DNA of 64,000 nucleotides from Firmicutes bacterium UBA1422 (GTDB taxonomy: Bacteria; Bacillota; Clostridia; Peptostreptococcales; Anaerovoracaceae). Each line of letters opens with the position of its first letter. The first letter of the stretch is position 1. The stretch covers positions 18,650 to 82,649 of the forward strand of contig DBPK01000007.1 in assembly GCA_002304835.1 (NCBI GenBank). Reading direction: 5' to 3'. This document shows positions 1 through 64,000 of the stretch, piece after piece. The notes below the pieces were generated by a model. The model was not told the DNA's origin and did no database searches. It was given only the letters and a program-made list of their open reading frames with translations. Made by a program: the position numbers and the translations under genes.

Positions 1-81
1 TGAGGTGAAAATTCAGAAGCTGATTACGCTTACGGTTTTTTTCATTTCTAAGTGGCCGTCTTCCTGTACATTGCTTTCCCA

Positions 82-1173
82 TTATACCGCCTCCTGCCAG
101 TCATTCACTTTCATGAGCTTTCCAACGATCTCATCTTGCTTATGAGGGAACATATGCGCATAGTGCATCGTGATATCTATGTTTTCATGACCAACTCTAT
201 TTGCGATATCTACCGCTGAGAATCCCATATCTATCAGCATTGATATATGAGAATGTCTAAGGTCATGTATCCTTATACGCTTTACTCCTGTTGCTTCTGT
301 ACCTCTGTCCAGTTCATGATGTAGACCGCTTTTTGATACCATGAAAATCCTATTCTCAGTTCCAAGTCCATATTGCATCTTTACAAATATTTCTATCTCC
401 CTTGTAAGAAAATGTGGTATCTTTACAACACGGATCCCTTTCTTTGTCTTTGGGGGTGTTATTACTATCTCTCCTCGCAAATGTTGTAATGATTTAGTGA
501 CATTGATCTGATCGTTTTCAAAATCTATATCATCCGGAGTCAATGCTAACATTTCCCCAAGCCTCAAACCTCCCCAATACAGTATTTCGAAAGCTGTAAA
601 AGATTCGATATTATCACTGATGGCTTCTGAAAAAGTCTTATACTCTTCCTTTGTCCATATCTTCATTTCAACCGTCCTTTCATCTCCACCTATCGGACCT
701 GCCGCATGTACTGGGTTCTTCTTCAGTTCATACAACCTGACTGCATGATTGAATATGCAACTGAGCTGTGCCTGTATCGTCTTGAGATATTTTTTTGAAT
801 ACAGCGGTCTACCGTCATCGTCTCTCATCTCCATCAAAGTATTCTGCCATTTGATGATGTCGCTTGCTTTGATCTCATTCATTTTTCTCTTTCCGAAATA
901 TGGGATAAGTTTATCTTTCAGGATATATTCTTTTGTGAGCCATGTATTCCATCTAAGCTTTGGCTTCATGTCCTCAGAATACAACTGAACAAAATCGTTG
1001 AATGTCATATCTAAAGTTTCTGCCTTTTTCTCAAGAAAACTCCTTTCCCAATCCTGGGCTTCGCGCTTTGTCTTGAATCCTCTTTTATATTTCTTCTTGT
1101 TCTCACCTGTCCAATCCTCATAGTAAAATGCTGCGAACCATGAGTTTCCTTTCTTATCTTTATATGCCGGCAT
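82..1173 (-). CDS. int: Tyrosine recombinase / ICE integrase (Tn916-Int-like)
   Basis: 363 aa. N-terminal arm-binding-like region KGNSWFAAFYYEDW..GFKTKREAQDWE. C-terminal catalytic region with HDLRHSH and HYAH (Tyr). RBS AGAGGTG upstream. Confidence 0.9.
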   Translation of the reverse strand: MPAYKDKKGNSWFAAFYYEDWTGENKKKYKRGFKTKREAQDWERSFLEKKAETLDMTFNDFVQLYSEDMKPKLRWNTWLTKEYILKDKLIPYFGKRKMNEIKASDIIKWQNTLMEMRDDDGRPLYSKKYLKTIQAQLSCIFNHAVRLYELKKNPVHAAGPIGGDERTVEMKIWTKEEYKTFSEAISDNIESFTAFEILYWGGLRLGEMLALTPDDIDFENDQINVTKSLQHLRGEIVITPPKTKKGIRVVKIPHFLTREIEIFVKMQYGLGTENRIFMVSKSGLHHELDRGTEATGVKRIRIHDLRHSHISMLIDMGFSAVDIANRVGHENIDITMHYAHMFPHKQDEIVGKLMKVNDWQEAV

Positions 1174-1175
1174 GT

Positions 1176-1373
1176 TTATTCACCTCTTTCTGCTATATTT
1201 GTTCCATATATTCTTTCGCAGTAGTATTGCCTGCTTACCCTGCCTGCCACTGTCAAATAACCTTTTCCTTTTAATTCAGCATTCATTTCTCTTATCATCC
1301 TGTATGCATATCCTTTTGATACTCCAAAATCTTTTGCTATGATATCTGCTGTTACAAACATTGCATTTTCCAT
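1176..1373 (-). CDS. Excisionase-like small HTH DNA-binding protein
   Basis: Lies directly upstream of int. HTH segment IIAKDFGVSKGYAYRMIREM. Start moved to MENAMF, which is preceded by GGAGGAGAAA; the ORF-track start at 1451 has no RBS. Confidence 0.6.
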   Translation of the reverse strand: MENAMFVTADIIAKDFGVSKGYAYRMIREMNAELKGKGYLTVAGRVSRQYYCERIYGTNIAERGE

Positions 1374-1462
1374 TTTCTCCTCCGCTTTATTTCCCGGGAT
1401 ACCCCGTATATTACTTAAGTTTTTCATTTCTGTTAATGATGCGTTTTTCAAAATCGCACATT

Positions 1463-1879
1463 CTATCGACGCTTGCTCCTGCTGCGTCTCTGCTTTGGAT
1501 CTGCATCATCGCACTCACTTGCAGAGCAGGCTCTCTTGACCGCTTTCATTTCGCTTTTATCTAGTGTGCAGCGATGCTCCAAAAGCTGAGTCTTGGATAT
1601 CGTCTTCCTCTGTTCGGTCATCACCATGGAATCCTGTCTCAGGCCTTTCCTCATAGGAATGACCACATGGGTTTTCATCCCCGGGTTCTTTATCTTAGTA
1701 GTCACCATAGCGACGATGACTGTTGGTGATTTTCTGTTCAGCCAGTTGCTCTGAGTTATCAGGACCGGCCTTCGTCCGGCCTGGACACTTCCGATCTCAT
1801 CTTCCGGAAGATCTGCGTCATATATTTCTCCGCGCTTTACCGGTTTTATATCACTAGGCATGGCAATCTTTTTGTTCAT
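1463..1879 (-). CDS. mazF: MazF/PemK-family endoribonuclease toxin-like protein with a basic C-terminal tail
   Basis: RGEIYDADL..GSVQAGRRPVLITQSN..SPTVIVAMVTT matches the PemK/MazF core pattern. RBS TAGGAGG. C-terminal PKQRRSRSKRR tail. Confidence 0.75.
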   Translation of the reverse strand: MNKKIAMPSDIKPVKRGEIYDADLPEDEIGSVQAGRRPVLITQSNWLNRKSPTVIVAMVTTKIKNPGMKTHVVIPMRKGLRQDSMVMTEQRKTISKTQLLEHRCTLDKSEMKAVKRACSASECDDADPKQRRSRSKRR

Positions 1880-1888
1880 AGCAGCCTC

Positions 1889-2197
1889 CTAGATGTATCT
1901 GATAAGGATCTCTCTTGCGTTCCTTATCTCGACCCTTATGTCTTTAAGCGATAACCCAAGTTCATCTTTTAGATCCGCTATGCTTTTATCCTCAAATATG
2001 AATCCCTCAATGATACTGAGCTGCACATCGGAAAGTTTGAATAAGCCAGTTTTCAGGTCGTCATCGACCTTTCTTATCCAGCTCCTGTCATGCTTCTTTT
2101 GATAGGTTTCCTTTAGACCATCTACTGAAAGCAGCATATCGATGATCTTACTCATATCATCTGAATATATGAGCATTTCGTTTTTTCTTTTCTGCAT
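1889..2197 (-). CDS. Small sigma-70 region-4-like HTH protein (Tn916 orf7/orf8-type regulator?)
   Basis: C-terminal LSDVQLSIIEGFIFEDKSIADLKDELGLSLKDIRVEIRNAREIL resembles a sigma region-4 HTH. Start set at MQKRKNE after GAGGAAAAG; the longer ORF-track N-terminus lacks an RBS. Confidence 0.5.
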   Translation of the reverse strand: MQKRKNEMLIYSDDMSKIIDMLLSVDGLKETYQKKHDRSWIRKVDDDLKTGLFKLSDVQLSIIEGFIFEDKSIADLKDELGLSLKDIRVEIRNAREILIRYI

Positions 2198-2329
2198 CTT
2201 TTCCTCGCTTCCTGATATGAATACACATATCCCGCAAGGCGGCATCTGGACGGATCTAACATGTAGACCGGCACAGGATCGCATACTTGACAAGCAAGAA
2301 TTGTAAAACCGTGCCGGTGAATTTCTTTG

Positions 2330-2650
2330 TTAAGATCCATATTTGTCCACGACGCCCCTGATCTGCGGGAATTTGTCAGGCGACTGCTTGCGATGCAGTC
2401 TCACGGGTCCTTATGCCCCTCCGAGGTTCTCTCCGAGCCGCCCTCATTGCGTGTTCCTGCATTACTGCAGGGCTGTGACTGGACGGGAGTATCATTATCC
2501 TCTTTGGCTTTCGTCGCACGTAACGGGTGCTGCCCGTCTTTTGAAACGAAGACATTTTCGCTCGCCCGAAGGGTCATGGCGCATCGTTCCCGCATGCTCA
2601 CGTATTACCGATACCAAAGAGAAAGTACCTGATAGCTGTGTATTCGATTA
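2330..2650 (-). ncRNA. Candidate structured non-coding RNA or leader (GC-rich core of a ~570-bp ORF-poor spacer, 2198-2766)
   Basis: No credible ORF; only overlapping shadow ORFs without RBS. Visibly GC-richer than its flanks. Hairpins: GACTGC/GCAGTC 2382-2400, CCTGCA-TTAC-TGCAGG 2456-2471 (GUAA tetraloop on the minus strand), ACGGG/CCCGT 2523-2537, GTCTT/AAGAC 2536-2553. Strand inferred from flanking transcription and the GNRA loop. Confidence 0.3.
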
Positions 2651-2766
2651 TCATTGTTCTATGGAGGTCCTTTTCTCTGGCCCTTTGCCGGAGATATTTG
2701 TCCTCTCACTATCCCTAGGAATGAAAGGAACAAAAATTACATGATTTTCGAAAACTTTTTTATTAT

Positions 2767-3252
2767 TTATATCCAACCGTCTTTCTTGAGGTGCGCTCTG
2801 AGCTTCTCATATATGCGCTCTTCCCTGTGTCTGAACATCCTTGGTGATATGCCGAGCTCTTTCGCGCAATCCTTCTTCTTCCTACCGGAAACAATAAGTT
2901 CAAGTACCTTCTGCTCATCCTTATCCAGCATCTCTATTGCTTTCGCAAGTTCCTTCAGCTGGCCATTCCTAATTACTGTGGCTTCTACATCTGTCTCTGA
3001 TCTCACATCACCGCCATCCCCATCAATAAAACGTTCAAGTGATATATCACTTCCTGATGCTCCGGTGCCGAATCTGGATATGTCGCACCTGCTGCAATCA
3101 CCCTTGCAGCGCACGCCCTTACCATCACGACAGCGCCATACATTCTGCTTTCTCTTCTTCTCTCTCCACTGCGGCTGCCTGTATGCGCGGTAGATTTCTT
3201 CAGTAACAACGATCTTCTCTCCATCAATGATGAGGTAATATTCCTTTTTCAT
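2767..3252 (-). CDS. Sigma-70 family (region 4) regulator with a Cys-rich middle segment
   Basis: 161 aa. C-terminal EQKVLELIVSGRKKKDCAKELGISPRMFRHREERIYEKLR is a region-4 HTH. WRCRDGKGVRCKGDCSRCD cysteine cluster. RBS AGGAGG. Confidence 0.6.
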   Translation of the reverse strand: MKKEYYLIIDGEKIVVTEEIYRAYRQPQWREKKRKQNVWRCRDGKGVRCKGDCSRCDISRFGTGASGSDISLERFIDGDGGDVRSETDVEATVIRNGQLKELAKAIEMLDKDEQKVLELIVSGRKKKDCAKELGISPRMFRHREERIYEKLRAHLKKDGWI

Positions 3253-3405
3253 TTGTATCCTCCTGAAATTCCAAAAATGTAACTTTTCAAAATCCAGGTG
3301 GATCAGGGATATTCAGCAACGTAAGGCTGCCATTTCAAAAACATAAAAGACTCCTGTCCGAGCCGCTTACAAAAGCGACCCAGTCAGAAGCCTTAACGAG
3401 CGTAC

Positions 3406-3475
3406 AAAAAAAGAGCTCTGCAAAACAAAATTATGTGCATCCCTGTCACAGGATCGCTTTTGTTTTGCAAGGCTC
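3406..3475 (-). terminator. Strong rho-independent terminator (minus strand)
   Basis: Arms 3413-3430 and 3458-3475 pair as 4 bp + 2-nt bulge + 12 bp (TGCAAAACAAAA/TTTTGTTTTGCA). Followed on the minus strand by T7 (A-run 3406-3412 on the plus strand). Confidence 0.75.
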
Positions 3476-3675
3476 TTGATGACCCGGCCGGACTATCTGT
3501 CCAACCTACCCTTATCTGCGTCTAGCAGTATGAACATAAGGGCTCAAATTTAACTCGTTTACAAACTCTTGATCTTCGGTGCCGACCTTGATGATTCCCG
3601 CACCCACATTTAAGGGCCTTCGCCAAATCCGACGATTCTTCCGATGATCTCATTCCTATTTAATTGTTATTCTAA

Positions 3676-3861
3676 TTATTTACTCTCAGCAGTATATTCC
3701 GATATGCGTTCATGTAACTTCAGTTCTGTTCCTATATGCACTACAGTCAGTTCGCTGTGGCATCTTGGACACTCTATTTCAAGCTCGCTTCCATCTTTAC
3801 TTTTTAAGAGCTGTTTCCCACAATTCGGGCAGCAGATTATATATTTCTCGTGCTTTTTCAT
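3676..3861 (-). CDS. Small zinc-ribbon protein (61 aa), function unknown
   Basis: CPNCG..x16..CPRCH double CxxC. Start set at MKKHEKY, preceded by AGAGGGG. Lies immediately downstream of the LexA-like gene. Confidence 0.5.
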   Translation of the reverse strand: MKKHEKYIICCPNCGKQLLKSKDGSELEIECPRCHSELTVVHIGTELKLHERISEYTAESK

Positions 3862-3951
3862 TATACACACTTTTCCCCTCTTTGAGATTTCGAGGATATG
3901 CGATATCATGTTTAATCTAATCTGTAGAAACAGCAAATTACATCAATATCA

Positions 3952-4554
3952 TCATTCCAGATCCTTGATTACTTTTACGGCAACGCCCTGTATAATGCAG
4001 TTGTCTATGAATATATCCTCCATTTCCGTATTCTCCGGATGTAGTCTGATCCTCTTGCTGGCCTTATCAATATAGAACCGCTTAAGCGTTGCTTCATTGT
4101 CGATCAGAGCAACTACGATCTCGCCTTCTTCTGCCTCTGATTGACTTTTTATTACTACCATATCGCCGTTCTCTATGCCGGCTCCTATCATGGAGTCGCC
4201 CTTTGCATGGAGCAGATAGAACGGACCCTTTCCGAACAAAGACTCAGGGAGGGAAACGTACTCTTCGATGTTTTCTTCTGCAAACTGTGGTAGTCCGCAG
4301 GCAACACTCCCAAGTATAGCTGCCCTGTTCTCATTCAGATCAGTCTTAAGCATCACATTCGTTCTGATTTCTCTGCCGGTGTAAGAGAGCATTCCTCTTT
4401 CATCCATTTCCACCAGGTACCTGTGGACCGTACCTCTGGAAATCCCGACAGCTTCGGCGATCTTGGTATTGGAAGGTGAGTTATAATGGTCAAAATAGTA
4501 TTTCTCTATATAGTCCATTATCCTTGTCATAGTCGCTTCACTCTTTTTTCGCAT
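3952..4554 (-). CDS. LexA-like repressor (wHTH + S24 autopeptidase domain)
   Basis: N-terminal HTH IAEAVGISRGTVHRYL. Cleavage-site-like VACG. S24 motifs GDSMIGAGIENGD (Ser) and TLKRF (Lys). RBS AAAGGAG. Confidence 0.85.
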   Translation of the reverse strand: MRKKSEATMTRIMDYIEKYYFDHYNSPSNTKIAEAVGISRGTVHRYLVEMDERGMLSYTGREIRTNVMLKTDLNENRAAILGSVACGLPQFAEENIEEYVSLPESLFGKGPFYLLHAKGDSMIGAGIENGDMVVIKSQSEAEEGEIVVALIDNEATLKRFYIDKASKRIRLHPENTEMEDIFIDNCIIQGVAVKVIKDLE

Positions 4555-4634
4555 CTCACTCTCCTTTCCTATCTAAAGCAATTGCTTTTGATACTTTAAT
4601 TATATATGATTTCCTGAAATGTGCAAGAGCATAT

Positions 4635-4701
4635 TTCATGTATACATGAACTGAGTGTTTTTTTGCCCGTTATGTTGGAGGAAAGTTCAATGCAATTGAA
4701 C
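4635..4701. promoter_or_regulatory. Two palindromes upstream of the LexA-like gene (candidate operators)
   Basis: Perfect 16-bp palindrome TTCATGTATACATGAA at 4635-4650. GTTCAAT-gca-ATTGAAC at 4685-4701. Confidence 0.35.
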
Positions 4702-4730
4702 ATGTGAAAACGCATGTCATTTTTTCCACA

Positions 4731-4761
4731 AAAAAAGAAGTGCCAACTTACAATTTGGCAC
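4731..4761 (-). terminator. Rho-independent terminator after vsr
   Basis: GTGCCAA-cttacaa-TTGGCAC stem at 4740-4761, followed on the minus strand by CTTCTTTTTT. Confidence 0.6.
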
Positions 4762-4875
4762 TCACAGTTGCTGGTCTTTCATACATTCTATATCTTCAGG
4801 CTTGATTCCCTTGCCAATTTTTAATTCTTCGTCTTTAGCAAAGAAATTCCTTCGCTGGTTTGTATTTACAAGTAA

Positions 4876-5292
4876 TTATTTACTTGAATTAAGTGTCTTA
4901 AGTTTATTATCTAATATTTTACGATTTTTCTTTTTTAGTTCGCATTCCCAAATTCGTATTACTATCCATCCCCTTGACTTAAAAAATTCCGTAACTTTTT
5001 TATCATGACTTTTATTATACCGTATCTTTTTCTCCCAATAGTCAGCATTTTGTTTAGGAATTGTATTTCTACAATTATGTCCATGCCAAAAACAACCGTC
5101 CACGAATATCGCTATCCGCTTATTAAGAAAAACAAAATCTGGATGTCCTTTAACTTGATAGTTGCGTCGCCATCCTTTTATTCCTTTTTCTTTGAAATAC
5201 GATATTAATTTGAGCTCTGTGCTTGAATTTCCCTTGGACTTCACATTACTCATAATCTCCGACCTTTTCTTTTTATCGAAAACATCTGTCAT
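4876..5292 (-). CDS. vsr: Very-short-patch repair endonuclease (Vsr)
   Basis: SSTELKL..GHPDFVF..IAIFVDGCFWHGHNC..YWEKKI..N..D matches Vsr motifs. Start set at MTDVFDKKKRSEIMS after GGAGTG. Confidence 0.85.
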   Translation of the reverse strand: MTDVFDKKKRSEIMSNVKSKGNSSTELKLISYFKEKGIKGWRRNYQVKGHPDFVFLNKRIAIFVDGCFWHGHNCRNTIPKQNADYWEKKIRYNKSHDKKVTEFFKSRGWIVIRIWECELKKKNRKILDNKLKTLNSSK

Positions 5293-5326
5293 AACAATCA
5301 CTCCAGCCACAGTCATGTCTTTATAG

Positions 5327-6550
5327 CTATACTTGATTTTCTATCAAATTAGCTAACTCCACAATTTTTCTCTCGGTTTTAGTATAATCTGCCATCAAGT
5401 TTTTTACATCAACTAATATCCCTACCACATGCTCATAGGGTTTACTGCTGCTATACAATTTCCAGTCGCTTATTGCCGTACCACAATAAAATAAATTTTT
5501 TTGGGTATAAAATGCTTTGCCATATGCGTCATACGGCATTAAGAAAGCATTATATACTTTGGGATGATTCCCATCGTATAAAAATTTATTTGATTCTGCT
5601 ATATATTCCCCGTATGTTATCTGCTTATTAATTGAGCTCGAATCCGGCAAATGCCCCGGTGCTTTTGACCAGCCATATTTATAGTACTTTGCATCTAATA
5701 CGTATATGGATCCATTCTTAATCATTATAGTGTCCGGCTCTAAATATGAATTATCGTATTTCTCATCATTAATTACCCATTGCGTCCTTGGGAAAAAGTC
5801 AATTTTATCTTTTATACCGTATGCCTTATCAATCATCTTCTCCCATATATACTCAAATCTGTATGTTCCATATCTAAAATCATTTGCAGACCCCTGATCT
5901 CCTAAAGAACTCAAAATAGACAGCATATTTTTAAATAGTTGCTTGTTTCTGTCATTAAATGTCTCTGAAATTTTCTTTTGGACAACCCCTATAAACATTT
6001 TTTTGTTAAATCCGATTCTTGGTTTTTGTGGAACAAAAGAAGAGAACAGCCATCCCATTTTATTAAAACTTTCATAAACGCAATATTCGTGTATTAGCGT
6101 TATAAGTTCGTTTTCATTCATATTACTTTTTTGAGTTATAAAATCGAGATAAAACACATCACCAGCTTGCATATATGCTTGCTGTGTTTTTATAGTTCTT
6201 CCCCAATTTATCCTGCCTTGTCTTTTAGTATTATACACGGTCTCCCGCTCTTTATAATAACCTCGGCTAAAATAATCATTTATAACATATAAATATGCTT
6301 GTATTGGTAACTGCACTTCATCCGTTGACTCAGTCAAATTAATTTCCGAATCTTTTCTATCAGTATTCCTAGATAGCACGTTAATAAGCAACAGGATATC
6401 TCTTCGCAATTTCGATTCATCAACACTAATTCTAAATCCAAGCGGAAAGCTTATCTCAATATCACCCTTTATTGATTTGATTCCGACGAATACATCCGAA
6501 TCAATATTCGTATTTACTTTGCATCTTTCTTTAATACTAATTCTAGACAT
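5327..6550 (-). CDS. LlaJI R2-type / McrC-like restriction endonuclease subunit
   Basis: 407 aa directly downstream of the McrB-like gene. PD-(D/E)xK-like EPDTIMIK..IYVLDAKYYKY. Operon position is identical to R2.LlaJI. Confidence 0.7.
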   Translation of the reverse strand: MSRISIKERCKVNTNIDSDVFVGIKSIKGDIEISFPLGFRISVDESKLRRDILLLINVLSRNTDRKDSEINLTESTDEVQLPIQAYLYVINDYFSRGYYKERETVYNTKRQGRINWGRTIKTQQAYMQAGDVFYLDFITQKSNMNENELITLIHEYCVYESFNKMGWLFSSFVPQKPRIGFNKKMFIGVVQKKISETFNDRNKQLFKNMLSILSSLGDQGSANDFRYGTYRFEYIWEKMIDKAYGIKDKIDFFPRTQWVINDEKYDNSYLEPDTIMIKNGSIYVLDAKYYKYGWSKAPGHLPDSSSINKQITYGEYIAESNKFLYDGNHPKVYNAFLMPYDAYGKAFYTQKNLFYCGTAISDWKLYSSSKPYEHVVGILVDVKNLMADYTKTERKIVELANLIENQV

Positions 6551-6556
6551 AAAACA

Positions 6557-8302
6557 TCATTCCTCATGTATGATTTCCGCATCAAAAACTTCTGATTCTC
6601 CATCGATATCGTTTGCCTCGAGATCCACTTGCATATCAAACATTCTCTTATATACTTCAGCTTTCATCACTCCCTTAATAGGATCATGATGCTTCTTTGC
6701 TTCGTCTTCATATGTACTTACTAATTCTCCTATAGATTTTATCGATTCATCAAACACTTTGTCTCTATCTAGTTTAAACGCATCATCCCATAAATACTTC
6801 AGGGCTTTTTCCGGGAACCTATTTTCGGCAAGTTCTTCTTCCATGACAAAGTATGCGCCAAGTTGCTTGTCTTCTGAACTTGATAATTCTATATTGTATT
6901 CTAGGATTTCTTCATTTACAACTGTTGCAAAGGCACCCCAAGTAATACTGCTCTCTTCGATCTTTTTACCTGCATGTTTTGCATTAGCAACATTATTGCG
7001 AATGTATTCCATGTCCCATCTACGCTGGAAAGCCGTATCAAGAGTAAAAACATTTTGATCAGACGTATTCATTGTAGCCAAAACTGTCAAATTGCTTGGC
7101 ATTATAACATCATGGTTTTCATCACCATCGTACACTTCTTTTGCGATGTCAAAATTTGTTATGTGATATTCTCCGTTACCAGTGTCATCTCTGTCTAGTA
7201 ATTGAAATATATCCCCAAATATGGCTGGAGCATTTCCTCTGTTTATTTCTTCTATTACCAGATAATACATATGTCCTGGATCATTTATGGCTAACTTTAT
7301 TATTTTGGTAAAAGGGCCTGGAATGAATTTATAAGTTAATCTTTCTTCATTACCACCATTGCTTTTTTCTAACTTTGGCATTATTTGTCCGATAAAGTCA
7401 GCATACGTATAATCTGGATGAAAAACAATTCTTTCCGATTTCGTTTTATTATCTATTATCTCATCAACTTTATAGCTCTTCCCTGAGCCAGGCACACCAT
7501 ACAATAGAATATTAGTGCCGCCTTTTACTCTTTCTGTATTAGTGCGGAGCCCAACCTCTTTGTCATTATCAGTAATTGGCACATCACAATCCATATCAAT
7601 ATTATATATTTTTAGATTACTTAAACGAGAACTATATCTATGAATAACATCTGGCGCAACAGAAATATGCTTTCCTCCAATGCTGGAATCACTACTCTCA
7701 ACAAGAAAACCCCATCGCAAAAGAATCATGATTGGTTTACAATCAGCATATTTGTTGGCTTCTTCGCTGAGAGGTACTCCTCCTTCTGATCTAAACTTTT
7801 TAAGTTCAATGATTTCATCCGTGTAATTGCCGCCTTGATCTTCTAATTTCCACAACAAATATGCAAATTCTTTATATGTCAAATACTCCAAGTCCATGCT
7901 TGCTCTGATAAAAAGTGCCGGGGGTTCTACATCAGAATCACTATCAGGGCAACCATAGTTATTGCGTCCAAATTTTACTGTTTCCAAAGATTTCATTAAA
8001 ACCGACTGTATTTTTTCGGTGTCATCTGCCATAATTGCACGATACATTTCTTTGCCTGATTCAGTAATCTTTCTGTTTGAATGAGCATTCTTAATATCTT
8101 CCCATATTGTAAAACCAAAGTACGATGTAATTTGTGCTTTTTTCGTATAAGAAGAAGAATACTGGTCAGCTCCTATCATTGCCTTTAGCCTATCTTTATA
8201 CACGTCGTTCGATAGCCAGTCATCTTCATCATAATATATTTTCAATACTGATTCTATTTCTGTTAGTAATGCACTATTTTTTGGCATAACAATTTTTCCC
8301 AT
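6557..8302 (-). CDS. McrB-like AAA+ GTPase restriction subunit (R1.LlaJI-type) with an N-terminal DNA-recognition region
   Basis: Walker A LLYGVPGSGKS. LVIEEINRGN. McrB signature MNTSDQ and FQRRWDMEY. Confidence 0.8.
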   Translation of the reverse strand: MGKIVMPKNSALLTEIESVLKIYYDEDDWLSNDVYKDRLKAMIGADQYSSSYTKKAQITSYFGFTIWEDIKNAHSNRKITESGKEMYRAIMADDTEKIQSVLMKSLETVKFGRNNYGCPDSDSDVEPPALFIRASMDLEYLTYKEFAYLLWKLEDQGGNYTDEIIELKKFRSEGGVPLSEEANKYADCKPIMILLRWGFLVESSDSSIGGKHISVAPDVIHRYSSRLSNLKIYNIDMDCDVPITDNDKEVGLRTNTERVKGGTNILLYGVPGSGKSYKVDEIIDNKTKSERIVFHPDYTYADFIGQIMPKLEKSNGGNEERLTYKFIPGPFTKIIKLAINDPGHMYYLVIEEINRGNAPAIFGDIFQLLDRDDTGNGEYHITNFDIAKEVYDGDENHDVIMPSNLTVLATMNTSDQNVFTLDTAFQRRWDMEYIRNNVANAKHAGKKIEESSITWGAFATVVNEEILEYNIELSSSEDKQLGAYFVMEEELAENRFPEKALKYLWDDAFKLDRDKVFDESIKSIGELVSTYEDEAKKHHDPIKGVMKAEVYKRMFDMQVDLEANDIDGESEVFDAEIIHEE

Positions 8303-8315
8303 ACGACTCTCCTTA

Positions 8316-9461
8316 TCATAATTGTAAAAGTAATACCTTCATTATTTCACGAACTAAACGCGACGGAATGCCTTCTCCAATAACTCTACGAATAAATGTT
8401 TCTGATGCCCAGGATGGAATTGGCCAATCTAATGGAAGCGACATTACTATCAGCAATTCATATATTGTTAACACCCTAGGATCAGAATATAATTGTTCAC
8501 CAAATTCATTTTCATATGGTCTTCCAGGATGAACACATGCTAATGAAGAAATAACTCCATTGTTTTGTGTTATAGTTCTACAAGGCATATCCCACTTCAA
8601 TCTCCTATAATTATTATGATGAGCCTTTACAGGCACCCCTCCTTCTTTCTGAGGGTAATATTTCGAATTATATATAGCTGATTTGCCCGTCGGTGTATGC
8701 ATCATCCATTCAACCTGTTTCCATGAATGTGTTGGCGGAAAATGCCACTTTGACAAAGCTAACCCAGCTTCCCTTTTTTCTTCATATTCCGGAAATTTTT
8801 CCAGCGTAAGTTTCATTCCATCACGCAGTTTCGGATCCAATGATGGTAACGACCCTATCGCCTCCCTTAGTGTGATTTCCGGTTGTTTAGGCGGGAATTC
8901 CCATACGTACTTCAAGTCATTACGTACAAGTAAAAAAATATTTCTTTCTCTCAATTGTGGAACTCCGTAATCCTTCGCCATTACAAGAGTCTCCTTATTA
9001 AAGTGATAGTCTGCTTTTAATTCTCTTTTTATATACTCTGGAATAAGCAATATCTCATCACCATAACTGATTTTCGTTATAAGTTGCTTAGGAACATTTT
9101 CAAGTAAAACAAATTTTGGTTTTACTCTTTTAATTACATCTACTGCATAGGATACCAACTTATTTCTAGGATCCATCTCTAGTCTTAATCCTGCTTCACT
9201 CATACCTTGACATGGAGGTGTTGCCATAACAAAATCGATTTTCTTTTGGAGCGACTCTTCCACTATCTTGTCTCTTATTTCTTTTTTCGTTATATCGCCA
9301 CATATCATATGAGTATCTTTATATACTTCCTGATAAAACTTTGCTCTATCGGAATCTATTTCATTTGCTATGCACATGTTTACATCTATATCAGACATGT
9401 AAGCTTCCGCAATTCCAACATTTGCAAACAATGACAGCCCTTTTAATTTTGCCATCAACAA
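8316..9461 (-). CDS. DNA (cytosine-5) methyltransferase (M2.LlaJI/M.HgaI-type)
   Basis: Motif IV ATPPCQGMS, motif VI LLENVP, motif VIII PQLRERNIFL, motif X-like GEGIPS. Variant motif I LFANVG. Confidence 0.9.
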   Translation of the reverse strand: MLMAKLKGLSLFANVGIAEAYMSDIDVNMCIANEIDSDRAKFYQEVYKDTHMICGDITKKEIRDKIVEESLQKKIDFVMATPPCQGMSEAGLRLEMDPRNKLVSYAVDVIKRVKPKFVLLENVPKQLITKISYGDEILLIPEYIKRELKADYHFNKETLVMAKDYGVPQLRERNIFLLVRNDLKYVWEFPPKQPEITLREAIGSLPSLDPKLRDGMKLTLEKFPEYEEKREAGLALSKWHFPPTHSWKQVEWMMHTPTGKSAIYNSKYYPQKEGGVPVKAHHNNYRRLKWDMPCRTITQNNGVISSLACVHPGRPYENEFGEQLYSDPRVLTIYELLIVMSLPLDWPIPSWASETFIRRVIGEGIPSRLVREIMKVLLLQL

Positions 9462-9468
9462 TCATCTC

Positions 9469-10866
9469 CTATACTATCATTTCGAACACTTTTTTCACAA
9501 ATAACGGAGGAATTCCTTCACCAATGATTCTTCTCAAGAATGCTTCTGATGTATCATTTGGCACTGGCCATTCATCCGGAATGCTCATGATTTTCATGAG
9601 TTCATAAAGAGTAAGTACTCTTGCATCTGAATAAATATCGTCACCATTATCATCAACATACTCCAATCGCCCTGGGTGAACATTATTCTGAGATGAAATT
9701 TTTCTATTATCCATTGTTACAGTATATGCCGGTGTATCCCAATTTTGTCTTTTGTACGTATTATGATATCCTTTAACCGCATCGCCATTCTCCTTTACTG
9801 GGAAAAAAACTTCATTGTCAAAAGCAGTACAACCTGTCGGTGTATGCTGCATAGCAACAACTTGTCGTTTAAGATGATGCGGCGGATTGTGCCAACATGA
9901 AATATTATGAGCTTCAGCTTCTCTATCTCTAAAATGCGGGAAAAGATCTAGCAATTCTGTCTCGCTTATATCCGTAATAAATGGATCTAGATGCGGCAAA
10001 TCACCTATCGCATCTTCCATTGTCACAATTCTATTATCGTGCCTTGGAATTGTCCATTCCTTTCTCTCGTCTTTTCTAGTCATTAAAACAACCGCACGTT
10101 CCCTAGTTTGTGGAACAGAATAATTCTTTGTGTCAATTACATTTTTGTGAATAATATAATCATCGCTCAATTCATTATCTATCAATTCTTTAATTAAAAC
10201 TTCTTCATTTTCAAGCTCAATTTTCGTATTATAAAATAGGGGAACATTTTCTAAAAAGACGTATCTTGGTTGTACTTTTTTCACAATATCAATGACTGGC
10301 ATAATCAGCTTATTTCGCTCATCATTTAACTGTTGCGGTCCAGCAGTACTCATGCCTTGACACGGAGGTGTCGCCATTATAATGTCGATTTTATTTGCAA
10401 TTGCCTCATCAACTATTTCCCGAAGGATTTCTTTGTCCATAATATCACCACATATCATATGTGCATGAGGATATATCTTCGAATACAGAATAGCCCTTCT
10501 TTCTATAAATTCATTAGCAATTACAACATCTATGCCTATTTCCTTTAAATATGCCTCTGCAACCCCAATATTCGCAAATAATGATAATGCTTTCATGTTG
10601 CCCTCGCCTTCTATTACTTTTTGTTTTATTTGAGAATGAGAAAAATCAGAGTATAGCCTTACAGCCCTTTTTATCTGTGATTTCACAGTTCTGCTTAGCT
10701 CTATATAATTTGATTGTTGTTCTAGCTCAAATAAATACACCTTCTTTCCATGCCATGGCAATATTGAATCCGCACGTTTAAATCTTGACACAGTATTGCT
10801 TATAGTCTTTGACGTATACTCCGTATTATCAATTAACCACAACTTGAAATTGTTCAAATCAATCAT
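9469..10866 (-). CDS. DNA (cytosine-5) methyltransferase with a ~90-aa N-terminal extension (M1.LlaJI-type)
   Basis: ATPPCQGMS, FLENVP, PQTRERAVVL, GEGIPP. RBS AGGAGAAAAAA. Confidence 0.9.
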   Translation of the reverse strand: MIDLNNFKLWLIDNTEYTSKTISNTVSRFKRADSILPWHGKKVYLFELEQQSNYIELSRTVKSQIKRAVRLYSDFSHSQIKQKVIEGEGNMKALSLFANIGVAEAYLKEIGIDVVIANEFIERRAILYSKIYPHAHMICGDIMDKEILREIVDEAIANKIDIIMATPPCQGMSTAGPQQLNDERNKLIMPVIDIVKKVQPRYVFLENVPLFYNTKIELENEEVLIKELIDNELSDDYIIHKNVIDTKNYSVPQTRERAVVLMTRKDERKEWTIPRHDNRIVTMEDAIGDLPHLDPFITDISETELLDLFPHFRDREAEAHNISCWHNPPHHLKRQVVAMQHTPTGCTAFDNEVFFPVKENGDAVKGYHNTYKRQNWDTPAYTVTMDNRKISSQNNVHPGRLEYVDDNGDDIYSDARVLTLYELMKIMSIPDEWPVPNDTSEAFLRRIIGEGIPPLFVKKVFEMIV

Positions 10867-10901
10867 TTTTTTCTCCTGTTATTACACCATTCCGTAATGA
10901 A

Positions 10902-10951
10902 ATTATATCACATCCCAAAATCGGCGTCAATAATTTGACGCCGATTTTGGG
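10902..10951 (-). promoter_or_regulatory. R-M operon promoter embedded in a 17-bp perfect inverted repeat
   Basis: Minus strand reads TTGACG (RC of 10925-10930) - 17 nt - TATAAT (RC of 10902-10907) with a TG extended -10. Inverted repeat: CCCAAAATCGGCGTCAA 10914-10930 / TTGACGCCGATTTTGGG 10935-10951. Each arm contains GACGC/GCGTC. Confidence 0.55.
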
Positions 10952-10982
10952 AATTAAACAAACTATTCATTACTTTTTCCTA

Positions 10983-12542
10983 TCAATATTTTGGTATCCC
11001 GTATCCATAAATCACACTACCCCCAACCGTGTACGTTCTCCGCCTGCACATGTCGCTGCTATTACCTTCGATGGTTGTTATCGTTTTTCCATTGCAGCTT
11101 TCAACTATGCCAACGTGATCTGCTCCTCCGCCATTCCAATCAAAGAAGATTATATCTCCGGGCTTCGGCGTATAGCTTTTTTTCTGCCACTGACCTTTAC
11201 CTTTGAACCAACTTATCCCAGATTCAACGGCTGCAAATTTAGGTATAGTAGCGCTTTTGATATATCCGCATTGATCTGCACACCATGAAACAAAGCAGGC
11301 ACACCATTCAACTCTGCCATTGAAACCATACCAGCTCCAAAATTTCTTACCGCCTTTATTTCCTATCTGCTGTGCTGCGACCTTTGTGATCACACCATTC
11401 CCAACGCCGTAATTGTAACTGCCGTATGGATAATATCTGAGGACATGAGCCGGATACTGTTTGTCTCCATAAGATGACCATCCATGCTTCTTTGCCTGCT
11501 GATCTGAGAATAGCGAAGCATTTTCAACAGTATAACCCCCATCCCGTTTCACCGCCCAAGATATATATCCATTGCCATAGTTGTATCCCTGAAGTGCAAG
11601 TCTGATGTGACTCATATCGAGAGGGCTTTTACATTTTGCCTGTTTGAGACACGACGCTACTTCCTGGACTCCGCATGATATTGAATAATCCGGATCCGTT
11701 ATGCCGTTTGGCTGCTTAGAGTACTTCTTGTTGAACGGTCCTTCTGAAGACTGCATCGGGTCTTCTCCTTTGCCTCCCGATTCCTGCATCATGACTGCCT
11801 TTACAAGCTCTGTGTATTCCGAGATCCCATATTTCTGACAGTATTTCTGTATCACAGGCGAATAAGCTTCCACCTCTGCACTTACCGGCGTATAGTTGCC
11901 CGAGCTCTCATCTCCAAACATATAAAAAGCTGCCCCGAAAAGGCAGCAAACAACTATCGCTATTATTGCTATCCATCCTCCTGCAGCTATAGCCTGCACG
12001 AGAGCCTTCATGCTTTCTATGATCATGCGTACGGCTTTGATGGTAGCCTTACCGATACGCTTCGTTTCCTTCACTGCTTCCTTGGCCGCTTTACGCATTC
12101 GCTCTTCCGAGGATATGACAAGTCTTTCGTTGGCATAACGTCTGGCAGCATCTGCCTTTCTCACTATTCCTATCTGTCTTGTGACCTGCCTCTTGTTTGC
12201 AAAGTTCCTTGTTTTTATCGAAGCTATTTCTTCTGCCGACTTTGCGTACGCTTCTGCAGATGCAGCATAACCGCTTTTTATCCTATGCTCCTTCATCTTT
12301 ACTTTGGCCTTTGATACCAATGCCCTTGTCGCCTTTTCGGATGTTGAAAGCCCATTTTCTGCTGCGTTTCTCATTTTGTCAGTGGCATATGAAACCGGCG
12401 AATTATCATCACTTTCACGCATAGATTCTGCTCTGTCTTTTGTTTTCGTATATGTCACACGCATACGGTCTGCAACTGATGCTGCCTTATCAAGAGACTT
12501 TATGGCCCCTTTGTTTATTTGTCTGGTACGTATATCTGCCAT
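10983..12542 (-). CDS. Conjugation cell-wall hydrolase (TM + lysozyme-like + CHAP/NlpC-P60 domains)
   Basis: VMMQESGGKGEDPMQSSE (lytic transglycosylase-like). CHAP Cys in WCACFVSWCADQCGY and His in ADHVGIVES. Start set at MADIRTRQ after AAAGGAGAAG. Confidence 0.85.
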   Translation of the reverse strand: MADIRTRQINKGAIKSLDKAASVADRMRVTYTKTKDRAESMRESDDNSPVSYATDKMRNAAENGLSTSEKATRALVSKAKVKMKEHRIKSGYAASAEAYAKSAEEIASIKTRNFANKRQVTRQIGIVRKADAARRYANERLVISSEERMRKAAKEAVKETKRIGKATIKAVRMIIESMKALVQAIAAGGWIAIIAIVVCCLFGAAFYMFGDESSGNYTPVSAEVEAYSPVIQKYCQKYGISEYTELVKAVMMQESGGKGEDPMQSSEGPFNKKYSKQPNGITDPDYSISCGVQEVASCLKQAKCKSPLDMSHIRLALQGYNYGNGYISWAVKRDGGYTVENASLFSDQQAKKHGWSSYGDKQYPAHVLRYYPYGSYNYGVGNGVITKVAAQQIGNKGGKKFWSWYGFNGRVEWCACFVSWCADQCGYIKSATIPKFAAVESGISWFKGKGQWQKKSYTPKPGDIIFFDWNGGGADHVGIVESCNGKTITTIEGNSSDMCRRRTYTVGGSVIYGYGIPKY

Positions 12543-12672
12543 TCGCTCTTCTCCTTTTTTTCCATAAAAAAACAGCCAGCTGCGTCTAAACAACCGGCTG
12601 TCACATTATTATTCATATCAGCAATCGCAAACACCTGCGATCAATGTATGGAAATCAAGTAATCCTGCTTTG

Positions 12673-13473
12673 TTATTTCATGGCATTCAAACCGTCAACG
12701 ATTCCTGACATCACCGTTTCATTTGAGACATCGAGCCAGTTCTTTCTAGATGTTTCCAGCCTCTCGATATACCGCTTATCCTCAAAAGTTGTTCTGACTC
12801 GTTTGAGGATATCTACAATATCGTTTTCTCTCATACCGTCATCTGCAAAAATGAATGTATCAAAGCATTGCAGTAGTCTTTCCTCATTGACCTTATCCAG
12901 TAAGTAATAAATATCATATATGTCTTTGAATCTTGTGGAGAATGGTCCGAATTTTAGTATCGACCTTAACTTTTCCGTAAGCATCTGTTCCTTGGAATTT
13001 ATCAGCAGACTTGCGCCATCATCGTCAAAGCCTATGTCAAAGCAATACTCTTCCTGCGCAATATCTATGTTTTTATTCACGCCAAGGTCTATCTTGCTGT
13101 TGAGTTTTGTTCCTGTTTCATCCTCGATCTCAATATGTATCCTTTTGCCATGATAATCCTGTTGTTTCAGCTCCTCTATCCTGCCAATGATTTTTATCGA
13201 AACATCTCCTGCCTCATTGAGCTTGTTGACGAATCGTTCAATGGAGTCTTCTTCCAGTGAATATCTTATAAAATCGATATCCATATCCTGTGTGGCGCGC
13301 CTCGTATCCTGTGAAATGCTCCGCATCACTACTCCGCCCTTTATTGTACAATTCCTGCTCAGAGTACTTTTGGAGATCATCTGAAGTATGATGTCCTGAC
13401 ACAACTTTGCCTCTGCATTGGCTTCGTTATAACCTTCTTCTTTTATTCTATCTATCTGCTCATTTATATTCAT
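12673..13473 (-). CDS. AbiEii/AbiGii-family nucleotidyltransferase toxin (type IV TA)
   Basis: IKGGVVMRSI..TRRATQDMDIDF NTase-like motif. ATGA start/stop overlap with the upstream AbiEi-like gene. Confidence 0.75.
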   Translation of the reverse strand: MNINEQIDRIKEEGYNEANAEAKLCQDIILQMISKSTLSRNCTIKGGVVMRSISQDTRRATQDMDIDFIRYSLEEDSIERFVNKLNEAGDVSIKIIGRIEELKQQDYHGKRIHIEIEDETGTKLNSKIDLGVNKNIDIAQEEYCFDIGFDDDGASLLINSKEQMLTEKLRSILKFGPFSTRFKDIYDIYYLLDKVNEERLLQCFDTFIFADDGMRENDIVDILKRVRTTFEDKRYIERLETSRKNWLDVSNETVMSGIVDGLNAMK

Positions 13474-14024
13474 CAGAAAATCTCCTCTTCTATAATGCTC
13501 TGTATCTTGACCCTTGCCGGAAACATCGGCAGGTACTCCTGCAGTTTTTCTGTATCTATATCATATACTCGCTCACGGTAACTGCGTACTATCTCTTTGT
13601 AATAATCATATGGCAGCTTGCTTCGATATTTAATCAATTCTATGATCAGCCGTTCAAGATCATATATGCGGATATCAACTCCCTGATGATTCATTTGTGT
13701 TTTCCCAATATCCAGAAGGTCCTCACTGCAGAAATACTGTTTGATCTTTTTGTTGCGTATCTTTGATGCGTTCCTGCCGGTATTGAGTATATATTTATCT
13801 GGGATCACATCCGTAAGGCCATGATAATAGAAGGCGCTGTCGAGAGTTAATATTGCGTTAGGATATTTGAACATAACAAGTTCAAGCTCTGAGACTCTGT
13901 CTCTATCAGCATATATGCCTTTTTCGATCTGGAACAACGTCCCATCGTTTACTGCTTTTTTCAGATTGTAATCAGTCCCGTATTTATCCATACATGCGCG
14001 ATATGAATAGATCATTCCTGGCAT
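13473..14024 (-). CDS. AbiEi-family antitoxin / transcriptional regulator
   Basis: N-terminal wHTH-like GTLFQIEKGIYADRD and ILTLDSAFYYHGLTD pattern typical of AbiEi. Translationally coupled to AbiEii. Confidence 0.7.
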   Translation of the reverse strand: MPGMIYSYRACMDKYGTDYNLKKAVNDGTLFQIEKGIYADRDRVSELELVMFKYPNAILTLDSAFYYHGLTDVIPDKYILNTGRNASKIRNKKIKQYFCSEDLLDIGKTQMNHQGVDIRIYDLERLIIELIKYRSKLPYDYYKEIVRSYRERVYDIDTEKLQEYLPMFPARVKIQSIIEEEIF

Positions 14025-14041
14025 CTCCTTTCAAGCGATTA

Positions 14042-14066
14042 TCCGCAAGTAGTATGTGTTTGCGGA
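14042..14066. promoter_or_regulatory. Inverted repeat upstream of abiEi (possible autoregulatory operator)
   Basis: TCCGCAA-n11-TTGCGGA located 18 bp upstream of the AbiEi start. Confidence 0.3.
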
Positions 14067-14167
14067 CTTTTACTTAAATTATACTGAAAAATATCTATTT
14101 GTCAACAGCATAAGTAAAAATATGTATCGGCAGCAATCTCTTGCCGCCATAAAGTCAGAAATCATTA

Positions 14168-16513
14168 CTATGATTTCACATCTTCCAATCCCTCTCCCGG
14201 CTTTGTCGTCATCAGTTTATATAGTTTGGTATCCTTTGGAAAACTGTTGGCGAATGGTACGAGACTCGATCCAACCTTTATCAATCCATGCCCTGCATCC
14301 ACGTTAGTAATATACGAAAGCTGCAGATCCGAGATGTTAAGAAGTTTGGCCAGCTCCTCTCTGTCCATAGCCGCCTGGTTCAGCATTACTATGAACTCTG
14401 AGTTTGAAAGCATGGTCCTTGCTGTGTGTGACTGCAAAAGGTCATCCACATTCTGAGTTATGCCGGTGCAGTAAGCTCCGTACTTTCTCACCCTCTTCCA
14501 GAGCTTGAACAGGAACTGCGCTGAATACTCATGCATGAACAAAAGGTATATCTCATCAATGAACAGAAAAGTCTGCTTCCCTTTCTGCCTGTTACTTGTG
14601 ATACGGTTCAGTATAGAATCCAGTATGACCAGCATGCCTATTGCCCTCAGCTGTTCGCCCAGTTCGAGGATGTCGTAGCATATGAGACGATTGTCAGTAT
14701 TGACATTGGTCTGTTTTGCGAAGGTATTGAGAGAGCCTCTTGTGAAGAGCTCAAGCTCAAGAGCCAGTGACTTTGCCTCAGGCTCCTCCTGCCTGAGAAG
14801 CTCATCTCTGAAATCCCGAAGAGTCGGTGGCGTGCCTTTGTAGTCACCCTGCTTATAGTAGCGATATACATTCTCAGTACAACGGTCTATGATAGACTGC
14901 TGGCCTTTTGCGAAGTGATGCCCCGCTATGATCTGCTCACAGAGGGACTGCAGGAATTGAGACTTTTCTATGATAGGATCCACCTCTCCATAGTCCTTGC
15001 TCATGTCCATTGCATTGATATGATTAGGCGATGTGGCTGAGATCTCGATGACCGAGCCACCCATCGCTCTTACAAGTGGGGCATACTCGCGCTCCGGATC
15101 TATTATGATTATGTCTGCATCTGAGGACAGCATGAGATTAGTGATCTCGTTCTTCCCTGTAAATGACTTACCCGAACCGGACACGCCCAGAATGAATGAA
15201 TTGCCGTTGAGGAGCTTTCTCCTGTCTGCTATCATCATATTTTTGCTTATGACGTTCTGCCCATAGTATATCCCGTTTTCATCATATACTTCCTGTACTC
15301 TAAAGGGCATGAACACCGCAAGACTTTCTGTAGTAAGCGTTCTGAAGGCATCGATCTTCCTCACCCCGAAGGGCAGCGCCGTCATAAGTCCGTCAAGCTG
15401 CTGATACCTTAGCACTGAAAGCTGACAGAGATGTTTCCTCGCTGTTGTAAGTATGGCTTCAGTATCATTATCAAGCTGCTTCTTTGTATCTGCAGTATGA
15501 ACGATTGTAACGACTGCAAACATCATCCTCTGATCTCTTGTCGTAAGATCGTCCAGGAAGTCTTTTGATTCCTTTCTCTGCTGCTCCATATCGTACGGCA
15601 CTACCGCAGAAAAGTTGTTGTTCATGTTCTGCCTTCTCTGCCAGTTGGTTATATTGGTCTCGACTCCAAGAAGCCTGTTCTCCACTTCTCTTACCGCCTC
15701 ATCTGTTGGCACAGGCACCACGTCGATGGAAAGCATCATGTTCCTGTTCACGTCAGTAAGCTCCGCCACCATACTGTCCTTGATATATGACGCATAGTCT
15801 CTGAGAAGCAGAACTCTTCCATATCTGCCGCCTATCATGAAATATTCGCCGTCATTCTCAAATCCATCAGGGCAGATATAGTCCTTAAAGTCCGCCCCCT
15901 TCTTCATGTGATCATCAAAGTCAAAGTGGAAGGTAGTTTCCTCGCCGCTCCTCATGAAGTCGTGTATGATCCGAAGCCTCGCTTCTCCGTCAAGCTCCGT
16001 ACAGACAGAACCAAGCCTTCCAAAATGAGATATGAGATCAGTCCCTACTCTTGAAAAATATGTCCTTGCATCCTCTATGTCTTTCTTTGCTACCGATACG
16101 GTCACATACTTGTCCTGCACTATGGAATTTGATCCCGTGGCTTTCTCCATAAGCATATGGTTGTATTCCTGCCTGTACTCGTTGAGGCCGTCTTCCTTCA
16201 TGTCTATAAGGATCTGCTTCTCAAAATCATCGCGGTTGAGTCTTCTGTTGTTGATAGTGATCTTGGTCGTTGCTCCGCTGTCTAAGGAGTTAAGTAGCTC
16301 TGAATACTCAAGAAACATCGCCTCCTTATCATCCTTTGACGCTACCGCATAGTTTATGTCTTCAAAGCGGAACATTTTGCTATACTTGTTTTTGCCGGAC
16401 AAAAATATCCCGTCCGGCCATATGGTCTTGACGGGGATCATGTCCTGCAGCTTCTTAGGCACCTCGACCTTTTCCTTATCCTGTTTCATCATATTAGTCA
16501 GTGTCTTTATCAT
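14168..16513 (-). CDS. virB4: VirB4-family conjugative T4SS ATPase
   Basis: 781 aa. Walker A ILGVSGSGKSF, Walker B TFLFIDEIY. Overlaps the PrgI-like gene. Confidence 0.9.
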   Translation of the reverse strand: MIKTLTNMMKQDKEKVEVPKKLQDMIPVKTIWPDGIFLSGKNKYSKMFRFEDINYAVASKDDKEAMFLEYSELLNSLDSGATTKITINNRRLNRDDFEKQILIDMKEDGLNEYRQEYNHMLMEKATGSNSIVQDKYVTVSVAKKDIEDARTYFSRVGTDLISHFGRLGSVCTELDGEARLRIIHDFMRSGEETTFHFDFDDHMKKGADFKDYICPDGFENDGEYFMIGGRYGRVLLLRDYASYIKDSMVAELTDVNRNMMLSIDVVPVPTDEAVREVENRLLGVETNITNWQRRQNMNNNFSAVVPYDMEQQRKESKDFLDDLTTRDQRMMFAVVTIVHTADTKKQLDNDTEAILTTARKHLCQLSVLRYQQLDGLMTALPFGVRKIDAFRTLTTESLAVFMPFRVQEVYDENGIYYGQNVISKNMMIADRRKLLNGNSFILGVSGSGKSFTGKNEITNLMLSSDADIIIIDPEREYAPLVRAMGGSVIEISATSPNHINAMDMSKDYGEVDPIIEKSQFLQSLCEQIIAGHHFAKGQQSIIDRCTENVYRYYKQGDYKGTPPTLRDFRDELLRQEEPEAKSLALELELFTRGSLNTFAKQTNVNTDNRLICYDILELGEQLRAIGMLVILDSILNRITSNRQKGKQTFLFIDEIYLLFMHEYSAQFLFKLWKRVRKYGAYCTGITQNVDDLLQSHTARTMLSNSEFIVMLNQAAMDREELAKLLNISDLQLSYITNVDAGHGLIKVGSSLVPFANSFPKDTKLYKLMTTKPGEGLEDVKS

Positions 16514-16922
16514 GCTTTCGTCTCCTCTCTGTTATCCAGGCCAGCATCTTCATTTTCAGCCTGTACGATCTTTTACTTTCTCTTTTCTTTTGCTCTCTTG
16601 CGTCTCTGATCACGGTGACATACATATTCGTATTCCCGAAATCAAGCGTCTTCGGCATGAGCATCTCCGACTTCAGGAATGCCCACAGGAACTTCTCTGC
16701 TGTCATTCCGTTATATTTCAGAAAGCCTATGGCAGCAAAAGGCACGGCTGCAACTATGCAAACCCAGCTTACTGTCTCAAGGCCAAGGATCGGCCGCAGT
16801 GTAAAATACACTACGACCGCGACCCCGCAGGCCAGAACAGAAAAAATGAACTGCCGAAGTGACAGCCCAAAGAACATGGATTCCGTATAGTTACGGATCT
16901 CTCTGTTTATCTTTACTTCCAT
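16494..16922 (-). CDS. PrgI/TcpE-family conjugal transfer membrane protein
   Basis: YTESMFFGLSLRQFIF followed by two TM segments. Position immediately upstream of VirB4. Confidence 0.6.
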   Translation of the reverse strand: MEVKINREIRNYTESMFFGLSLRQFIFSVLACGVAVVVYFTLRPILGLETVSWVCIVAAVPFAAIGFLKYNGMTAEKFLWAFLKSEMLMPKTLDFGNTNMYVTVIRDAREQKKRESKRSYRLKMKMLAWITERRRKHDKDTD

Positions 16923-16925
16923 CTG

Positions 16926-17882
16926 CTACCTCCCTGCCTCCGATACTCTGCTGCCGAGTTCCGGCGCCGCCTGCATGGTCTCAAGCTTTCTTTCTCCCAT
17001 GTCAAAATGATATACGCTATCTGAGAGCACATCCTTTGGCGCGACTACGGAACTGTTTGCGTCTTTTACCATATCCGTAAGCTGCCCTGCATCAAATCCC
17101 GCTGATTCCGGTACCACTATGACTTCGTGGAGCGAACTTGGAAGGACATAATATCCTTCTCCTATCTTCTCGCTGATCTGCTCCTGGATCTCAGGATAAA
17201 AAAGAGCAGAGGCACCAAGCACTCCGCTCGCATTCGATAGGACATACATATTGCTTCTCTCATAGAGAGGCCCTTCTGTATCCAGGACATTACTATGCGA
17301 TACCCCGAACATATTCCTCTCCATATCCATCATGACCGGCGGATCAACGCTTCTCACATTGGAAAGAGCATCAAAGAACAGTTTTCTTTTATCGTAACCG
17401 TACTTCTCCATCATATCTTTTGTGATAGTGGTCCTCCATTCTCCGTCTTCGCCCGATCTCAGCTTGATATCAAAGACAAGAGCGAGGCCATTGCCAACAG
17501 GCATATACGGCGTGTTAACCAGGTACATGCGATTACGCTTCATCTCCAAAAGTCTGAAGGTCAGCTTATCCTTTATGCTGCTGTAATCAAGTGGAAGCTC
17601 ATCCGGCTTGATCTCCGGTCTTTTTGCTTCTTTGAACACACCTACAACTTCTTGCATCAACTCTTTCATGGATTCTCCGTTTTCAAAGCGTTCATAGAAG
17701 CTGTCGAGATATATGTTAGGCGATATATCTTCGTTCCCATTTTTGAGAGATACTCCGTGAAGCTCTATATCATTACACTTGAGCACTGTGTTCATGGCAA
17801 GAGCAGTGCCCTTTCTCACGTCTTCCGGAAGCTGCTCCAAAAGCTCGTCCATTGCTCTGCCCCAAAATTCCTGCTTATTCAT
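16926..17882 (-). CDS. Conserved ICE protein (DUF5688-like), function unknown
   Basis: 318-aa ORF in the backbone. Family assignment is from memory of the NDIELHGVSL..ISPNIYLDSFYERFENG pattern. Confidence 0.55.
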   Translation of the reverse strand: MNKQEFWGRAMDELLEQLPEDVRKGTALAMNTVLKCNDIELHGVSLKNGNEDISPNIYLDSFYERFENGESMKELMQEVVGVFKEAKRPEIKPDELPLDYSSIKDKLTFRLLEMKRNRMYLVNTPYMPVGNGLALVFDIKLRSGEDGEWRTTITKDMMEKYGYDKRKLFFDALSNVRSVDPPVMMDMERNMFGVSHSNVLDTEGPLYERSNMYVLSNASGVLGASALFYPEIQEQISEKIGEGYYVLPSSLHEVIVVPESAGFDAGQLTDMVKDANSSVVAPKDVLSDSVYHFDMGERKLETMQAAPELGSRVSEAGR

Positions 17883-17960
17883 CCTTATCTTCTCCTTCCA
17901 TCAGCATCTCTTTGAATGCTGCGATCCTTTTGATTTGTTCTGACATGGTTTTCTCCTTTC

Positions 17961-18797
17961 CTACAGACCCATCATCTCTCTGACGATGCGATCGCTCATT
18001 TTGACTGCGCCCACAAGCACCAACATATTGAACACAAGCTCGCCGATATATTTCCATACCATTGCAGCCGGTGCTGCATCAGCGTCCACAACAGGCGGAC
18101 TCGATGCGAACATACTGAATATGATGCATGCAAGCACTATGATTGCGCCTTCAAGACATACTGCTGCATATGACTTAAGAAAACTTTTCCCTATCTGCTC
18201 TGTTGGCTGCCCTGCAAAAGTCGACAGCGGTATTGGTGCTATAGCCGTATACATATACAGCTTGAAGAACCTGCCGTATACCGTCAAAATGATGATGAAT
18301 GACAGCACTATTATGAACAGACTTCCTATGAGAGTCACCGCCCAAAGAGGTATGCTTTCAAAGAATCCGCAGTCCTCTATGGCATCTATCATCTTCTGCG
18401 GGAGCACCGTCTTGTTCACGCTCCCTATCCCGGATGATTTCATGATCGTACTGATCACTCCCTGGATGATGGTAAAAAGCGCAAGCATAAGTTCAAGGCC
18501 ATAAGTCACGACTGCTTTAGCAATAGCAAATCTTATGAACAGCTTCAATGCATGCTCAGGCTTCTTGACTTCTGTAAGCGAAGCACTGGTCCTCACCATA
18601 CCTGCCAGGAAAAATAAAACGAGCAGTGCAAGGCCGATCGCCTGTACTGCTCCGTTGATATTTAGGATCACATCCCATATTTCCCCGCCCTTGAAGTTCT
18701 CCGGCGACTGCGTCAAAAGCTGCCATACTTCGGCCAGTTTTTCGTTCCATGTTGACAGTGAGTTCTGCAGGTTCTGTACTACCCAGTTGTCTGACAC
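17961..18797 (-). CDS. VirB6/TrbL-like polytopic membrane protein (CD0415/CD1112 family)
   Basis: 278 aa with several TM segments. GTG start after AGGAGGTG. Backbone position is between the VirB4 module and Maff2. Confidence 0.65.
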   Translation of the reverse strand: MSDNWVVQNLQNSLSTWNEKLAEVWQLLTQSPENFKGGEIWDVILNINGAVQAIGLALLVLFFLAGMVRTSASLTEVKKPEHALKLFIRFAIAKAVVTYGLELMLALFTIIQGVISTIMKSSGIGSVNKTVLPQKMIDAIEDCGFFESIPLWAVTLIGSLFIIVLSFIIILTVYGRFFKLYMYTAIAPIPLSTFAGQPTEQIGKSFLKSYAAVCLEGAIIVLACIIFSMFASSPPVVDADAAPAAMVWKYIGELVFNMLVLVGAVKMSDRIVREMMGL

Positions 18798-18864
18798 TAT
18801 CCGTCACCTCCTGTTCTTTCTCGATATTTGATTGACTTCACCGATCTGCCTCCTTCCTGATTTT

Positions 18865-18904
18865 TGGTAAAATAAATGACCGGCTGATCATTAACCAGTC
18901 GGCC
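18865..18904 (-). terminator. Probable terminator of the two-gene cargo cassette
   Basis: Imperfect 9-bp stem GACCGGCTG / CAGTCGGCC at 18878-18904 (one wobble, one mismatch on the minus strand), followed by ATTTATTTTA. Confidence 0.4.
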
Positions 18905-18935
18905 ATGTATCTATTGTATTTATCTACTATCAATC

Positions 18936-19949
18936 CTACAAATTATCAAGCTTAGATCCTATTGAATATATTCGCCATTTATTATGCCACTTAACCAGAT
19001 TCATTACATAAATGCCTGGGACAATCTGTTCTTCTTCAATTACGAAGCCTTCGTCAACCCGTTCAAACAAATATATATAAGCGATGCTATGTTCATCATT
19101 GTATCTAACCTTATTGCTGATTCCAATATTTTTTATACCACAAATATAATCATGTGCATCCGAAAAATCCCCCCAATCAAAACGCGTTAATGGATATATC
19201 ATACGTCTTAAATTTTTAACTTTATAGTCTTCTTTCTGTAATTCATATAAAAAAGCATTCCCTACAAAATAAATCCTTTCGGATTCTTCATCCTTTTCTT
19301 CCAAAACGCTTTGCAAGTCCTTCTCTGTAAAATCATGACCATAAATATTTTTCCAATGTGGTGATTTTTCTATACTACGCTTTATTCCTTTATTTGTTAC
19401 TCGCAGCACAGAAGCAGTTTGATTCGCTTGCTGAAACAATTTTGGAATCCCAGACATTTCAATCAAATCATATGTATAAAACAAAATTTTTTCAATACTG
19501 TCAACATATTGATAGATTGCAACAAAGAGAAGTCCTTTGTCTGTTTTTAATACTTTTTCTATCTTACCCTTATCTGCATGCAAATATATCCCATATAATT
19601 CAGCCTCTATCGTTTCCCGCAGATTAAGCTCTGTTCCGTCAGACAGAACCGTTTGCATTTCTGATTCTTCTATTTCATTCAATTTTTTCTTTATGGCTTG
19701 TACTTCTTCTTTATTATCTATACAGTAATCTTCCAAATTTACAAGAATATTCCCTAGATAAACATTATTATTCTTTTTCTTTGTAGTATATTTTCTTAAT
19801 ACCATTAACTTTCCAAAAGTATAATAGTATTCTTTTTCATTCGTACCTGCGATGACATCTTTAGTTTTCTCAGCAGAATTGCAATTTGAAAATGACTTGT
19901 ATTCATCAACGGTGTACATAAAAAGTTGTAAATTTTCTATATCCCTCAT
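18936..19949 (-). CDS. Hypothetical 337-aa protein, partner of the HEPN-like gene
   Basis: AT-rich ORF with RBS TAGGAG, 37 nt downstream of the 771-aa ORF. No motif recognised. Confidence 0.7.
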   Translation of the reverse strand: MRDIENLQLFMYTVDEYKSFSNCNSAEKTKDVIAGTNEKEYYYTFGKLMVLRKYTTKKKNNNVYLGNILVNLEDYCIDNKEEVQAIKKKLNEIEESEMQTVLSDGTELNLRETIEAELYGIYLHADKGKIEKVLKTDKGLLFVAIYQYVDSIEKILFYTYDLIEMSGIPKLFQQANQTASVLRVTNKGIKRSIEKSPHWKNIYGHDFTEKDLQSVLEEKDEESERIYFVGNAFLYELQKEDYKVKNLRRMIYPLTRFDWGDFSDAHDYICGIKNIGISNKVRYNDEHSIAYIYLFERVDEGFVIEEEQIVPGIYVMNLVKWHNKWRIYSIGSKLDNL

Positions 19950-19986
19950 ACAGATCTCCTATACTTACTTTTTAAAGCAAAGAATT

Positions 19987-22242
19987 TCAGTCTTCCGCAC
20001 CAACAGAAAAATTCTCTTTAACAATTTCTGTTCTTTTCATCACCATAGAAATTGATAATAGCGTGATTTTAAATGCATTTTCTTTATCACTATATATGTA
20101 ATCTCTCCCGTGAATACATTCGTTTCGAATATTAAGCGAATTGCTATTATACATCATATTATATATAAATAAAAAATCCGGTACACTTTCAAATGATTTT
20201 TCATGCTCATAAACATCTGTTAGTATTTCTCTTATAATCGAGCTAGGATCCTTATATTTCATGAAATCTTTTTCACTTTCTTTAAATGGTACAATATTTA
20301 CTATGCTGGCGAATTCCCTGATTTTCATTTCCAAAAGTGGAAATAGCTGAGTAATATGTGCAATTGTTATTTCATCTTCAAATGGTATTAATTCAAACTC
20401 TGTATTTTGTTTGACTTTGTCATAAAGCTCTTTTGTTTTATCAAACAATGCTACACGAATTTTGGTTATTTCTTTGTATCTTTTATGAACAGCTTTAACA
20501 TAACTATCTGTGTCAAATTCGTTTAATAGTTTATATCCATATTTACTCTTGATTTCTTCAATTTGTTTCTTCAGAAGTCCGTCCACTTCATGTCTCTCAT
20601 AAGGAAAATTCTGCGGCTCTAATTTAGGGTATTCACTATTCAACTCAACACACTGTGCAAAATTCAAAAACACATTTTTTGACGTATCTTCCATCACCGT
20701 TAAAATGCTATGCAAATCGGGAAACACGCACTCTCTTCCTAATATTATTGCGTCATGTAATACATCCAAATTACAATTGTCTAATGTCTTTTTAGGAATA
20801 GTAAACTCTTGCTTTGCTTCTTTCAATATTGATTTGCTTTGTTCATAATATCTGTCATGCCAGATTTGTTGTTTGTGTATCATCTCCCTCTGAACCATTT
20901 CTTTATTAATATCCTTGTTGCCTTTTAATCTGATTAAAAAAATCATATACCAATAAAACAGGCTTGCGGTCTCTAAATCAATATCGCCACTAATATATTC
21001 GTTGACCTTGCTTATTATCTTACTGAAATAATCATTGTTGATAGTTCTTGTCACGTATACATTTTGTAAATAATCTACAAACTCATTCTTATCAGTAACA
21101 TGATCTATGCGACGATATTGACTATTATAGTAATTCCTCACAATATCTTTTTTTGTTTTCGGTAATGGTATTCCTCTTTCTTTTAGGGTTATTAGTGTTA
21201 CTTCATCTGTCACTTTTTCAAGCGATTGTTCCAGGAGTGCAATTTTATCGTCCATATTTAGTGAAGTTATTGCCTTATCATTAAATAAATATGAAATGAT
21301 TTCAAGTGATGAATAACCCAAAAAATTTATAGTACTGTCATCATTAATAGCATTCGTTAACAATGTAAAATGATCACTTGCAACCTCTTTAGTCATCATG
21401 TTGCCGTTATTTACATAGTCGATACTTTCTAGCACAAAATTTGCCACTTCATTTTTGAAATATGATTTCATCAATTTAATAGTATACTCATCCCAAAGCA
21501 TAATATCCGGATATGAATAATTCCCGAATTCCATACATGGTATAATTTTATGATCTCTAATCCTTATTTTTACCATGTCTAATAAATATTTCTCCTCCCA
21601 AGGCCCATATTGACTAGTTTCTACTTGTTTAAAGTTGAATGCATTCGCATTCCAGATTGCCTCTTTATTGTTATCTATAAACGCAGAATTTGCAGTATGC
21701 TCCACCATATGAATATTATCTAATAAACAGCTTTTAGCCTGTTCAAAACCTTCAATATGGATTGAATCAATATACGATACTATTATTTCTTCATCCTCTT
21801 GCATTCCAGTAAAATTTAAAAGTTTAAACAGATTATAATTAAATAAGCATCGAGTATCCGCTATACTATCAATTTCATTATAAGCATTCCCTAATTTTGT
21901 AAGCCATACAATCAATAATGCTATTTTACCACTAACAGTAGAAGCCTTCTTACTTGCTTCCTCAAATCCCATTAAACCCAAATAATATTTAGCACATATG
22001 AATAGTTCTTCCGAAATCGCATTATCAAAAGAAAAATCAAAATTGTCTATTTTCAGTATCCTAATATAATATGCGTATATCTGCTCGTAATTCCCCCTGC
22101 GTTTTAAATATGAATTCCAATCACTTGCTTCACTCAAGTCATAATTCTTTTCTATTTCCTTAATAAACCACTGCCAATCATTGCTTGCAGCTAATATATT
22201 ATCCATATATTTTACTTCTATATCATGTTCTAAATAATTATT
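19987..22242 (-). CDS. Large protein with C-terminal Rx4H HEPN/DUF4209-like domain. 5' end severed by IS3 (native start is at 23526).
   Basis: C-terminal NSLNIRNECIHGRDY is an R-x4-H motif in a helical region. The ORF-track N-terminus (22243-22302, GTG) lies inside the IS left end. Removing the IS and one ATT copy fuses GGAGG-ttgta-ATG GCA AAT in frame to AAT TAT TTA GAA CAT... (M-A-N-N-Y-L-E-H). Confidence 0.65.
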   Translation of the reverse strand, partial: NNYLEHDIEVKYMDNILAASNDWQWFIKEIEKNYDLSEASDWNSYLKRRGNYEQIYAYYIRILKIDNFDFSFDNAISEELFICAKYYLGLMGFEEASKKASTVSGKIALLIVWLTKLGNAYNEIDSIADTRCLFNYNLFKLLNFTGMQEDEEIIVSYIDSIHIEGFEQAKSCLLDNIHMVEHTANSAFIDNNKEAIWNANAFNFKQVETSQYGPWEEKYLLDMVKIRIRDHKIIPCMEFGNYSYPDIMLWDEYTIKLMKSYFKNEVANFVLESIDYVNNGNMMTKEVASDHFTLLTNAINDDSTINFLGYSSLEIISYLFNDKAITSLNMDDKIALLEQSLEKVTDEVTLITLKERGIPLPKTKKDIVRNYYNSQYRRIDHVTDKNEFVDYLQNVYVTRTINNDYFSKIISKVNEYISGDIDLETASLFYWYMIFLIRLKGNKDINKEMVQREMIHKQQIWHDRYYEQSKSILKEAKQEFTIPKKTLDNCNLDVLHDAIILGRECVFPDLHSILTVMEDTSKNVFLNFAQCVELNSEYPKLEPQNFPYERHEVDGLLKKQIEEIKSKYGYKLLNEFDTDSYVKAVHKRYKEITKIRVALFDKTKELYDKVKQNTEFELIPFEDEITIAHITQLFPLLEMKIREFASIVNIVPFKESEKDFMKYKDPSSIIREILTDVYEHEKSFESVPDFLFIYNMMYNSNSLNIRNECIHGRDYIYSDKENAFKITLLSISMVMKRTEIVKENFSVGAED

Positions 22243-22319
22243 TGGATCTATATTAAATAAGTGGACACGCAAAGTAAATAATTGTACTGTTAAATCAGAC
22301 ACTAAAAGGAGGTATCTGT

Positions 22320-22601
22320 ATGTCCACAGGAAAACGTTATGACGAGGATTTTAAACGCACTCTCGTCGATCTTTACCACAATGGTAAAACGCAGGTCTCA
22401 CTTGTCAAAGAGTATGGTGTTTCTCAAACCGCCTTATCTAAATGGATAAAGCAATACTCTACTGTCGAAACAGAAGATGGAGAAGTCCTTACTGCCAGGC
22501 AGATCAAGGAACTTCAGCAGCGTAATGCCAGGCTCGAAGAGGAAAACCTCATCTTAAAAAAAGCGATTGCCATATTCACGCCACACTCAGACAAAGACTG
22601 A
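22320..22601 (+). CDS. IS3 transposase OrfA (HTH)
   Basis: MSTGKRYDEDFKRTLVDLYHNGKT..SQTALSKWIKQY and a leucine-zipper-like C-terminus. RBS AAAGGAGG. Confidence 0.9.
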   Translation: MSTGKRYDEDFKRTLVDLYHNGKTQVSLVKEYGVSQTALSKWIKQYSTVETEDGEVLTARQIKELQQRNARLEEENLILKKAIAIFTPHSDKD

Positions 22602-23464
22602 ATGCCGTCAACAAGCTGCGTTTCCAACATGATCTGAAAACCCTGTGCCGTGTACTTAATGTCAATCGCAGCACATATTACAAGCATTTCTCGTCGCAGC
22701 CTTCAAAACGCACACGTGAGAATCAGGATCTACGCAACCTGATACTGCACATATATGCTGATTACAATAAACGCCTTGGCGCATATAAGATCAAATATGT
22801 ATTGCAGCGTGACTATGGCATCCGCATCAGCGTCGGAAGAGTGTACCGGCTGATGCGCAGCATGGTTCTGCCTAAGATGTCTACTGTAAAACCTCATTAT
22901 CATTATACATCCGATGACAAAGGTGACTGCACAAACCATCTGAATCAGGCCTTTTCGCAGAAAGCACCCGACATTGTCTGGGTGAGTGATATCACTTACC
23001 TTCGGGCAGGCAGCAAATGGTACTACCTGTGTGTCATCATCGACCTGTTTTCAAGGAAAGTCATCGCCTGGAACCTGTCTCCTAGGATGGATGTCGACCT
23101 CGTCATAATCACATTTAAGAAGGCTTATGGATCACGCCATATGCCTTGCGGTCTCATGTTCCATTCTGACAGAGGCTCGCAGTACACGGCATTTGCATTC
23201 CGCAAGCTGCTTGATGACCTTGATGTCGTTCAGTCCTTTTCCAAGAAGGGTTATCCATTCGATAATGCCGTATCTGAAAGTTTTTTCAAATACCTGAAAA
23301 AGGAACAGACCGGCCGCATGACATATTCAACTATGAGAGAACTTCATATATCCGTCTTTGAATATATCGAGGGGTTTTACAACTCCAGACGGCCTCACGG
23401 TTCTCTGGATTACATGACCCCAAATGAATTTGAGGAGGCCTATTGGAAACAGGTCCAAGCATAA
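22562..23464 (+). CDS. IS3 transposase OrfB (DDE), expressed by -1 frameshift from orfA
   Basis: The -1 frame is open from the slippery TTA AAA AAA G (22554-23563 region; A-run 22556-22562). LCRVLNVNRSTYYKH, DITYL, HSDRGSQY and NAVSESFF..K..E give DDE(K). Confidence 0.85.
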   Translation, partial: SDCHIHATLRQRLNAVNKLRFQHDLKTLCRVLNVNRSTYYKHFSSQPSKRTRENQDLRNLILHIYADYNKRLGAYKIKYVLQRDYGIRISVGRVYRLMRSMVLPKMSTVKPHYHYTSDDKGDCTNHLNQAFSQKAPDIVWVSDITYLRAGSKWYYLCVIIDLFSRKVIAWNLSPRMDVDLVIITFKKAYGSRHMPCGLMFHSDRGSQYTAFAFRKLLDDLDVVQSFSKKGYPFDNAVSESFFKYLKKEQTGRMTYSTMRELHISVFEYIEGFYNSRRPHGSLDYMTPNEFEEAYWKQVQA

Positions 23465-23517
23465 TCTGTTTCCAAAATATATTTAAAAAATGTGTCTATT
23501 TTATTGACTATACTTCA

Positions 23518-23577
23518 ATTTGCCATTACAACCTCCATCTCTTATTAACATTGTATCATATTATCAATAATCGACAA
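23518..23577 (-). promoter_or_regulatory. Orphaned promoter, SD and first three codons of the IS-split HEPN-like gene
   Basis: Minus strand reads TTGTCG (RC of 23572-23577) - 16 nt - TGaTACAAT (-10 = RC of 23550-23555), then GGAGG (RC of 23532-23536), ttgta, ATG GCA AAT (23526-23518). Confidence 0.5.
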
Positions 23578-23611
23578 TGCAATGTATCGGGCAGTTTTGC
23601 CTGCCCTGACC

Positions 23612-23962
23612 TTACCCAACTATCGTATTCAATATTTCCTTTGCAAACGTGATTATAACGCCGCCCGCAAGTGTCAGGAATCCGTTGGCTCTCTGACTCG
23701 GATCGTGCGACTTCAGTGACAGGCCTACCTGCACTATGCCGAATCCAAGCAGTATGAGTCCTATAGCTCTTATCAAACTGAATATGAACGTGGACAGATT
23801 GTTTATGACTGTTATCGGGTTTCCTGCCGCAAAGCATGTCGCAGCTCCCATAGTCAGTGAACACACAAGAGCGCTGTATACTATGAAGGCTCTCCTGCTT
23901 CTTCTCTTTGCCTTATCCAATTCTTCATTTTCCTGTATCTTCTTCAAATTTACCATCTCCAA
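23612..23962 (-). CDS. Maff2-family small membrane protein of conjugative elements
   Basis: 116 aa with two TM segments and an AAGNPI..FIFSLIRAIG..GFGIVQ pattern. Followed by the GGGCAG/CTGCCC hairpin at 23589-23606. Confidence 0.65.
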   Translation of the reverse strand: MEMVNLKKIQENEELDKAKRRSRRAFIVYSALVCSLTMGAATCFAAGNPITVINNLSTFIFSLIRAIGLILLGFGIVQVGLSLKSHDPSQRANGFLTLAGGVIITFAKEILNTIVG

Positions 23963-25769
23963 TCTCTTCTTTTCTCATCTCATCTTCAACGTCTTCTTCC
24001 GAAAGCAGTACGTATCCTGTTTCCGGCGCATCCTCTGCCCTGCTCTCCTGCAGCGCCTCAAATGCATCGCCTGTAAGCGATATGGTGAACAGCGCTTTGT
24101 CAGCGGCCCCATGTTCAAAGGCTCTGCTCTTCCCATCCTCTGTGAGATACACATTAGGATGAGCAAGGATATCGAACTTCAGATCTCTTACCGGCTTTTC
24201 TCCACGCACAAAAAGTAGTGCATATCTGTTGTCCAGCATCCTCACTTCGTCCGGGGTCATAAGAGCCCTGCCTGTAAGCTGCCAGTTTGTAGTATAGCTT
24301 CCGCTCCTTCCCATGGATCTTCCATAGGTATTCGTATCTATGGTTTCCTTACCGAGAAGCTCGCTGACATATTTGTGCGTTGCCTGCTCATTGCCGCCCA
24401 GGTATACGAACTCATCACAGTTGCCCACGATGGATTCCCACTGCTTCTCAAATAACGCCTTAAGCTGCGCAAGGTTCTGCAGTATGATGCTGACCGATAC
24501 GTTCCTCGATCTCATGACCGAGAGTATCTTGTCAAAGTCATTGGGCAGACTTATATTTGCAAACTCATCCATCAAAAAATGGACGTGCACAGGAAGCGCT
24601 CCGCCATACTTTTTGTCAGCGCACTCAAAGAGCTGCTGAAATAACTGCGTATACAAAATAGACACCAGAAAGTTGAAGCTGGTGTCGTTGTCCGGTATGA
24701 GCGCAAAAAGCACTGTCTTCTTTTCTCCAAGCTGCTGCAAATCGAGTTCATCGGTCACCGTCAGCTTTGACAGGCTTTCCAGATTGAATTTTTCAAGTCT
24801 CGCAGCTAACGTTATCTGTATGGACTTGAGAGTCTTGGCAGCCCCCGAACGGTACGCCCTGTAGTATTTGAGCGCGATATGGTAAGGTTCTGTTTTCTCA
24901 AGATCGAAGAACAGATTGTCTAAAGGACTTGGCTGATCGTTTTCTTCATCCACATCTCCTGCTCTCAGCATCTCCATTACCATCGAAAAGTTCTGTTCCT
25001 CGACCGGCGCCTTGTACTTAAGATAGAATATGAGTGCAAGAAGCAGCATCTGCGCTGCTGTATCCCAAAAAGGATCCTGGCTCTGCGCTTTTTTCGGCGT
25101 GGTGCTCTTGAACAGATTCGTCACAAGTCTCTGTACATCATTGTCATCGCGAAGATAGACAAAGGGATTGTAGCAGTGACTCTTTTCCATATCTATCAGA
25201 TCAAGAGCCTTTACATCGTAACCTTTGTCACGGAGCATTCCTCCGCACGACCTTATGAGCTCACCTTTCGGGTCAAGCACAACGAAGGAAGTATTGGCCT
25301 GCATGAGATTTGGTTTGCAGTAGAACCGCGTCTTGCCTGCGCCCGATCCTCCTATGATCAGTACGTTCAGATTCCTTCTGTGTTTTGTTCCGTCAAGACC
25401 TATCCTCACATGCTGCGTAAGGATCTTGTTGGCTTCAGGCGGCTTCTGTATATATCTTTTGTTCACAGCAGCAGCATCGCCCCACGATGCCGAGCCGTGT
25501 TCTTCTCCTCTGCGGTAATTCCTCCTGGTGGAATAATATATTCCGATGCCCATGACATATGCGGCCACAAAAATAAGAACGACCCGAGGGCTGTTCTCTG
25601 TTAGCTTCAGATGGTATGGATCAGAAAAGATCATATCCATCTTTGTCATGATATCAAGCACGTTCTCATCAGTGTAGGGCGCAATCTTAAGTGCTGCCCA
25701 GATCACCGGAATAAAACCGCAGAGGAAAAGTATCAGTGCAGTGCGCTTATCTGTATCCTTCAAGTGCAT
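23925..25769 (-). CDS. virD4: VirD4/TraG-type type IV coupling protein
   Basis: N-terminal TM pair. Walker A LIIGGSGAGKTRF, Walker B VHFLMDEFAN. Confidence 0.9.
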   Translation of the reverse strand: MHLKDTDKRTALILFLCGFIPVIWAALKIAPYTDENVLDIMTKMDMIFSDPYHLKLTENSPRVVLIFVAAYVMGIGIYYSTRRNYRRGEEHGSASWGDAAAVNKRYIQKPPEANKILTQHVRIGLDGTKHRRNLNVLIIGGSGAGKTRFYCKPNLMQANTSFVVLDPKGELIRSCGGMLRDKGYDVKALDLIDMEKSHCYNPFVYLRDDNDVQRLVTNLFKSTTPKKAQSQDPFWDTAAQMLLLALIFYLKYKAPVEEQNFSMVMEMLRAGDVDEENDQPSPLDNLFFDLEKTEPYHIALKYYRAYRSGAAKTLKSIQITLAARLEKFNLESLSKLTVTDELDLQQLGEKKTVLFALIPDNDTSFNFLVSILYTQLFQQLFECADKKYGGALPVHVHFLMDEFANISLPNDFDKILSVMRSRNVSVSIILQNLAQLKALFEKQWESIVGNCDEFVYLGGNEQATHKYVSELLGKETIDTNTYGRSMGRSGSYTTNWQLTGRALMTPDEVRMLDNRYALLFVRGEKPVRDLKFDILAHPNVYLTEDGKSRAFEHGAADKALFTISLTGDAFEALQESRAEDAPETGYVLLSEEDVEDEMRKEEIGDGKFEEDTGK

Positions 25770-25947
25770 TCCCTTCCGCCACGCGGGATCTCTTTCCGCC
25801 TGCGCTGTCCACCTTGATCATGAGGTCGTCCACGGGATCAGTGGGGCGTGATTCCGCGATCATGGCGTTCCTCATTTCATTCAGCGCTGTGAATATGATG
25901 TTCCTTTCATACTCTTCCAGCGTAAGACATATTTTTCTTCTGTCCAT
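25747..25947 (-). CDS. Small conserved ICE protein (66 aa)
   Basis: Overlaps the T4CP start. Paralogous to the 48-aa ORF at 39704-39850 (shared L.E.RN..I.E.R.TD.VDDL..K). Confidence 0.5.
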   Translation of the reverse strand: MDRRKICLTLEEYERNIIFTALNEMRNAMIAESRPTDPVDDLMIKVDSAGGKRSRVAEGNALEGYR

Positions 25948-25952
25948 TTCAT

Positions 25953-26648
25953 CTACCTGCCTTTCGCCTTATTTTTGTTTGGTGCTTTACGTGCCGTGCT
26001 GCGGTTTCCCTTTGACCGGGTCTTAGTCCTGGCTACCTTGGACTTTTCCGCCTCGCTTTTGTATCCGTTCAATTTCTCTCTGACGGACTCCCTAGAGCTT
26101 CCGCCATTCATTGATCCTGAACGGTTTGTTTGCTTCGAGCTGCGCTCGGACAGAGGCACGTTCTCTGTCTGCGCTCGTGAGGGGTTTGGAATGACCTTCT
26201 CCGCCGCCTTTGATGGCTCGGCCTTCGCTCCCTTCTCCTTTGCGATCTCGCCTATGACGGTCGCTCTGTCCACAGTATCGAATCTGAACCTCTCAGTGAT
26301 ACGCTGTATCTTCGATGCGTCATCAGCCCTTGCCATGACATCCACCACCGCATCGCCGTCCTTGCTGTTCTTGTCCTTCAGCACGCAGTACAAAACTCCA
26401 TACCTCTTTGCTTCCTTGGCAAATGTCTTAAGATCCTTTTGCCTTATGGAATAGACCTTGAGTTCCTTTCCCGACTTCAGCATGTTGGTCATCCTGGCCT
26501 TGCCTCTCGTCTTCTGTTCTTCCTTCAGCACCGCCGCAAGAAGTATCGCTATGTTCTTTGCGCCTGTGCCTGTTATCCTGGCAGCGACCTCCACTCCTTC
26601 AAGTGACATTCTCACTACCTGTTCCGCTGCATCTCCTCCCGGATTCAT
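25953..26648 (-). CDS. PcfB-family (DUF3801) conjugation protein
   Basis: 231 aa. N-terminal EQVVRMSLEGVEVAARITG..KELKVYSIRQKDLKTFAKEAKRYGVLY pattern and a basic C-terminal tail. Lies between the relaxase and T4CP. Confidence 0.65.
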   Translation of the reverse strand: MNPGGDAAEQVVRMSLEGVEVAARITGTGAKNIAILLAAVLKEEQKTRGKARMTNMLKSGKELKVYSIRQKDLKTFAKEAKRYGVLYCVLKDKNSKDGDAVVDVMARADDASKIQRITERFRFDTVDRATVIGEIAKEKGAKAEPSKAAEKVIPNPSRAQTENVPLSERSSKQTNRSGSMNGGSSRESVREKLNGYKSEAEKSKVARTKTRSKGNRSTARKAPNKNKAKGR

Positions 26649-28009
26649 ATGCTCTTCACTCCTTTCCTTTCTCGCACTTCATTGCGCTCTCTGTCTACTG
26701 TCTCAAGGTTCTTCTCCATGACTTTGGATCTTTTTCCGATGTCACCTGCAAGTCGGAGATCTTTTCTGCATACCTTGAGCTTCTCTGTTAGTTCTTTTAT
26801 CTTTTCCTTGGCTGCGTCACGGTCAGGCTCGCTGATGTTACGCTTCACCATTTTCCTCAGTTCTTCCCTTTCGCCTGTGAGCTTCTCCACAGTATCCTTT
26901 GTTCCTGCAACAAAACTTCCAAGGTCTACATCGGTCTCGATCTTATTCCTCACCAGAAACTTTGCTTCCTCGCTATACATATCGCATTTGAGAATATCCT
27001 CTTTCAGGACTATATGGAGCTTGGTCGGTCTCTGTGTATACTTTGGCAGATAGCCAAGCTCATAGCAGTACCGAAGGTATAGCTTTTCAAGTCCCGTCCT
27101 TCCCATGATCTTATCTATCCTGCGTTTCAAATTATAGTTGTTGGGCGTTTTATGCGCCTGCCTGATCCGCTCCGTCCTGACTGACGGGTCGTTGCCGTAT
27201 ACGCGCTCCATGATCCTGTCTTTGGTATACTCTTCGCCAAGCCTGTATGTCCTTATGCTTTTGTTCCAGCCCGGAGGCACAATAGACCAGTACTTATGCT
27301 TTGGATCAAGTTTACAGACATAGCCGCGTTTCTTCAGCTCGCCCGCAAACTCTTCCATGTTCAGGCTGAGCGATACGGCTTCATCTATAGCCTGCCTCGC
27401 GATGTTATATCTTGTCGGCATACCTGCCTGCTCCATTTTGTATATGTTCATATTCAGTCTTTTCCCTTCCGGCTTTTCTATGATGGACAGGCCATGCTCC
27501 TTGCAGAGTCTGTCCGATGTCTCACGCAGGTTCTTGTATGCTTCATTGCAGAAGTGGAACCTGTTGCCATCACAAAAGGAAACCGAGTTGAATACAAAAT
27601 GATTATGGAAGTGCTTGGTGTTAAGATGCGTCGCAACTATTACTTGGAAGCGGTCACCCCATAATTCCCTGGCCAGCTCGACTCCGATCTCATGTGCTTC
27701 TGCAGCTGACACCTCGCCTTCTCTGAAGCTCTGGTAACAGTGACCGGCAACTATGCCGCCCTCTTTGCCAAACCTCATCTTGACCGTATCGAACTGATCC
27801 TTGGCGGCAGTCACATTACAGTTGATGCCTGTAGTGTAAAACTGCAGGTCTGTCTTCTCTCTGTTGGACGCGTAGTCTATTACATCAGAAAGAGCTTTAT
27901 CATTTGCTATCGGTTCAGTCTCCCTGTTCTTTGTCTTCTCAGTATCCTCTACATAAGCTAAGGAAACGGATGCGTTTCCTCTTATCCGCCAGATCCTCGT
28001 TACTGCCAT
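26645..28009 (-). CDS. MobA/VirD2-family relaxase
   Basis: Histidine triad region THLNTKHFHNHFVFNSV. N-terminal relaxase domain followed by a coiled-coil C-terminus. Overlaps mobC. Confidence 0.85.
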   Translation of the reverse strand: MAVTRIWRIRGNASVSLAYVEDTEKTKNRETEPIANDKALSDVIDYASNREKTDLQFYTTGINCNVTAAKDQFDTVKMRFGKEGGIVAGHCYQSFREGEVSAAEAHEIGVELARELWGDRFQVIVATHLNTKHFHNHFVFNSVSFCDGNRFHFCNEAYKNLRETSDRLCKEHGLSIIEKPEGKRLNMNIYKMEQAGMPTRYNIARQAIDEAVSLSLNMEEFAGELKKRGYVCKLDPKHKYWSIVPPGWNKSIRTYRLGEEYTKDRIMERVYGNDPSVRTERIRQAHKTPNNYNLKRRIDKIMGRTGLEKLYLRYCYELGYLPKYTQRPTKLHIVLKEDILKCDMYSEEAKFLVRNKIETDVDLGSFVAGTKDTVEKLTGEREELRKMVKRNISEPDRDAAKEKIKELTEKLKVCRKDLRLAGDIGKRSKVMEKNLETVDRERNEVRERKGVKSI

Positions 28010-28329
28010 CTCTTATCCACCTTGTCAGGCCTTAGATACTCTCGCTCTATCTTTGCCTGGAGCAGGTGGAGGCTCCTGGCTTCATCTTCAAGGATCGACT
28101 TTGCTTCTTCCGAATGCGTGCCTGCCTTTCTGCTTAATTCATCAGCAAGTTCGCGAAGATTGTCCATGTCCGCAAAGAACCTGTCGTCCGGCGCTTCTCT
28201 TGGGATGAACCCTGCAATGAGCATCCTTATATATCTTGACTCCGTCATGCAGGCATTCTTCGCCTTCTTCTTAAGATCCTCTGCTTCCTTCTTATTCATC
28301 CATATCTGTTTCTTTATGCTTCGTTTCAT
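28000..28329 (-). CDS. mobC: MobC-family relaxosome accessory protein
   Basis: 109 aa with RHH-like N-terminus ESRYIRMLIAGFIP. Lies immediately upstream of the relaxase. Confidence 0.7.
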   Translation of the reverse strand: MKRSIKKQIWMNKKEAEDLKKKAKNACMTESRYIRMLIAGFIPREAPDDRFFADMDNLRELADELSRKAGTHSEEAKSILEDEARSLHLLQAKIEREYLRPDKVDKRWQ

Positions 28330-28354
28330 TTGCCTGTCCTTTCATATTTCTGTA

Positions 28355-28440
28355 AGTTAAGGCGCAGCGGTATGCTGCGCCCGGGGTCTCAGGGGTATCC
28401 CCTGCATATCCTGCGTGAGGGAGTGCGTACTCCTGAATGC
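28355..28440 (-). promoter_or_regulatory. Candidate oriT (cluster of GC-rich inverted repeats upstream of mobC)
   Basis: GGCGCAGC-ggtat-GCTGCGCC at 28361-28381. CAGGGG-tat-CCCCTG at 28390-28404. GGAGT-gcgt-ACTCC at 28420-28433. Confidence 0.4.
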
Positions 28441-28479
28441 TTTGCTTGCTAAAGATAGCGGAAACACTTTTCCTGCTGT

Positions 28480-29103
28480 CTACCTTTCCATTCCGGCTGA
28501 TTTTTCTCTTCCTTTAGGTTCCGTCTTGACTACTTTTATCCCTTCAGAAGTCCTGAAAAACTCTTCCGGGCTCTTGAACATTTCGGTGTATTTCTTCTCC
28601 ATGTCCGGCGGAAGCGACAAGAATTTCTCGCTTTCTATGGGCGCGTAGCAAATAAAAAAGGTGCCGGACATAACGTCCAGCAGGCACCCGTCTTCGCCGT
28701 AAATCGCTCTGTTCGGAGGCAGTCCCATGAGCTTTCCTTCCTCGTTGCACACTATGGCAACATCGTCTTCGAATGGCATATATTCCTCTATCATGCCTCC
28801 GACTGCATTCTGCATTGACTCAAGACTGTCATTCATCTCGACCATTTCTGCTTTTTCTCCCGGCCTTACAAGCAGCACTTTCATAGTGTCTGCTTTCGAA
28901 AAGCTGTCGCCTTCTGACAGTGCAAGGCTACTTCCGTTGTCCCACGCCACATGGATCTGACCTATATCATCTACTGATGTCACCGTCCCTCTAAGTCCAT
29001 TCGGCATTTTATCCTCTCCTGCCATCTCACTCAGCACCACTCTGGTACCCTTCATATATTCTTCTGATAATCTTTCAGCGTTCATAGCTATCATTCCTTT
29101 CAT
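28480..29103 (-). CDS. DUF4314 + DUF3846-like ICE protein
   Basis: GLRGTVTSVDDIGQIHVAWDNGSSLAL (DUF4314-like), then MKVLLVRPGEKAEMVEM..LMGLPPNRAI (DUF3846-like). Family names are from memory. Confidence 0.5.
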   Translation of the reverse strand: MKGMIAMNAERLSEEYMKGTRVVLSEMAGEDKMPNGLRGTVTSVDDIGQIHVAWDNGSSLALSEGDSFSKADTMKVLLVRPGEKAEMVEMNDSLESMQNAVGGMIEEYMPFEDDVAIVCNEEGKLMGLPPNRAIYGEDGCLLDVMSGTFFICYAPIESEKFLSLPPDMEKKYTEMFKSPEEFFRTSEGIKVVKTEPKGREKSAGMER

Positions 29104-30037
29104 GTTTATCCTTCAGCATCCTATGCGTATGCATAAGCTCATCGTTCATGTCTTTTCCGTATTCCGGCGGCTCGTCCCTTATCCTGTAATCACTTCCAAG
29201 GACTCCTGCGAGAGACTTTGCCATGCTTCTCCCGACTTTGTCATTATCAAGATGGAAGGCTATCTCATTCACATCCTTATGCCGGTCAATGAACATAGAA
29301 AGTGCTGCAGGCACTTTGACTCGTGACAGATCGGCACTCGGCTGATACACTCCTGCAAGAGAAAGCATATGGTCTTCAGGCATTCTCCCTGTCCTCATCT
29401 TTTCAAGTGTCGCAAATGACAGAAGGTCTATAGTGCTCTCAAAAACATGGACCGCACTTCCTTTTCCTTCGATACGGAAGCTGTATCTCTTATCGCTTCC
29501 TGCGGCATCTCCCATGATCCTCGCAGGTTTCGTTGCTCGAAAGCTCGCATACCTTGCTGTTCCGCTTTCATCGAATCCAAGGAATATGCAGTTCCTGTGT
29601 GGCACTGACTCATAGATCAAACCTTTTTCTAAGCAGCGTTCTACGAGGTCTCTATCGATCCCACGATCTGTGAGATAACGGATCACCTGATTATTGGTGC
29701 TGTTTCTCTCCGGAAGAAGCAGTTTCTTTTCCTTCTTTTCTTCTTTTGGTTGTACTAAAAAAGGAAGGCTTCTGCCCTCCGCGTTCAGTATCATCCCCAC
29801 AGCTTCTGTGAATGGATGACCTCTTACTTTTACCAGATAGTCAAGCGCCGATGCTCCGCCGAATCCTCTCGACCACCACATCCACTTGCCGTTTGAGATC
29901 GACATACTGTCGTGCGTCCTGGTCGAGTAATTCTCACCGGACACTTTGACCAGATCTCCCGGATCACACAGTCTGAGATACGTCAGAAGATCCATCTCAC
30001 GCGCCTTTTCTACCTGCTCATTATCGTAATATGGCAT
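29075..30037 (-). CDS. DUF3991/Toprim-domain protein (primase-like)
   Basis: Start set at MPYYDNEQ after GGAAGGAGG. N-terminal LLTYL..VKVSGENYSTRTHDSMSISNGKWMWWSRGFGG pattern. C-terminal Toprim-like HLDNDKVGR. Confidence 0.7.
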   Translation of the reverse strand: MPYYDNEQVEKAREMDLLTYLRLCDPGDLVKVSGENYSTRTHDSMSISNGKWMWWSRGFGGASALDYLVKVRGHPFTEAVGMILNAEGRSLPFLVQPKEEKKEKKLLLPERNSTNNQVIRYLTDRGIDRDLVERCLEKGLIYESVPHRNCIFLGFDESGTARYASFRATKPARIMGDAAGSDKRYSFRIEGKGSAVHVFESTIDLLSFATLEKMRTGRMPEDHMLSLAGVYQPSADLSRVKVPAALSMFIDRHKDVNEIAFHLDNDKVGRSMAKSLAGVLGSDYRIRDEPPEYGKDMNDELMHTHRMLKDKHERNDSYER

Positions 30038-30119
30038 TACATTTTTCCTCCTTCCAATAAAAAAGGACGCCGGTAGGCGTCCAATGTATACCATTTAAAA
30101 GCGAAACACCATTTTAAGT

Positions 30120-32837
30120 TTATGACAAGTTTAGTGAAGATAAGTGTGCCAATAAGTAAGCATCGGCATTAGAATTTTTAGCATTCAATCTTTCAAGAAC
30201 AGCGTGCTCTGTTTCTGGACTCCAATATATTTTTAATCTTTCTTTTGCTCGTGTAATAGCAGTATAAAAAATATTGTGAGTGATACGTTCTTCTACCTCA
30301 TTTGTAATTACTATTTTCACTGAATTAAATTCTAAACCTTGTGCTTTGTGAATAGAGACCGCGTAAGCAACCTGAAACGGCATCACTGTTGAATCATTGT
30401 CCTCGTCATCTTCATCGGTACTTCGGTGTTTATTAACATTAAAGCCAATAATAGAATGTCCTTTTTCAGATTCTCCCAAAAGGACAAATTCATACCCCTG
30501 AGCATCAAGTTCATTAATTGATTTATCGAGTTCAATGCTGAAAAATATTCTTTTTTCTTCAACAATAATATCACTAATTCTCCCCTTTGAATTGTTATGA
30601 ATAACAGGCGAAAATCTGTTTGCCTCGTTAAACAAAATAGGATCCCCCACTTTATAAGTGTTAATCCCCCATCGTATACTTTCATTTGAATTATTACTTT
30701 GAAGGAATCTATTGACATTGTTAATTCCGTATAATCCATCATAATTAAGGCACAGGATAATCTCATCATCTTCAGTATGTTCAAATATTGATTCATCCAA
30801 TTTCGTTGTAAAACCGTATTTTACAAGCGGTTCTAAAATAGAATCATCAACATTGCGTACGCGATCCCATACTGTGATTAGTTCATCTTTTGTAGTACGG
30901 AATGGGTGCTTTAGTTCAAAAACAGCAGTACGCGGTACAAACTTTCGTACTATTTCAAACCAATTCCCGAAATAGATTGATTCAATCTGAAAAGTATCTC
31001 CAACAAGAACTATCAATTGAAATTTTGCCTTTTCTAAAATTTTTTTCATATCAGCATTACTTACAGTACTACATTCATCTATAAATAAAATGTCACATTC
31101 TGTATCATAATTACTAGAAGAAAGAAACTTTGCTATTGTTCCAAACAAACTATTCCCTGTTGTCACCTTTCTTCTCATATTCTCAACGGCAGGATGTGTA
31201 TTTGCAAGATACATTTTCCTTTTATCTGCCCAAAAATTTGAAATGTGCTTAATTAGTGTTGTTTTCCCTGTCCCTGCTGATCCATATATCAATGCCACTC
31301 GTGATTCTGAAAATAATTGCCGCAATGCTTCTTTCTTATTGTCATCATCTATCTCATATGCGTCAGTAGTTAGCCATGAATCAACCGAATTTGTATAATG
31401 TGCTATTCCAGATGAAGAAAGTTTTTGAATAGTTTCAATAATTTCGGTGCTGTCCTCAACATATTCTTTAATATAAATGTACCCTTCAAAACTCTCAAGT
31501 CTACGATTCTGATGTTTATAATACAGCAATCCATTATACTTTCTAATTAGTCCATCAATATCATCAAAGTCTTGAATATCATCTTTTGGAGTAAATAGTT
31601 TCCCCTCAGTTTCAGTATTGTTTTTAATAAATCTCGCAAAAAGCTCATGTTCGCGACCGTCAATTGGGATTGACTCAAACAAGTCATAAATCCTAGGGTT
31701 ATGCCTTACTAAAGATGTACAATATGGCATTTTATCAAACGGAATACAACTATAGCTTAAATACAGATTCTCTAATCTATCGCATTGTTCCCCATACAGT
31801 TGTTCCTTTATTATTCTATTGTTCATGTTATATAGCAAATATCTTATTATATTAGCACCCGGTTTTGTTTTGATAATAATATTCCTACATTCATCAAGAA
31901 GTTCAAATATCTTTATTGCCTGGCTACGTGATGTGACTGTTGCTTTTACAGAATCATAATAAACTTGACCACATGTTACCAATTCCGTTAGTGATATTTT
32001 CCCTTCTGTAAGGAATTTCATCAATTCACCGTATTCGCTTAAGGATGTGCTTATCTGCATACGTCTACCGAAAATCTCAGAAAAATTCTGGAACTCACAT
32101 GGCCTTATAGAAACTGTCCACCCTTCAATAACTTGAATTGTCATACTTTTATCCAGTATATTTATTACATCATCATGTATATTGAATTTTACGGCATAAT
32201 TACTGACTATTTCATGTTTTGTAAAAGCAATCACCCGATCAAATTTACTGGTTTTTGCATTTGCATCAGTGAAAGTTACTTCATAGTAAATCCGATTATT
32301 TACAAAAAATGGCTTGATCTTCTGAACATAATATCGATCATCATAGTGCCCTGCTTTACAATCCCTACTTGGATTCTCAATTATCATAGCAATTCTTGCA
32401 TAGTAATCCGATAATTCCTTGTCGGTATCTATAGGAAAATCCTGAATATTATTGAGAATTTGCATATCATATTTTGTATCAAGAAAGTTTTTTATTCTTA
32501 GCAGATACTCATAGTATTTTAGCATTAAGCGTTCTGATCCATCTTTATTCACGGTATAATGTGAAACGGATTTCTGTAGCATTTTATGAAACCTGCTAAC
32601 AAATCTCATGTCGCCATGTGCTGCAATTTCATTTAATAATTTTTCCCTTTCATCATAATCATTTGGATCAATGTCTTTGCCATTTGACATGGCTTTCATA
32701 GCAACATATTCAACAAGATTTCTTATTTGGCTCAATATGTTTTGGCTCAATATTCCTCTTTCTTCCAAATCAAACTTTGAAATATTCTCACAAATTACAT
32801 TGTCTGTATTTATAATAGCTTCATCTATTCTTAGCAT
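30120..32837 (-). CDS. Orphan SF1 (RecD-like, AAA_30/UvrD_C_2-type) helicase with a ~520-aa uncharacterised N-terminal region
   Basis: Walker A LIYGSAGTGKTTLI, Walker B ILFIDECSTV, motif III VLVGDTFQIESI, SIHKAQGLEF, YTAITRAKERL. Start set at ATG (MLRIDE) after GTGAGGT. AT-rich. Confidence 0.8.
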   Translation of the reverse strand: MLRIDEAIINTDNVICENISKFDLEERGILSQNILSQIRNLVEYVAMKAMSNGKDIDPNDYDEREKLLNEIAAHGDMRFVSRFHKMLQKSVSHYTVNKDGSERLMLKYYEYLLRIKNFLDTKYDMQILNNIQDFPIDTDKELSDYYARIAMIIENPSRDCKAGHYDDRYYVQKIKPFFVNNRIYYEVTFTDANAKTSKFDRVIAFTKHEIVSNYAVKFNIHDDVINILDKSMTIQVIEGWTVSIRPCEFQNFSEIFGRRMQISTSLSEYGELMKFLTEGKISLTELVTCGQVYYDSVKATVTSRSQAIKIFELLDECRNIIIKTKPGANIIRYLLYNMNNRIIKEQLYGEQCDRLENLYLSYSCIPFDKMPYCTSLVRHNPRIYDLFESIPIDGREHELFARFIKNNTETEGKLFTPKDDIQDFDDIDGLIRKYNGLLYYKHQNRRLESFEGYIYIKEYVEDSTEIIETIQKLSSSGIAHYTNSVDSWLTTDAYEIDDDNKKEALRQLFSESRVALIYGSAGTGKTTLIKHISNFWADKRKMYLANTHPAVENMRRKVTTGNSLFGTIAKFLSSSNYDTECDILFIDECSTVSNADMKKILEKAKFQLIVLVGDTFQIESIYFGNWFEIVRKFVPRTAVFELKHPFRTTKDELITVWDRVRNVDDSILEPLVKYGFTTKLDESIFEHTEDDEIILCLNYDGLYGINNVNRFLQSNNSNESIRWGINTYKVGDPILFNEANRFSPVIHNNSKGRISDIIVEEKRIFFSIELDKSINELDAQGYEFVLLGESEKGHSIIGFNVNKHRSTDEDDEDNDSTVMPFQVAYAVSIHKAQGLEFNSVKIVITNEVEERITHNIFYTAITRAKERLKIYWSPETEHAVLERLNAKNSNADAYLLAHLSSLNLS

Positions 32838-32934
32838 TTTATGTAACCTCACTTTTGTAACATTATCTTTAATTGACCATGTGATAATTAATTATATCAC
32901 ATGGTCAAATTCCAAAGTTGTATACTTGGGCGTT

Positions 32935-33216
32935 TTATCTCTCCCACCCTTTCGATTTCTTTTCCGTGAATTTTGCCATAGCAGCTTTTTCTCTGCCGTC
33001 CATGAGTCCTCTAAGTGACTGCATGTCATCTTCAGAAAGCGTTATGCCTCTTGACATGTGTTCATGATCCGGATCCCAATCACGGATATCGTACTTGGCC
33101 GGGCCTTCGTTCCAGGAAACTACATTAATCTCCTTCTGCCAGCCGTTCTGATATTTTGCTATTACTCCAACATGCTCTATGACCTCGAATGAGATCTCAT
33201 TTCTTTTGTTTTCCAT
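32935..33216 (-). CDS. YdbC/PC4-like ssDNA-binding protein
   Basis: WQKEINVVSWNEGPAKYDIRDWDPDHEHMSRGITLSEDD pattern. Start set at MENKRNE after GAAGGGAGAA. Confidence 0.6.
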   Translation of the reverse strand: MENKRNEISFEVIEHVGVIAKYQNGWQKEINVVSWNEGPAKYDIRDWDPDHEHMSRGITLSEDDMQSLRGLMDGREKAAMAKFTEKKSKGWER

Positions 33217-33238
33217 TTTGTTTTCTCCCTTCGTTTTC

Positions 33239-33736
33239 TCAACGTTCCATTGCTTTTGACATCTTTGAAGACGTGTGGTCATCAAGAAGACCTTCCGCCT
33301 TGAAGCTCATCATCTGGCCGCTCTCGCCTGCCACTATGATATGATCCACCATCTTTATATCAAGCATCCTTCCGCATTCTGCAAGCCTTCCAGTGACTTC
33401 CCTATCCTCTGCGCTTGCTATAGGGGTGCCTGACGGGTGATTGTGGATCGCGATGAATGCAGCTGCATTTGAAAGTATGCTGCTCTTGAACACCTCTCTC
33501 GGGCTCACCATAGATGAGTTGAGTGTCCCTACGCTGCAGACATTCATGTTGATCACCTGTCCGTTGGACTTGAGATTAAGTATAGCAAAGACCTCTCTGT
33601 CATAGTCCTTCATCTCATTTGCGATTACATCAAGCACGTCCTGCGGCGAGCTTATGGGCTCCGCACTGTAAAGAGAAGGCTCTTTTACCATGCGGATATT
33701 GACCACCTTTATCTCATTTTCTTTCTGCTTTGGCAT
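33239..33736 (-). CDS. radC: RadC-like JAB/MPN domain protein
   Basis: JAMM motif AIHNHPSGTPIASAED. Confidence 0.85.
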   Translation of the reverse strand: MPKQKENEIKVVNIRMVKEPSLYSAEPISSPQDVLDVIANEMKDYDREVFAILNLKSNGQVINMNVCSVGTLNSSMVSPREVFKSSILSNAAAFIAIHNHPSGTPIASAEDREVTGRLAECGRMLDIKMVDHIIVAGESGQMMSFKAEGLLDDHTSSKMSKAMER

Positions 33737-33825
33737 GCGATGTCACCTCCTGTATATCAAACGACAGCACAGTGCCGCCGGGAAGATCTTCTATGATCTT
33801 CTTCACTTCATCAAGGTTCTTTACC

Positions 33826-34092
33826 TCAATAGTCTTCTCCTTCTTGTCCATAGAACTCATCCTCCTTTTCTGTTTCCTTTGGCAGATCGTCAGTCCCCTG
33901 TCCCAGGTAACTTATGACCTTGTGCTTTTTCACCGCATCCTGCAGCTCCGTTATTATGTGGATCTCGGATACCGTCACTCCCTGCATGGACAGTATGTCC
34001 TGTATGCTGAGTGTGGTAAGCTTCTTCTCAGTGTCCACTTTCATGTCTATCAGCCTGTTCAGCGTCCTTACTGTCTGCTTGTCCATTCCCAT
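33826..34092 (-). CDS. Hypothetical small protein
   Basis: ORF with RBS GGAAGGGAG before MGMDKQ. No motif. A further ~45-codon ORF (about 33723-33855, MDKKEKTIEVKNLDE...) overlaps its end. Confidence 0.35.
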   Translation of the reverse strand: MGMDKQTVRTLNRLIDMKVDTEKKLTTLSIQDILSMQGVTVSEIHIITELQDAVKKHKVISYLGQGTDDLPKETEKEDEFYGQEGEDY

Positions 34093-34200
34093 TCTTTTTT
34101 TCACTCCCTTCCTCAAGTATTTTCTTCATGCAGTAACCGCAGAAAGGAGCATCGTGGCTCCTGTATCTGCAGTTATCGGGGCAGTTTTCTTTCTTCATGT

Positions 34201-34524
34201 CTACCGCCCCGCTTCCATCATTTTCTTTCCATAGTCAGTAAATGCGTACCAGTTCGTATGATCGAACCTGTTGTCATTGAAACAGCCCTTCCTGATATAT
34301 CCCTTGCCCGCAAGTACATTCACGGCATCCTTTGCCATATGGATGCTGAGATACGGGAACTCGCCCGTCATCATCCTTACTGAGCATCTGTACCAGCATC
34401 GTCCGTGCCTTTCAAGCACGCCGTCTCCATCGCCGTCATCCTTCAGGTGATCCCAGAGGAATTCTGCGATGACGGCTGCGTTGACTCCGCACTTTACCGC
34501 TATGTCATTTCTGAATCCTGTCAT
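34201..34524 (-). CDS. Hypothetical ICE protein (possible winged-helix)
   Basis: 107-aa ORF, backbone-like composition, no firm motif. Confidence 0.45.
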   Translation of the reverse strand: MTGFRNDIAVKCGVNAAVIAEFLWDHLKDDGDGDGVLERHGRCWYRCSVRMMTGEFPYLSIHMAKDAVNVLAGKGYIRKGCFNDNRFDHTNWYAFTDYGKKMMEAGR

Positions 34525-34576
34525 TTCATCCTCCTGTTAAAAGAGGCGACACTTAAGCCGCCTCGATACTTTTGCA

Positions 34577-37141
34577 TTACTCTTCTTTGTTGTCATCGCC
34601 TGTTCCCGCTCCGTCATCAGTCTTCTTTTTCTTGGAAAGCGCCATGATCGCAGTGCATGCTGCAGCCATTATGATCACGAACACCAGAAGGTTCGAGTGA
34701 TCTCCTGTCTGCGGAGAATCGCCCAAAAACAGCGGCTTAGGGTATTTCACACTCTGTCCATAGTCATTTATGTCAGAATGTGTCGTTACCTTTATGCCTT
34801 GGTGATACAGATCCTCAAAGACTACTACAGTCTTTCCTTCAAGCTTGCTGGAATCGAAAGCATATCTCAGTTCTACTGTACCGTTTGCTTTCTCTGCAGT
34901 GAACGTCTTTTCAGCCGTGACTTCTTTTCCGTCCACTTTGAGAGGCTTGCCTGTTTCTTTGTTCATGAGCATGCCTTTGACGGTGTACTCTTTTCCCGGC
35001 ACCAGATTACTGTAGCTTACCGTGTCCACTATGACAGCGGTCTTTTCGACTGTTCCTCTGTGAGTCCCGGTCTTTCCGTCTTTAGCTGTAGTGTGGATCT
35101 GCGGATAGTGTATCGTCTGTCCTTCGTCAGTTATGTCTGCATGCATAGTCACTCTGATCCCTTCGTACCAAAGCTTCTCGAATACTACTACGCTCTTTCC
35201 TTCAAGGCCTTTGGAGTCGAATGTGAAGCTCATGTCCACTGTTCCGCTTTCTGTTTCTGCAGTGAAGGTCTTCTCCGCTGTGACCGTCTTGCCATCCACC
35301 TTGAGCGGCTCCTTTGTCGTTTTATCCATGAGCACGCCTTTTACTGTATAAGTCTTGCCTGCGATGAGATTGCTGTATGACACTGTATCAATTATGGTCA
35401 TTTCATTTCCTATCGCTCCGAGATTATCCTTTGTCTTTTCATCCATTGCCGTCGTCTTGATCTCAGGATAGTGGATAGACTGGCCCTCGTCTGTTATGTC
35501 TGAATGAGTCGTAACATTGACATCGCCCATATACAGGTCCTCGAAGACTACCGTTGTCTTTCCCTTCAGCGCCTTCGAATCGAAGATGAATTTCATGGTG
35601 ACTGTCCCGGACTTTTCCGTTGCTGTGAATGTCTTTTCCGATGTCACTTCTTTTCCGTCTACCTTTATTGCTTCTCCGGTATCCTTGTCCATAAGAACGC
35701 CTTTTACTGTATAAGTCTTTCCGGCTATGAGATTGCTATAGCTTACAGTATCAACTATGACCGTGTCTTCTCCCGTCACTCCCTGGTGATCCTCTGTCTT
35801 GATATCCTTTGCTGTCGTCTTGATCTCTGGGTAGTAAATGGTCTGACCTTCATCAGTCAGATCCGCATGCGATGCGATCTTCAGATTTCCATAGTAGAGC
35901 TCCTCGAATACTACCGTTGTCTTTCCTTTGAGAGCCGATGCGTCAAGGTCGTATTCAAGCGTTACTGTCCCTGCGCTTTTCTCTGCAGTGAATGTCTTTT
36001 CAGATGTCACTGCTTTGCCGTTCACTGTTATGGCTTTTCCTGTGTCCTTATCCATGAGAGTGCCTTTGACAGTGTATTCTCTGCCAGGAGTCAGCTTCTG
36101 GTATGACACGGTATCCGTGAACTTTGAATCCGCATATGTCGTTCCCTGGCTGCTGTCAGTGTGAGAATCCTTTGCTTCAGTCTGAAGTCTGATATCAAGC
36201 GGTCCAAACTTTACTGTGAAGCTTGCTGTATCCGCTTTGTCTACTGCAAAAAACGCCATGTTCTGTGATCCGCTGTCTGTGATTTTGTATGCGGTGTAGT
36301 CCTGCAGGTTCCCTGAAAGAGCCCCTGAGGAATATGTGGTGTTTGCTCTGCTGAAATCGGATGTTTTGAGATAAAATGTCTTTCCGCAGTCTATCTCAAG
36401 GCTTGTTCCTGCACTGTATGTCTTGCCGTCCATGAGGAGGCTCATACCGCTAGGTACTTTATAGTCGACATAGTTGTCTTCATTTCCCTTGAGCGTTATG
36501 TTATCGCTTTTGAACTCTCCGTCATCTGTCCATGTTGTAGATGCAGATGATCCGCTGGTCGATGAAAACGATATGGCGGAATCGAAGCCTGCCGGATCGT
36601 CCAGTGAATTGACATATGCTGCCGCCGCTTTGACCATGCTCTGATAGGACTCGCTTATCTGTCCGCTCACCACTCCACCGGACCATCCAACGAATGCTGT
36701 GCCCTGATCATACTGGTATGAAAGCAGCACATGTGATAGCAGGTAAAAGTTCATGCCTGAAGCATAGCTGCTGTGGCCATGACTTGAGAGCCATGAAGCC
36801 AGTTTCTTCTGACCGGGATATCCATAGCAGTAATACATGGTCTTAGCCACCTTGCTGCTGTCGGACATCGCCGATGCTTTTCTCGATCCTGTGTCCGGAG
36901 GCACTTCGTTCGGCTGCAGGCAGTATGCCTGTCTCGTCTTTCCGTTTACCGTCACTGTGTAGTGATGCGCAAGTCCGGATCCTCCGTAGGTATACGATGC
37001 GCTGCTCTTGTCAAGTTTGACAGATATGGTATCTGCCGCATAGGCATTCTCGATCCCTGTGAGCATTGCGACCGGCATATATGCTACTGTGATCAGCACT
37101 GCCATAAGCGCCGCGAACCATTTTTCCTTTGTGATACTCAT
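34577..37141 (-). CDS. Cell-wall-anchored surface adhesin with four tandem CnaB/'VaFE'-type repeats
   Basis: Signal peptide. Repeats have the pattern YPEIKTTAKD..DTVSYSNL..GKTYTVKG.LMDK.TG..KVDGK.VT.EKTF. C-terminal sorting signal SPQTGD + TM + KKKK. Confidence 0.85.
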   Translation of the reverse strand: MSITKEKWFAALMAVLITVAYMPVAMLTGIENAYAADTISVKLDKSSASYTYGGSGLAHHYTVTVNGKTRQAYCLQPNEVPPDTGSRKASAMSDSSKVAKTMYYCYGYPGQKKLASWLSSHGHSSYASGMNFYLLSHVLLSYQYDQGTAFVGWSGGVVSGQISESYQSMVKAAAAYVNSLDDPAGFDSAISFSSTSGSSASTTWTDDGEFKSDNITLKGNEDNYVDYKVPSGMSLLMDGKTYSAGTSLEIDCGKTFYLKTSDFSRANTTYSSGALSGNLQDYTAYKITDSGSQNMAFFAVDKADTASFTVKFGPLDIRLQTEAKDSHTDSSQGTTYADSKFTDTVSYQKLTPGREYTVKGTLMDKDTGKAITVNGKAVTSEKTFTAEKSAGTVTLEYDLDASALKGKTTVVFEELYYGNLKIASHADLTDEGQTIYYPEIKTTAKDIKTEDHQGVTGEDTVIVDTVSYSNLIAGKTYTVKGVLMDKDTGEAIKVDGKEVTSEKTFTATEKSGTVTMKFIFDSKALKGKTTVVFEDLYMGDVNVTTHSDITDEGQSIHYPEIKTTAMDEKTKDNLGAIGNEMTIIDTVSYSNLIAGKTYTVKGVLMDKTTKEPLKVDGKTVTAEKTFTAETESGTVDMSFTFDSKGLEGKSVVVFEKLWYEGIRVTMHADITDEGQTIHYPQIHTTAKDGKTGTHRGTVEKTAVIVDTVSYSNLVPGKEYTVKGMLMNKETGKPLKVDGKEVTAEKTFTAEKANGTVELRYAFDSSKLEGKTVVVFEDLYHQGIKVTTHSDINDYGQSVKYPKPLFLGDSPQTGDHSNLLVFVIIMAAACTAIMALSKKKKTDDGAGTGDDNKEE
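34751..36193 (-). repeat. Four ~363-bp (121-aa) in-frame tandem repeats within the adhesin gene
   Basis: Repeat boundaries at approximately residues 317, 434, 555, 676 and 797 of the 854-aa protein. The first copy is the most diverged. Confidence 0.8.
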
Positions 37142-37319
37142 TGATTATTCTCCTTCCGGGCACAAAAAAAATAGCGAATGCATTTGATGCATAACGCTTT
37201 CTCTCTGCCCATATATGTTTTTGTTTTTCCGTAAGTTAACTGCTGGTAGTTACATGAAGTAGGGGTGTGGGGAAGAACGGTCTAAGGTACTCCTCATATG
37301 GCCGAATATCTTCGCATCC

Positions 37320-38258
37320 CTATCTCTCGTTATCGCGTTCCTTCCTGCTGAGATACCTGCCGTAGTATTCCATTGCTGCCGCAACGAAGTCCTCCCGCTT
37401 TGAGACCGGAAGATCCTTTGGGAACAGTTCTTTGAACCTGTCTCCTCTGAGGACTATCCTCTCCTTCTGGTTGGGCTTTTCCTCCAGCATTATCGCTTCG
37501 ATCGCTTCAGGCGTGAGTTTGCCTTCCTCAGACATCTTTCTCATCCTTATCGCCTGTGCATGAGTCGGGGTGCATTGCTCCATCTCTATGCTTCCAATAA
37601 GATCTTTCTGCTGTTCCTTTGGAAGATACGACAGTTCTACAGCAGGTCTAAGAGCTATCTGCCCTTCATCGACCAGATCAAGAAGTTCAGGCTTCAGATC
37701 AGTCAGGCGGATATATCGTTGTATCTGCCGACTACTTTCTCCAATCATTGAAGACAATTCTTCCCTTGAGAACTTTTGGCCCACTGGGCCAGAAGTTAAA
37801 TCTGACCTTTGCCCCTGCCTGTTCATCGCTTCAAGCCTCATCTTATATGCGAAGGCTTTCTCGCTCGGAAGAATAGTGGTCCTCTGAAAGTTCGATTCCA
37901 CCATGAATATGGTAGCCTCGTCTCTTGTCATATCCACTACCTCTGAACGAAGCGTCTCAAGGTCCGCAAGTTCGCAAGCTCTCTTCCTTCTGTGGCCTGA
38001 TATTATCTCATATCTGCCGTCTTCTTTTTTTCTGAGAGTAGCAGGAGTGATTATCCCGTTTGCCTTTAGGCTTTCCACGAGATTCATCATGTCCTCGTCA
38101 TCCTTCACCTTGAAGGGATGCTCCGGGAACGAGTCTATCCGATCCAGGGGTATCTCATATATCTTCTTCAGCTTAGCTTCATCTCTTTCCGCCTGCGTTG
38201 AAAAGATATCATCTATCCCCGGAAGACCGAAGTCTATCGGTTCTCGCTTTTTCGCCAT
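37320..38258 (-). CDS. parB: ParB/Spo0J-family partition/nuclease-like protein
   Basis: ParB N-terminal motif IISGHRRKRA. HTH region. Confidence 0.85.
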   Translation of the reverse strand: MAKKREPIDFGLPGIDDIFSTQAERDEAKLKKIYEIPLDRIDSFPEHPFKVKDDEDMMNLVESLKANGIITPATLRKKEDGRYEIISGHRRKRACELADLETLRSEVVDMTRDEATIFMVESNFQRTTILPSEKAFAYKMRLEAMNRQGQRSDLTSGPVGQKFSREELSSMIGESSRQIQRYIRLTDLKPELLDLVDEGQIALRPAVELSYLPKEQQKDLIGSIEMEQCTPTHAQAIRMRKMSEEGKLTPEAIEAIMLEEKPNQKERIVLRGDRFKELFPKDLPVSKREDFVAAAMEYYGRYLSRKERDNER

Positions 38259-39039
38259 CCTTAAGCACCTCCCTTGTCAGCTCCGCGTATGCCGCAGCAG
38301 GTTTACTGTCTGCATCATATGAATATATGCTCTCTCCTCTTCCGCTTGCCTCGGCGGCTTTCACTCCCACTGGGATCTGGGCGCTGTATATCCTTATACC
38401 TGCCCCATAGTTCTTTCTGATAGCCTCGATAGTCTCCTTTGCGAGACTCGTCCTCTGATCTATGAGCGTCATCACTATACCGCCTATCTTCAGATCCGGA
38501 TTGAGCTGTCTCTGCACCTTCGCTACGTTGTACAAAAGCTGCGTCATGCCCTTTGCCGGAAGATACTGTGCCTGCACCGGTATGATGACCTTGTCCGCTG
38601 CTGTAAGCGCATTGATGGTCAGCATCCCAAGAGACGGCATGCAATCGATCACGACATAGTCATAACCGCTTTTCACCTGTCTCAGGTAGTTCTTCAGCAC
38701 GTTCTCTCTGCTCATGACATTCACAAGACTCAGCTCGAACTGCGACAGCTCGATATTCGACGGAAGCACGTCCATTCCTTCATTGTGATGGAGTATCCCT
38801 TCCTTTGGATCGAACGGTTCATCGTTCCTCACTTTGCTCAGTACCGACACTATGGTCTCATCCAGTGCATCGGTGTTCTTCCATCCAAGGCATGCGCTAA
38901 GGTCTGCCTGTGGATCTGCATCGATAAGCAGTACCTTCTTACCGCTCATTGCGAGTCCTGCTCCAAGGTTCACGGCTGTGGTCGTCTTTCCGACGCCGCC
39001 CTTCTGATTACATATAGCTATAACTTCTACTTGTTTCAT
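38209..39039 (-). CDS. parA: ParA/Soj-family ATPase
   Basis: Deviant Walker A NQKGGVGKTTT. VVIDCMPSLG. Confidence 0.9.
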   Translation of the reverse strand: MKQVEVIAICNQKGGVGKTTTAVNLGAGLAMSGKKVLLIDADPQADLSACLGWKNTDALDETIVSVLSKVRNDEPFDPKEGILHHNEGMDVLPSNIELSQFELSLVNVMSRENVLKNYLRQVKSGYDYVVIDCMPSLGMLTINALTAADKVIIPVQAQYLPAKGMTQLLYNVAKVQRQLNPDLKIGGIVMTLIDQRTSLAKETIEAIRKNYGAGIRIYSAQIPVGVKAAEASGRGESIYSYDADSKPAAAYAELTREVLKDGEKARTDRLRSSGDR

Positions 39040-39129
39040 CTGGTTCTCCTCCCTTCAATTTGATCATCGCGACACGCTTCGCTTTTGAACACGCCGGATG
39101 TATGCCTGCCTGTCGGCAGACTGAATGGA

Positions 39130-39588
39130 TCATGACGGCAGCTGATCTCCTTTCGCCGCTCTTGCTTTCTCGGCCCTCGCTGCTTCTCTTAGATCTATCT
39201 CTGTGAGATAGATATCCACTTCATCTGAATCAAGAAATATCTCCATGAAATCGTCGAAAGCGTCACTTTCTACCTCGCCGCATACCCTGACCAGATCCAT
39301 CTCTGTCACGATGTCTCTGCACCCTGCAGCAAAGAAAACATCTCTCAGCATATCGAATGCCGTCTCTGCACCTCCTTCAAAGCACAGGCTGTCTAGCATC
39401 CCTACATATGCAAGACCTTTCTCATGCTCTATGCATCCGCGATCGATACACATCTCCAGGTTATCTGCTGCTTCCTGAGCTGCCTGAAGGAGTACCGGGC
39501 AGTAAGCCTTTTCCCCTAGTTCCTGTTCCATCATTTCTCTTGTCAGACCTTCCACTATGATCTTCATCGTATTCTCCGTAGTATTCAT
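39130..39588 (-). CDS. Acidic hypothetical protein (152 aa)
   Basis: Start set at MNTTENT. Strongly D/E-rich (ESDAFDDFMEIFLDSDEVDIYLTEIDL). No recognised motif. Confidence 0.5.
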   Translation of the reverse strand: MNTTENTMKIIVEGLTREMMEQELGEKAYCPVLLQAAQEAADNLEMCIDRGCIEHEKGLAYVGMLDSLCFEGGAETAFDMLRDVFFAAGCRDIVTEMDLVRVCGEVESDAFDDFMEIFLDSDEVDIYLTEIDLREAARAEKARAAKGDQLPS

Positions 39589-39703
39589 ATTCTTTTCCTT
39601 TCCCCGGTTATGCCGGTCCAAAAATTACTAAAGCTCTGCATGTTTCAGCAGAGCAATGTAATATGCCTTAGGCATCATTATTCAGGAAAGGATCTAAATT
39701 TCT

Positions 39704-39850
39704 CTATCCAAACAGCTTCAGGATAAGATCATCCACGGCATCAGTATATCTTCCCTCTTTTATGAGGTTGTTTCTGAGTTCTACCAGGCTGAAAAGTATG
39801 AGCTGGCTCTCATCGTCTGTTACATTCATCTTTATCTTCTTATCAAACAT
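39704..39850 (-). CDS. Small protein (48 aa), paralog of 25747-25947
   Basis: Not in the ORF track (<60 aa). RBS GCAGGAGGTGG then ATG. MFDKKIKMNVTDDESQLILFSLVELRNNLIKEGRYTDAVDDLILKLFG. Confidence 0.5.
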   Translation of the reverse strand: MFDKKIKMNVTDDESQLILFSLVELRNNLIKEGRYTDAVDDLILKLFG

Positions 39851-39988
39851 AATATCCACCTCCTGCTTTATTCTATATGGAGTATCTTTTACTAGATTTT
39901 ACTAACAGAAATATCAAGTTGCAATTATACGATTTCTCATGCCATCTTTGACTTTGAGTACATTTGGCATCACAATAACAATGCGATA

Positions 39989-40032
39989 TAAAAAAGCAGT
40001 GCTCGCGTTGAAATATCAACGGTCACACTGCT
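39989..40032 (-). terminator. Rho-independent terminator of guaA
   Basis: AGCAGTG..(inner GTTGA/TCAAC)..CACTGCT stem at 39996-40032, followed on the minus strand by TTTTTT (39989-39995). Confidence 0.65.
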
Positions 40033-40139
40033 ATGTGGATCTATGAATTATTAGTATCATTATAGTATCACGGCATTTCATCGAATCGCTACAAGCTAGT
40101 GATTTCAACGGCCTTACCGGATATGAAAACCTCGCTCGT

Positions 40140-41690
40140 CTATTCGAATTCTATCGTTCCCGGTGGCTTATTCGTGCAGTCGTAAAAGACTCTGTTAACA
40201 TGGGGGACTTCGTTGACTATCCTGGTGGTGACTTTTTCGATGAGATCCCAGGGAAGCTTGGCAGCTTCCGCCGTCATGAAGTCCGATGTCTCCACTGCCC
40301 TCAGGGCTATGGCATGGTCATATGTGCGAAAATCTCCCATTACTCCCACGGAGCGCACGTTGGTCAGGGCGGCAAAATACTGTCCCAGGGTGGGAGCCAG
40401 CTTACCTCCATCGTATGCTGCCACTTCTTCTCTGTATATGGCATCCGCCTCCTGGACGATCTCGACCTTTTCTTCGGTTATATCCCCTATTATCCTTATT
40501 CCCAGACCCGGTCCGGGGAAGGGCTGACGCATTACCAGATGCTTCGGGATGCCCAGTTCCATGCCTGCTTTTCGAACTTCATCTTTAAAAAGCATTTTTA
40601 GGGGCTCTATTATGTCCTTGAAATCCACATGTTCAGGCAGTCCGCCCACGTTGTGATGGGATTTGATGGTGGCGGAGTCTCCCGGGCCGCTTTCTATTAT
40701 ATCCGGGTATATGGTCCCCTGTACCAGAAAGTCCACTTTACCTATTTTTTTTGCTTCGGTTTCGAAAACTCTTATGAACTCTTCTCCTATTATTTTTCTC
40801 TTTTTCTCGGGGTCCGTGACTCCGGCCAGTTTATCATAAAATCTCTGCTGAGCATTTACTCTTATGAAGTCAAGGTCGTAATGGCCGCCTTTGCCAAAAA
40901 CTGCCTCCACTTCATCTGCTTCGTTTTTTCTCAGGAGTCCGTGATCCACAAATACGCAGGTGAGTTGTTTGCCCACTGCCTTCGAAAGGATGACTGCGGA
41001 AACCGATGAATCCACTCCGCCGGAAAGGGCGCAAAGAACTTTGCCGCTACCCACCTTTTCCCTGACGGTTTCTATGGCATTTTCCACGAAGGATCCCATA
41101 TGCCAGTCGCCGCTGCATCCGCATACATCTTTTACAAAACTTCTAAGGATCTTGATGCCTTCCTTAGTGTGCATCACCTCCGGATGGAACTGAGTCGCAT
41201 AGAATCCCCTTGAAACATCTTCCATGGCAGCCACGGGACATATGGGCGTTTCTGCGGTCACTTTGAAACCCTTAGGTGCTTTTTTTATGTAGTCCGTATG
41301 GCTCATCCATGCTATGGTTTTTTCCGGTACTTGGGCAAAAAGTCTGCCGTTTTTGTTTATATCCACCTCTGTGCGTCCGTACTCGCTGGCGGGAGCTTTT
41401 GCCACTTCTCCTCCCAGTCCGTGGGCCAGCACCTGGGCTCCGTAGCATATGCCCAGTATGGGTATCCCAAGCTCGAATATGTCTTTGTCATATTCAAGGG
41501 CCCCCGGGCCGTATGCACTGTTGGGCCCTCCCGTAAGGATCATGCCCTTGGGAGCTTTTTTTTGTATTTCCTCTGCTGATAATGTATAGGGAAGAACTTC
41601 CGCATATACATTAAGGTCTCTGACACGGCGTGCTATCAGCTGATTGTACTGTCCACCGAAATCCAGGACCAGTATGGTCTCGTGCTGCAT
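40140..41690 (-). CDS. guaA: GMP synthase (glutamine-hydrolysing)
   Basis: GATase [12 protein letters not shown]-PPase SGGVDSS. C-terminal PPGTIEFE. Confidence 0.95.
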
Positions 41691-41737
41691 CTTTTTCTCC
41701 TGTTCTATTCTATCTGTTTCTTTTTTCTGCTTCTGTT

Positions 41738-43246
41738 TTATCTGTTTGATGTATTGGCTGTTTCCTTTGGTATGACATCATGAGCTCCGCCTTCAACTAT
41801 GCTGGTGGCGGAAACCAGAGTCAGCTTGGCATTTTTCTGCAGATCGGGTATATTTATCACACCACAGTTGCACATGGTTGATTTCACCTTTTGCAGAGAC
41901 TGTCTTACATTGTCCGAAAGACCTCCCGCATAGGGCACATATGAATCCACTCCCTCTTCAAAGGAAAGCTTGCCTTCTCCTCCCATATCGTAGCGCTGCC
42001 AGTTCCTGGCCCTTGCAGAGCCCTCTCCCCAGTATTCCTTCACATAATTGCCGTTTACATTAAGTTTGGCTCCGGGAGATTCATCGAATCTGGCGAAGTA
42101 TCTGCCCAACATCAGAAAATCCGCTCCCATGGCCAAAGCCAGGGTCATGTGATAGTCATATACTATCCCTCCGTCGGAGCATATGGGCACATATATACCT
42201 GTTTCTTCGTAATATTTGTTTCTTGCTTCTGCCACATCCATAACAGAACTGGCCTGTCCCCGGCCAATACCTTTTTGTTCTCTGGTGATACAGATGGAAC
42301 CGCCTCCGATGCCCACTTTAATAAAGTCGGCTCCCGCCTCTGCCAGAAAACGAAACCCTTCGCTGTCAACCACATTGCCGGCTCCTATTTTCACATCTTC
42401 TCCGTATTTCTTTCTCACGAAACCGATGGTTTCTTCCTGCCACTGGCTGTGACCCTCCGAAGAATCGATGCAGAGCACATCCGCCCCGGCATCTACAAGA
42501 GCGGGGATCCTCTCTTCATGATCCCTTGTATTTATTCCTGCTCCCACCACATATCTTTTGTCGTCATCCAGTATCTCATTTGGATGAGCCTTATGAGAGT
42601 CGTAATCCTTGCGGAAAACAAAATGAGTGAGTCTGCGGTTTTCATCTATTATGGGCAAAGCATTGAGCTTATGATCCCAAAGTATATCATTGGCCTCAGA
42701 AAGACTTACTCCTTCTTTGGCATATACCAGTTTGTCAAAGGGAGTCATGAATTCCGATACCTTTGTTTCGGGATCCATCCTGCTTACCCTGTAGTCGCGG
42801 CTTGTGACTATGCCCACCAGCCGGCCTTCGGAGGTGCCGTCTTCTGTGACTGCCGTAGTTGAATGTCCCGTGCGTTCCTTCAGTTCAACCACATCTTTCA
42901 TGGTCTGATCAGGTCTTATATTAGTGTTGCTCTTTACAAAGCCCGCTTTATGTCTTTTGACTCTTTTTATCATTCCGGCCTGCTCTTCAATGGGCTGGGA
43001 AGCGTATATAAAAGAGATCCCGCCTTCTTTGGCAAGAGCTATAGCCATATTGTCATCAGACACAGACTGCATTATTGCCGATGCCAGTGGGATCTTCATT
43101 TGAATTTTTGGGTCTTCTCCCTTTTTATATTTGGTCACCGCTGCCTTAAGGTCCACATTTTCCGGGTTGCATTCCTTTCCGGAGTATCCTGGCACCAGCA
43201 GATATTCGTTGAATGTCCTTGATGGTTCTCTGAAACAGTTTGACAT
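41738..43246 (-). CDS. guaB: IMP dehydrogenase
   Basis: Catalytic loop [16 protein letters not shown] pair region. Confidence 0.9.
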
Positions 43247-43313
43247 ATCTTCCTCCTGTTTTGTTCTTGGATATTTTGATTTATTCTATAACAAAAATAG
43301 TGTTTTTTCAATT

Positions 43314-44237
43314 TCAGTCCGCTTTTATCTCGTCGATATTGTAGGGAGTTTCCTGATATACGTAATAGTTGAGCCAATTGCTGAAAAGAAGGTTCGCATG
43401 GCTCCTCCACCTGAACATGGGCTCTTTTTCGGGGTCGTTTTCTTTGAAGTAGTTTTTGGGAACGCTTATTTCAAGTCCCTTGCTGCGGTCTCTGAAATAT
43501 TCTGATGCAAGAGTCTCTTTGTCATATTCCTGATGTCCCATCACAAATATCTGCCTTCCGTTTTCTGTGGAAAGTATATGGGGCCCGGCTTCTTGGGATT
43601 CTGCCAGTATACGAAGCTCAGGATGTTTTAGGATATCGCTTTTGTGCACTTCCGTATGGCGTGAATGGGGTGAATAAAAAATTTCATCAAATCCCCTCAT
43701 AAGGGGGTTTAACGGTCTTACCACTCTGGTCTCAAAAATACCGAACATTTTTTTGTCCATCTGGTACTTGTTTATGCCGTAATGATAATAAAGGGCTGCC
43801 TGGGCTCCCCAGCAAAGAAACATGCTGCTGTAAACGTTTTCTTTTGCATATGCAAGTATCCCGGTGAGTTCCTTCCAGTAATCCACCTCTTCAAAGGCTA
43901 TCTGTTCCACCGGGGCTCCTGTAAGTATCATCCCGTCGAAACGCTCGCTTTCCACCTCATCAATGGTCTTATAAAAATCCCTCATATGGCTTTGTGAAAC
44001 GTTTTTTGATTCATGGCTGTCCATTGCCAGAAGGGTAAGCTCCACCTGCAGGGGCGAATTGCCCAGCACTCTGGCCAGCTGGGTCTCTGTGGCTATTTTG
44101 GTGGGCATAAGATTGACAATGACGATCTTGAGAGGACGTATGTCCTGAGTCACGGCCCTGGCTTTATTCATTATGAATATATTTTCTTTTTGAAGTATCT
44201 CTGCCGCTGGCAGATCGTTTGGTATTATTACCGGCAT
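43314..44237 (-). CDS. metA: Homoserine O-acyltransferase (MetA family)
   Basis: [21 protein letters not shown]..; 307 aa. Confidence 0.9.
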
Positions 44238-44274
44238 TTCCTTTGATCTCCTTGTAACTGTCCCCTAAAAGTCC

Positions 44275-45558
44275 CTATATTTTTTTCAGTGCCTGATCGA
44301 AATCTTCTTTTATATCTTCTATATCCTCTATTCCCACGGAAACCCTTATAAGTTCCGGTTTTATTCCTGCATTTATCTGATCTTCCAAAGACATCTGCCT
44401 GTGGGTGGAACTGGCCGGGTGAAGTACGCTGGTGCGCACGTCCCCCACATGGACCACCAGACTGGTAAGTTCCAGGGCCTTAAGGAATTTTTCTCCGGCT
44501 TCTCTTCCACCTTTGACTCCGAAGCTCAGCACTCCGCTCTGTCCCTTGGGAAGGTACTTCTTGGCCAGATCATAGTATTTATCTCCCTTGAGCCCGGGAT
44601 ATGTCACCCAGTCTGTCATGGGATGGCTCTTAAGAAACCCGGCCATGGCCAGGGCGTTTTTGCTGTGTCTTTCCATACGCAGATGCAGTGTCTGAAGTCC
44701 CTGACATGTAAGGTATGCGTTCATGGGAGACATGGCGCATCCCAGATCTCTTAACATCTGTGCTCTCAGTTTAACGGAAAAAGCCATTTTTCCGTATTTT
44801 TCATAAAATTTTATACCGTGGTAGCTTTCGTCCGGCTCGGTCATTCCCGGATATTTTCCGTTCTTTGACCAGTCAAATTCTCCGCCTTCCACTACGATCC
44901 CGCCTACACAACTGGCATGCCCGTCGCAGTATTTTGTTGTGGAATGTATGACTATATCGGCTCCCAGCAAAAGGGGCCTGCAAAGGGCGGGGCTTGCCAG
45001 GGTATTATCTATTATAAGGGGCACCTCAAGGGTCTTGGCCGCCTTGCTGAATTTATCAAAATCAAGGATGGTAAGGGCGGGATTGCCCAGGGATTCTGCA
45101 AATATCAGTTTTGTTTCAGGTCTTGCTGCAGCAATGATGTCCTCGATCCCTCCATCCTGGTCTATGAATGTACAGTCGATGCCCATCTTTCTCAAGGTGA
45201 CATCAAAAAGGTTGTATGTACCACCGTAAAGGCTTTTTGAAGCTATGAAATGATCTCCGGAATTACAGATGTTGAATATTGCTATAAGGGTCGCCGACAT
45301 ACCTGCCGATGCTGCGATCGCAGCACTTCCACCCTCCAGTGCGGCCATTTTTTCTTCCAGGCATTTCACCGTGGGATTATCAAGACGGGTGTAGGCGCAG
45401 GTGGGGCTGTTCAGGTCGAACCATTCCGCCACATCCGCAGGGTCATAATATCTGTATGTGGTGCTCTGGGCTATGGGCGGTGTCTGGGGCTGTCCGCTTT
45501 CTGCTTTGTATCCGGCATGTACACAGTCTGTATTGAATTTATATTTTTTTTCTGTCAT
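44275..45558 (-). CDS. metY: O-acetylhomoserine aminocarboxypropyltransferase/sulfhydrylase (PLP)
   Basis: PLP-lysine motif HSTTKY. Cys/Met-metabolism PLP family length (427 aa). Confidence 0.85.
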   Translation of the reverse strand: MTEKKYKFNTDCVHAGYKAESGQPQTPPIAQSTTYRYYDPADVAEWFDLNSPTCAYTRLDNPTVKCLEEKMAALEGGSAAIAASAGMSATLIAIFNICNSGDHFIASKSLYGGTYNLFDVTLRKMGIDCTFIDQDGGIEDIIAAARPETKLIFAESLGNPALTILDFDKFSKAAKTLEVPLIIDNTLASPALCRPLLLGADIVIHSTTKYCDGHASCVGGIVVEGGEFDWSKNGKYPGMTEPDESYHGIKFYEKYGKMAFSVKLRAQMLRDLGCAMSPMNAYLTCQGLQTLHLRMERHSKNALAMAGFLKSHPMTDWVTYPGLKGDKYYDLAKKYLPKGQSGVLSFGVKGGREAGEKFLKALELTSLVVHVGDVRTSVLHPASSTHRQMSLEDQINAGIKPELIRVSVGIEDIEDIKEDFDQALKKI

Positions 45559-45660
45559 TTTTTCTTCCTCGTTTTCTCTATGATTTGAAGGTTATTATAT
45601 CACAAAAACTAATAATTATGAAACATTGATTTTGCACTGTTTTTTGCTTCTTGAATACAT

Positions 45661-45688
45661 AAAAACAGGACCTCCCTTGGAGGTCCCG
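45661..45688 (-). terminator. groEL terminator
   Basis: GGACCTCC-ctt-GGAGGTCC at 45668-45686, followed on the minus strand by TGTTTTT. Confidence 0.75.
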
Positions 45689-45730
45689 TTTCTTTGGTTC
45701 ATGCTTTGATTATTCTATTTCGGCTCTTTC

Positions 45731-47371
<1,641 letters not shown>

Positions 47372-47386
47372 TTATCCCTACCTTTC

Positions 47387-47668
47387 TTATTTGTCTACCT
47401 TAGCCAATACATCTTTCTGGCTTAAGATCGTGTATTCTTCACCGTCATATTTAACTTCTGTTCCTGCATATTTCGAATAAAACACCATGTCGCCTGCCGC
47501 CAGTTCCATTTTTTCTTCTTCTGTTCCGGGGCCTACTGCAACTACTTCTGCCATTTCAGGCTGTTCCTTTGCCTGCCCTGTCAAAATGATACCGCTCTGT
47601 GTCTTTTCTTCGGCTTCAAGTTTTTTGATTACAACTCTGTCTCCTAATGGTTTGATTCCAAAACTCAT
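47387..47668 (-). CDS. groS: Co-chaperonin GroES
   Basis: Start set at [15 protein letters not shown] after GGAGGTAGAGAC. 93 aa. Confidence 0.95.
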
Positions 47669-47696
47669 TGTCTCTACCTCCACGTATAGTATATTG

Positions 47697-47723
47697 TTAG
47701 CACTCATCAATTTTGAGTGCTAA
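47697..47723 (-). promoter_or_regulatory. CIRCE operator (HrcA binding site)
   Basis: Perfect TTAGCACTC-N9-GAGTGCTAA, 29 nt upstream of the groES start. Confidence 0.9.
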
Positions 47724-47892
47724 ATCCATTCTACTCGTTTCATCTTCGATGTCAATACTTTTTTTAAAAAAAAATTTGTTTTTTTGTGGAAGAGTCCTTT
47801 TTTTCGCATCACAACTCCAAAAAACAAGCTGCCACCCATCTTTTTTGCCTTGACGGATGGCAATTTTACCTTTACGACCTTAATTTTGACAT

Positions 47893-48696
47893 TCAGTCCT
47901 GTTTTTCCGTAAAATTGCTCCTGAAAGAGGAACTGTTTAGTAATTCAGAGACATTATTATAGTTGTAGAATCCGGCTATGCTGTAATTACCGGAAGTATT
48001 CACATAGACCCTGCCATCGATGCTAAGTACCTTGCCCCTCCAAAGCCCCTGAAGACTATCTTCATAAGAGATATCGACTCCATAGAATACGACGCTGGTC
48101 CTGTTTCCCAGATAGTAGGGCCTCCAATACATGGCCTTTCCTTCAAATGCGGTTCCGGAAAGTACATCGCCGCTGACTTCCGGCAGTCCGCCGTATTCTT
48201 CATGCACAGATCTTATCACATCGCTCCTGTCCCATCCGGTATAGGCGGCGGCTATTCTTTTGGATATGGCTTCGAAAACTGAAAAATCATCTGTTTCCGA
48301 TACACATCCGCAAAGAAATTCTCCCTTTGGTCTGTTATTTTTATATGTGAAACGAAATTCGTAGGGCTGTCCGTGGACCGGACATATTATGGAACTTTCA
48401 TAATACTCGTTGTCAAGCATATACTGTGCCACATCCTGTCCTGTTATGGCGATCACCTCATCTTCCGAAGTGCATTTTCTGATCTCATCATCATAATGAT
48501 ACATGGCCAGGAATTTCTGTGACAGATCTCCCCGCTGCACCTTGCACTGGGCGACCTTTGTCTTGTCCACATAAGACACATAGGAAGGTATCAATATGGC
48601 GGCTAATATAACAAGGATCACCAAGACTATGATTACCTCCACCAGGGTAAATCCTTTTTTGCTCTTTATTTTATTATTTTTTTTCAGATCCCACAT
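47893..48696 (-). CDS. Prepilin-type N-terminal cleavage/methylation domain protein (pilin/pseudopilin-like)
   Basis: KKGFTLVEVIIVLVILVILAAILIP class III signal. 267 aa with an unassigned C-terminal domain. Confidence 0.7.
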   Translation of the reverse strand: MWDLKKNNKIKSKKGFTLVEVIIVLVILVILAAILIPSYVSYVDKTKVAQCKVQRGDLSQKFLAMYHYDDEIRKCTSEDEVIAITGQDVAQYMLDNEYYESSIICPVHGQPYEFRFTYKNNRPKGEFLCGCVSETDDFSVFEAISKRIAAAYTGWDRSDVIRSVHEEYGGLPEVSGDVLSGTAFEGKAMYWRPYYLGNRTSVVFYGVDISYEDSLQGLWRGKVLSIDGRVYVNTSGNYSIAGFYNYNNVSELLNSSSFRSNFTEKQD

Positions 48697-48755
48697 ATCA
48701 ATATCCCCTATAGATCAATATATCCAGTTTAGCCGGATCAGTCTTGACCTTTTTG

Positions 48756-49517
48756 TTAAAACAGATTTTGGATCCCCATTATAAGGCAGGGCATGAATAC
48801 TGCCGGTATCATGTTTGCAACCTTTATTTCTTTGATGTCCAGGAAATTGAATCCTATGGCGGCTATTACCAAACTCCCCGAAGCTCCCATTTCAACTATC
48901 ATGTCAGCAGGCACAAATCCGGCTGCTTTCATAGATATGAATGCTATGAGTCCTTCATATATAAAAGTGGGCACCGCCGAAAAAGCCACTCCTATGCCCA
49001 TCTGATAGGCAAAAAGTATACATATGGTGCCGTCAAGTATGGATTTTGCAAAAAGCATTTCATGGTCACCCATAAGCCCGCTCTGCATGGCTCCCACTAT
49101 GGCCATGGATCCCGTGCAGAATATTATGGTGGCTGAAACGAATCCCTTGGTAAAATCACTGCCGGATCTTCCTTTGCCTGTATGCTCCAGGACAAATTCC
49201 TGATCATCGGTTTCAAATTCTTTCTGCTTTGAAAGTCCCAGCTTTTTTTCTGTCCATTCTCCAAGCCGGTTCATTCCTCGGTCTATATTTATTGCTTCTC
49301 CTATTATTGATCCGATCACCATGCTGAGTATAAGAACCAGACTGTGGGTGCTTTCCATGGCTCCCGATATGCCTATATATATTACTGCCAGTCCCAGTGC
49401 TTTCATTATTATCTGCTGTATCCTGTCCGGGACGCTTTCTCCCAGTATCTTTGAGAGCAAAAGTCCTGCCAGTGAACATCCTATTATTGCCGCTGCATTT
49501 ACAATTGGTCCTAACAT
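48756..49517 (-). CDS. DUF554-family membrane protein
   Basis: Polytopic, MLGPIVNAAAIIGCSLAGLLL N-terminus. Family assignment is from memory. Confidence 0.55.
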   Translation of the reverse strand: MLGPIVNAAAIIGCSLAGLLLSKILGESVPDRIQQIIMKALGLAVIYIGISGAMESTHSLVLILSMVIGSIIGEAINIDRGMNRLGEWTEKKLGLSKQKEFETDDQEFVLEHTGKGRSGSDFTKGFVSATIIFCTGSMAIVGAMQSGLMGDHEMLFAKSILDGTICILFAYQMGIGVAFSAVPTFIYEGLIAFISMKAAGFVPADMIVEMGASGSLVIAAIGFNFLDIKEIKVANMIPAVFMPCLIMGIQNLF

Positions 49518-50459
49518 CTACCTACTCTTGTCTTCCTTTCTTTTTCCGTCTTTTTTTCTCATATGATAATAAAGATACTGCTGTGCTATGCCCGCATATT
49601 CGCCAAAGGTCGCTTCGGCGAAATCACTCATTCCTTTTATGTCGTCTTCAGCAAATCCATAAAGCTCATGCATTACTTTTCTCATCCACACATCCACAGG
49701 GAAGCGGTTTTTCTTTTTTAAAGAAAAAAGCAGTATACAGTCCGCCACCTTTGGCCCTACTCCTGAAAGGTTTTTGATATATGAAAAACCGTCTTCACAG
49801 TTACACTCTCTCAGTTCTTCCAGTTTTTCTTTGCCGTCCTCTTCTATTTTTGCCGCTGTTTTTATAAGATAATCAGCCCTGTAACCCAGTCTGCAGCAGG
49901 CCAGATCCTCTTTCGTAAGTGCCGCCAGCACCCGTGGCTCCGGCAGACTGTAATATTCTTTTCCCCTGTATGTGCCTGCCCTTTGACCAAAATTCTCCGC
50001 CAGACAGTTTATGCATTTTTTTATTCTGGGTATATTGTTGTTTGATGATATTATGAAGGATACCACCGTTTCCCATGGCTCCTGATCCAGTATCCTTATG
50101 CCTTCTCCGCTTTTTATGACTTCTCCCATGACCGGATCCCTTGATGCCAGTTCTTTTTTTATTTTGCCGTAATCCCGGTCAAGATCAAAATACTCCCTCC
50201 AGAAAGAAATTTCCTGTTCCTTTTGCAATTCCCCGATCTGACCATTATGCTCTTCTTCCCAGGTTGTTTCTATGGTAAGTGTTCCCGGGCCAAAGGGGGT
50301 TTCAGGATCATGCGTCTTGAAATATATACTGCCTATATTTCCCTTTGTGATGCCCTCATAGCTTCCGTCACTTTGCCTTTCCCATCTGAAACACTGACCG
50401 CAACCGAATATATGATCCAAACTGAAGTCTTTTACACCTTCGATTGATATCGTTTTCAT
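49518..50459 (-). CDS. ogg: 8-oxoguanine DNA glycosylase / HhH-GPD family
   Basis: HhH-GPD motif LSGVGPKVADCILLFSL with catalytic Lys, and a downstream VDVW Asp. Confidence 0.7.
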   Translation of the reverse strand: MKTISIEGVKDFSLDHIFGCGQCFRWERQSDGSYEGITKGNIGSIYFKTHDPETPFGPGTLTIETTWEEEHNGQIGELQKEQEISFWREYFDLDRDYGKIKKELASRDPVMGEVIKSGEGIRILDQEPWETVVSFIISSNNNIPRIKKCINCLAENFGQRAGTYRGKEYYSLPEPRVLAALTKEDLACCRLGYRADYLIKTAAKIEEDGKEKLEELRECNCEDGFSYIKNLSGVGPKVADCILLFSLKKKNRFPVDVWMRKVMHELYGFAEDDIKGMSDFAEATFGEYAGIAQQYLYYHMRKKDGKRKEDKSR

Positions 50460-51259
50460 CTAAGTCCTCTTATTTCTATATTTATATGCTTTATGTTGAA
50501 AGCCGTCATTTTTTCTATCATTTCTGCGGCTCTTTTCTGCAGTGACACGGCCGCCGCAGCCGCGTGGGAATCCACATGCATGCTTGTAAGTACGGTTATC
50601 CGAAGGCCGCTCTGTCTTTTGTCTGTCATGACACGCATGATATCACTCACTCCCTTTGTTTCACTGCCCACTCTTTCTACTATATCACTTATGACTTTGT
50701 CTGAGATGATAAAATCTCCCATATAGCTGTAGGTGGGCCTGACCACAGACTTCTCACTGAAATCCGCCTTTGTTCCCCATCCCCTGAATATGCGCAAGGG
50801 ATCCACAAAATATCCTGAAAACTGTCTTTTTAACTGGAAAGTAGGTACCGGCACCACGTGCTTTCCCTGTCCTTTTCTCTGTTTTACTGCTATTTCTCTC
50901 TCATTTTCAGTGGTTATCTCTTCAATATATACCGTTTCTTCTATCCTTGGAAGCTCCAGTCTGTCTACTATTTTCTGCACCATGGTATCGGATGTTCCGA
51001 TAACCAGTACGCTTTGGGGGTTTACTTCCTTTATCTTTTTTATGACTCTTGCCTTATGTTCATCAGTATTGAAAAGGGCTGTTTTTATGGCTCCCACTTT
51101 TGTTGGCTGCCTTTTGGCTGATATGCCCGTTATGGCATCATTATTATATATGAAAAGTCCGTCATCGATTATGCTCTCTATGTCCTTGTCCTTGCACAGA
51201 CTCATGGCCTGATAACTCTTTCCGGTTCCGCTTTTTCCCACTAGTGCATAAACTTTCAT
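50456..51259 (-). CDS. P-loop NTPase with a C-terminal Asp23/Gls24-like region
   Basis: Walker A LVGKSGTGKSY. The C-terminal ~100 aa resembles Asp23 (ISDKVISDIV..GV..IEIRGL). Confidence 0.5.
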   Translation of the reverse strand: MKVYALVGKSGTGKSYQAMSLCKDKDIESIIDDGLFIYNNDAITGISAKRQPTKVGAIKTALFNTDEHKARVIKKIKEVNPQSVLVIGTSDTMVQKIVDRLELPRIEETVYIEEITTENEREIAVKQRKGQGKHVVPVPTFQLKRQFSGYFVDPLRIFRGWGTKADFSEKSVVRPTYSYMGDFIISDKVISDIVERVGSETKGVSDIMRVMTDKRQSGLRITVLTSMHVDSHAAAAAVSLQKRAAEMIEKMTAFNIKHINIEIRGLR

Positions 51260-51355
51260 TTTCTCTTATCCTTTTTCTTTACTTATTGATTTCCCTTTGG
51301 TATAATTACTCCCATAAACAATAAACCAATGAATTCTTACAAGGAGGATTTTAAA

Positions 51356-51526
51356 ATGGCGTACACAATTTCTGACGATTGTATAAACTGCGGTGTATGT
51401 AAGGAAGACTGTCCAGTCGATGCCATCACTGAAGGCGAAGAAAAACATGTAATAGACGCAGAAAAATGTATCGACTGTGGAGCATGCGCAGAGAACTGTC
51501 CAGTTGATGCTCCTAAACCTGAGTAA
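51356..51526 (+). CDS. 2x[4Fe-4S] ferredoxin
   Basis: CINCGVCKEDCP and CIDCGACAENCP. Start set at MAYTISD after AAGGAGG. Confidence 0.85.
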   Translation: MAYTISDDCINCGVCKEDCPVDAITEGEEKHVIDAEKCIDCGACAENCPVDAPKPE

Positions 51527-51550
51527 TCAAACCAGTCAGATATAGCTAAT

Positions 51551-51581
51551 AACCGTTTCCCAAAAGAAACGGTTATTTTTA
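51551..51581 (+). terminator. Ferredoxin terminator
   Basis: AACCGTTTC-ccaaaa-GAAACGGTT followed by ATTTTTA. Confidence 0.7.
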
Positions 51582-51588
51582 TTGTCAG

Positions 51589-52221
51589 CTATTCCTTTTT
51601 ATTCATATGATATGCCAGTGCATGCAGGCTGTCAGAAAGATGTACCTGTTCAAGAGCCACATGTCCGGGGACCTCAAGGTCCAGCGGAGCAAAGTTCCAT
51701 ATCCCCCTGACCCCGGCGAAACACATCTTGTCCGCTACTTCCTGGGCACTGTCTTTGCCGGTGCATATTATGCCTATATCTATATGTTTTTTTTCTATGA
51801 ATTCAACCATTCCTTCATAGTCCATAACTTCAACGTCATGGATCTTTTCGCCGATCAGTTCCGTATTTGTTTCAAATATACCTTCCACAAGAAAACCGGA
51901 TTTATAGTAACTGGTATAGTTGGCTATGGCTCTCCCCAGATTGCCGGCGCCTGCTATGACCATCCTGTACTTCTTATCAAGTCCCAGTATCGCGCTTATT
52001 TCGTTATAAAGGTCATCGACATTATATCCGTATCCCTGCTGTCCGAATCCGCCGAAATTGTTAAGGTCCTGCCTGATCTGCGAGGCAGTATAGCCTATAA
52101 GGCTGCTGAACTCATTGGACGATATTTTTTTTATTCCTTTTTTCTGCAGCTCTCTGAGATATCGCCTGTATCTCGGAAGTCTTCTTATTACTGCATTGGA
52201 TATCCTGGCTTCTTTTTTCAT
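51589..52221 (-). CDS. rex: Redox-sensing repressor Rex
   Basis: VIRRLPRYRRYL..SSNEFS..ASQIRQDLNNFGGFGQQGYGYNV. Rossmann motif IAGAGNLG. Confidence 0.9.
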   Translation of the reverse strand: MKKEARISNAVIRRLPRYRRYLRELQKKGIKKISSNEFSSLIGYTASQIRQDLNNFGGFGQQGYGYNVDDLYNEISAILGLDKKYRMVIAGAGNLGRAIANYTSYYKSGFLVEGIFETNTELIGEKIHDVEVMDYEGMVEFIEKKHIDIGIICTGKDSAQEVADKMCFAGVRGIWNFAPLDLEVPGHVALEQVHLSDSLHALAYHMNKKE

Positions 52222-52223
52222 GT

Positions 52224-52454
52224 CTATTTGCCCTTTTCTTCAACGAACTTGACCAGATCGCTTACGCGCTGGAATTTCTCTGCCTCCTCATCGGGGATCT
52301 CGATATTATATTTCTCCTCAATAGCCATGATTATTTCGACAGCATCAATGGAATCCGCTTCCAGGTCCTTCATCAGATGGGTTTCCATATTCACATCTGC
52401 CGCATCAACTTTCAACTGATCGATTATTATCTCTTTTATAGCTTCAAAAATCAT
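52224..52454 (-). CDS. Acyl carrier protein
   Basis: 76 aa. Phosphopantetheine site LEADSIDAVE. Confidence 0.75.
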   Translation of the reverse strand: MIFEAIKEIIIDQLKVDAADVNMETHLMKDLEADSIDAVEIIMAIEEKYNIEIPDEEAEKFQRVSDLVKFVEEKGK

Positions 52455-52493
52455 AGTTTACCTCCATAATAATAGTTTCCCGTTAATTATAGT

Positions 52494-54494
52494 TTAGGAA
52501 TCGTGGTATTGCAACCATTTTTGATATTTTTTTGTCAGTTCTTCTTTTGCCTGGGAAAGCCTTTCCCCCATGTTTTCAAGGGTTTGAAGGTTTTTTTGGG
52601 CTTCTTCCCCGCACATTTGTTTTTCCAGATCTCCGATCTCTTTTTCAAGCATCTCGATTTCCTGTTCTGTAGCTTTTTTTTCTCTTTGGAGACGTCTTTC
52701 TTCTGCCTCCCTTTGCTTCTTCATTTTTCTTTCTTCTGCAGGATCCGGTGCCTTTTCTCTTTTTCCCGGTTCCTCTTCCTGAATGTTTTCCCGGGTATTT
52801 CCCCTTTCTTTTTCCTGTACTTTTCTGTCTTTGTTTTTTAATTCATCAAGATACTTGCTGCCGGATCCGGTCTCCTTTTTTTTCTCTGCATAATAATCAT
52901 AATTCCCCAGGAATTCAACGAAGCCCTGATCTGTCAGTTCAAGTATCCTGTCCGGTATCTTTTTCAAAAAATATCTGTCATGGGATATGGCCATTACCGT
53001 CCCCGGAAAATCCACAAGAGCATCCTCGAATATTTCTCTTGAATCTATGTCAAGATGGTTGGTGGGCTCATCCAGCAAAAGGACATTATCTCCGGAAAGC
53101 ATTAGTTTCAGTAGTGCCAGCCTGGCTTTTTCTCCACCGGAAAGGGCGCCGACTTTCAGGAATACCGCATCTCCCCGAAAAAGGAACCTGCCCAGTATAG
53201 AGCGCATCTCTGTATCGCTATAGAGCCGGTATGCCTCCTTCAGTTCTTCCAACACAGTATTCCCCGGCGAAAGTCTCTGCTGTCCCTGATCATAATAACC
53301 GAAGCTCACATTATGTCCATTTTTTATATATCCGGAATCGGGCTCTATTTCTCCGGTGAGCATTCTCATAAAAGTGGTCTTCCCTATACCGTTTTGCCCC
53401 ACTATGCATATCCGCTCTCCCCGTTTGATGTCCACATCAAGTCCCTCAAAAAGGGTTTTTTTATTACTGCCGTGACCAAAAGCTTTGGAAAGTCCCTCTG
53501 CGAGCACCACATCTTTTCCGCTTTTGAATTTTTCTTTGAAAGATATTTTTATTTTACTGCGGCCGGCTGCCGGAGCTTCCGGTTTCTCCATCCTGGCCAG
53601 CATTTTTTCTCTTGATGCCGCCCTTTTGGCCAACTTTTCGGTGCCGTGCCCCTTGAAGCGTCTTATTATTTCTTCCTGCTTTTTTATTTGTTTCTGTGTG
53701 TTCTGATAATGTCTGAATTCCACTTCCCTTTTCAGGCGTTTTTTTTCGGCGAATCCGTCATAGCCTCCTTCATATTTAAAAAGTCTGTGGTTCTCTATTT
53801 CGAAAATCCGGTTTACTGTCCGGTCAAGAAAATACCGGTCATGGGAAACGATCAGGATGGTGCCCTTATATGATTTCAGATACTGCTCCAGCCAGTTTAT
53901 CGTGCCGATGTCAAGATGGTTAGTAGGCTCGTCAAGAAAAAGCATGTCCGGTTTTTCAAGAAGAAGACTCGCAAGAGCCAGTCTGGTCTTTTCCCCTCCC
54001 GAAAGGGTGCTGACCGTTTTTTGGTACATCTCGGGTCCGAAGGCCATGCTGGAAAGAACACCCTTTATTTCACTTTTGTATAAGTAGCCTCCCCTGTCCA
54101 TGAATTCATGCTGGATCCTGTCATATCTTGTAAGAAGCGGTTCCTGGTCAGGACTTCCGGCCAACCCGGCTATTTCTTTAGCCAGCATTTCCATTTCCTT
54201 TTCCATGGCGGGAAAGTGAGAAAATATTTTTTCGACCTGTTCTATCACCGTGCCCTCCGGCGAAAAATCGTCTTTTTGTTTCAGATAACCTATGGTGGTA
54301 TCTTCAGAAACAAAAAAATCACCGGACTCGGCTTTTGTTCTTCCTGCCAGTATATCAAGAAGCGTAGTTTTGCCGGCCCCGTTTATGCCTATGACACCCA
54401 CTCTGTCTCCCTTGTTTATGTTGAAGGAAACATCTTTCAGTATCACATCTTCACCGTATGCTTTTGCAATATCCTTTGCGCTTAAAATTATCAT
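52494..54494 (-). CDS. ABC-F family ATPase (two NBDs, C-terminal coiled coil)
   Basis: Walker A GINGAGKTT and GQNGIGKTT. Two LSGGEK signatures. No TM domain. Confidence 0.9.
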   Translation of the reverse strand: MIILSAKDIAKAYGEDVILKDVSFNINKGDRVGVIGINGAGKTTLLDILAGRTKAESGDFFVSEDTTIGYLKQKDDFSPEGTVIEQVEKIFSHFPAMEKEMEMLAKEIAGLAGSPDQEPLLTRYDRIQHEFMDRGGYLYKSEIKGVLSSMAFGPEMYQKTVSTLSGGEKTRLALASLLLEKPDMLFLDEPTNHLDIGTINWLEQYLKSYKGTILIVSHDRYFLDRTVNRIFEIENHRLFKYEGGYDGFAEKKRLKREVEFRHYQNTQKQIKKQEEIIRRFKGHGTEKLAKRAASREKMLARMEKPEAPAAGRSKIKISFKEKFKSGKDVVLAEGLSKAFGHGSNKKTLFEGLDVDIKRGERICIVGQNGIGKTTFMRMLTGEIEPDSGYIKNGHNVSFGYYDQGQQRLSPGNTVLEELKEAYRLYSDTEMRSILGRFLFRGDAVFLKVGALSGGEKARLALLKLMLSGDNVLLLDEPTNHLDIDSREIFEDALVDFPGTVMAISHDRYFLKKIPDRILELTDQGFVEFLGNYDYYAEKKKETGSGSKYLDELKNKDRKVQEKERGNTRENIQEEEPGKREKAPDPAEERKMKKQREAEERRLQREKKATEQEIEMLEKEIGDLEKQMCGEEAQKNLQTLENMGERLSQAKEELTKKYQKWLQYHDS

Positions 54495-54682
54495 TTTCGT
54501 TTAAGGTTGTTTTTGTTTTATCTTTCTTTTTTGCTTTTGTTTTACTTCTTGCTTTGCTTTTGTTTCATCCTTCTGTTATATGTTTTCCGGGACAGGTTTG
54601 CCTCTTCATTCATGAAAGAAGAGGATCGTTCCAATATGGATCAAATAAATATCAAAGGGGAAGAGCCCATAAGCATAGGCTG

Positions 54683-55729
54683 TCACAGGGACAGATCTGC
54701 ATAAGCATCCAGCGAAAGTCCGTCGGTTTTCCCTGCCTTTGCACTGTAATATGCAGCGCATCCGATCATGGCGGCGTTGTCCGTGCAAAGCACGGGCGGG
54801 GGAATGTAAAGTTCTATGCCCCGGCGGCCACAGGCGTCATCCAGCATTATCCTTAGACGGCTGTTGGCCGCCACGCCGCCGGCGACAACCAGCTTCGGCG
54901 TTTCCTTATTGTCGTTATACTCTTCCGCAGCCTTTACGGATTTTGCAACGATCACTTCCAAAACAGCCTGCTGAAATGAAGCGGCTATGTCTGCTATATT
55001 TTTGCTTTGATCGCTTCCCTGCCATCTTCCTGCCTGTTTTTCTGTATTGATGTGATTCAGCACACCGGTTTTTATACCGCTGAAACTGAAATCATAGGAG
55101 TCTTTTTCAAGATATACCCGCTTGAATCCTATGGCATGGGGATCTCCTTTTTTCGCCGCCGCATCGATAAGGGGGCCTCCGGGATATCCCAGTCCCAAAA
55201 CTCTTGCCACCTTGTCATAGGCCTCCCCTGCCGCATCATCCCTGGTGCCGCCTATGTACTCTAACGAATCATATCCGCTGACCCTTATAAGTTCCGTATG
55301 TCCGCCTGATACAACAAGAGCTGTAAAGGGAGGTTCAAGGTCCGGATGGGCTATGTAATTAGCACTAAGATGACCCTTTATATGATGTACTCCCACCAGA
55401 GGTTTTCCGGTGGAAAGGGCAAAAGCCTTGGCCGTTGCTATACCAACCAGGAGAGCTCCCACAAGTCCGGGTCCCTTGGTGACTCCGATAAGATCCACAT
55501 CTTTTATCGATGCCCCGGCCTCATCAAGAGCCGTTTTTATAACATGGTTAATATTGGTGAGATGATGCCTTGAGGCTATTTCGGGCACCACTCCCCCAAA
55601 AGCCTTGTGTATGTCTATCTGGGATGATATAACATTAGATAAAACCTGACGGCCCTCTGCCATAAGAGCGGCCGATGTTTCATCACAGCTTGTTTCTATC
55701 GCCAGTGTCAGATGCTTTCCGTCTAACAT
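54683..55729 (-). CDS. tsaD: tRNA N6-adenosine threonylcarbamoyltransferase
   Basis: AIETSCDETS..GVHHIKGH..; 348 aa. Confidence 0.95.
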   Translation of the reverse strand: MLDGKHLTLAIETSCDETSAALMAEGRQVLSNVISSQIDIHKAFGGVVPEIASRHHLTNINHVIKTALDEAGASIKDVDLIGVTKGPGLVGALLVGIATAKAFALSTGKPLVGVHHIKGHLSANYIAHPDLEPPFTALVVSGGHTELIRVSGYDSLEYIGGTRDDAAGEAYDKVARVLGLGYPGGPLIDAAAKKGDPHAIGFKRVYLEKDSYDFSFSGIKTGVLNHINTEKQAGRWQGSDQSKNIADIAASFQQAVLEVIVAKSVKAAEEYNDNKETPKLVVAGGVAANSRLRIMLDDACGRRGIELYIPPPVLCTDNAAMIGCAAYYSAKAGKTDGLSLDAYADLSL

Positions 55730-56223
55730 TTCTCCTCCCCGCCTTTTTCCTCTCCGTCTTTCTCCTCTTCAGTATCCAGCCACATTATATATGCGTCTTC
55801 ATTGTTCTCATAGTATCCGGACCGGATACCCAGTTCTGTGAAACCGTATTTTTTATAGAACCTGCGGGCAGCCGTGTTGTTTTTCCTGACTTCCAGTGTA
55901 AATCTTTTTATTCCCGCCTTAGATGTTTCTTTCAGCAAAAACTCCATAATAGATGAAGCTATATGCTTTTGTCTGAAGTCCGGATGTACAGCAATGTTTG
56001 TTATATGGCCCTCATCTATTATCAGCCATATACCTGCGTATCCTATTATTTTCCCTCCCTCTTTTTCGGGAAGTCTTGCCGTAAGATAAAAGGCCAGCTT
56101 GTTATGACCAAGCTCCCTCTCAAAAGAATCTCTGCTCCAGGGATGCTCAAAACATAAAGCATCAAGATCCGCCAGTTCATCCACATCATTTTCTTTTGCG
56201 GTCTCTATTATGAATCCTTTCAT
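55723..56223 (-). CDS. rimI: Ribosomal-protein-alanine N-acetyltransferase (GNAT)
   Basis: GNAT motif A RQKHIASSIMEF. Sits between tsaB and tsaD. Gly/Glu-rich C-terminal tail. Confidence 0.8.
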   Translation of the reverse strand: MKGFIIETAKENDVDELADLDALCFEHPWSRDSFERELGHNKLAFYLTARLPEKEGGKIIGYAGIWLIIDEGHITNIAVHPDFRQKHIASSIMEFLLKETSKAGIKRFTLEVRKNNTAARRFYKKYGFTELGIRSGYYENNEDAYIMWLDTEEEKDGEEKGGEEKC

Positions 56224-57053
56224 ATCTCGCCTTTTATTCTTTTGCTCAATGTACCCTCTTCAAGTCTTTTTTGTGCTTCCGCTTTTCTCATATAATTGGG
56301 CATGAGCTCTTCATATCCGACGGTTTTTCCTTTTTTGTAAAGCATAAGACCGTGCTTTGCCACAAGCGCCGCAGACTGGAACCTTTTTTCAGGGAGTGCA
56401 AAAGATATTTTTCTGTTTTCCTTATCGGCCCATTTTTTTATTGTCTCCCCGTAGGGCATAAGTCCGTCACCGAAAAACATTATGTCATCATATACTTCTA
56501 TTAGCTCCAGAAATTCTTCCAGCATATATGGCCCCGCCGGAACTTTTTCCCGGATATGTTTTGTGCAGAGATTTTTCGGGCAGCCAGTTCCTTCAAAGAG
56601 GGGATATTCTTCGCCCTTTTTCTTTTTCTCTTCTTGTTCCCACTGCCATGCACCGGCATATACCTGATTTCTTCTGGCATCCAGAACAGGGCATATAAGA
56701 CCTCTGTGCTCCTTTTCCCCATGGGCAAAAGTAATAAGAGTGGGCACCGGTAAAAGCGGCTTCCCCCCTTCTGCCTGGGAAAGAGCCCTTGCGGAAGAAA
56801 CGCCTATTCTTATACCTGTAAAAGAGCCGGGGCCGCAGGATACTGCGATGGCATCAATATCGCCTAATTGCAATGCACGCTTTTGCCCGTTGCTTTCTAT
56901 CTCTCTCTCTTCCAGTACCTTTTTTACAAGAGGCATGAGATTTTTCAGATGGCTCATCTTCTCATGGGAAACCTCTTCATTTATATTCTCTTTTTCGTCG
57001 ATCACCGCTACCGAACAAAAAGGTCCGGTGGTTTCAACGGCTAAAATATACAT
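56220..57053 (-). CDS. tsaB: tRNA t6A biosynthesis protein TsaB (with a lysine/glutamate-rich insertion)
   Basis: MYILAVETTG..GPGSFTGIRIG. Insertion WQWEQEEKKKKGEEYP. Confidence 0.8.
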   Translation of the reverse strand: MYILAVETTGPFCSVAVIDEKENINEEVSHEKMSHLKNLMPLVKKVLEEREIESNGQKRALQLGDIDAIAVSCGPGSFTGIRIGVSSARALSQAEGGKPLLPVPTLITFAHGEKEHRGLICPVLDARRNQVYAGAWQWEQEEKKKKGEEYPLFEGTGCPKNLCTKHIREKVPAGPYMLEEFLELIEVYDDIMFFGDGLMPYGETIKKWADKENRKISFALPEKRFQSAALVAKHGLMLYKKGKTVGYEELMPNYMRKAEAQKRLEEGTLSKRIKGEI

Positions 57054-57072
57054 ATCTTTCCTCCGGTAAGCA

Positions 57073-57573
57073 TCATATACTGTCTATATCAAAATTGACG
57101 CGGTATACCCGTTCTTCTTCACCCTTGCCGTACTCCATGCGGATGAACATGGCATCATCGGGCAGCAGCACCTTTATCTTATCGGCCCATTCCAAAACGG
57201 TTATTCCGTCTCCGAAAAAATATTCTTCATAGCCCAGTTCTTCCATTTCTTTGGGATCGTCTATCCTGTAAACATCAAAATGATAAAGCGGCAGTCTGCC
57301 TCCATGGTATTCATTCAAAATAGTGAATGTGGGACTTTTGATATTCCGGGTTATGCCAAGACCCAGCCCAATGTAGCGGGTCAGTGAAGTTTTGCCCGTG
57401 CCCAGTTCTCCTTCAAGAGCAAGTATGCTGCCCGGAAGGAGTTTCTGCCCCAGTTTTATGCCGATCTCACGAACTTCCGCTTCGTTTTTTAATTTGATTT
57501 CTTTTTCCATTTTGATTTCTTTTTCAGTGTTTTTCATATTATTTGATTTTATCCACGCAAAATATTCTAACAT
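57073..57573 (-). CDS. tsaE: tRNA t6A biosynthesis ATPase TsaE (start uncertain)
   Basis: Walker A GELGTGKTSLTR. HFDVYR. Likely true start is at an internal Met (MKNTEKE or MEKEIK). Confidence 0.8.
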   Translation of the reverse strand: MLEYFAWIKSNNMKNTEKEIKMEKEIKLKNEAEVREIGIKLGQKLLPGSILALEGELGTGKTSLTRYIGLGLGITRNIKSPTFTILNEYHGGRLPLYHFDVYRIDDPKEMEELGYEEYFFGDGITVLEWADKIKVLLPDDAMFIRMEYGKGEEERVYRVNFDIDSI

Positions 57574-57635
57574 AAAAAGAGCGCATTTGGAAATCCTTTA
57601 CCTGCGCCCTTTCATAAGTTTGCTTTGTTTCCTTT

Positions 57636-58187
57636 TTATTTATGCAAGAATGCCGATATCCTTTTATAGAGCAGGAATGTTATAAGTGAATTGCCTCCGG
57701 CTTTTATGGCGTTGAATGCCACTATAAACGGCATCAGATCCATTACCACTGCTCTTGGAACTCCCATGAAATAAGGAGTTATTATAAGGTTCGCAAAAAA
57801 CATGGCTATTATCCATGTTAAACTGCCTGCAGCAAGGGCTATGACTGCGCATTTCCTTGTCTTGCTTCTTTTGTAAATTATACCTGCTACCAGAACGAAG
57901 GATCCCGTTGCAATCACATGCATAAGTATCCCGTATACTCCACTGGCCGCACTTACCGTGGTACCCTGGACCACCGCTGTAACAACAGTAAGTGCAAGAC
58001 CTCCCAGAGGACCGAAGGCGAATGTTCCGATAAAGATCGGTATATCCGCAGGATCATATTCCAGGAAAGGCACCGCCGGGAATATGGGGAAATGGATCAG
58101 ATAAACAAGTACCACCGAAATAGCCACCAGCATACCCATCTTGGCAAGTTTTACTGTTTTTTTCTGGGTGTTAAGATTTTCGTACAT
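57636..58187 (-). CDS. ribU: ECF-transporter S component, riboflavin-type
   Basis: 183-aa six-TM protein directly downstream of an FMN riboswitch. Confidence 0.7.
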   Translation of the reverse strand: MYENLNTQKKTVKLAKMGMLVAISVVLVYLIHFPIFPAVPFLEYDPADIPIFIGTFAFGPLGGLALTVVTAVVQGTTVSAASGVYGILMHVIATGSFVLVAGIIYKRSKTRKCAVIALAAGSLTWIIAMFFANLIITPYFMGVPRAVVMDLMPFIVAFNAIKAGGNSLITFLLYKRISAFLHK

Positions 58188-58240
58188 TTTTTTGATTCCT
58201 TTCTTTTTTTTTGTTGATTGGGAATCTGTTCAGCTGCGTA

Positions 58241-58425
58241 ATAAAACGCCCCGGTTGATCCCAGGGCGCAGGCATAAATACAAAGTATTCACGTTTCTTT
58301 CATCCGGACTATACCGTCGGTACCGGGATCTTACCGGTTCGGCCTTTCGGCTCGCGGACTCGTAGCCATGCTTTCGCAATGCTCTTTACCGCCGGTGAGG
58401 AATTTCACCTCGCCCTGAAACAGAT
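58241..58425 (-). promoter_or_regulatory. FMN riboswitch (RFN element) with terminator expression platform
   Basis: Minus strand reads CAGGGCGAGGTGAAATTCCTCACCGGCGGTAAAGAGC...AGTCCGCGAGCC...CCCGGTACCGACGGTATAGTCCGGATGAAAGAAA. Terminator stem at 58247-58268 plus a U-run. Confidence 0.85.
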
Positions 58426-58528
58426 CTTTTATATATTCTCATTCTATATCTTTTAATGATATCTTGTCAATATGTTCCCGATTTTTTTGACTTTTTGAAA
58501 TCCGGCCTGAAAACGATCCTTTGATTAC

Positions 58529-60028
58529 TTACATTATATCGCTTTTGCTCAGTCTGTATATGGCATCGGCAAAAATATTAGTCATCTTTATCAGGTCCGA
58601 AGCGTTTATGAATTCATCTTTCTGATGGGCTATGTCCCTTTGTCCGGGGAAACTTGCACCAAAGGCGATACAGTTATCCATTGCTCTTGCATAGGTCCCT
58701 CCCCCGATCACCTTAGGGGCACTTTCCATATCTCCTGTATGTTCCCGGTAAACGGCAAGAAGCGTCTTCACCATGGGATCGTCAAGGCTTCTGTAAAGAG
58801 GTTCGTGATGTAATTTTTTTATTATCCCCAGATCATACTTTTCTATGACAGGTGCTATCCCTTCATATACTTTTTTATCGCTTTGGGTCACCGGATATCT
58901 TACATTCATTGAAAGACGTACGGATCTGGTGTCCATCTCTATCTTCCCCACGTTCACTGTCAGCTGGCCCGAAGGATCATCGGAAAAACCGCATCCGAGA
59001 GATCCTCCGTTTATTTCATATCCTATATGCCTGTTGTAAAAATCAATAAAATCATTTATATCCTCGTTTGTAAAATCAAACTGCCCAAGAAAGTCCATCA
59101 TAACGGAAATGGCATTTACCCCAAGCTCGGGTTTTGATCCGTGGGCGGAAACGCCACCTGTGGTGATCTCAAGACTTTTGCCTATTACTTTTGTTTTTAT
59201 TACTGCATCTTTTTCATTTCGAAAAGCCGCCGCTTGTTCTTTTATTTCCTGATACCTTTCGGTTTTGTCGGAATTTATTATAACTCTTGCGTTATCGGCC
59301 ACCATGTTTACCGCCTGCCCGCCTTTAAAACTGCGCAGTGCAAGGCCTTTATTATCGGTTTTGGGAAATTTTGAAGCGATGTCAAAATTGATTATGCCTT
59401 TTTCCCCGTATATCAGAGGAAATTCCGCATCGGGAGTAAACCCGAAATCGGGAGCCTGAAACTCCGAAAGATAATGCTCCATCCCTTCCCACTTGGTTTC
59501 TTCGTCAAGACCCAGTATGAGTCTTACTTTTTTTTCCGGGATAAGACCGCACTCTTTCAATGCTTTCATGGCAAAAAAAACTGCAACCGCAGGCCCTTTG
59601 TCATCTATGGTCCCTCTGCCGTATATCCTGTCTCCGTCTTTTTCACAACCGAAAGGGTCGTATTTCCATCCCTCACCTTCGGGCACGGTATCAAGATGAC
59701 ATACGATACCTATTACCTCAGGGCTGGTTCCTGTCATCTCTCCGGATCCATCATATATATATCCGCCAAACTCTATATGTCCGCCGTAATTTTCGGCATT
59801 TTCCGTTTCGAAACCTTCTTTCTGAGCCTTTTGGAGCATAAATACAAAAGCCTTATGCACGCCTTCTCCAAAGGGCAGGACTTCTGTTTTTTTATCTCCT
59901 GCCTCTTTTGTCTTTACTTTTACAGCATCTTCGGCGACACTTCTTATGGCTATCAGGTCTTTGAGGAAAATGAACATTTCTTCTTTATTTTCGTCGATTT
60001 TTTTTCTGAGAAGCTCACGATAGTCCAT
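58529..60028 (-). CDS. pepV: M20-family dipeptidase (PepV-like)
   Basis: CHLDTVPEG and GRGTIDDKGP metal-binding motifs. 499 aa. Confidence 0.75.
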   Translation of the reverse strand: MDYRELLRKKIDENKEEMFIFLKDLIAIRSVAEDAVKVKTKEAGDKKTEVLPFGEGVHKAFVFMLQKAQKEGFETENAENYGGHIEFGGYIYDGSGEMTGTSPEVIGIVCHLDTVPEGEGWKYDPFGCEKDGDRIYGRGTIDDKGPAVAVFFAMKALKECGLIPEKKVRLILGLDEETKWEGMEHYLSEFQAPDFGFTPDAEFPLIYGEKGIINFDIASKFPKTDNKGLALRSFKGGQAVNMVADNARVIINSDKTERYQEIKEQAAAFRNEKDAVIKTKVIGKSLEITTGGVSAHGSKPELGVNAISVMMDFLGQFDFTNEDINDFIDFYNRHIGYEINGGSLGCGFSDDPSGQLTVNVGKIEMDTRSVRLSMNVRYPVTQSDKKVYEGIAPVIEKYDLGIIKKLHHEPLYRSLDDPMVKTLLAVYREHTGDMESAPKVIGGGTYARAMDNCIAFGASFPGQRDIAHQKDEFINASDLIKMTNIFADAIYRLSKSDIM

Positions 60029-60039
60029 TTTTCCCTCCG

Positions 60040-60267
60040 CTACTTAACTGCTTCTACTCTTGCCACATCATCGGGATAACTTTCCTTAAGCAGTCTTTCA
60101 ACTACTCCGCTCAATGTCATCTGTGCTCCGGGGCAGCCTGCGCAATGGCCCTTCAGTCTTACCCTTACAACTTTATCCGCTGTGTACTCAACGAACTCGA
60201 TGTCTCCTCCGTCTCTTTGAAGGAAAGGTCTGATCTGTTCAAGACCTTCTTTGATTTTCTCTTCCAT
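60040..60267 (-). CDS. NifU-like (Nfu) Fe-S scaffold domain protein
   Basis: GHCAGCPGAQMTL motif. 75 aa. Confidence 0.8.
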   Translation of the reverse strand: MEEKIKEGLEQIRPFLQRDGGDIEFVEYTADKVVRVRLKGHCAGCPGAQMTLSGVVERLLKESYPDDVARVEAVK

Positions 60268-60376
60268 TTTTAAACTCCTTTTTTTGATTTGTATCTCTTC
60301 TTTGTTTTGATTATTATTCTATTTGCCTTCTTGTTTTGATTTGGCTATTGTGTTCACTTAAATTTTTCTTTCTGTT

Positions 60377-61705
60377 TCAGTCTTTATCTTTTTCTTCATC
60401 TTTTTCCTTCTTGTCTTTGTCTCTTTTCTCTTTTTCCTTCTCTTTTTTCTCTTTCTCTTTTTCCTTCTCTTTTTTCTCTTTCTCTTTTTCCGCTTTTATT
60501 ACAGAAGCAGGTTTGACCACATATACAACCGTCACTTTTCCTGCCGATAAACCGTTTATATTAACTGACCTTTCGGGATCTCCCTTTTGATCAAAGGTTA
60601 TGAAACCGGAAGCTCCTTCAAAATTCTTGTTGTTTCTTAAAGCTTCACTTATCTTTCTGCCGTTTTGTGGATCACCTGCTTTTTCTATGGCATTAAGTGC
60701 CAAAAGATATGCGTCAAATCCCAGAGCTGTTGCTTCCTTGGGGGTACTTTTGCCATACTCTTTGCTGTAAGCCTCAAGAAAAACACCGGTCATTTCTGTC
60801 TGTCTTGCATCCGCATCGAACACCGCCGACCAGAAAACTTCCTTTTCTTTTCTGTCCTTTATTTCTTTTATGAAATCCTCATCCTGCCACAATTCAGTTC
60901 CCAGAAAAATAAAAGGGTAAGAAAGCTCTCTTGCCTGCCTTATTATATTAAGAGAATCATTTGCGGCTCCGGGAAGGAAAACCACCCTGGCACCGGTTTC
61001 TTTTATTCGATAAAGCTGTCTTCCGAAATCAACATCTCCCGGAGAATATTCCTGATAGGACAAAACCGCATCTTCGTCTTCTGTCAGTTTTATCATTCTG
61101 TCCGAATACTTTCTGCTGACTTCGATGGCCTGGTCATCATCTTTTGGCATCATTACCGCTGCTTTTTCGTTTTTCAGACTCTCCGCAGTGAAGTCCGCCA
61201 GTGCGGTCCCCTGAGCCGCCTCAACGAAACAGACCCTGAAATAATTGTCCTTTTCCGATGTGACAAGAGGGTTCGTGTTTGTTACAGCTATTGCCGGGAT
61301 ATTCTCTTTTTCGAAATACCTGCCTCCCAGCATGGAAAAAACGCTGCCGTAGCTGCCCAGTATCACAGAAGGTCCATTGGCTACCAGGTCTTTGGCTGCC
61401 GTCTTAGCCACATTAAGGTCGGATCTTGTATCTGCGTATATCAACTGGACCTTTTTTCCCAGGACCTCAGGATAAAGACTGTTGGCCAGCTCCATTCCCC
61501 TTGTTTCCAGTTCCCCTTCTTCTGCAAATTCCCCTGTGGCCGGTTCGAAGACACCTATTTTTATGGTATCGCCGCCGCTGCCGTCCCCAAGAAATTCTTC
61601 CTTAAAATTGTCATATGTGGTACAGCCCGCAAATACACCGGCTATCATTATAAATGCCGTCAGCAATGCAGCTGTTTTTGCTTTCTTTCGCATATATTTC
61701 CTCAT
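60377..61705 (-). CDS. ABC-transporter substrate-binding lipoprotein (LivK/Peripla_BP_6-like) with a KEKE-repeat tail
   Basis: Lipobox VFAGC. Type-I periplasmic-binding-fold length. C-terminal KAEKEKEKKEKEKEKEKKEKEKEKRDKDKKEKDEEKDKD. Confidence 0.7.
   Translation of the reverse strand: MRKYMRKKAKTAALLTAFIMIAGVFAGCTTYDNFKEEFLGDGSGGDTIKIGVFEPATGEFAEEGELETRGMELANSLYPEVLGKKVQLIYADTRSDLNVAKTAAKDLVANGPSVILGSYGSVFSMLGGRYFEKENIPAIAVTNTNPLVTSEKDNYFRVCFVEAAQGTALADFTAESLKNEKAAVMMPKDDDQAIEVSRKYSDRMIKLTEDEDAVLSYQEYSPGDVDFGRQLYRIKETGARVVFLPGAANDSLNIIRQARELSYPFIFLGTELWQDEDFIKEIKDRKEKEVFWSAVFDADARQTEMTGVFLEAYSKEYGKSTPKEATALGFDAYLLALNAIEKAGDPQNGRKISEALRNNKNFEGASGFITFDQKGDPERSVNINGLSAGKVTVVYVVKPASVIKAEKEKEKKEKEKEKEKKEKEKEKRDKDKKEKDEEKDKD
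60385..60500. repeat. Polypyrimidine (CT-rich) low-complexity repeat encoding the KEKE tail
   Basis: Reiterated ctctttttccttctcttttttctctttct units on the plus strand. Confidence 0.6.
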
Positions 61706-61762
61706 TCATATGGTTCTCTGCCCAAGTCCTTTTGGCAGAGACACTATATGATTATACTATCT

Positions 61763-62773
61763 TTATATTAAATTTTCCACTATTTGCTTAAGTTCTCCGG
61801 CTGTCAGCGCTTCATTGACTTTACGCCTTATGGCGGCAGCTCCCCTTTCTCCCTTGAGATACCAGCCCACATGCTTTCTCATTTCTCTTACTGCTGTCCT
61901 CTCGCCCTTTTCCTTTTCCAGCATTTCAAGATGTTTTATTATCATTGCTTTTTTCTCTTCTGTTGAAGGTTTCGGCGGAACAGTCTTTCCCTGCCATAAT
62001 GCTGATGCCTCTCTGAATATCCAGGGATTCCCCAGGGCTCCCCTGGCGATCATAACAAAATCACATCCGGTTTCTTCCATCATTTCTTTGGCATCCTCTG
62101 CGCTGAAAATGTCTCCGCTGCCTATTACCGGGATATGAAGAGCCTCCTTGACTCTTGCTATTATTTTTCGGTCTGCTTTGCCTCCGTAGTACTGCTGCCT
62201 TGTCCTTCCGTGTACTGCCACAGCCTTCGCACCGGCTTCCTGTGCCGCAAGGGCCACTTCAACGGCATTTATATGGTCACTGTCCCATCCGGCTCTTATC
62301 TTAACGGTCACCGGTTTTTCTTGGGGAACAGCATTTCCTTTGACTGAGTTTGCCTTTTCAAGAAGTCCTTTTTTTGTACCTTTCACCGCTGCTTCAACAA
62401 TTTTCCCTGCCAGATACGGGTCTTTCATCAAAGCACACCCTTCATTGTTTTTTATGACTTTGCTCACCGGACAGCCCATGTTTATATCAAGTATAGCATT
62501 ATCTCTTTTTGCCAGTCTTTTGGCTGTTTCTTCTAGTACTAAGGGTTCTGAGCCGAATATCTGAAATGCCAGAGGTTTTTCTTCCGGATATATGTTAAGG
62601 AGCCTTTCTGTGTTTTTGCTGTTATACAAAAGCCCCTTGCCACTGACCATTTCAGAATATACTAAAGCCGCACCCATGGATCTTGCCAGGCTCCTGGTCG
62701 GTGCGTCTGATATTCCCGCCATGGGGGCAAAGAAGAAAGGATTTTCAAGTTCAATGTTTCCTATTGACGGCAT
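61763..62773 (-). CDS. dusB: tRNA-dihydrouridine synthase
   Basis: FFAPMAGISDAPTR..DINMGCP..; 336 aa. Confidence 0.9.
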   Translation of the reverse strand: MPSIGNIELENPFFFAPMAGISDAPTRSLARSMGAALVYSEMVSGKGLLYNSKNTERLLNIYPEEKPLAFQIFGSEPLVLEETAKRLAKRDNAILDINMGCPVSKVIKNNEGCALMKDPYLAGKIVEAAVKGTKKGLLEKANSVKGNAVPQEKPVTVKIRAGWDSDHINAVEVALAAQEAGAKAVAVHGRTRQQYYGGKADRKIIARVKEALHIPVIGSGDIFSAEDAKEMMEETGCDFVMIARGALGNPWIFREASALWQGKTVPPKPSTEEKKAMIIKHLEMLEKEKGERTAVREMRKHVGWYLKGERGAAAIRRKVNEALTAGELKQIVENLI

Positions 62774-62776
62774 TCA

Positions 62777-63622
62777 TCATTCCTTTTGATTTTCCGGGCT
62801 TTCCTGACGGCACTCATCGTTTCGTTTGATTTTCTGTGCTTTCTTGTTCTTTTCATATATTATTGAAAGTCCCTCAAGGGTCAGAAGTTTGTCTACATGA
62901 TCTATGCAGTCTATGCCATCATTAATTAGATCCGCAAATCCTCCCGTGGCTATGACAATGGGTTCTTTCCCGCTTTCGGTGAGTTCCTGCAGTTCGCTTT
63001 TCATCTTTCTTACTATATAATCCACCATTCCCATATGTCCGTAAACAAGACCGGCCTGCATGGACTGTATCGTATTTCGACAAACCACATGTCCCGGCTC
63101 TTCCAGCTCCACCTTTGGAAGTTTTGCTGTTTTTTCGAAAAGAGCTTCCGATGATATTTTCAGTCCCGGTGCTATGCTGCCGCCCAGATATTCGGATTTT
63201 TCGCTTACCGCGCAAAATGTGGTGGCGGTACCGAAATCGATTATGACAAGGGGGCCGCCGTATTTTGCGAATGCTGCGACTGCATTCACGATCCTGTCGG
63301 CACCTACCTGTTTGGGATTGTCATATTTGATTATTAATCCGGTTTTGACCCCGGGTTCTATGACAATGGCCCTTTTTCTGAAATACTTTACAGCCAGATG
63401 CTGTATAGTGAAAAGTACTGACGGTACTACAGTGGATACGATAACATCTTCCACATCTTTTATGTTCAGATTTTCGTATGAAAAAAGCTGGTTGATAATC
63501 ATTCCGTACTCGTCGGCGCTCTTGTTGTTGTCACTTTCAAGTCGCCAGTTCTGGATGAGTTCACCATCTTTGAATACACCAAGGACTATATTGGTGTTTC
63601 CTACATCAAATGCCAGTAGCAT
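62777..63622 (-). CDS. coaX: Type III pantothenate kinase
   Basis: LLAFDVGNTNIVLGV..VGADRIVN..DFGTATT. Confidence 0.9.
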   Translation of the reverse strand: MLLAFDVGNTNIVLGVFKDGELIQNWRLESDNNKSADEYGMIINQLFSYENLNIKDVEDVIVSTVVPSVLFTIQHLAVKYFRKRAIVIEPGVKTGLIIKYDNPKQVGADRIVNAVAAFAKYGGPLVIIDFGTATTFCAVSEKSEYLGGSIAPGLKISSEALFEKTAKLPKVELEEPGHVVCRNTIQSMQAGLVYGHMGMVDYIVRKMKSELQELTESGKEPIVIATGGFADLINDGIDCIDHVDKLLTLEGLSIIYEKNKKAQKIKRNDECRQESPENQKE

Positions 63623-63734
63623 GGATATTCCTCCTTTACTCTGCTTTGTGCAGTAGATATTGAATATGCCGGAATACTATCCGGTTTTTTAAAAAACCAG
63701 AGCGCCGTAAAACGGCGCCCTTATTACAAACTGT

Positions 63735-64000
63735 TTATTTCAGTGTTACAAGAACATCTCCTGCATTGACTGAAGCTCCCTTTGCTACCGGTACAGTATC
63801 AACTGTTCCCGCTGCAGGTGCCATTATTTCGTTTTCCATTTTCATTGCTTCGAGTACTAAGATCACATCGCCTTCGCTCACTTGCTCTCCGGGGGCTACT
63901 TTCACATCGAGAACTGTTCCGGGCATGGGTGATTCAACTTTCTGTGCTCCGGCTGAAGGTGCTGCTGCCGCAGGTTTGGGTGCTGCTGCCGGTGCAGGTG
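63735..64000 (-). CDS. Biotin carboxyl carrier / biotinyl-domain protein, 5' end outside the window
   Basis: Biotinylation motif EAMKMENEI. The frame stays open to the window edge through an Ala/Pro linker. Confidence 0.75.

Follow-up and report, generated by a model that had tools for sequence, protein, structure and literature searches.

A predicted HEPN RNase gene and an independent neighbour in a low-GC cargo slot of a Firmicute conjugative element

The window analyzed here, a 64,000-nucleotide stretch of contig DBPK01000007.1 of Firmicutes bacterium UBA1422, includes a slot of a Firmicute conjugative element that is occupied by a low-GC insert, with a pilin-like gene on one side and a VirB6/TrbL gene on the other. 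The cargo is two open reading frames, designated A (753 amino acids, as reconstructed) and B (337 amino acids), and the features of the locus are as follows, with coordinates given in the window.

18878–18900, minus strand: hairpin resembling a terminator, with a T-rich tail (ATTTATTTTA), past the end of B (sequence scan)
18936–19949, minus strand: gene B, 337 amino acids (open reading frame call)
19950–19986, minus strand: 37-nt spacer between A and B, with AGGAG ahead of the B start (sequence reading)
19987–22242, minus strand: body of gene A, codons 3–753 and stop (reading frame and IS-less reconstruction)
19990–20391, minus strand: predicted HEPN RNase domain of A, residues ~620–753 (invariant residues and sub-threshold DUF4209 matches)
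22243–23517, plus strand: IS3-family element, 1275 bp (Pfam matches, terminal inverted repeats, AAT duplication)
23521–23536, minus strand: original translation start of A, GGAGG at 23536–23532 and ATG GCA at 23526–23521 (sequence reading and reconstruction)
23550–23577, minus strand: promoter-like site upstream of the original start of A, TTGTCG, 16 nt, TG-TACAAT (consensus match only)

As the initial annotation had remarked, the insert is much richer in AT than the backbone of the element, with a GC content of 0.30–0.31 against about 0.47; taken part by part, A has 0.301, B 0.311, the insertion sequence 0.431, and the flanking T4SS genes 0.45–0.47. The same annotation described the insert as an autonomous unit, and this holds in part: the GGAGG-ATG start, the 37-nt gap with its AGGAG, and the hairpin (the sole such site in 18700–23750) are all present, but the promoter is a consensus match of a kind that is not enriched, with 25 promoter-like sites in the AT-rich region and 22.8 expected from shuffles. 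Because such sites are no commoner there than in shuffled sequence, a promoter for A at 23577–23550 on the minus strand is plausible at most. B is probably co-transcribed with A here, and we note that the tight spacing and common terminator would also suit an operon. Contrary to the initial annotation, the insert does not adjoin other recognized defense genes; the nearest ones, AbiEii (12673–13473) and an LlaJI-type restriction-modification (R-M) system (5327–10866), both lie beyond the VirB6/VirB4 block.

The large reading frame as it stands (19987–22302, minus strand, 771 amino acids) begins with a GTG inside the end of the insertion sequence, which splits A after codon 2. The element has the hallmarks of the IS3 family, including an HTH and DDE/rve pair of reading frames (orfA, 22320–22601, matching Pfam HTH_Tnp_1 at 1e-11, and orfB, 22802–23464, matching rve at 2.7e-25), TG...CA ends with imperfect terminal inverted repeats (TGAAGTATAG... 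/ TGGATCTATA...), and a flanking 3-bp AAT duplication (22240–22242 and 23518–23520). Joining 23526–23521 to 22242–19987 in silico restores a 753-codon reading frame beginning MANNYLEHD..., with the GGAGG five bases ahead of the ATG at 23526, in line with the initial annotation, in which an IS had knocked the gene off its start; an N-terminal block just after the join, NYLEHE.xVKY, is conserved in A homologues. With the insertion in place, the body of A is separated from codons 1 and 2, the ribosome-binding site, and the putative promoter, and this copy is therefore most likely inactive. A search for an IS-less allele produced a single further contig with B, which is 100% identical and breaks off within A.

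A belongs to a large family. An exhaustive HMMER search with the window-encoded residues 3–753, the query also used for structure prediction, yields 266 representatives at 50% identity, which are mostly full-length proteins of about 750 amino acids, whereas a single-sequence word-index protein search with A finds four relatives only. Members are present in Listeria, Streptococcus, Lactobacillus iners, and gut Clostridia, and in medically relevant Firmicutes they carry no annotation beyond 'hypothetical protein' (e.g. in Listeria monocytogenes). The only strongly conserved block is C-terminal: in an alignment of 66 full-length members with 18–40% identity, conservation reaches 95% or more in only 15 of the roughly 750 columns, and nine of these are within residues 634–713. 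This block contains RNECIH (residues 708–713; 20110–20127 in the window), the sole R-x4-6-H string in A, and N706, R708, N709, and H713 (N-x-R-N-x3-H) are invariant in all 66 members, as are the fuller form N-[IVL]-R-N-x3-H-G and QLFPxLE (P637, E640) in the same region. The family-wide R-x4-6-H with a polar residue after the arginine is the motif of the HEPN superfamily, in agreement with the initial annotation, and the C-terminal domain of A is a predicted HEPN RNase.

The only recurrent Pfam match is DUF4209, found in 13 of the 66 members at E<0.01 (best 1.4e-5) and mapping onto the motif region, which lends support to the link made in the initial annotation. DUF4209 (PF13910) corresponds to the C6orf70 family of HEPN domains described by Anantharaman et al. 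2013 (PMC3710099). In a second Pfam scan eight of nine members score 13.8–20.6 bits and one has no match; the domain consensus scores 17.4 bits and A of the window 13.7 bits. Since the window's A, the eight members, and the consensus are all under the gathering cut-off of 22.3 bits, A is not a member of the Pfam family proper but a distant relative of it. In a word-index search, a profile of the C-terminal domain provides no bridge: all its matches are fragments from within the A family, and DUF4209 proteins are absent from them.

The approximately 615 residues ahead of the HEPN domain are mostly helical, with no recognizable domain. Neither A nor B matches PADLOC-DB 2.0 at E values up to 1, a check that the initial annotation had recommended; A has no match in NCBIfam or PHROGs, and PDB sequence searches with A, B, and HEPN-domain profiles return nothing credible. 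The AlphaFold model of A, built from a four-sequence alignment, is of low confidence (pLDDT 57.7), with C-terminal helices at 633–647, 666–683, 688–699, 702–710, and 720–746 (pLDDT ~41–77). Its Foldseek matches in the PDB are generic karyopherin/HEAT-like solenoids with E>0.03, which we regard as meaningless.

The genomic contexts of A homologues, for which the initial annotation had proposed a neighborhood survey, include several defense loci. Five Streptococcus loci have the type I R-M order HsdR-A-HsdS-...-HsdM, with gaps of about 13 nt after A and of 52 nt (L027) or ~120–170 nt (the others) before it. A Dorea homologue is inside a BREX locus, with a PglX-like methylase on one side and PglZ on the other; others are located after a Dnd cluster or ahead of Gabija-like OLD-TOPRIM and UvrD genes. 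Still others, next to guaA, are on small integrative elements that carry integrases or recombinases. In a PADLOC scan of 129 A-flanking proteins, redundant models for type I specificity subunits dominate, and the picture is qualitative only. The loci were retrieved with HEPN-motif patterns and their genes called by a crude open reading frame picker, and distant contexts are under-sampled as a consequence. The uniform architecture of about 750 residues and the lack of a conserved neighbor speak for A acting alone.

B represents an independent family with conserved LRKY, YGxxLHxD, and DWGDF motifs. It has no transmembrane segment, and its model (pLDDT 84) has a helical N-terminal half and an NTF2-like alpha+beta C-terminal half; its Foldseek matches in the PDB are NTF2-like but all weak, and BFVD offers nothing informative. 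We considered B as a second HEPN protein and rejected this, as its two R-x4-6-H strings are unconserved and one is in the beta-rich half. Hidden relatives of A or B were also sought among the recurrent neighbors of B (347, 333, 523, 248, 372, and 326 amino acids, and those of 398 and 327 amino acids at locus L007), and all hhalign probabilities are below 1%.

The initial annotation presented A and B as a two-gene system. They are on the same strand, separated by 37 nt with a dedicated ribosome-binding site, almost equal in GC content (0.30 and 0.31), and followed by one terminator-like site; NTF2-like folds are known among immunity proteins, and one of these, Tai3, is in the Foldseek list of B. 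These features would suit a true two-component system in this lineage, in which B, newly recruited, would serve the HEPN toxin as its antitoxin, immunity protein, or sensor. Profile searches of all open reading frames argue against it: no B homologue is within 10 kb of A at 39 genome loci and two metagenome loci (0/41), and there is no A or HEPN-domain homologue at any of 84 B loci. A homologues occur in intact form with no conserved partner beside them, the neighbors of B are unrelated to A by profile comparison, and in tblastn searches of plasmid and phage collections there is no A relative and one distant B relative, which stands solo on an Enterococcus faecium plasmid. Lack of co-occurrence elsewhere was the outcome that the initial annotation had itself named as refuting a two-gene reading, and that reading is refuted on these grounds; a partnership peculiar to this lineage we consider improbable. 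The apparent operon is a juxtaposition rather than a system, and B is a separate stand-alone cargo gene, not the partner of A.

A role for B in conjugation is the least probable of the explanations considered here. B sits between the pilin-like gene and VirB6/TrbL, and its structural matches include PrgL (VirB8 domain) and a TcpC-type 'Ntf2 like protein involved in plasmid conjugation', such that B could be a VirB8/TcpC-like accessory protein with A inserted beside it. However, these matches are weak (E 0.1–0.4, TM ~0.2–0.4), the absence of a transmembrane segment and a GC content of 0.31 (0.47 in the T4SS genes) do not fit, and most B homologues are far from T4SS genes. Moreover, a related element has TrbL directly after the pilin-like gene and its B homologue in another slot.

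Several known systems resemble A in part. One is PrrC, the anticodon nuclease from the type Ic R-M locus EcoprrI: this RNase has an R...H site and is encoded within a type I R-M operon, and the HsdR-A-HsdS-HsdM order in Streptococcus is positionally analogous. PrrC is kept latent by the R-M complex and has an N-terminal ABC-type ATPase domain, as is the pattern for R-M-linked anticodon nucleases of the PrrC/RloC type; neither A nor any of the 66 members has a match to a P-loop or ATPase family, and unlike PrrC, A in the window adjoins no R-M system. ApeA, AbiF/AbiD (Abi_2), AbiJ, AbiU2, AbiV, and further solo HEPN Abi proteins are, as proposed for A, stand-alone HEPN effectors in defense islands and on mobile elements, but A is larger, has another domain order, and has no similarity to them detectable with PADLOC or Pfam. 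The C6orf70/ERMARD-type HEPN proteins (DUF4209) share with A a Pfam match that falls on the R-N-x3-H region; they are predicted to be catalytically active, and bacterial versions are found in R-M-related operons (PMC3710099), a setting shared with the Streptococcus A homologues and missing at the window's own A. They differ in that the A family scores 13.7–20.6 bits (window A, nine members, and consensus) against the 22.3-bit cut-off, A lacks a transmembrane segment and any TPR or WD40 fusion, and nothing in any library corresponds to its N-terminal region. DARNA/PD-T7-3 is a single gene with one HEPN and a large all-helical non-catalytic domain, and is an abortive-infection tRNA nuclease that is off until a phage cue (bioRxiv 10.64898/2026.02.22.705581). 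DARNA has 456 amino acids and an N-terminal HEPN; A has 753 and a C-terminal one. PADLOC, which should include the PD-T7-3 model, gives no match for A.

HEPN domains also function in non-defense RNA processing and in toxin-antitoxin pairs, and A might be an addiction or stabilization toxin, or an RNA-processing factor of mobile elements, with its presence in defense islands reflecting hitch-hiking in variable regions. Many copies adjoin integrases, recombinases, or relaxases, and several are split or truncated (L014, L023, L037, L041, and L046), which favors this reading. Even so it is unlikely, as no neighbor is conserved across A loci, including any cognate antitoxin gene, and the gene lies a short distance from its neighbors within type I R-M and BREX operons, a placement that is typical of defense genes and hard to account for by addiction alone. 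HEPN effectors embedded in BREX and R-M loci have been described as backup effectors (PMC12839542). A is a candidate solo HEPN effector of the abortive-infection type, and the initial annotation was right that it corresponds to no named system by PADLOC or NCBIfam, although solo HEPN effectors in R-M and BREX loci are a well known kind.

Our preferred reading, to which we assign a probability of about 0.6, is that A and B are adjacent low-GC cargo genes that move independently, with A a single-polypeptide HEPN RNase defense effector that is most likely inactive here, and B separate. Like other single-HEPN proteins, A, with its one C-terminal HEPN, would have to dimerize to assemble a composite R...H active site. 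The analogy of PrrC, ApeA, and DARNA/PD-T7-3 suggests that the RNase would stay off by default, with the helical region of about 615 residues as its putative sensor or regulatory domain. A phage cue, or interference with an accompanying R-M or BREX system, would release it, and its cleavage of tRNA or other RNA would then halt the growth of the infected cell. We infer RNase activity, dimerization, and abortive infection for A, together with loss of function of the copy in the window.

A bolder version, which we offer tentatively and think unlikely, is that the A family constitutes widespread Firmicute 'guard' RNases, whose 615-residue N-terminal domain monitors type I R-M, BREX, or Dnd complexes and fires the HEPN when phage anti-restriction proteins disable them, with B possibly a newly recruited modulator in this element. 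If true, this would be PrrC-like logic from an unrelated, ATPase-free sensor. For the window itself the message is narrower, with an IS-disrupted copy of A and two genes that are juxtaposed. More generally, no model in Pfam, NCBIfam, PADLOC, or PHROG describes the A family and no relative has a solved structure, although it has 266 representatives and members in medically relevant Firmicutes. Because it is repeatedly placed inside type I R-M and BREX operons, A is a concrete and cheap candidate for a new single-gene anti-phage effector, and could help in studying the coupling between RNase 'backup' effectors and systems that target DNA.

Gene A, which codes for a protein of 753 aa with a C-terminal RNxxxH motif (RNECIH), and its neighbour gene B are both transcribed leftwards, and A is split by an IS3-family element. 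The features of this region are:

18936–19949, minus strand: gene B (337 aa)
ending at 19987, minus strand: long open reading frame of gene A, as called
22243–23517, plus strand: IS3-family element (1275 bp), upstream of A's long open reading frame

The element codes for orfA and orfB, matching HTH_Tnp_1 and rve (Pfam) respectively, and has imperfect terminal inverted repeats and, as read from the sequence, a 3 bp AAT duplication. When it is excised in silico, GGAGG-N5-ATG GCA (23536–23521) is in frame with position 22242 and yields a 753-aa protein beginning MANNYLEHD; this reconstruction is right, because an N-terminal block just past the join (NYLEHE.xVKY) is conserved in A homologues. The spacer between A and B is 37 nt and contains AGGAG, one terminator-like hairpin lies downstream of B (18900–18878), and the GC contents of A and B are 0.30 and 0.31, with 0.45–0.47 in the flanking genes. 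The region's anatomy (reading frames, insertion, gap, ribosome binding site, hairpin and low GC) is thus as the initial annotation described it. A promoter-like site is present at 23577–23550, and a real promoter there is plausible at most, since the scan counts such sites no more often than in shuffled sequence. Both flanks are part of a Firmicute-type conjugative element, with genes for a VirD4 coupling protein, TrbC/pilin-like protein, TrbL/VirB6, DUF5688, VirB4, a relaxase, and a DUF3991-Toprim primase. As judged from its sequence, the window copy of A is probably non-functional, because the insertion separates it from the promoter-like site, ribosome binding site and start, the GTG opening the 771-aa reading frame has no ribosome binding site, and the start at M15 in the NCBI record (P0001, 739 aa) drops the conserved N-terminal block.

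The initial annotation proposed A and B as a candidate novel two-gene defence system and named a lack of co-occurrence elsewhere as grounds for refuting it. The searches find just such a lack, and the proposal is not supported: a B-family profile finds no match among all open reading frames of 41 A loci (39 from genomes and two from metagenomes), and at 84 B loci neither a profile of A nor one of its HEPN domain finds a match. The B family has a distribution of its own: a word search gives 11 relatives, and the family also occurs at 121 metagenome loci, most of them from human gut, on one viral contig and on a single E. faecium plasmid. Its neighbours are variable and include a Schlafen/AlbA_2 protein, glycosyltransferases, transporters and transposases and, at 14 loci, a SIR2-STALD-TIR protein at a distance of one gene. 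In a related conjugative element (loci L004–L006) the B homologue occupies another slot, between the primase and AbiEii genes, and TrbL directly follows the pilin-like gene. In the structural model of B (pLDDT 84) the N-terminal half is helical and the C-terminal half NTF2-like, and structural matches are weak throughout; the conserved motifs are LRKY, YGxxLHxD and DWGDF. We also note a human gut clade of 340-aa B proteins (L097–L125) consistently accompanied by a 347-aa gene upstream and 333- and 523-aa genes downstream, which have no Pfam match and show no relation to A or B in hhalign comparisons; this may be a conserved multi-gene block.

The A protein has a single weak Pfam match, to DUF4209 (13.7 bits, where the cut-off is 22.3; residues 668–714), and none in PADLOC, NCBIfam, PHROGs or PDB sequence searches. 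A word-index search returns only four proteins, A and three relatives, whereas an exhaustive HMMER search returns 266 representatives at 50% identity (E<=1e-3), 136 of them with E<=1e-30, so the word index alone would give a badly wrong estimate of rarity. Complete members are nearly all 740–760 aa long and can be aligned over their whole length. When 66 full-length members, with 18–40% identity to the window protein, are aligned, conservation reaches 95% or more in only 15 columns, and nine of these fall within residues 634–713: Q634, F636, P637 and E640 on one helix, then L672, N706, R708, N709 and H713, the last four within the motif N-[IVL]-R-N-x3-H-G. One R-x4-6-H per protein is expected by chance; A's is its only one, and it is invariant across the alignment.

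DUF4209 is the sole Pfam family to recur among the 66 members (13 at E<0.01, the best 1.4e-5), and when nine members and the domain consensus were scanned separately, nine of these ten queries matched it on the motif region with 13.8–20.6 bits, all under the cut-off. In their census of HEPN proteins, Anantharaman et al. (2013, PMC3710099) treat DUF4209 as the C6orf70 HEPN family, predict that it is catalytically active, and note bacterial versions in restriction-modification-related operons. On the basis of the invariant motif, the recurrent sub-threshold matches and this equivalence, A is predicted to have a HEPN-type domain that is a distant relative of DUF4209, and the link drawn in the initial annotation is sound. 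The first ~615 residues are mostly helical and lack both a further R...H motif and any ATPase or other signature, and the protein has no transmembrane segment. A low-confidence AlphaFold model built from four sequences (pLDDT 57.7) places helices where expected, and Foldseek matches it to generic helical repeats only.

A pattern scan with one genome per species gave 39 A loci, almost all in Firmicutes (Clostridia, Lachnospiraceae, Streptococcus, Anaerococcus, Lactobacillus iners, and Abiotrophia), and a cluster look-up extends the range to Listeria monocytogenes, with an intact gene of the WP_099183576.1 type, and L. innocua; in both, A is annotated as a hypothetical protein; the family is absent from the plasmid, phage and viral-contig collections searched. 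No neighbour is conserved across the A loci examined. Five Streptococcus loci have the order HsdR-A-HsdS-(variable genes)-HsdM, with 52–170 nt before A and ~13 nt after it. In Dorea hominis A lies within a BREX locus between a PglX-type methylase and PglZ, one metagenome locus has DndBCDEA and HNH genes followed directly by A, and at another locus an OLD-TOPRIM ATPase and UvrD helicase (Gabija-like) directly follow A. The guaA gene directly precedes A in five loci, two of which (L020 and L021) have an integrase, repressor and excisionase on the other side, and further loci adjoin serine recombinases or a Mu-type transposase. Copies in L014, L023, L037, L041 and L046 are truncated or split by a stop or frameshift, which fits costly defence genes and, together with the insertion in the window, suggests frequent inactivation of the family, with errors in metagenome-assembled genomes as a possible alternative.

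The genes inserted between hsdS and hsdM in Streptococcus (L027, L028, L032 and L045, ~12250–17000) differ by species, e.g. a 621-aa AAA_21 ATPase, genes of 398, 592 and 251 aa, or genes of 174 and 272 aa, and this type I operon appears to be a place where genes are often embedded. A pair coding for 1162 and 608 aa lies directly upstream of A in L043 (4684–9973) and L025, and a pair of ~270 and ~1100 aa a few kb downstream in L011 (16776–20949) and L043 (16518–20538); neither has a Pfam match, and both pairs are candidates for additional, uncharacterised defence genes.

The window has other cargo. A second AT-rich block at 5327–10866 (minus strand, GC ~0.34–0.37) holds a complete LlaJI-type restriction-modification module, and an AbiEii pair (12673–14024) is located between the lysozyme/CHAP and VirB4 genes:

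5327–6550, minus strand: RE_LlaJI endonuclease
6557–8302, minus strand: AAA_5 McrB-like ATPase
8316–9461 and 9469–10866, minus strand: two C5 cytosine methylases
12673–13473, minus strand: AbiEii nucleotidyltransferase toxin
13473–14024, minus strand: 183-aa open reading frame abutting and preceding AbiEii, presumably its AbiEi partner

A third AT-rich block (30120–32852, minus strand, GC ~0.32–0.35) codes for a 910-aa SF1 helicase matching AAA_30 and UvrD_C_2 in Pfam and, among PHROGs, the Dda-like helicase phrog_325 (7e-79). The DUF3991-Toprim primase gene follows immediately downstream of it, whereas in L004–L006 the B homologue is just downstream of the primase. An 854-aa surface protein (34577–37141, minus strand) combines a thioester domain (TED_2) with four T-Q ester-bond domains, and is the kind of adhesin that Gram-positive conjugative elements typically carry.

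A is a solo gene. It has a single, invariant HEPN-type motif, and it is carried within or beside DNA-targeting defence systems as well as on mobile elements. In single-HEPN proteins the active site forms across a dimer. PrrC, ApeA, DARNA, Csm6 and Cas13 are latent RNases freed by infection cues (PMC12839542; bioRxiv 10.64898/2026.02.22.705581). By analogy with HEPN biology, the large N-terminal region of A would hold the predicted RNase off and would sense a phage product or the failure of an adjoining restriction-modification or BREX system, and activated A would cleave RNA, most likely tRNA, and arrest growth.

A belongs to none of the named systems compared. The closest by sequence is DUF4209/C6orf70, at sub-threshold scores; by design it is DARNA/PD-T7-3, which combines a HEPN domain and a helical sensor in the opposite order; and by genomic logic it is PrrC, although A lacks an ATPase. 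Proteins of this kind are well known, and the computational work of 2013 had probably already picked up the broad family; A itself is a candidate defence gene.

Follow-up and report, generated by a model that had tools for sequence, protein, structure and literature searches.

Within the window, by which we mean the whole 64,000-nucleotide stretch of DNA that was analysed, the coding sequence of a 905-aa PDC-S53-family protein lies at 30120..32837 (-), as defined by the open reading frame listing, a PADLOC match and full-length homologues. Its stop codon, TAA, is at 30120-30122 (-). The open frame itself extends over 30120..32852 (-) and would give 910 aa from a GTG start; the ATG at 32837, which gives 905 aa, agrees with the N termini of aligned homologues (MLRID...), and a ribosome-binding site, GAGG, lies 9 nt 5' of this ATG at 32847..32850 (-). 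The neighbouring genes encode a DUF3991+Toprim protein (29075-30094), PC4/YdbC (32935-33285) and RadC (33239-33736), and the GC content of the gene region (30-33 kb) is 0.32-0.35, against 0.47-0.50 in both flanks. Frame, composition and neighbours all agree with the initial annotation, which had described a single AT-rich gene of about 905 aa between Toprim/DUF3991 and YdbC/RadC. A 906-codon open frame in DNA of 33% GC, together with thousands of full-length homologues, implies that this frame did not arise by chance.

The gene resides in a conjugative element of about 39 kb (the ICE), integrated beside guaA, which also carries an LlaJI-type restriction-modification (R-M) system, AbiE and a separate PF03432 relaxase. 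In blastn comparisons with two sister ICEs, L100 and L101 (92-94% identity), homology ends at 32886/32884 and restarts at 30088, delimiting a variable cargo slot at 30089..32885 (no strand assigned) with the helicase gene alone inside. Three sister ICEs with Toprim proteins 70-91% identical to that of the window (L100, L101 and L102/L103) hold unrelated genes between PC4 and Toprim, one of them an Mrr-like endonuclease (Mrr_cat) plus PDC-S19. The helicase gene is cargo, not ICE backbone. The initial annotation had argued from composition and cargo position against a role in ICE replication, and the other genes in the sister slots uphold that argument; its caveat that homologues might be conserved backbone genes does not apply to the sister ICEs.

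At the slot entrance the backbone supplies an extended -10 element, TGaTATAAT (32891..32899, -), which its conservation suggests is a promoter: TGnTATAAT is kept in 4/4 ICEs, and the sequences diverge directly after it. Spanning this element is a 14-8-14 palindrome, TTGACCATGTGATA/TATCACATGGTCAA (32873..32908, -), evident from sequence and alignment, whose arms vary among the sister ICEs yet remain complementary, as would suit an operator or a hairpin. At the slot exit lies an intrinsic terminator, GGACGCCTACCGGCGTCC followed by T6 (30065..30082, -), which belongs to the backbone and is conserved in 4/4 ICEs. Defence hot spots are known from conjugative elements and phage satellites, for example in SXT/R391 ICEs and P2/P4, and the slot shares with them a fixed backbone position, content that varies between close relatives, and defence-type genes. 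It differs in belonging to another ICE lineage (Bacillota, PF03432 relaxase, DUF3991-Toprim), and in that this backbone seems to offer cassettes a ready-made expression slot, with a promoter and a terminator that are both conserved, the promoter lying in a co-varying palindrome. Judged by gene order, with RadC, PC4/YdbC, the primase-like Toprim gene and NikA-like/relaxase genes adjacent, the slot is probably in the leading region of the ICE. Such gene sets typify leading regions, a rule that we extend here to the ICE of the window, and leading regions are the expected place of anti-defence and establishment genes.

The C-terminal part of the protein, aa 501-880 (30198..31337, -), is an SF1B helicase core of the RecD2/Dda/TraA type by its Pfam, TIGR01448 and PDB matches. 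AAA_30/Viral_helicase1/AAA_19 models cover aa 502-669 (AAA_30, 3.1e-21), forming an AAA_30-type RecA-like domain 1A with Walker A and B, and UvrD_C_2 covers aa 824-868 (7.9e-12), forming domain 2A with motifs V and VI. Walker A, GSAGTGKT with K525, occupies aa 519-526 (31260..31283, -), and Walker B (motif II), DECS, occupies aa 587-590 (31068..31079, -). The five motifs quoted in the initial annotation (GSAGTGKT, FIDECS, GDTFQ, HKAQGLEF and TRAKERL) are every one present in the translation; GSAGTGKT, DECS, GDxxQ, HKAQGLE and TAITRAK are invariant in the homologue alignments, and the full helicase motif set is intact. By family resemblance, the core would translocate 5'->3' on ssDNA.

This motor is the same as that of the RecD2, Dda and Pif1 SF1B helicases (AAA_30 plus UvrD_C_2, Walker A/B, motifs III-VI); matches to their PDB entries (RecD2 3e1s, RecD, Pif1) are weak, and PHROG 325, 'Dda-like helicase', matches the protein over its full length. 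We rejected RecD2 equivalog identity: TIGR01448 aligns to aa 444-875 at model positions 262-691 only and scores 119 bits, far below its cutoff of 500, and the N-terminal 445 aa are unrelated to the RecD2 N-terminal region, which stays unaligned. The distribution of the family, patchy and mobile, is also unlike that of a housekeeping gene. Conjugative relaxase-helicases (TraI, TraA_Ti, TrwC) likewise carry a RecD-like motor at the C terminus of a large conjugative-element protein, but here there is no relaxase domain, and the scores reach at most about a tenth of their cutoffs (TraA_Ti, 61 bits against 590; TraI, 32.5 against 930) in alignments over the motor only. This identity, too, was rejected, as no N-terminal HUH relaxase was found and the N-terminal model had no relaxase-like fold match.

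Built from a diverse alignment, an AF2 model of the N-terminal 500 aa reached a pLDDT of 91; the full-length protein with 57 close homologues gave 47.6. In the N-terminal model, aa 1-154 (32376..32837, -) form an all-helical bundle with helices at aa 4-21, 24-50, 61-71, 75-94, 98-123 and 140-154, and conservation counts mark R39, E43, H84, Q88, S92-H93 and Y108 as near-invariant. It is followed by a predicted five-stranded, OB-fold-like beta-barrel at aa 165-243 (32109..32345, -), with strands at aa 169-179, 182-191, 202-206, 215-227 and 230-242 and invariant Y170, Y185, E186, K198 and Y214. From the model and alignments, aa 246-500 (31338..32102, -) make up helical and small alpha/beta domains of unplaced fold; together with R245, their invariant or near-invariant residues are E248, G327, N329, Y333, Q346, F367, D368, P371, H379-N-P, E398, N435 and H442. 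The module was confined to the architecture of about 900 aa, at residues 1-500, or to truncated-looking shorter entries, among the best 150 of 900 representative clusters.

The initial annotation had treated this half as one large unknown region of about 520 aa. Pfam indeed places no domain in aa 1-500, but the unassigned part is nearer 445-500 aa, because the RecD2 model aligns from aa 444 already. A Foldseek search with the 500-aa model recognised one part of it, the OB-fold-like barrel, and gave no match at E<=1e-3 in PDB or BFVD; a profile HMM of the region likewise found no match among PDB sequences. The recurring Foldseek matches were OB-fold ssDNA binders only, in alignments of about 95-106 residues: RPA70N (prob 0.97), Rim1 (TMt 0.55), and phage SSBs and LEF-3 (prob up to 1.0). 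These matches probably fall on the aa 165-243 barrel. As modelled, the N-terminal fold is confidently predicted and unlike any solved structure.

No nuclease domain was found in the protein by Pfam, PADLOC, PDB profile search or Foldseek, and no PD-(D/E)xK pattern was seen among the conserved N-terminal residues. A HEPN RNase at aa 39-44 (RNxxE[H/Y]; RNLVEY/RNFVEH) was rejected because the histidine position of Rx4-6H is variable: of 95 diverse members, 29 have H at position 44, 18 have Y, 17 A and 6 G, and the protein of the window has Y. A relaxase/HUH or Helitron-like reading was likewise rejected, the region being all-helical and having no fold match. Some 25 invariant polar residues (H93, H379, E186, E248, E398, D368 and others) could nevertheless form an unrecognised catalytic site, in which case 'nuclease-free' would be wrong; a His-Me-finger-like 'H379-N-P...D385' is a speculative candidate.

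PADLOC assigned the protein to PDC-S53 (PDLC05035) with E=0 and 1309.4 bits, aa 1-899 aligning with positions 1-893 of the 900 in the model; the single-gene defence candidate proposed from sequence alone thus belongs to a listed family of single-gene phage defence candidates. Over 3,500 protein clusters share its architecture of about 900 aa, as do proteins of at least 588 species in a one-genome-per-species set, so that the label 'orphan' no longer holds. These range from Bacillota/Clostridia to Patescibacteria and a nanoarchaeon. Full-length homologues reach 68-72% identity, and identity across phyla is 49-72% over 900 aa, a degree of conservation that is unusual in an immune sensor. Only 2 of 50,697 phage records carry the family, in each case close to a repressor and R-M genes on the lysogeny-side strand, opposite to the replication genes; a 278-aa open reading frame upstream of the helicase in these two prophages was found nowhere else. 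Among 72,556 plasmids there are five carriers, one of them conjugative and one a 10.7-kb Lactiplantibacillus plasmid.

PDC-S53 is one of 145 PADLOC 'phage defence candidates', which are computational only and were picked for members embedded in Type I R-M, BREX, DISARM or Hma (Payne et al., bioRxiv 10.1101/2024.01.29.577857). As a base rate, four of eight other PADLOC candidate systems (seven PDCs and one HEC) were protective in E. coli tests. Searches under several spellings, in searchable text and supplements, returned no mention of PDC-S53 in the literature and no experiment on any member. By its sequence, the window gene is a member of this already listed family, known but uncharacterised: the HMM match runs end to end, the family is single-gene, and its members adjoin Type I R-M. 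The sequence does not differ from the PADLOC entry, which is a candidate without described domains, structure, phenotype or mechanism.

We analysed the neighbourhoods of homologues, as suggested in the initial annotation. At separate loci, close homologues adjoin EcoRII R-M with Vsr, Type I R-M with Shedu, Shedu, and Lamassu. Of 78 one-per-species loci, 22 had one or more R-M or defence-like clusters, and 14 had Type I R-M genes within four genes, most often upstream and in the same orientation; several have HsdS or HsdR directly upstream, and the helicase is often appended to hsd operons without mobility genes. SduA was within four genes in only 2/78 diverse loci, an adjacent SduA_C gene occurring in both gene orders, once with a 13-nt gap, in few lineages only. 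Relatives occur also in prophage lysogeny modules and IMEs. Large serine recombinases, which are a sign of mobility and not of function, are nearby in 11/78 loci and directly upstream, with a 24-nt gap, in P0116 contexts L013 and L014. Among 144 immediate neighbours there was no conserved partner (the most recurrent were five serine recombinases and five HsdS), and these highly variable neighbours did not regularly include Rep, primase or origin genes. Alone in its ICE slot and with no recurrent partner, the helicase gene is a single-gene unit.

The architecture had been likened in the initial annotation to the phage-defence helicases Nhi and Hna. With both, the protein shares its form, one large polypeptide that joins a helicase to a second module and stands alone in a defence-island context, and ssDNA or SSB sensing is a plausible common theme; phage SSBs are established triggers of the helicase-containing defences Hna, Nhi, Hachiman and AbpAB. 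The likeness does not extend to domain composition. Hna consists of an N-terminal SF2 helicase and a C-terminal PD-(D/E)xK nuclease, whereas the PDC-S53-family motor is C-terminal and SF1B, with no nuclease domain in Pfam or PADLOC. Nhi fuses a nuclease domain to a Upf1-like (AAA_11/AAA_12) SF1 helicase, whereas here no nuclease fold was found, AAA_11 scores 21.7 bits, below its cutoff of 27, and AAA_12 is absent. Both identities were rejected. The PADLOC matches of the protein included no Nhi or Hna model, in a set that may lack Nhi models.

We infer that the PDC-S53 protein may defend against invading DNA as a helicase that stands alone, senses ssDNA and is probably nuclease-free, a predicted function to which we give an even chance; its role is most likely the protection of host and element from incoming DNA, phages or rival mobile elements. 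The gene is a self-contained accessory cassette in an ICE hot spot, encoding the fixed layout of the family: an N-terminal module of about 450 aa (helical bundle, OB-like barrel, helical/alpha-beta domain) joined to a RecD2/Dda-type SF1B motor. Through the barrel, which would be lined by invariant aromatic and basic residues, the module may recognise ssDNA or, alternatively, intermediates that characterise invading DNA, whether SSB-coated or arising in replication/recombination. We count for this reading that invariant Y170, Y185, Y214, K198 and R245 accompany the OB-like matches to SSB, RPA and LEF-3. For the defence function as a whole we count the full-length PDC-S53 match, the base rate among candidate systems, the cargo position in an ICE with R-M and AbiE, the defence genes beside homologues, the lack of a conserved partner, the confinement of the N-terminal module to this architecture, the rarity in phages and plasmids, the intact helicase motifs, the SSB triggers of other helicase defences and the near-identity of the cassette in metagenome contigs; the strong conservation across phyla and the probable leading-region position count against it. 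Recognition would load or license the 5'->3' ssDNA motor, which might then unwind the intermediates, strip them of their proteins or burn ATP, and so block replication of the invader. Because no nuclease domain was found, the motor itself is likely the effector; because no effector domain (nuclease, toxin or NADase) was recognised in the protein, how killing or blocking would be achieved is a guess. We regard as rather doubtful a bolder version, in which a novel module of about 450 aa senses invader ssDNA or SSB-ssDNA, the SF1B motor clears or stalls replicons with neither nuclease nor toxin and without killing the cell, and the whole is a plug-in cassette found in most bacterial phyla, in CPR bacteria and in DPANN archaea.

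Genomic association by itself does not tell defence genes apart from anti-defence genes or from others that benefit the element. The protein might instead serve the conjugative element as an anti-defence or establishment factor, made from the leading region soon after arrival in a new recipient. There its motor would guard or process the incoming single strand, for instance by dislodging host restriction or SSB-bound complexes or by assisting second-strand synthesis. Its slot between RadC/PC4(YdbC) and the DUF3991-Toprim primase-like gene, near NikA-like/relaxase genes, would suit this role, as would the ssDNA-type barrel and the conserved palindrome-embedded promoter that guards the slot. However, most members lie outside conjugative elements, downstream of chromosomal Type I R-M operons, beside Shedu/Lamassu, in IMEs and in prophage lysogeny modules; only 5/72,556 plasmids carry one (1/5 conjugative), and a sister ICE fills the same slot with an Mrr-like endonuclease and PDC-S19. 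We consider an anti-defence or establishment role unlikely. It is quite unlikely that the gene is a selfish maintenance or replication helicase of small mobile elements (IMEs, prophages, recombinase-borne islands), acting in replication or excision-coupled processing. The serine recombinases near 11/78 loci (directly upstream in L013 and L014), the full-length PHROG 325 match and the occurrence on a 10.7-kb Lactiplantibacillus plasmid and in two prophages are consistent with such a helicase; its variable neighbours, with no constant Rep, primase or origin genes, its place in prophages on the strand opposite the replication genes, its frequent attachment to hsd operons without mobility genes, and the fact that relatives of the window's ICE manage without it, are not.

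An accessory motor for a neighbouring restriction or Shedu nuclease, of which the window copy would be a detached or inactive remnant, might explain HsdS or HsdR directly upstream on the same strand at several loci, and SduA_C adjacent in both orders. Yet these partners are infrequent (SduA in 2/78 loci, Type I R-M in 14/78), and the window copy, which has no companion between the backbone genes and possesses its own promoter, ribosome-binding site and terminator, is intact and strongly constrained in sequence, which makes this reading very improbable. An ICE backbone helicase for rolling-circle replication or transfer, of the PcrA/HelP-like kind that the initial annotation had named as an alternative or TraI-like, is effectively refuted: the gene lies near the relaxase region and its core weakly matches TraA_Ti/TraI relaxase-helicase models, but these matches cover the motor only (61 against 590 and 32 against 930), Foldseek and PDB profile searches found no HUH or relaxase fold, GC is 0.33 against 0.48 for the backbone, and sister ICEs with Toprim 89-91% and flanking DNA 92-94% identical have other genes in the slot.

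If PDC-S53 is a true defence, it would rank among the more widespread uncharacterised ones, conserved at about 50% identity or more across at least 588 species. Its sensor half has a fold that structural databases do not place, and a helicase-only effector, if real, would add a non-destructive mode to a repertoire mostly based on nucleases and toxins. If it is instead an establishment or anti-defence factor, it would warn against taking all 'embedded' candidates as defences. The window is a clean natural test object, with one gene, its own ribosome-binding site, and a backbone promoter and terminator, in an ICE with R-M and AbiE, and it can be compared with natural 'allelic' ICEs whose slot carries different cassettes. 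In wastewater cDNA, the gene was covered by three or four near-identical contigs of 150-230 nt and the backbone by none, which is too few to establish expression in the quiescent state, and DNA carry-over is possible. In run X3, backbone depth exceeded cassette depth. Across metagenome contigs the cassette was 99.3-100% identical, and flanking backbone pieces were about 93-98% identical in all but one case.

The helicase gene was confirmed by ORF calling, base composition and neighbors to be the single AT-rich gene of about 905 codons, between Toprim/DUF3991 and YdbC/RadC genes, that the initial annotation had described. One long minus-strand ORF runs from a GTG through 30120..32852; its true start is the ATG at 32837, which has a GAGG box 9 nt upstream, matches the MLRID with which homologues open, and gives 905 aa. 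GC content is 0.32-0.345 in the helicase region versus 0.47-0.50 on both sides, and the flanking genes encode DUF3991+Toprim, PC4/YdbC and RadC. The translation contains all five RecD-like SF1 motifs quoted for its C-terminal part (GSAGTGKT, FIDECS, GDTFQ, HKAQGLEF and TRAKERL), and Pfam places AAA_30, Viral_helicase1 and AAA_19 at aa 502-669 and UvrD_C_2 at aa 824-868. A Pfam search of aa 1-500 returned zero domains, in agreement with the claim that the N-terminal half has no assignable motif. The observation therefore stands; the interpretation placed on it is borne out in part.

We asked which family the protein belongs to. The PADLOC model PDC-S53 matches it end to end (E=0, 1309 bits, aa 1-899 against model positions 1-893 of 900), and an HMM match is the sole criterion of membership available. 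Beyond PADLOC, the libraries detect the motor alone: RecD2 TIGR01448 aligns with aa 444-875, scoring 119 bits where the cutoff is 500, the scores for TraA and TraI are only small fractions of the respective cutoffs, and the PDB structures of RecD2, RecD and Pif1 match the helicase weakly. RecD2 shares the SF1B motor, but the subcutoff score and a different N terminus led us to reject that identity, as the TraA/TraI scores did for a relaxase-helicase. Nor did the proposed Nhi/Hna-type likeness hold: Hna has the opposite domain order, an SF2 helicase and a nuclease, whereas the window protein has a C-terminal SF1 motor and, judged by domain content, is not Nhi either. The PDC-S53 match, together with the lack of fit to RecD2, Hna, Nhi or relaxase-helicases, thus assigns the protein by sequence to a candidate family that is already catalogued and uncharacterized. 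PDCs were picked for members embedded in Type I R-M, BREX, DISARM or Hma, and all are candidates (Payne et al., bioRxiv 10.1101/2024.01.29.577857); the name PDC-S53 is absent from the text of that paper, its 11 supplements and any other searchable paper. In an independent study, four of eight other PADLOC candidates protected E. coli, implying a rough prior of one half.

The label "orphan" is refuted by the breadth of this family. More than 3,572 protein clusters match the helicase, the best 120 all being ~905 aa and 68-72% identical, and at least 588 species in a one-genome-per-species collection encode relatives. The best 80 of these species matches, mostly full length with a few on short contigs, are 49-74% identical and come from Bacillota, Bacteroidota, Patescibacteria, Gammaproteobacteria, Spirochaetes, Fusobacteria, Elusimicrobia, Synergistota, Melainabacteria, Actinomycetota, Petrotogaceae and one nanoarchaeon. 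A PHROG 325 ("Dda-like helicase") match spanning aa 2-879 implies that prophage copies exist. When the N-terminal 500 aa were used alone as query, 900 representative clusters were found; the best 150 are ~900-aa proteins with the module at residues 1-500, or shorter, apparently truncated entries, and none of these 150 has another architecture.

To characterize the N-terminal half, we modeled its first 500 aa from 95 diverse sequences (pLDDT 91, pTM 0.87); a full-length prediction from close homologues had low confidence (pLDDT 47.6). The predicted model comprises a helical bundle (aa 1-154), five consecutive strands (aa 169-242), a helical domain (aa 246-345) and a small alpha/beta region (aa 347-456). 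Foldseek, a check proposed in the initial annotation, gave zero matches at E<=1e-3 against PDB and BFVD, and a profile of the region matched no PDB sequence. The sole recurrent Foldseek signal consists of local matches of ~95-106 residues to OB-fold ssDNA binders: RPA70N (prob 0.97), Rim1 (TMt 0.55), phage SSBs and baculovirus LEF-3 (prob up to 1.0, rmsd 3.5-4.6). On the predicted model, these would fall on the five-strand barrel. Conservation is remarkable: at least 86 of the 95 members keep R39, S92-H93, Y108, Y170, Y185-E186, K198, Y214, R245, E248, G327, N329, Y333, Q346, F367, P371, H379, E398 and N435. A HEPN-like RNxxxH was rejected, as its His position is not conserved across the 95, and neither conservation nor fold matches revealed a nuclease, HNH or PD-(D/E)xK signature.

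The gene lies in an ICE of ~39 kb (approximately 1-39.7 kb of the window), which extends from a tyrosine recombinase (82-1173) to just before chromosomal guaA (40140-41690), whose 3' end points toward the ICE and which is followed by guaB, metA and groEL. The element encodes a VirB4-like ATPase, a coupling protein, a PF03432 relaxase, ParA/ParB, a sigma-factor-like protein (2767-3252) and a LexA-like repressor (3952-4554). Three relatives found through the Toprim protein share the backbone order RadC, PC4, variable slot, DUF3991-Toprim, DUF3846, NikA-like, relaxase. The slot holds two small ORFs in locus L100 (Toprim protein 91% identical); Mrr_cat, an ORF of 76 aa and DUF3644 (PADLOC PDC-S19) in L101 (89%); and DUF8435 with a 130-aa ORF in L102/L103 of Aminicella lysinilytica (70%). 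DNA homology of 92-94% to L100 and L101 ends at 32886/32884 and restarts at 30088, so the slot, 30089-32885, contains the helicase gene only. The gene is cargo, not ICE backbone, as the reading of a single-gene insertion had it; the refuting condition set in the initial annotation, that homologues be conserved backbone genes of this ICE family, is decided in favor of cargo.

Backbone elements kept in four ICEs frame this slot: an extended -10 element, TGnTATAAT (32891-32899), at its entrance, and an intrinsic terminator, GGACGC..GCGTCC-T6 (30065-30082), with matching sites at L100:1020-1075, L101:1795-1850 and L102:8440-8500. Around the -10 element is a palindrome (32873-32908) whose arms vary between ICEs yet stay complementary (TTGACCATGTGATA/TATCACATGGTCAA in the window, ATGGCCCT/AGGGCCAT in L102, AGTCCTG/CAGGACT in L100). 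The arrangement resembles a regulated expression site into which cassettes are plugged, with the palindrome perhaps acting as operator or hairpin. Over window 27000-35000, helicase contigs from wastewater and bioreactor metagenomes (sequencing runs X2 and X3) are 99.3-100% identical to the window, whereas adjoining backbone contigs, with one exception, are just ~93-98% identical, implying that the diverged backbones are older than the cassette or have exchanged it. Backbone depth in X3 is several-fold above cassette depth. These data suggest that the cassette was exchanged recently and that many copies of the ICE lack it.

Close homologues in an Extibacter muris IME are accompanied by EcoRII R-M, Vsr, Fic and RhuM. 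Another homologue immediately follows Type I R-M and a Shedu gene after a gap of 13 nt; one lies at the margin of an element that has ParA/ParB/RepA_N genes, flanked by radical-SAM and Shedu genes; and one adjoins Lamassu and serine recombinases. For a broader survey, ORFs were called in 78 species-level loci, and four genes each side were clustered and identified by Pfam. Type I R-M genes occur in 14 loci, almost always upstream of the helicase and in its orientation, large serine recombinases in 11, ParB-methylase fusions in five, and SLFN/AlbA_2 and PLD-ResIII-DUF3427 proteins in four each; 22 of the 78 have at least one R-M or defense-like cluster. There is no conserved partner gene, the most recurrent family among immediate neighbors reaching 5 of 144. 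Shedu (SduA_C) genes adjoin the helicase at L005-L008:8887-9987, L010 and L011:12830-13936 and L017:10830-11933, in both gene orders and different lineages, and in only 2 of the 78 diverse loci; two SduA proteins are 70% identical, a divergence about equal to that of the neighboring helicases from the window copy. These could be co-travelling defense genes or, in a subset, a functional pairing. In L013 and L014 a gap of 24 nt separates the end of a large serine recombinase gene from the start of the helicase, suggesting that the two move as a unit; ORFs of 170 aa (L012) and 140 aa (L001, the Extibacter IME) keep the same position and gap and are, we guess, recombinase remnants.

The N-terminal region of the helicase is present on only 5 of 72,556 plasmids and in only 2 of 50,697 phage records. 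Both phages, Erysipelothrix phage phi1605 (L097:6146-10013) and Terrisporobacter phage TPDSL_ph1 (L098:6146-10009), are temperate-type, with the helicase opposite in strand to the replication genes and adjoining a small repressor and R-M or methylases. They share a cassette of a 278-aa ORF (83% identical), a PDC-S53-like helicase and a small repressor-like gene; the ORF is in none of the other loci examined.

New here are the family's breadth and fixed architecture, an N-terminal model of high confidence in which only an OB-like barrel has structural relatives, direct evidence that within this ICE lineage the gene occupies an exchangeable slot with backbone promoter and terminator, and the absence of a conserved partner gene. 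The protein is a credible single-gene defense candidate with an interesting N-terminal domain of unrecognized fold. The fusion of an SF1B motor, itself intact, with a conserved module that has an OB-like barrel with invariant aromatic and basic residues, the stand-alone genetics and the mobile, defense-rich surroundings lead us to predict a role against invading DNA, at roughly even odds. A specific mechanism is rather unlikely to be right in detail: on incoming DNA, the N-terminal module would recognize ssDNA or SSB-coated intermediates of replication or recombination, and this would license the motor, which would block the invader by unwinding or stripping the intermediates or by depleting ATP. 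Such sensing fits a recurring theme, phage SSBs as triggers of the helicase-containing defenses Hna, Nhi, Hachiman and AbpAB.

The main rival, an establishment or anti-defense factor of the ICE, draws on the slot's position in the apparent leading region, but most family members lie outside conjugative elements and one sister ICE fills the same slot with an Mrr-like gene and PDC-S19; we judge it improbable. Somewhat less probable again is a selfish replication helicase of small elements, which lacks any constant Rep, primase or origin partner. That the protein is an accessory arm for R-M or Shedu fits poorly with the solitary, fully equipped window copy, and we give it a slim chance. An ICE backbone helicase for transfer or replication, raised as an alternative in the initial annotation, is contradicted by the sister ICEs, which hold other genes at that position, and is very improbable.

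The ICE carries other notable genes. A second AT-rich cargo island (18936-22302, minus strand, GC 0.30) consists of 337- and 771-aa ORFs without meaningful match in Pfam, PADLOC, NCBIfam or PDB sequences; the C-terminal end of the 771-aa protein, ...NIRNECIHGRDY, has an Rx4H pattern reminiscent of HEPN RNases, and the two may be an uncatalogued defense or abortive-infection pair. An AT-rich, four-gene LlaJI-type R-M module (5327-10866, minus strand) encodes two m5C methyltransferases, a McrB-like AAA_5 protein and an RE_LlaJI endonuclease. A complete AbiEi/AbiEii pair (type IV toxin-antitoxin/abortive infection; 12673-14024, minus strand) sits between the VirB4-like ATPase gene and a lysozyme/CHAP gene. 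Finally, an 854-aa surface protein (34577-37141, minus strand) that combines a thioester domain with four T-Q ester-bond domains has a counterpart in the Aminicella relative and is probably an ICE adhesin for mating-pair formation.
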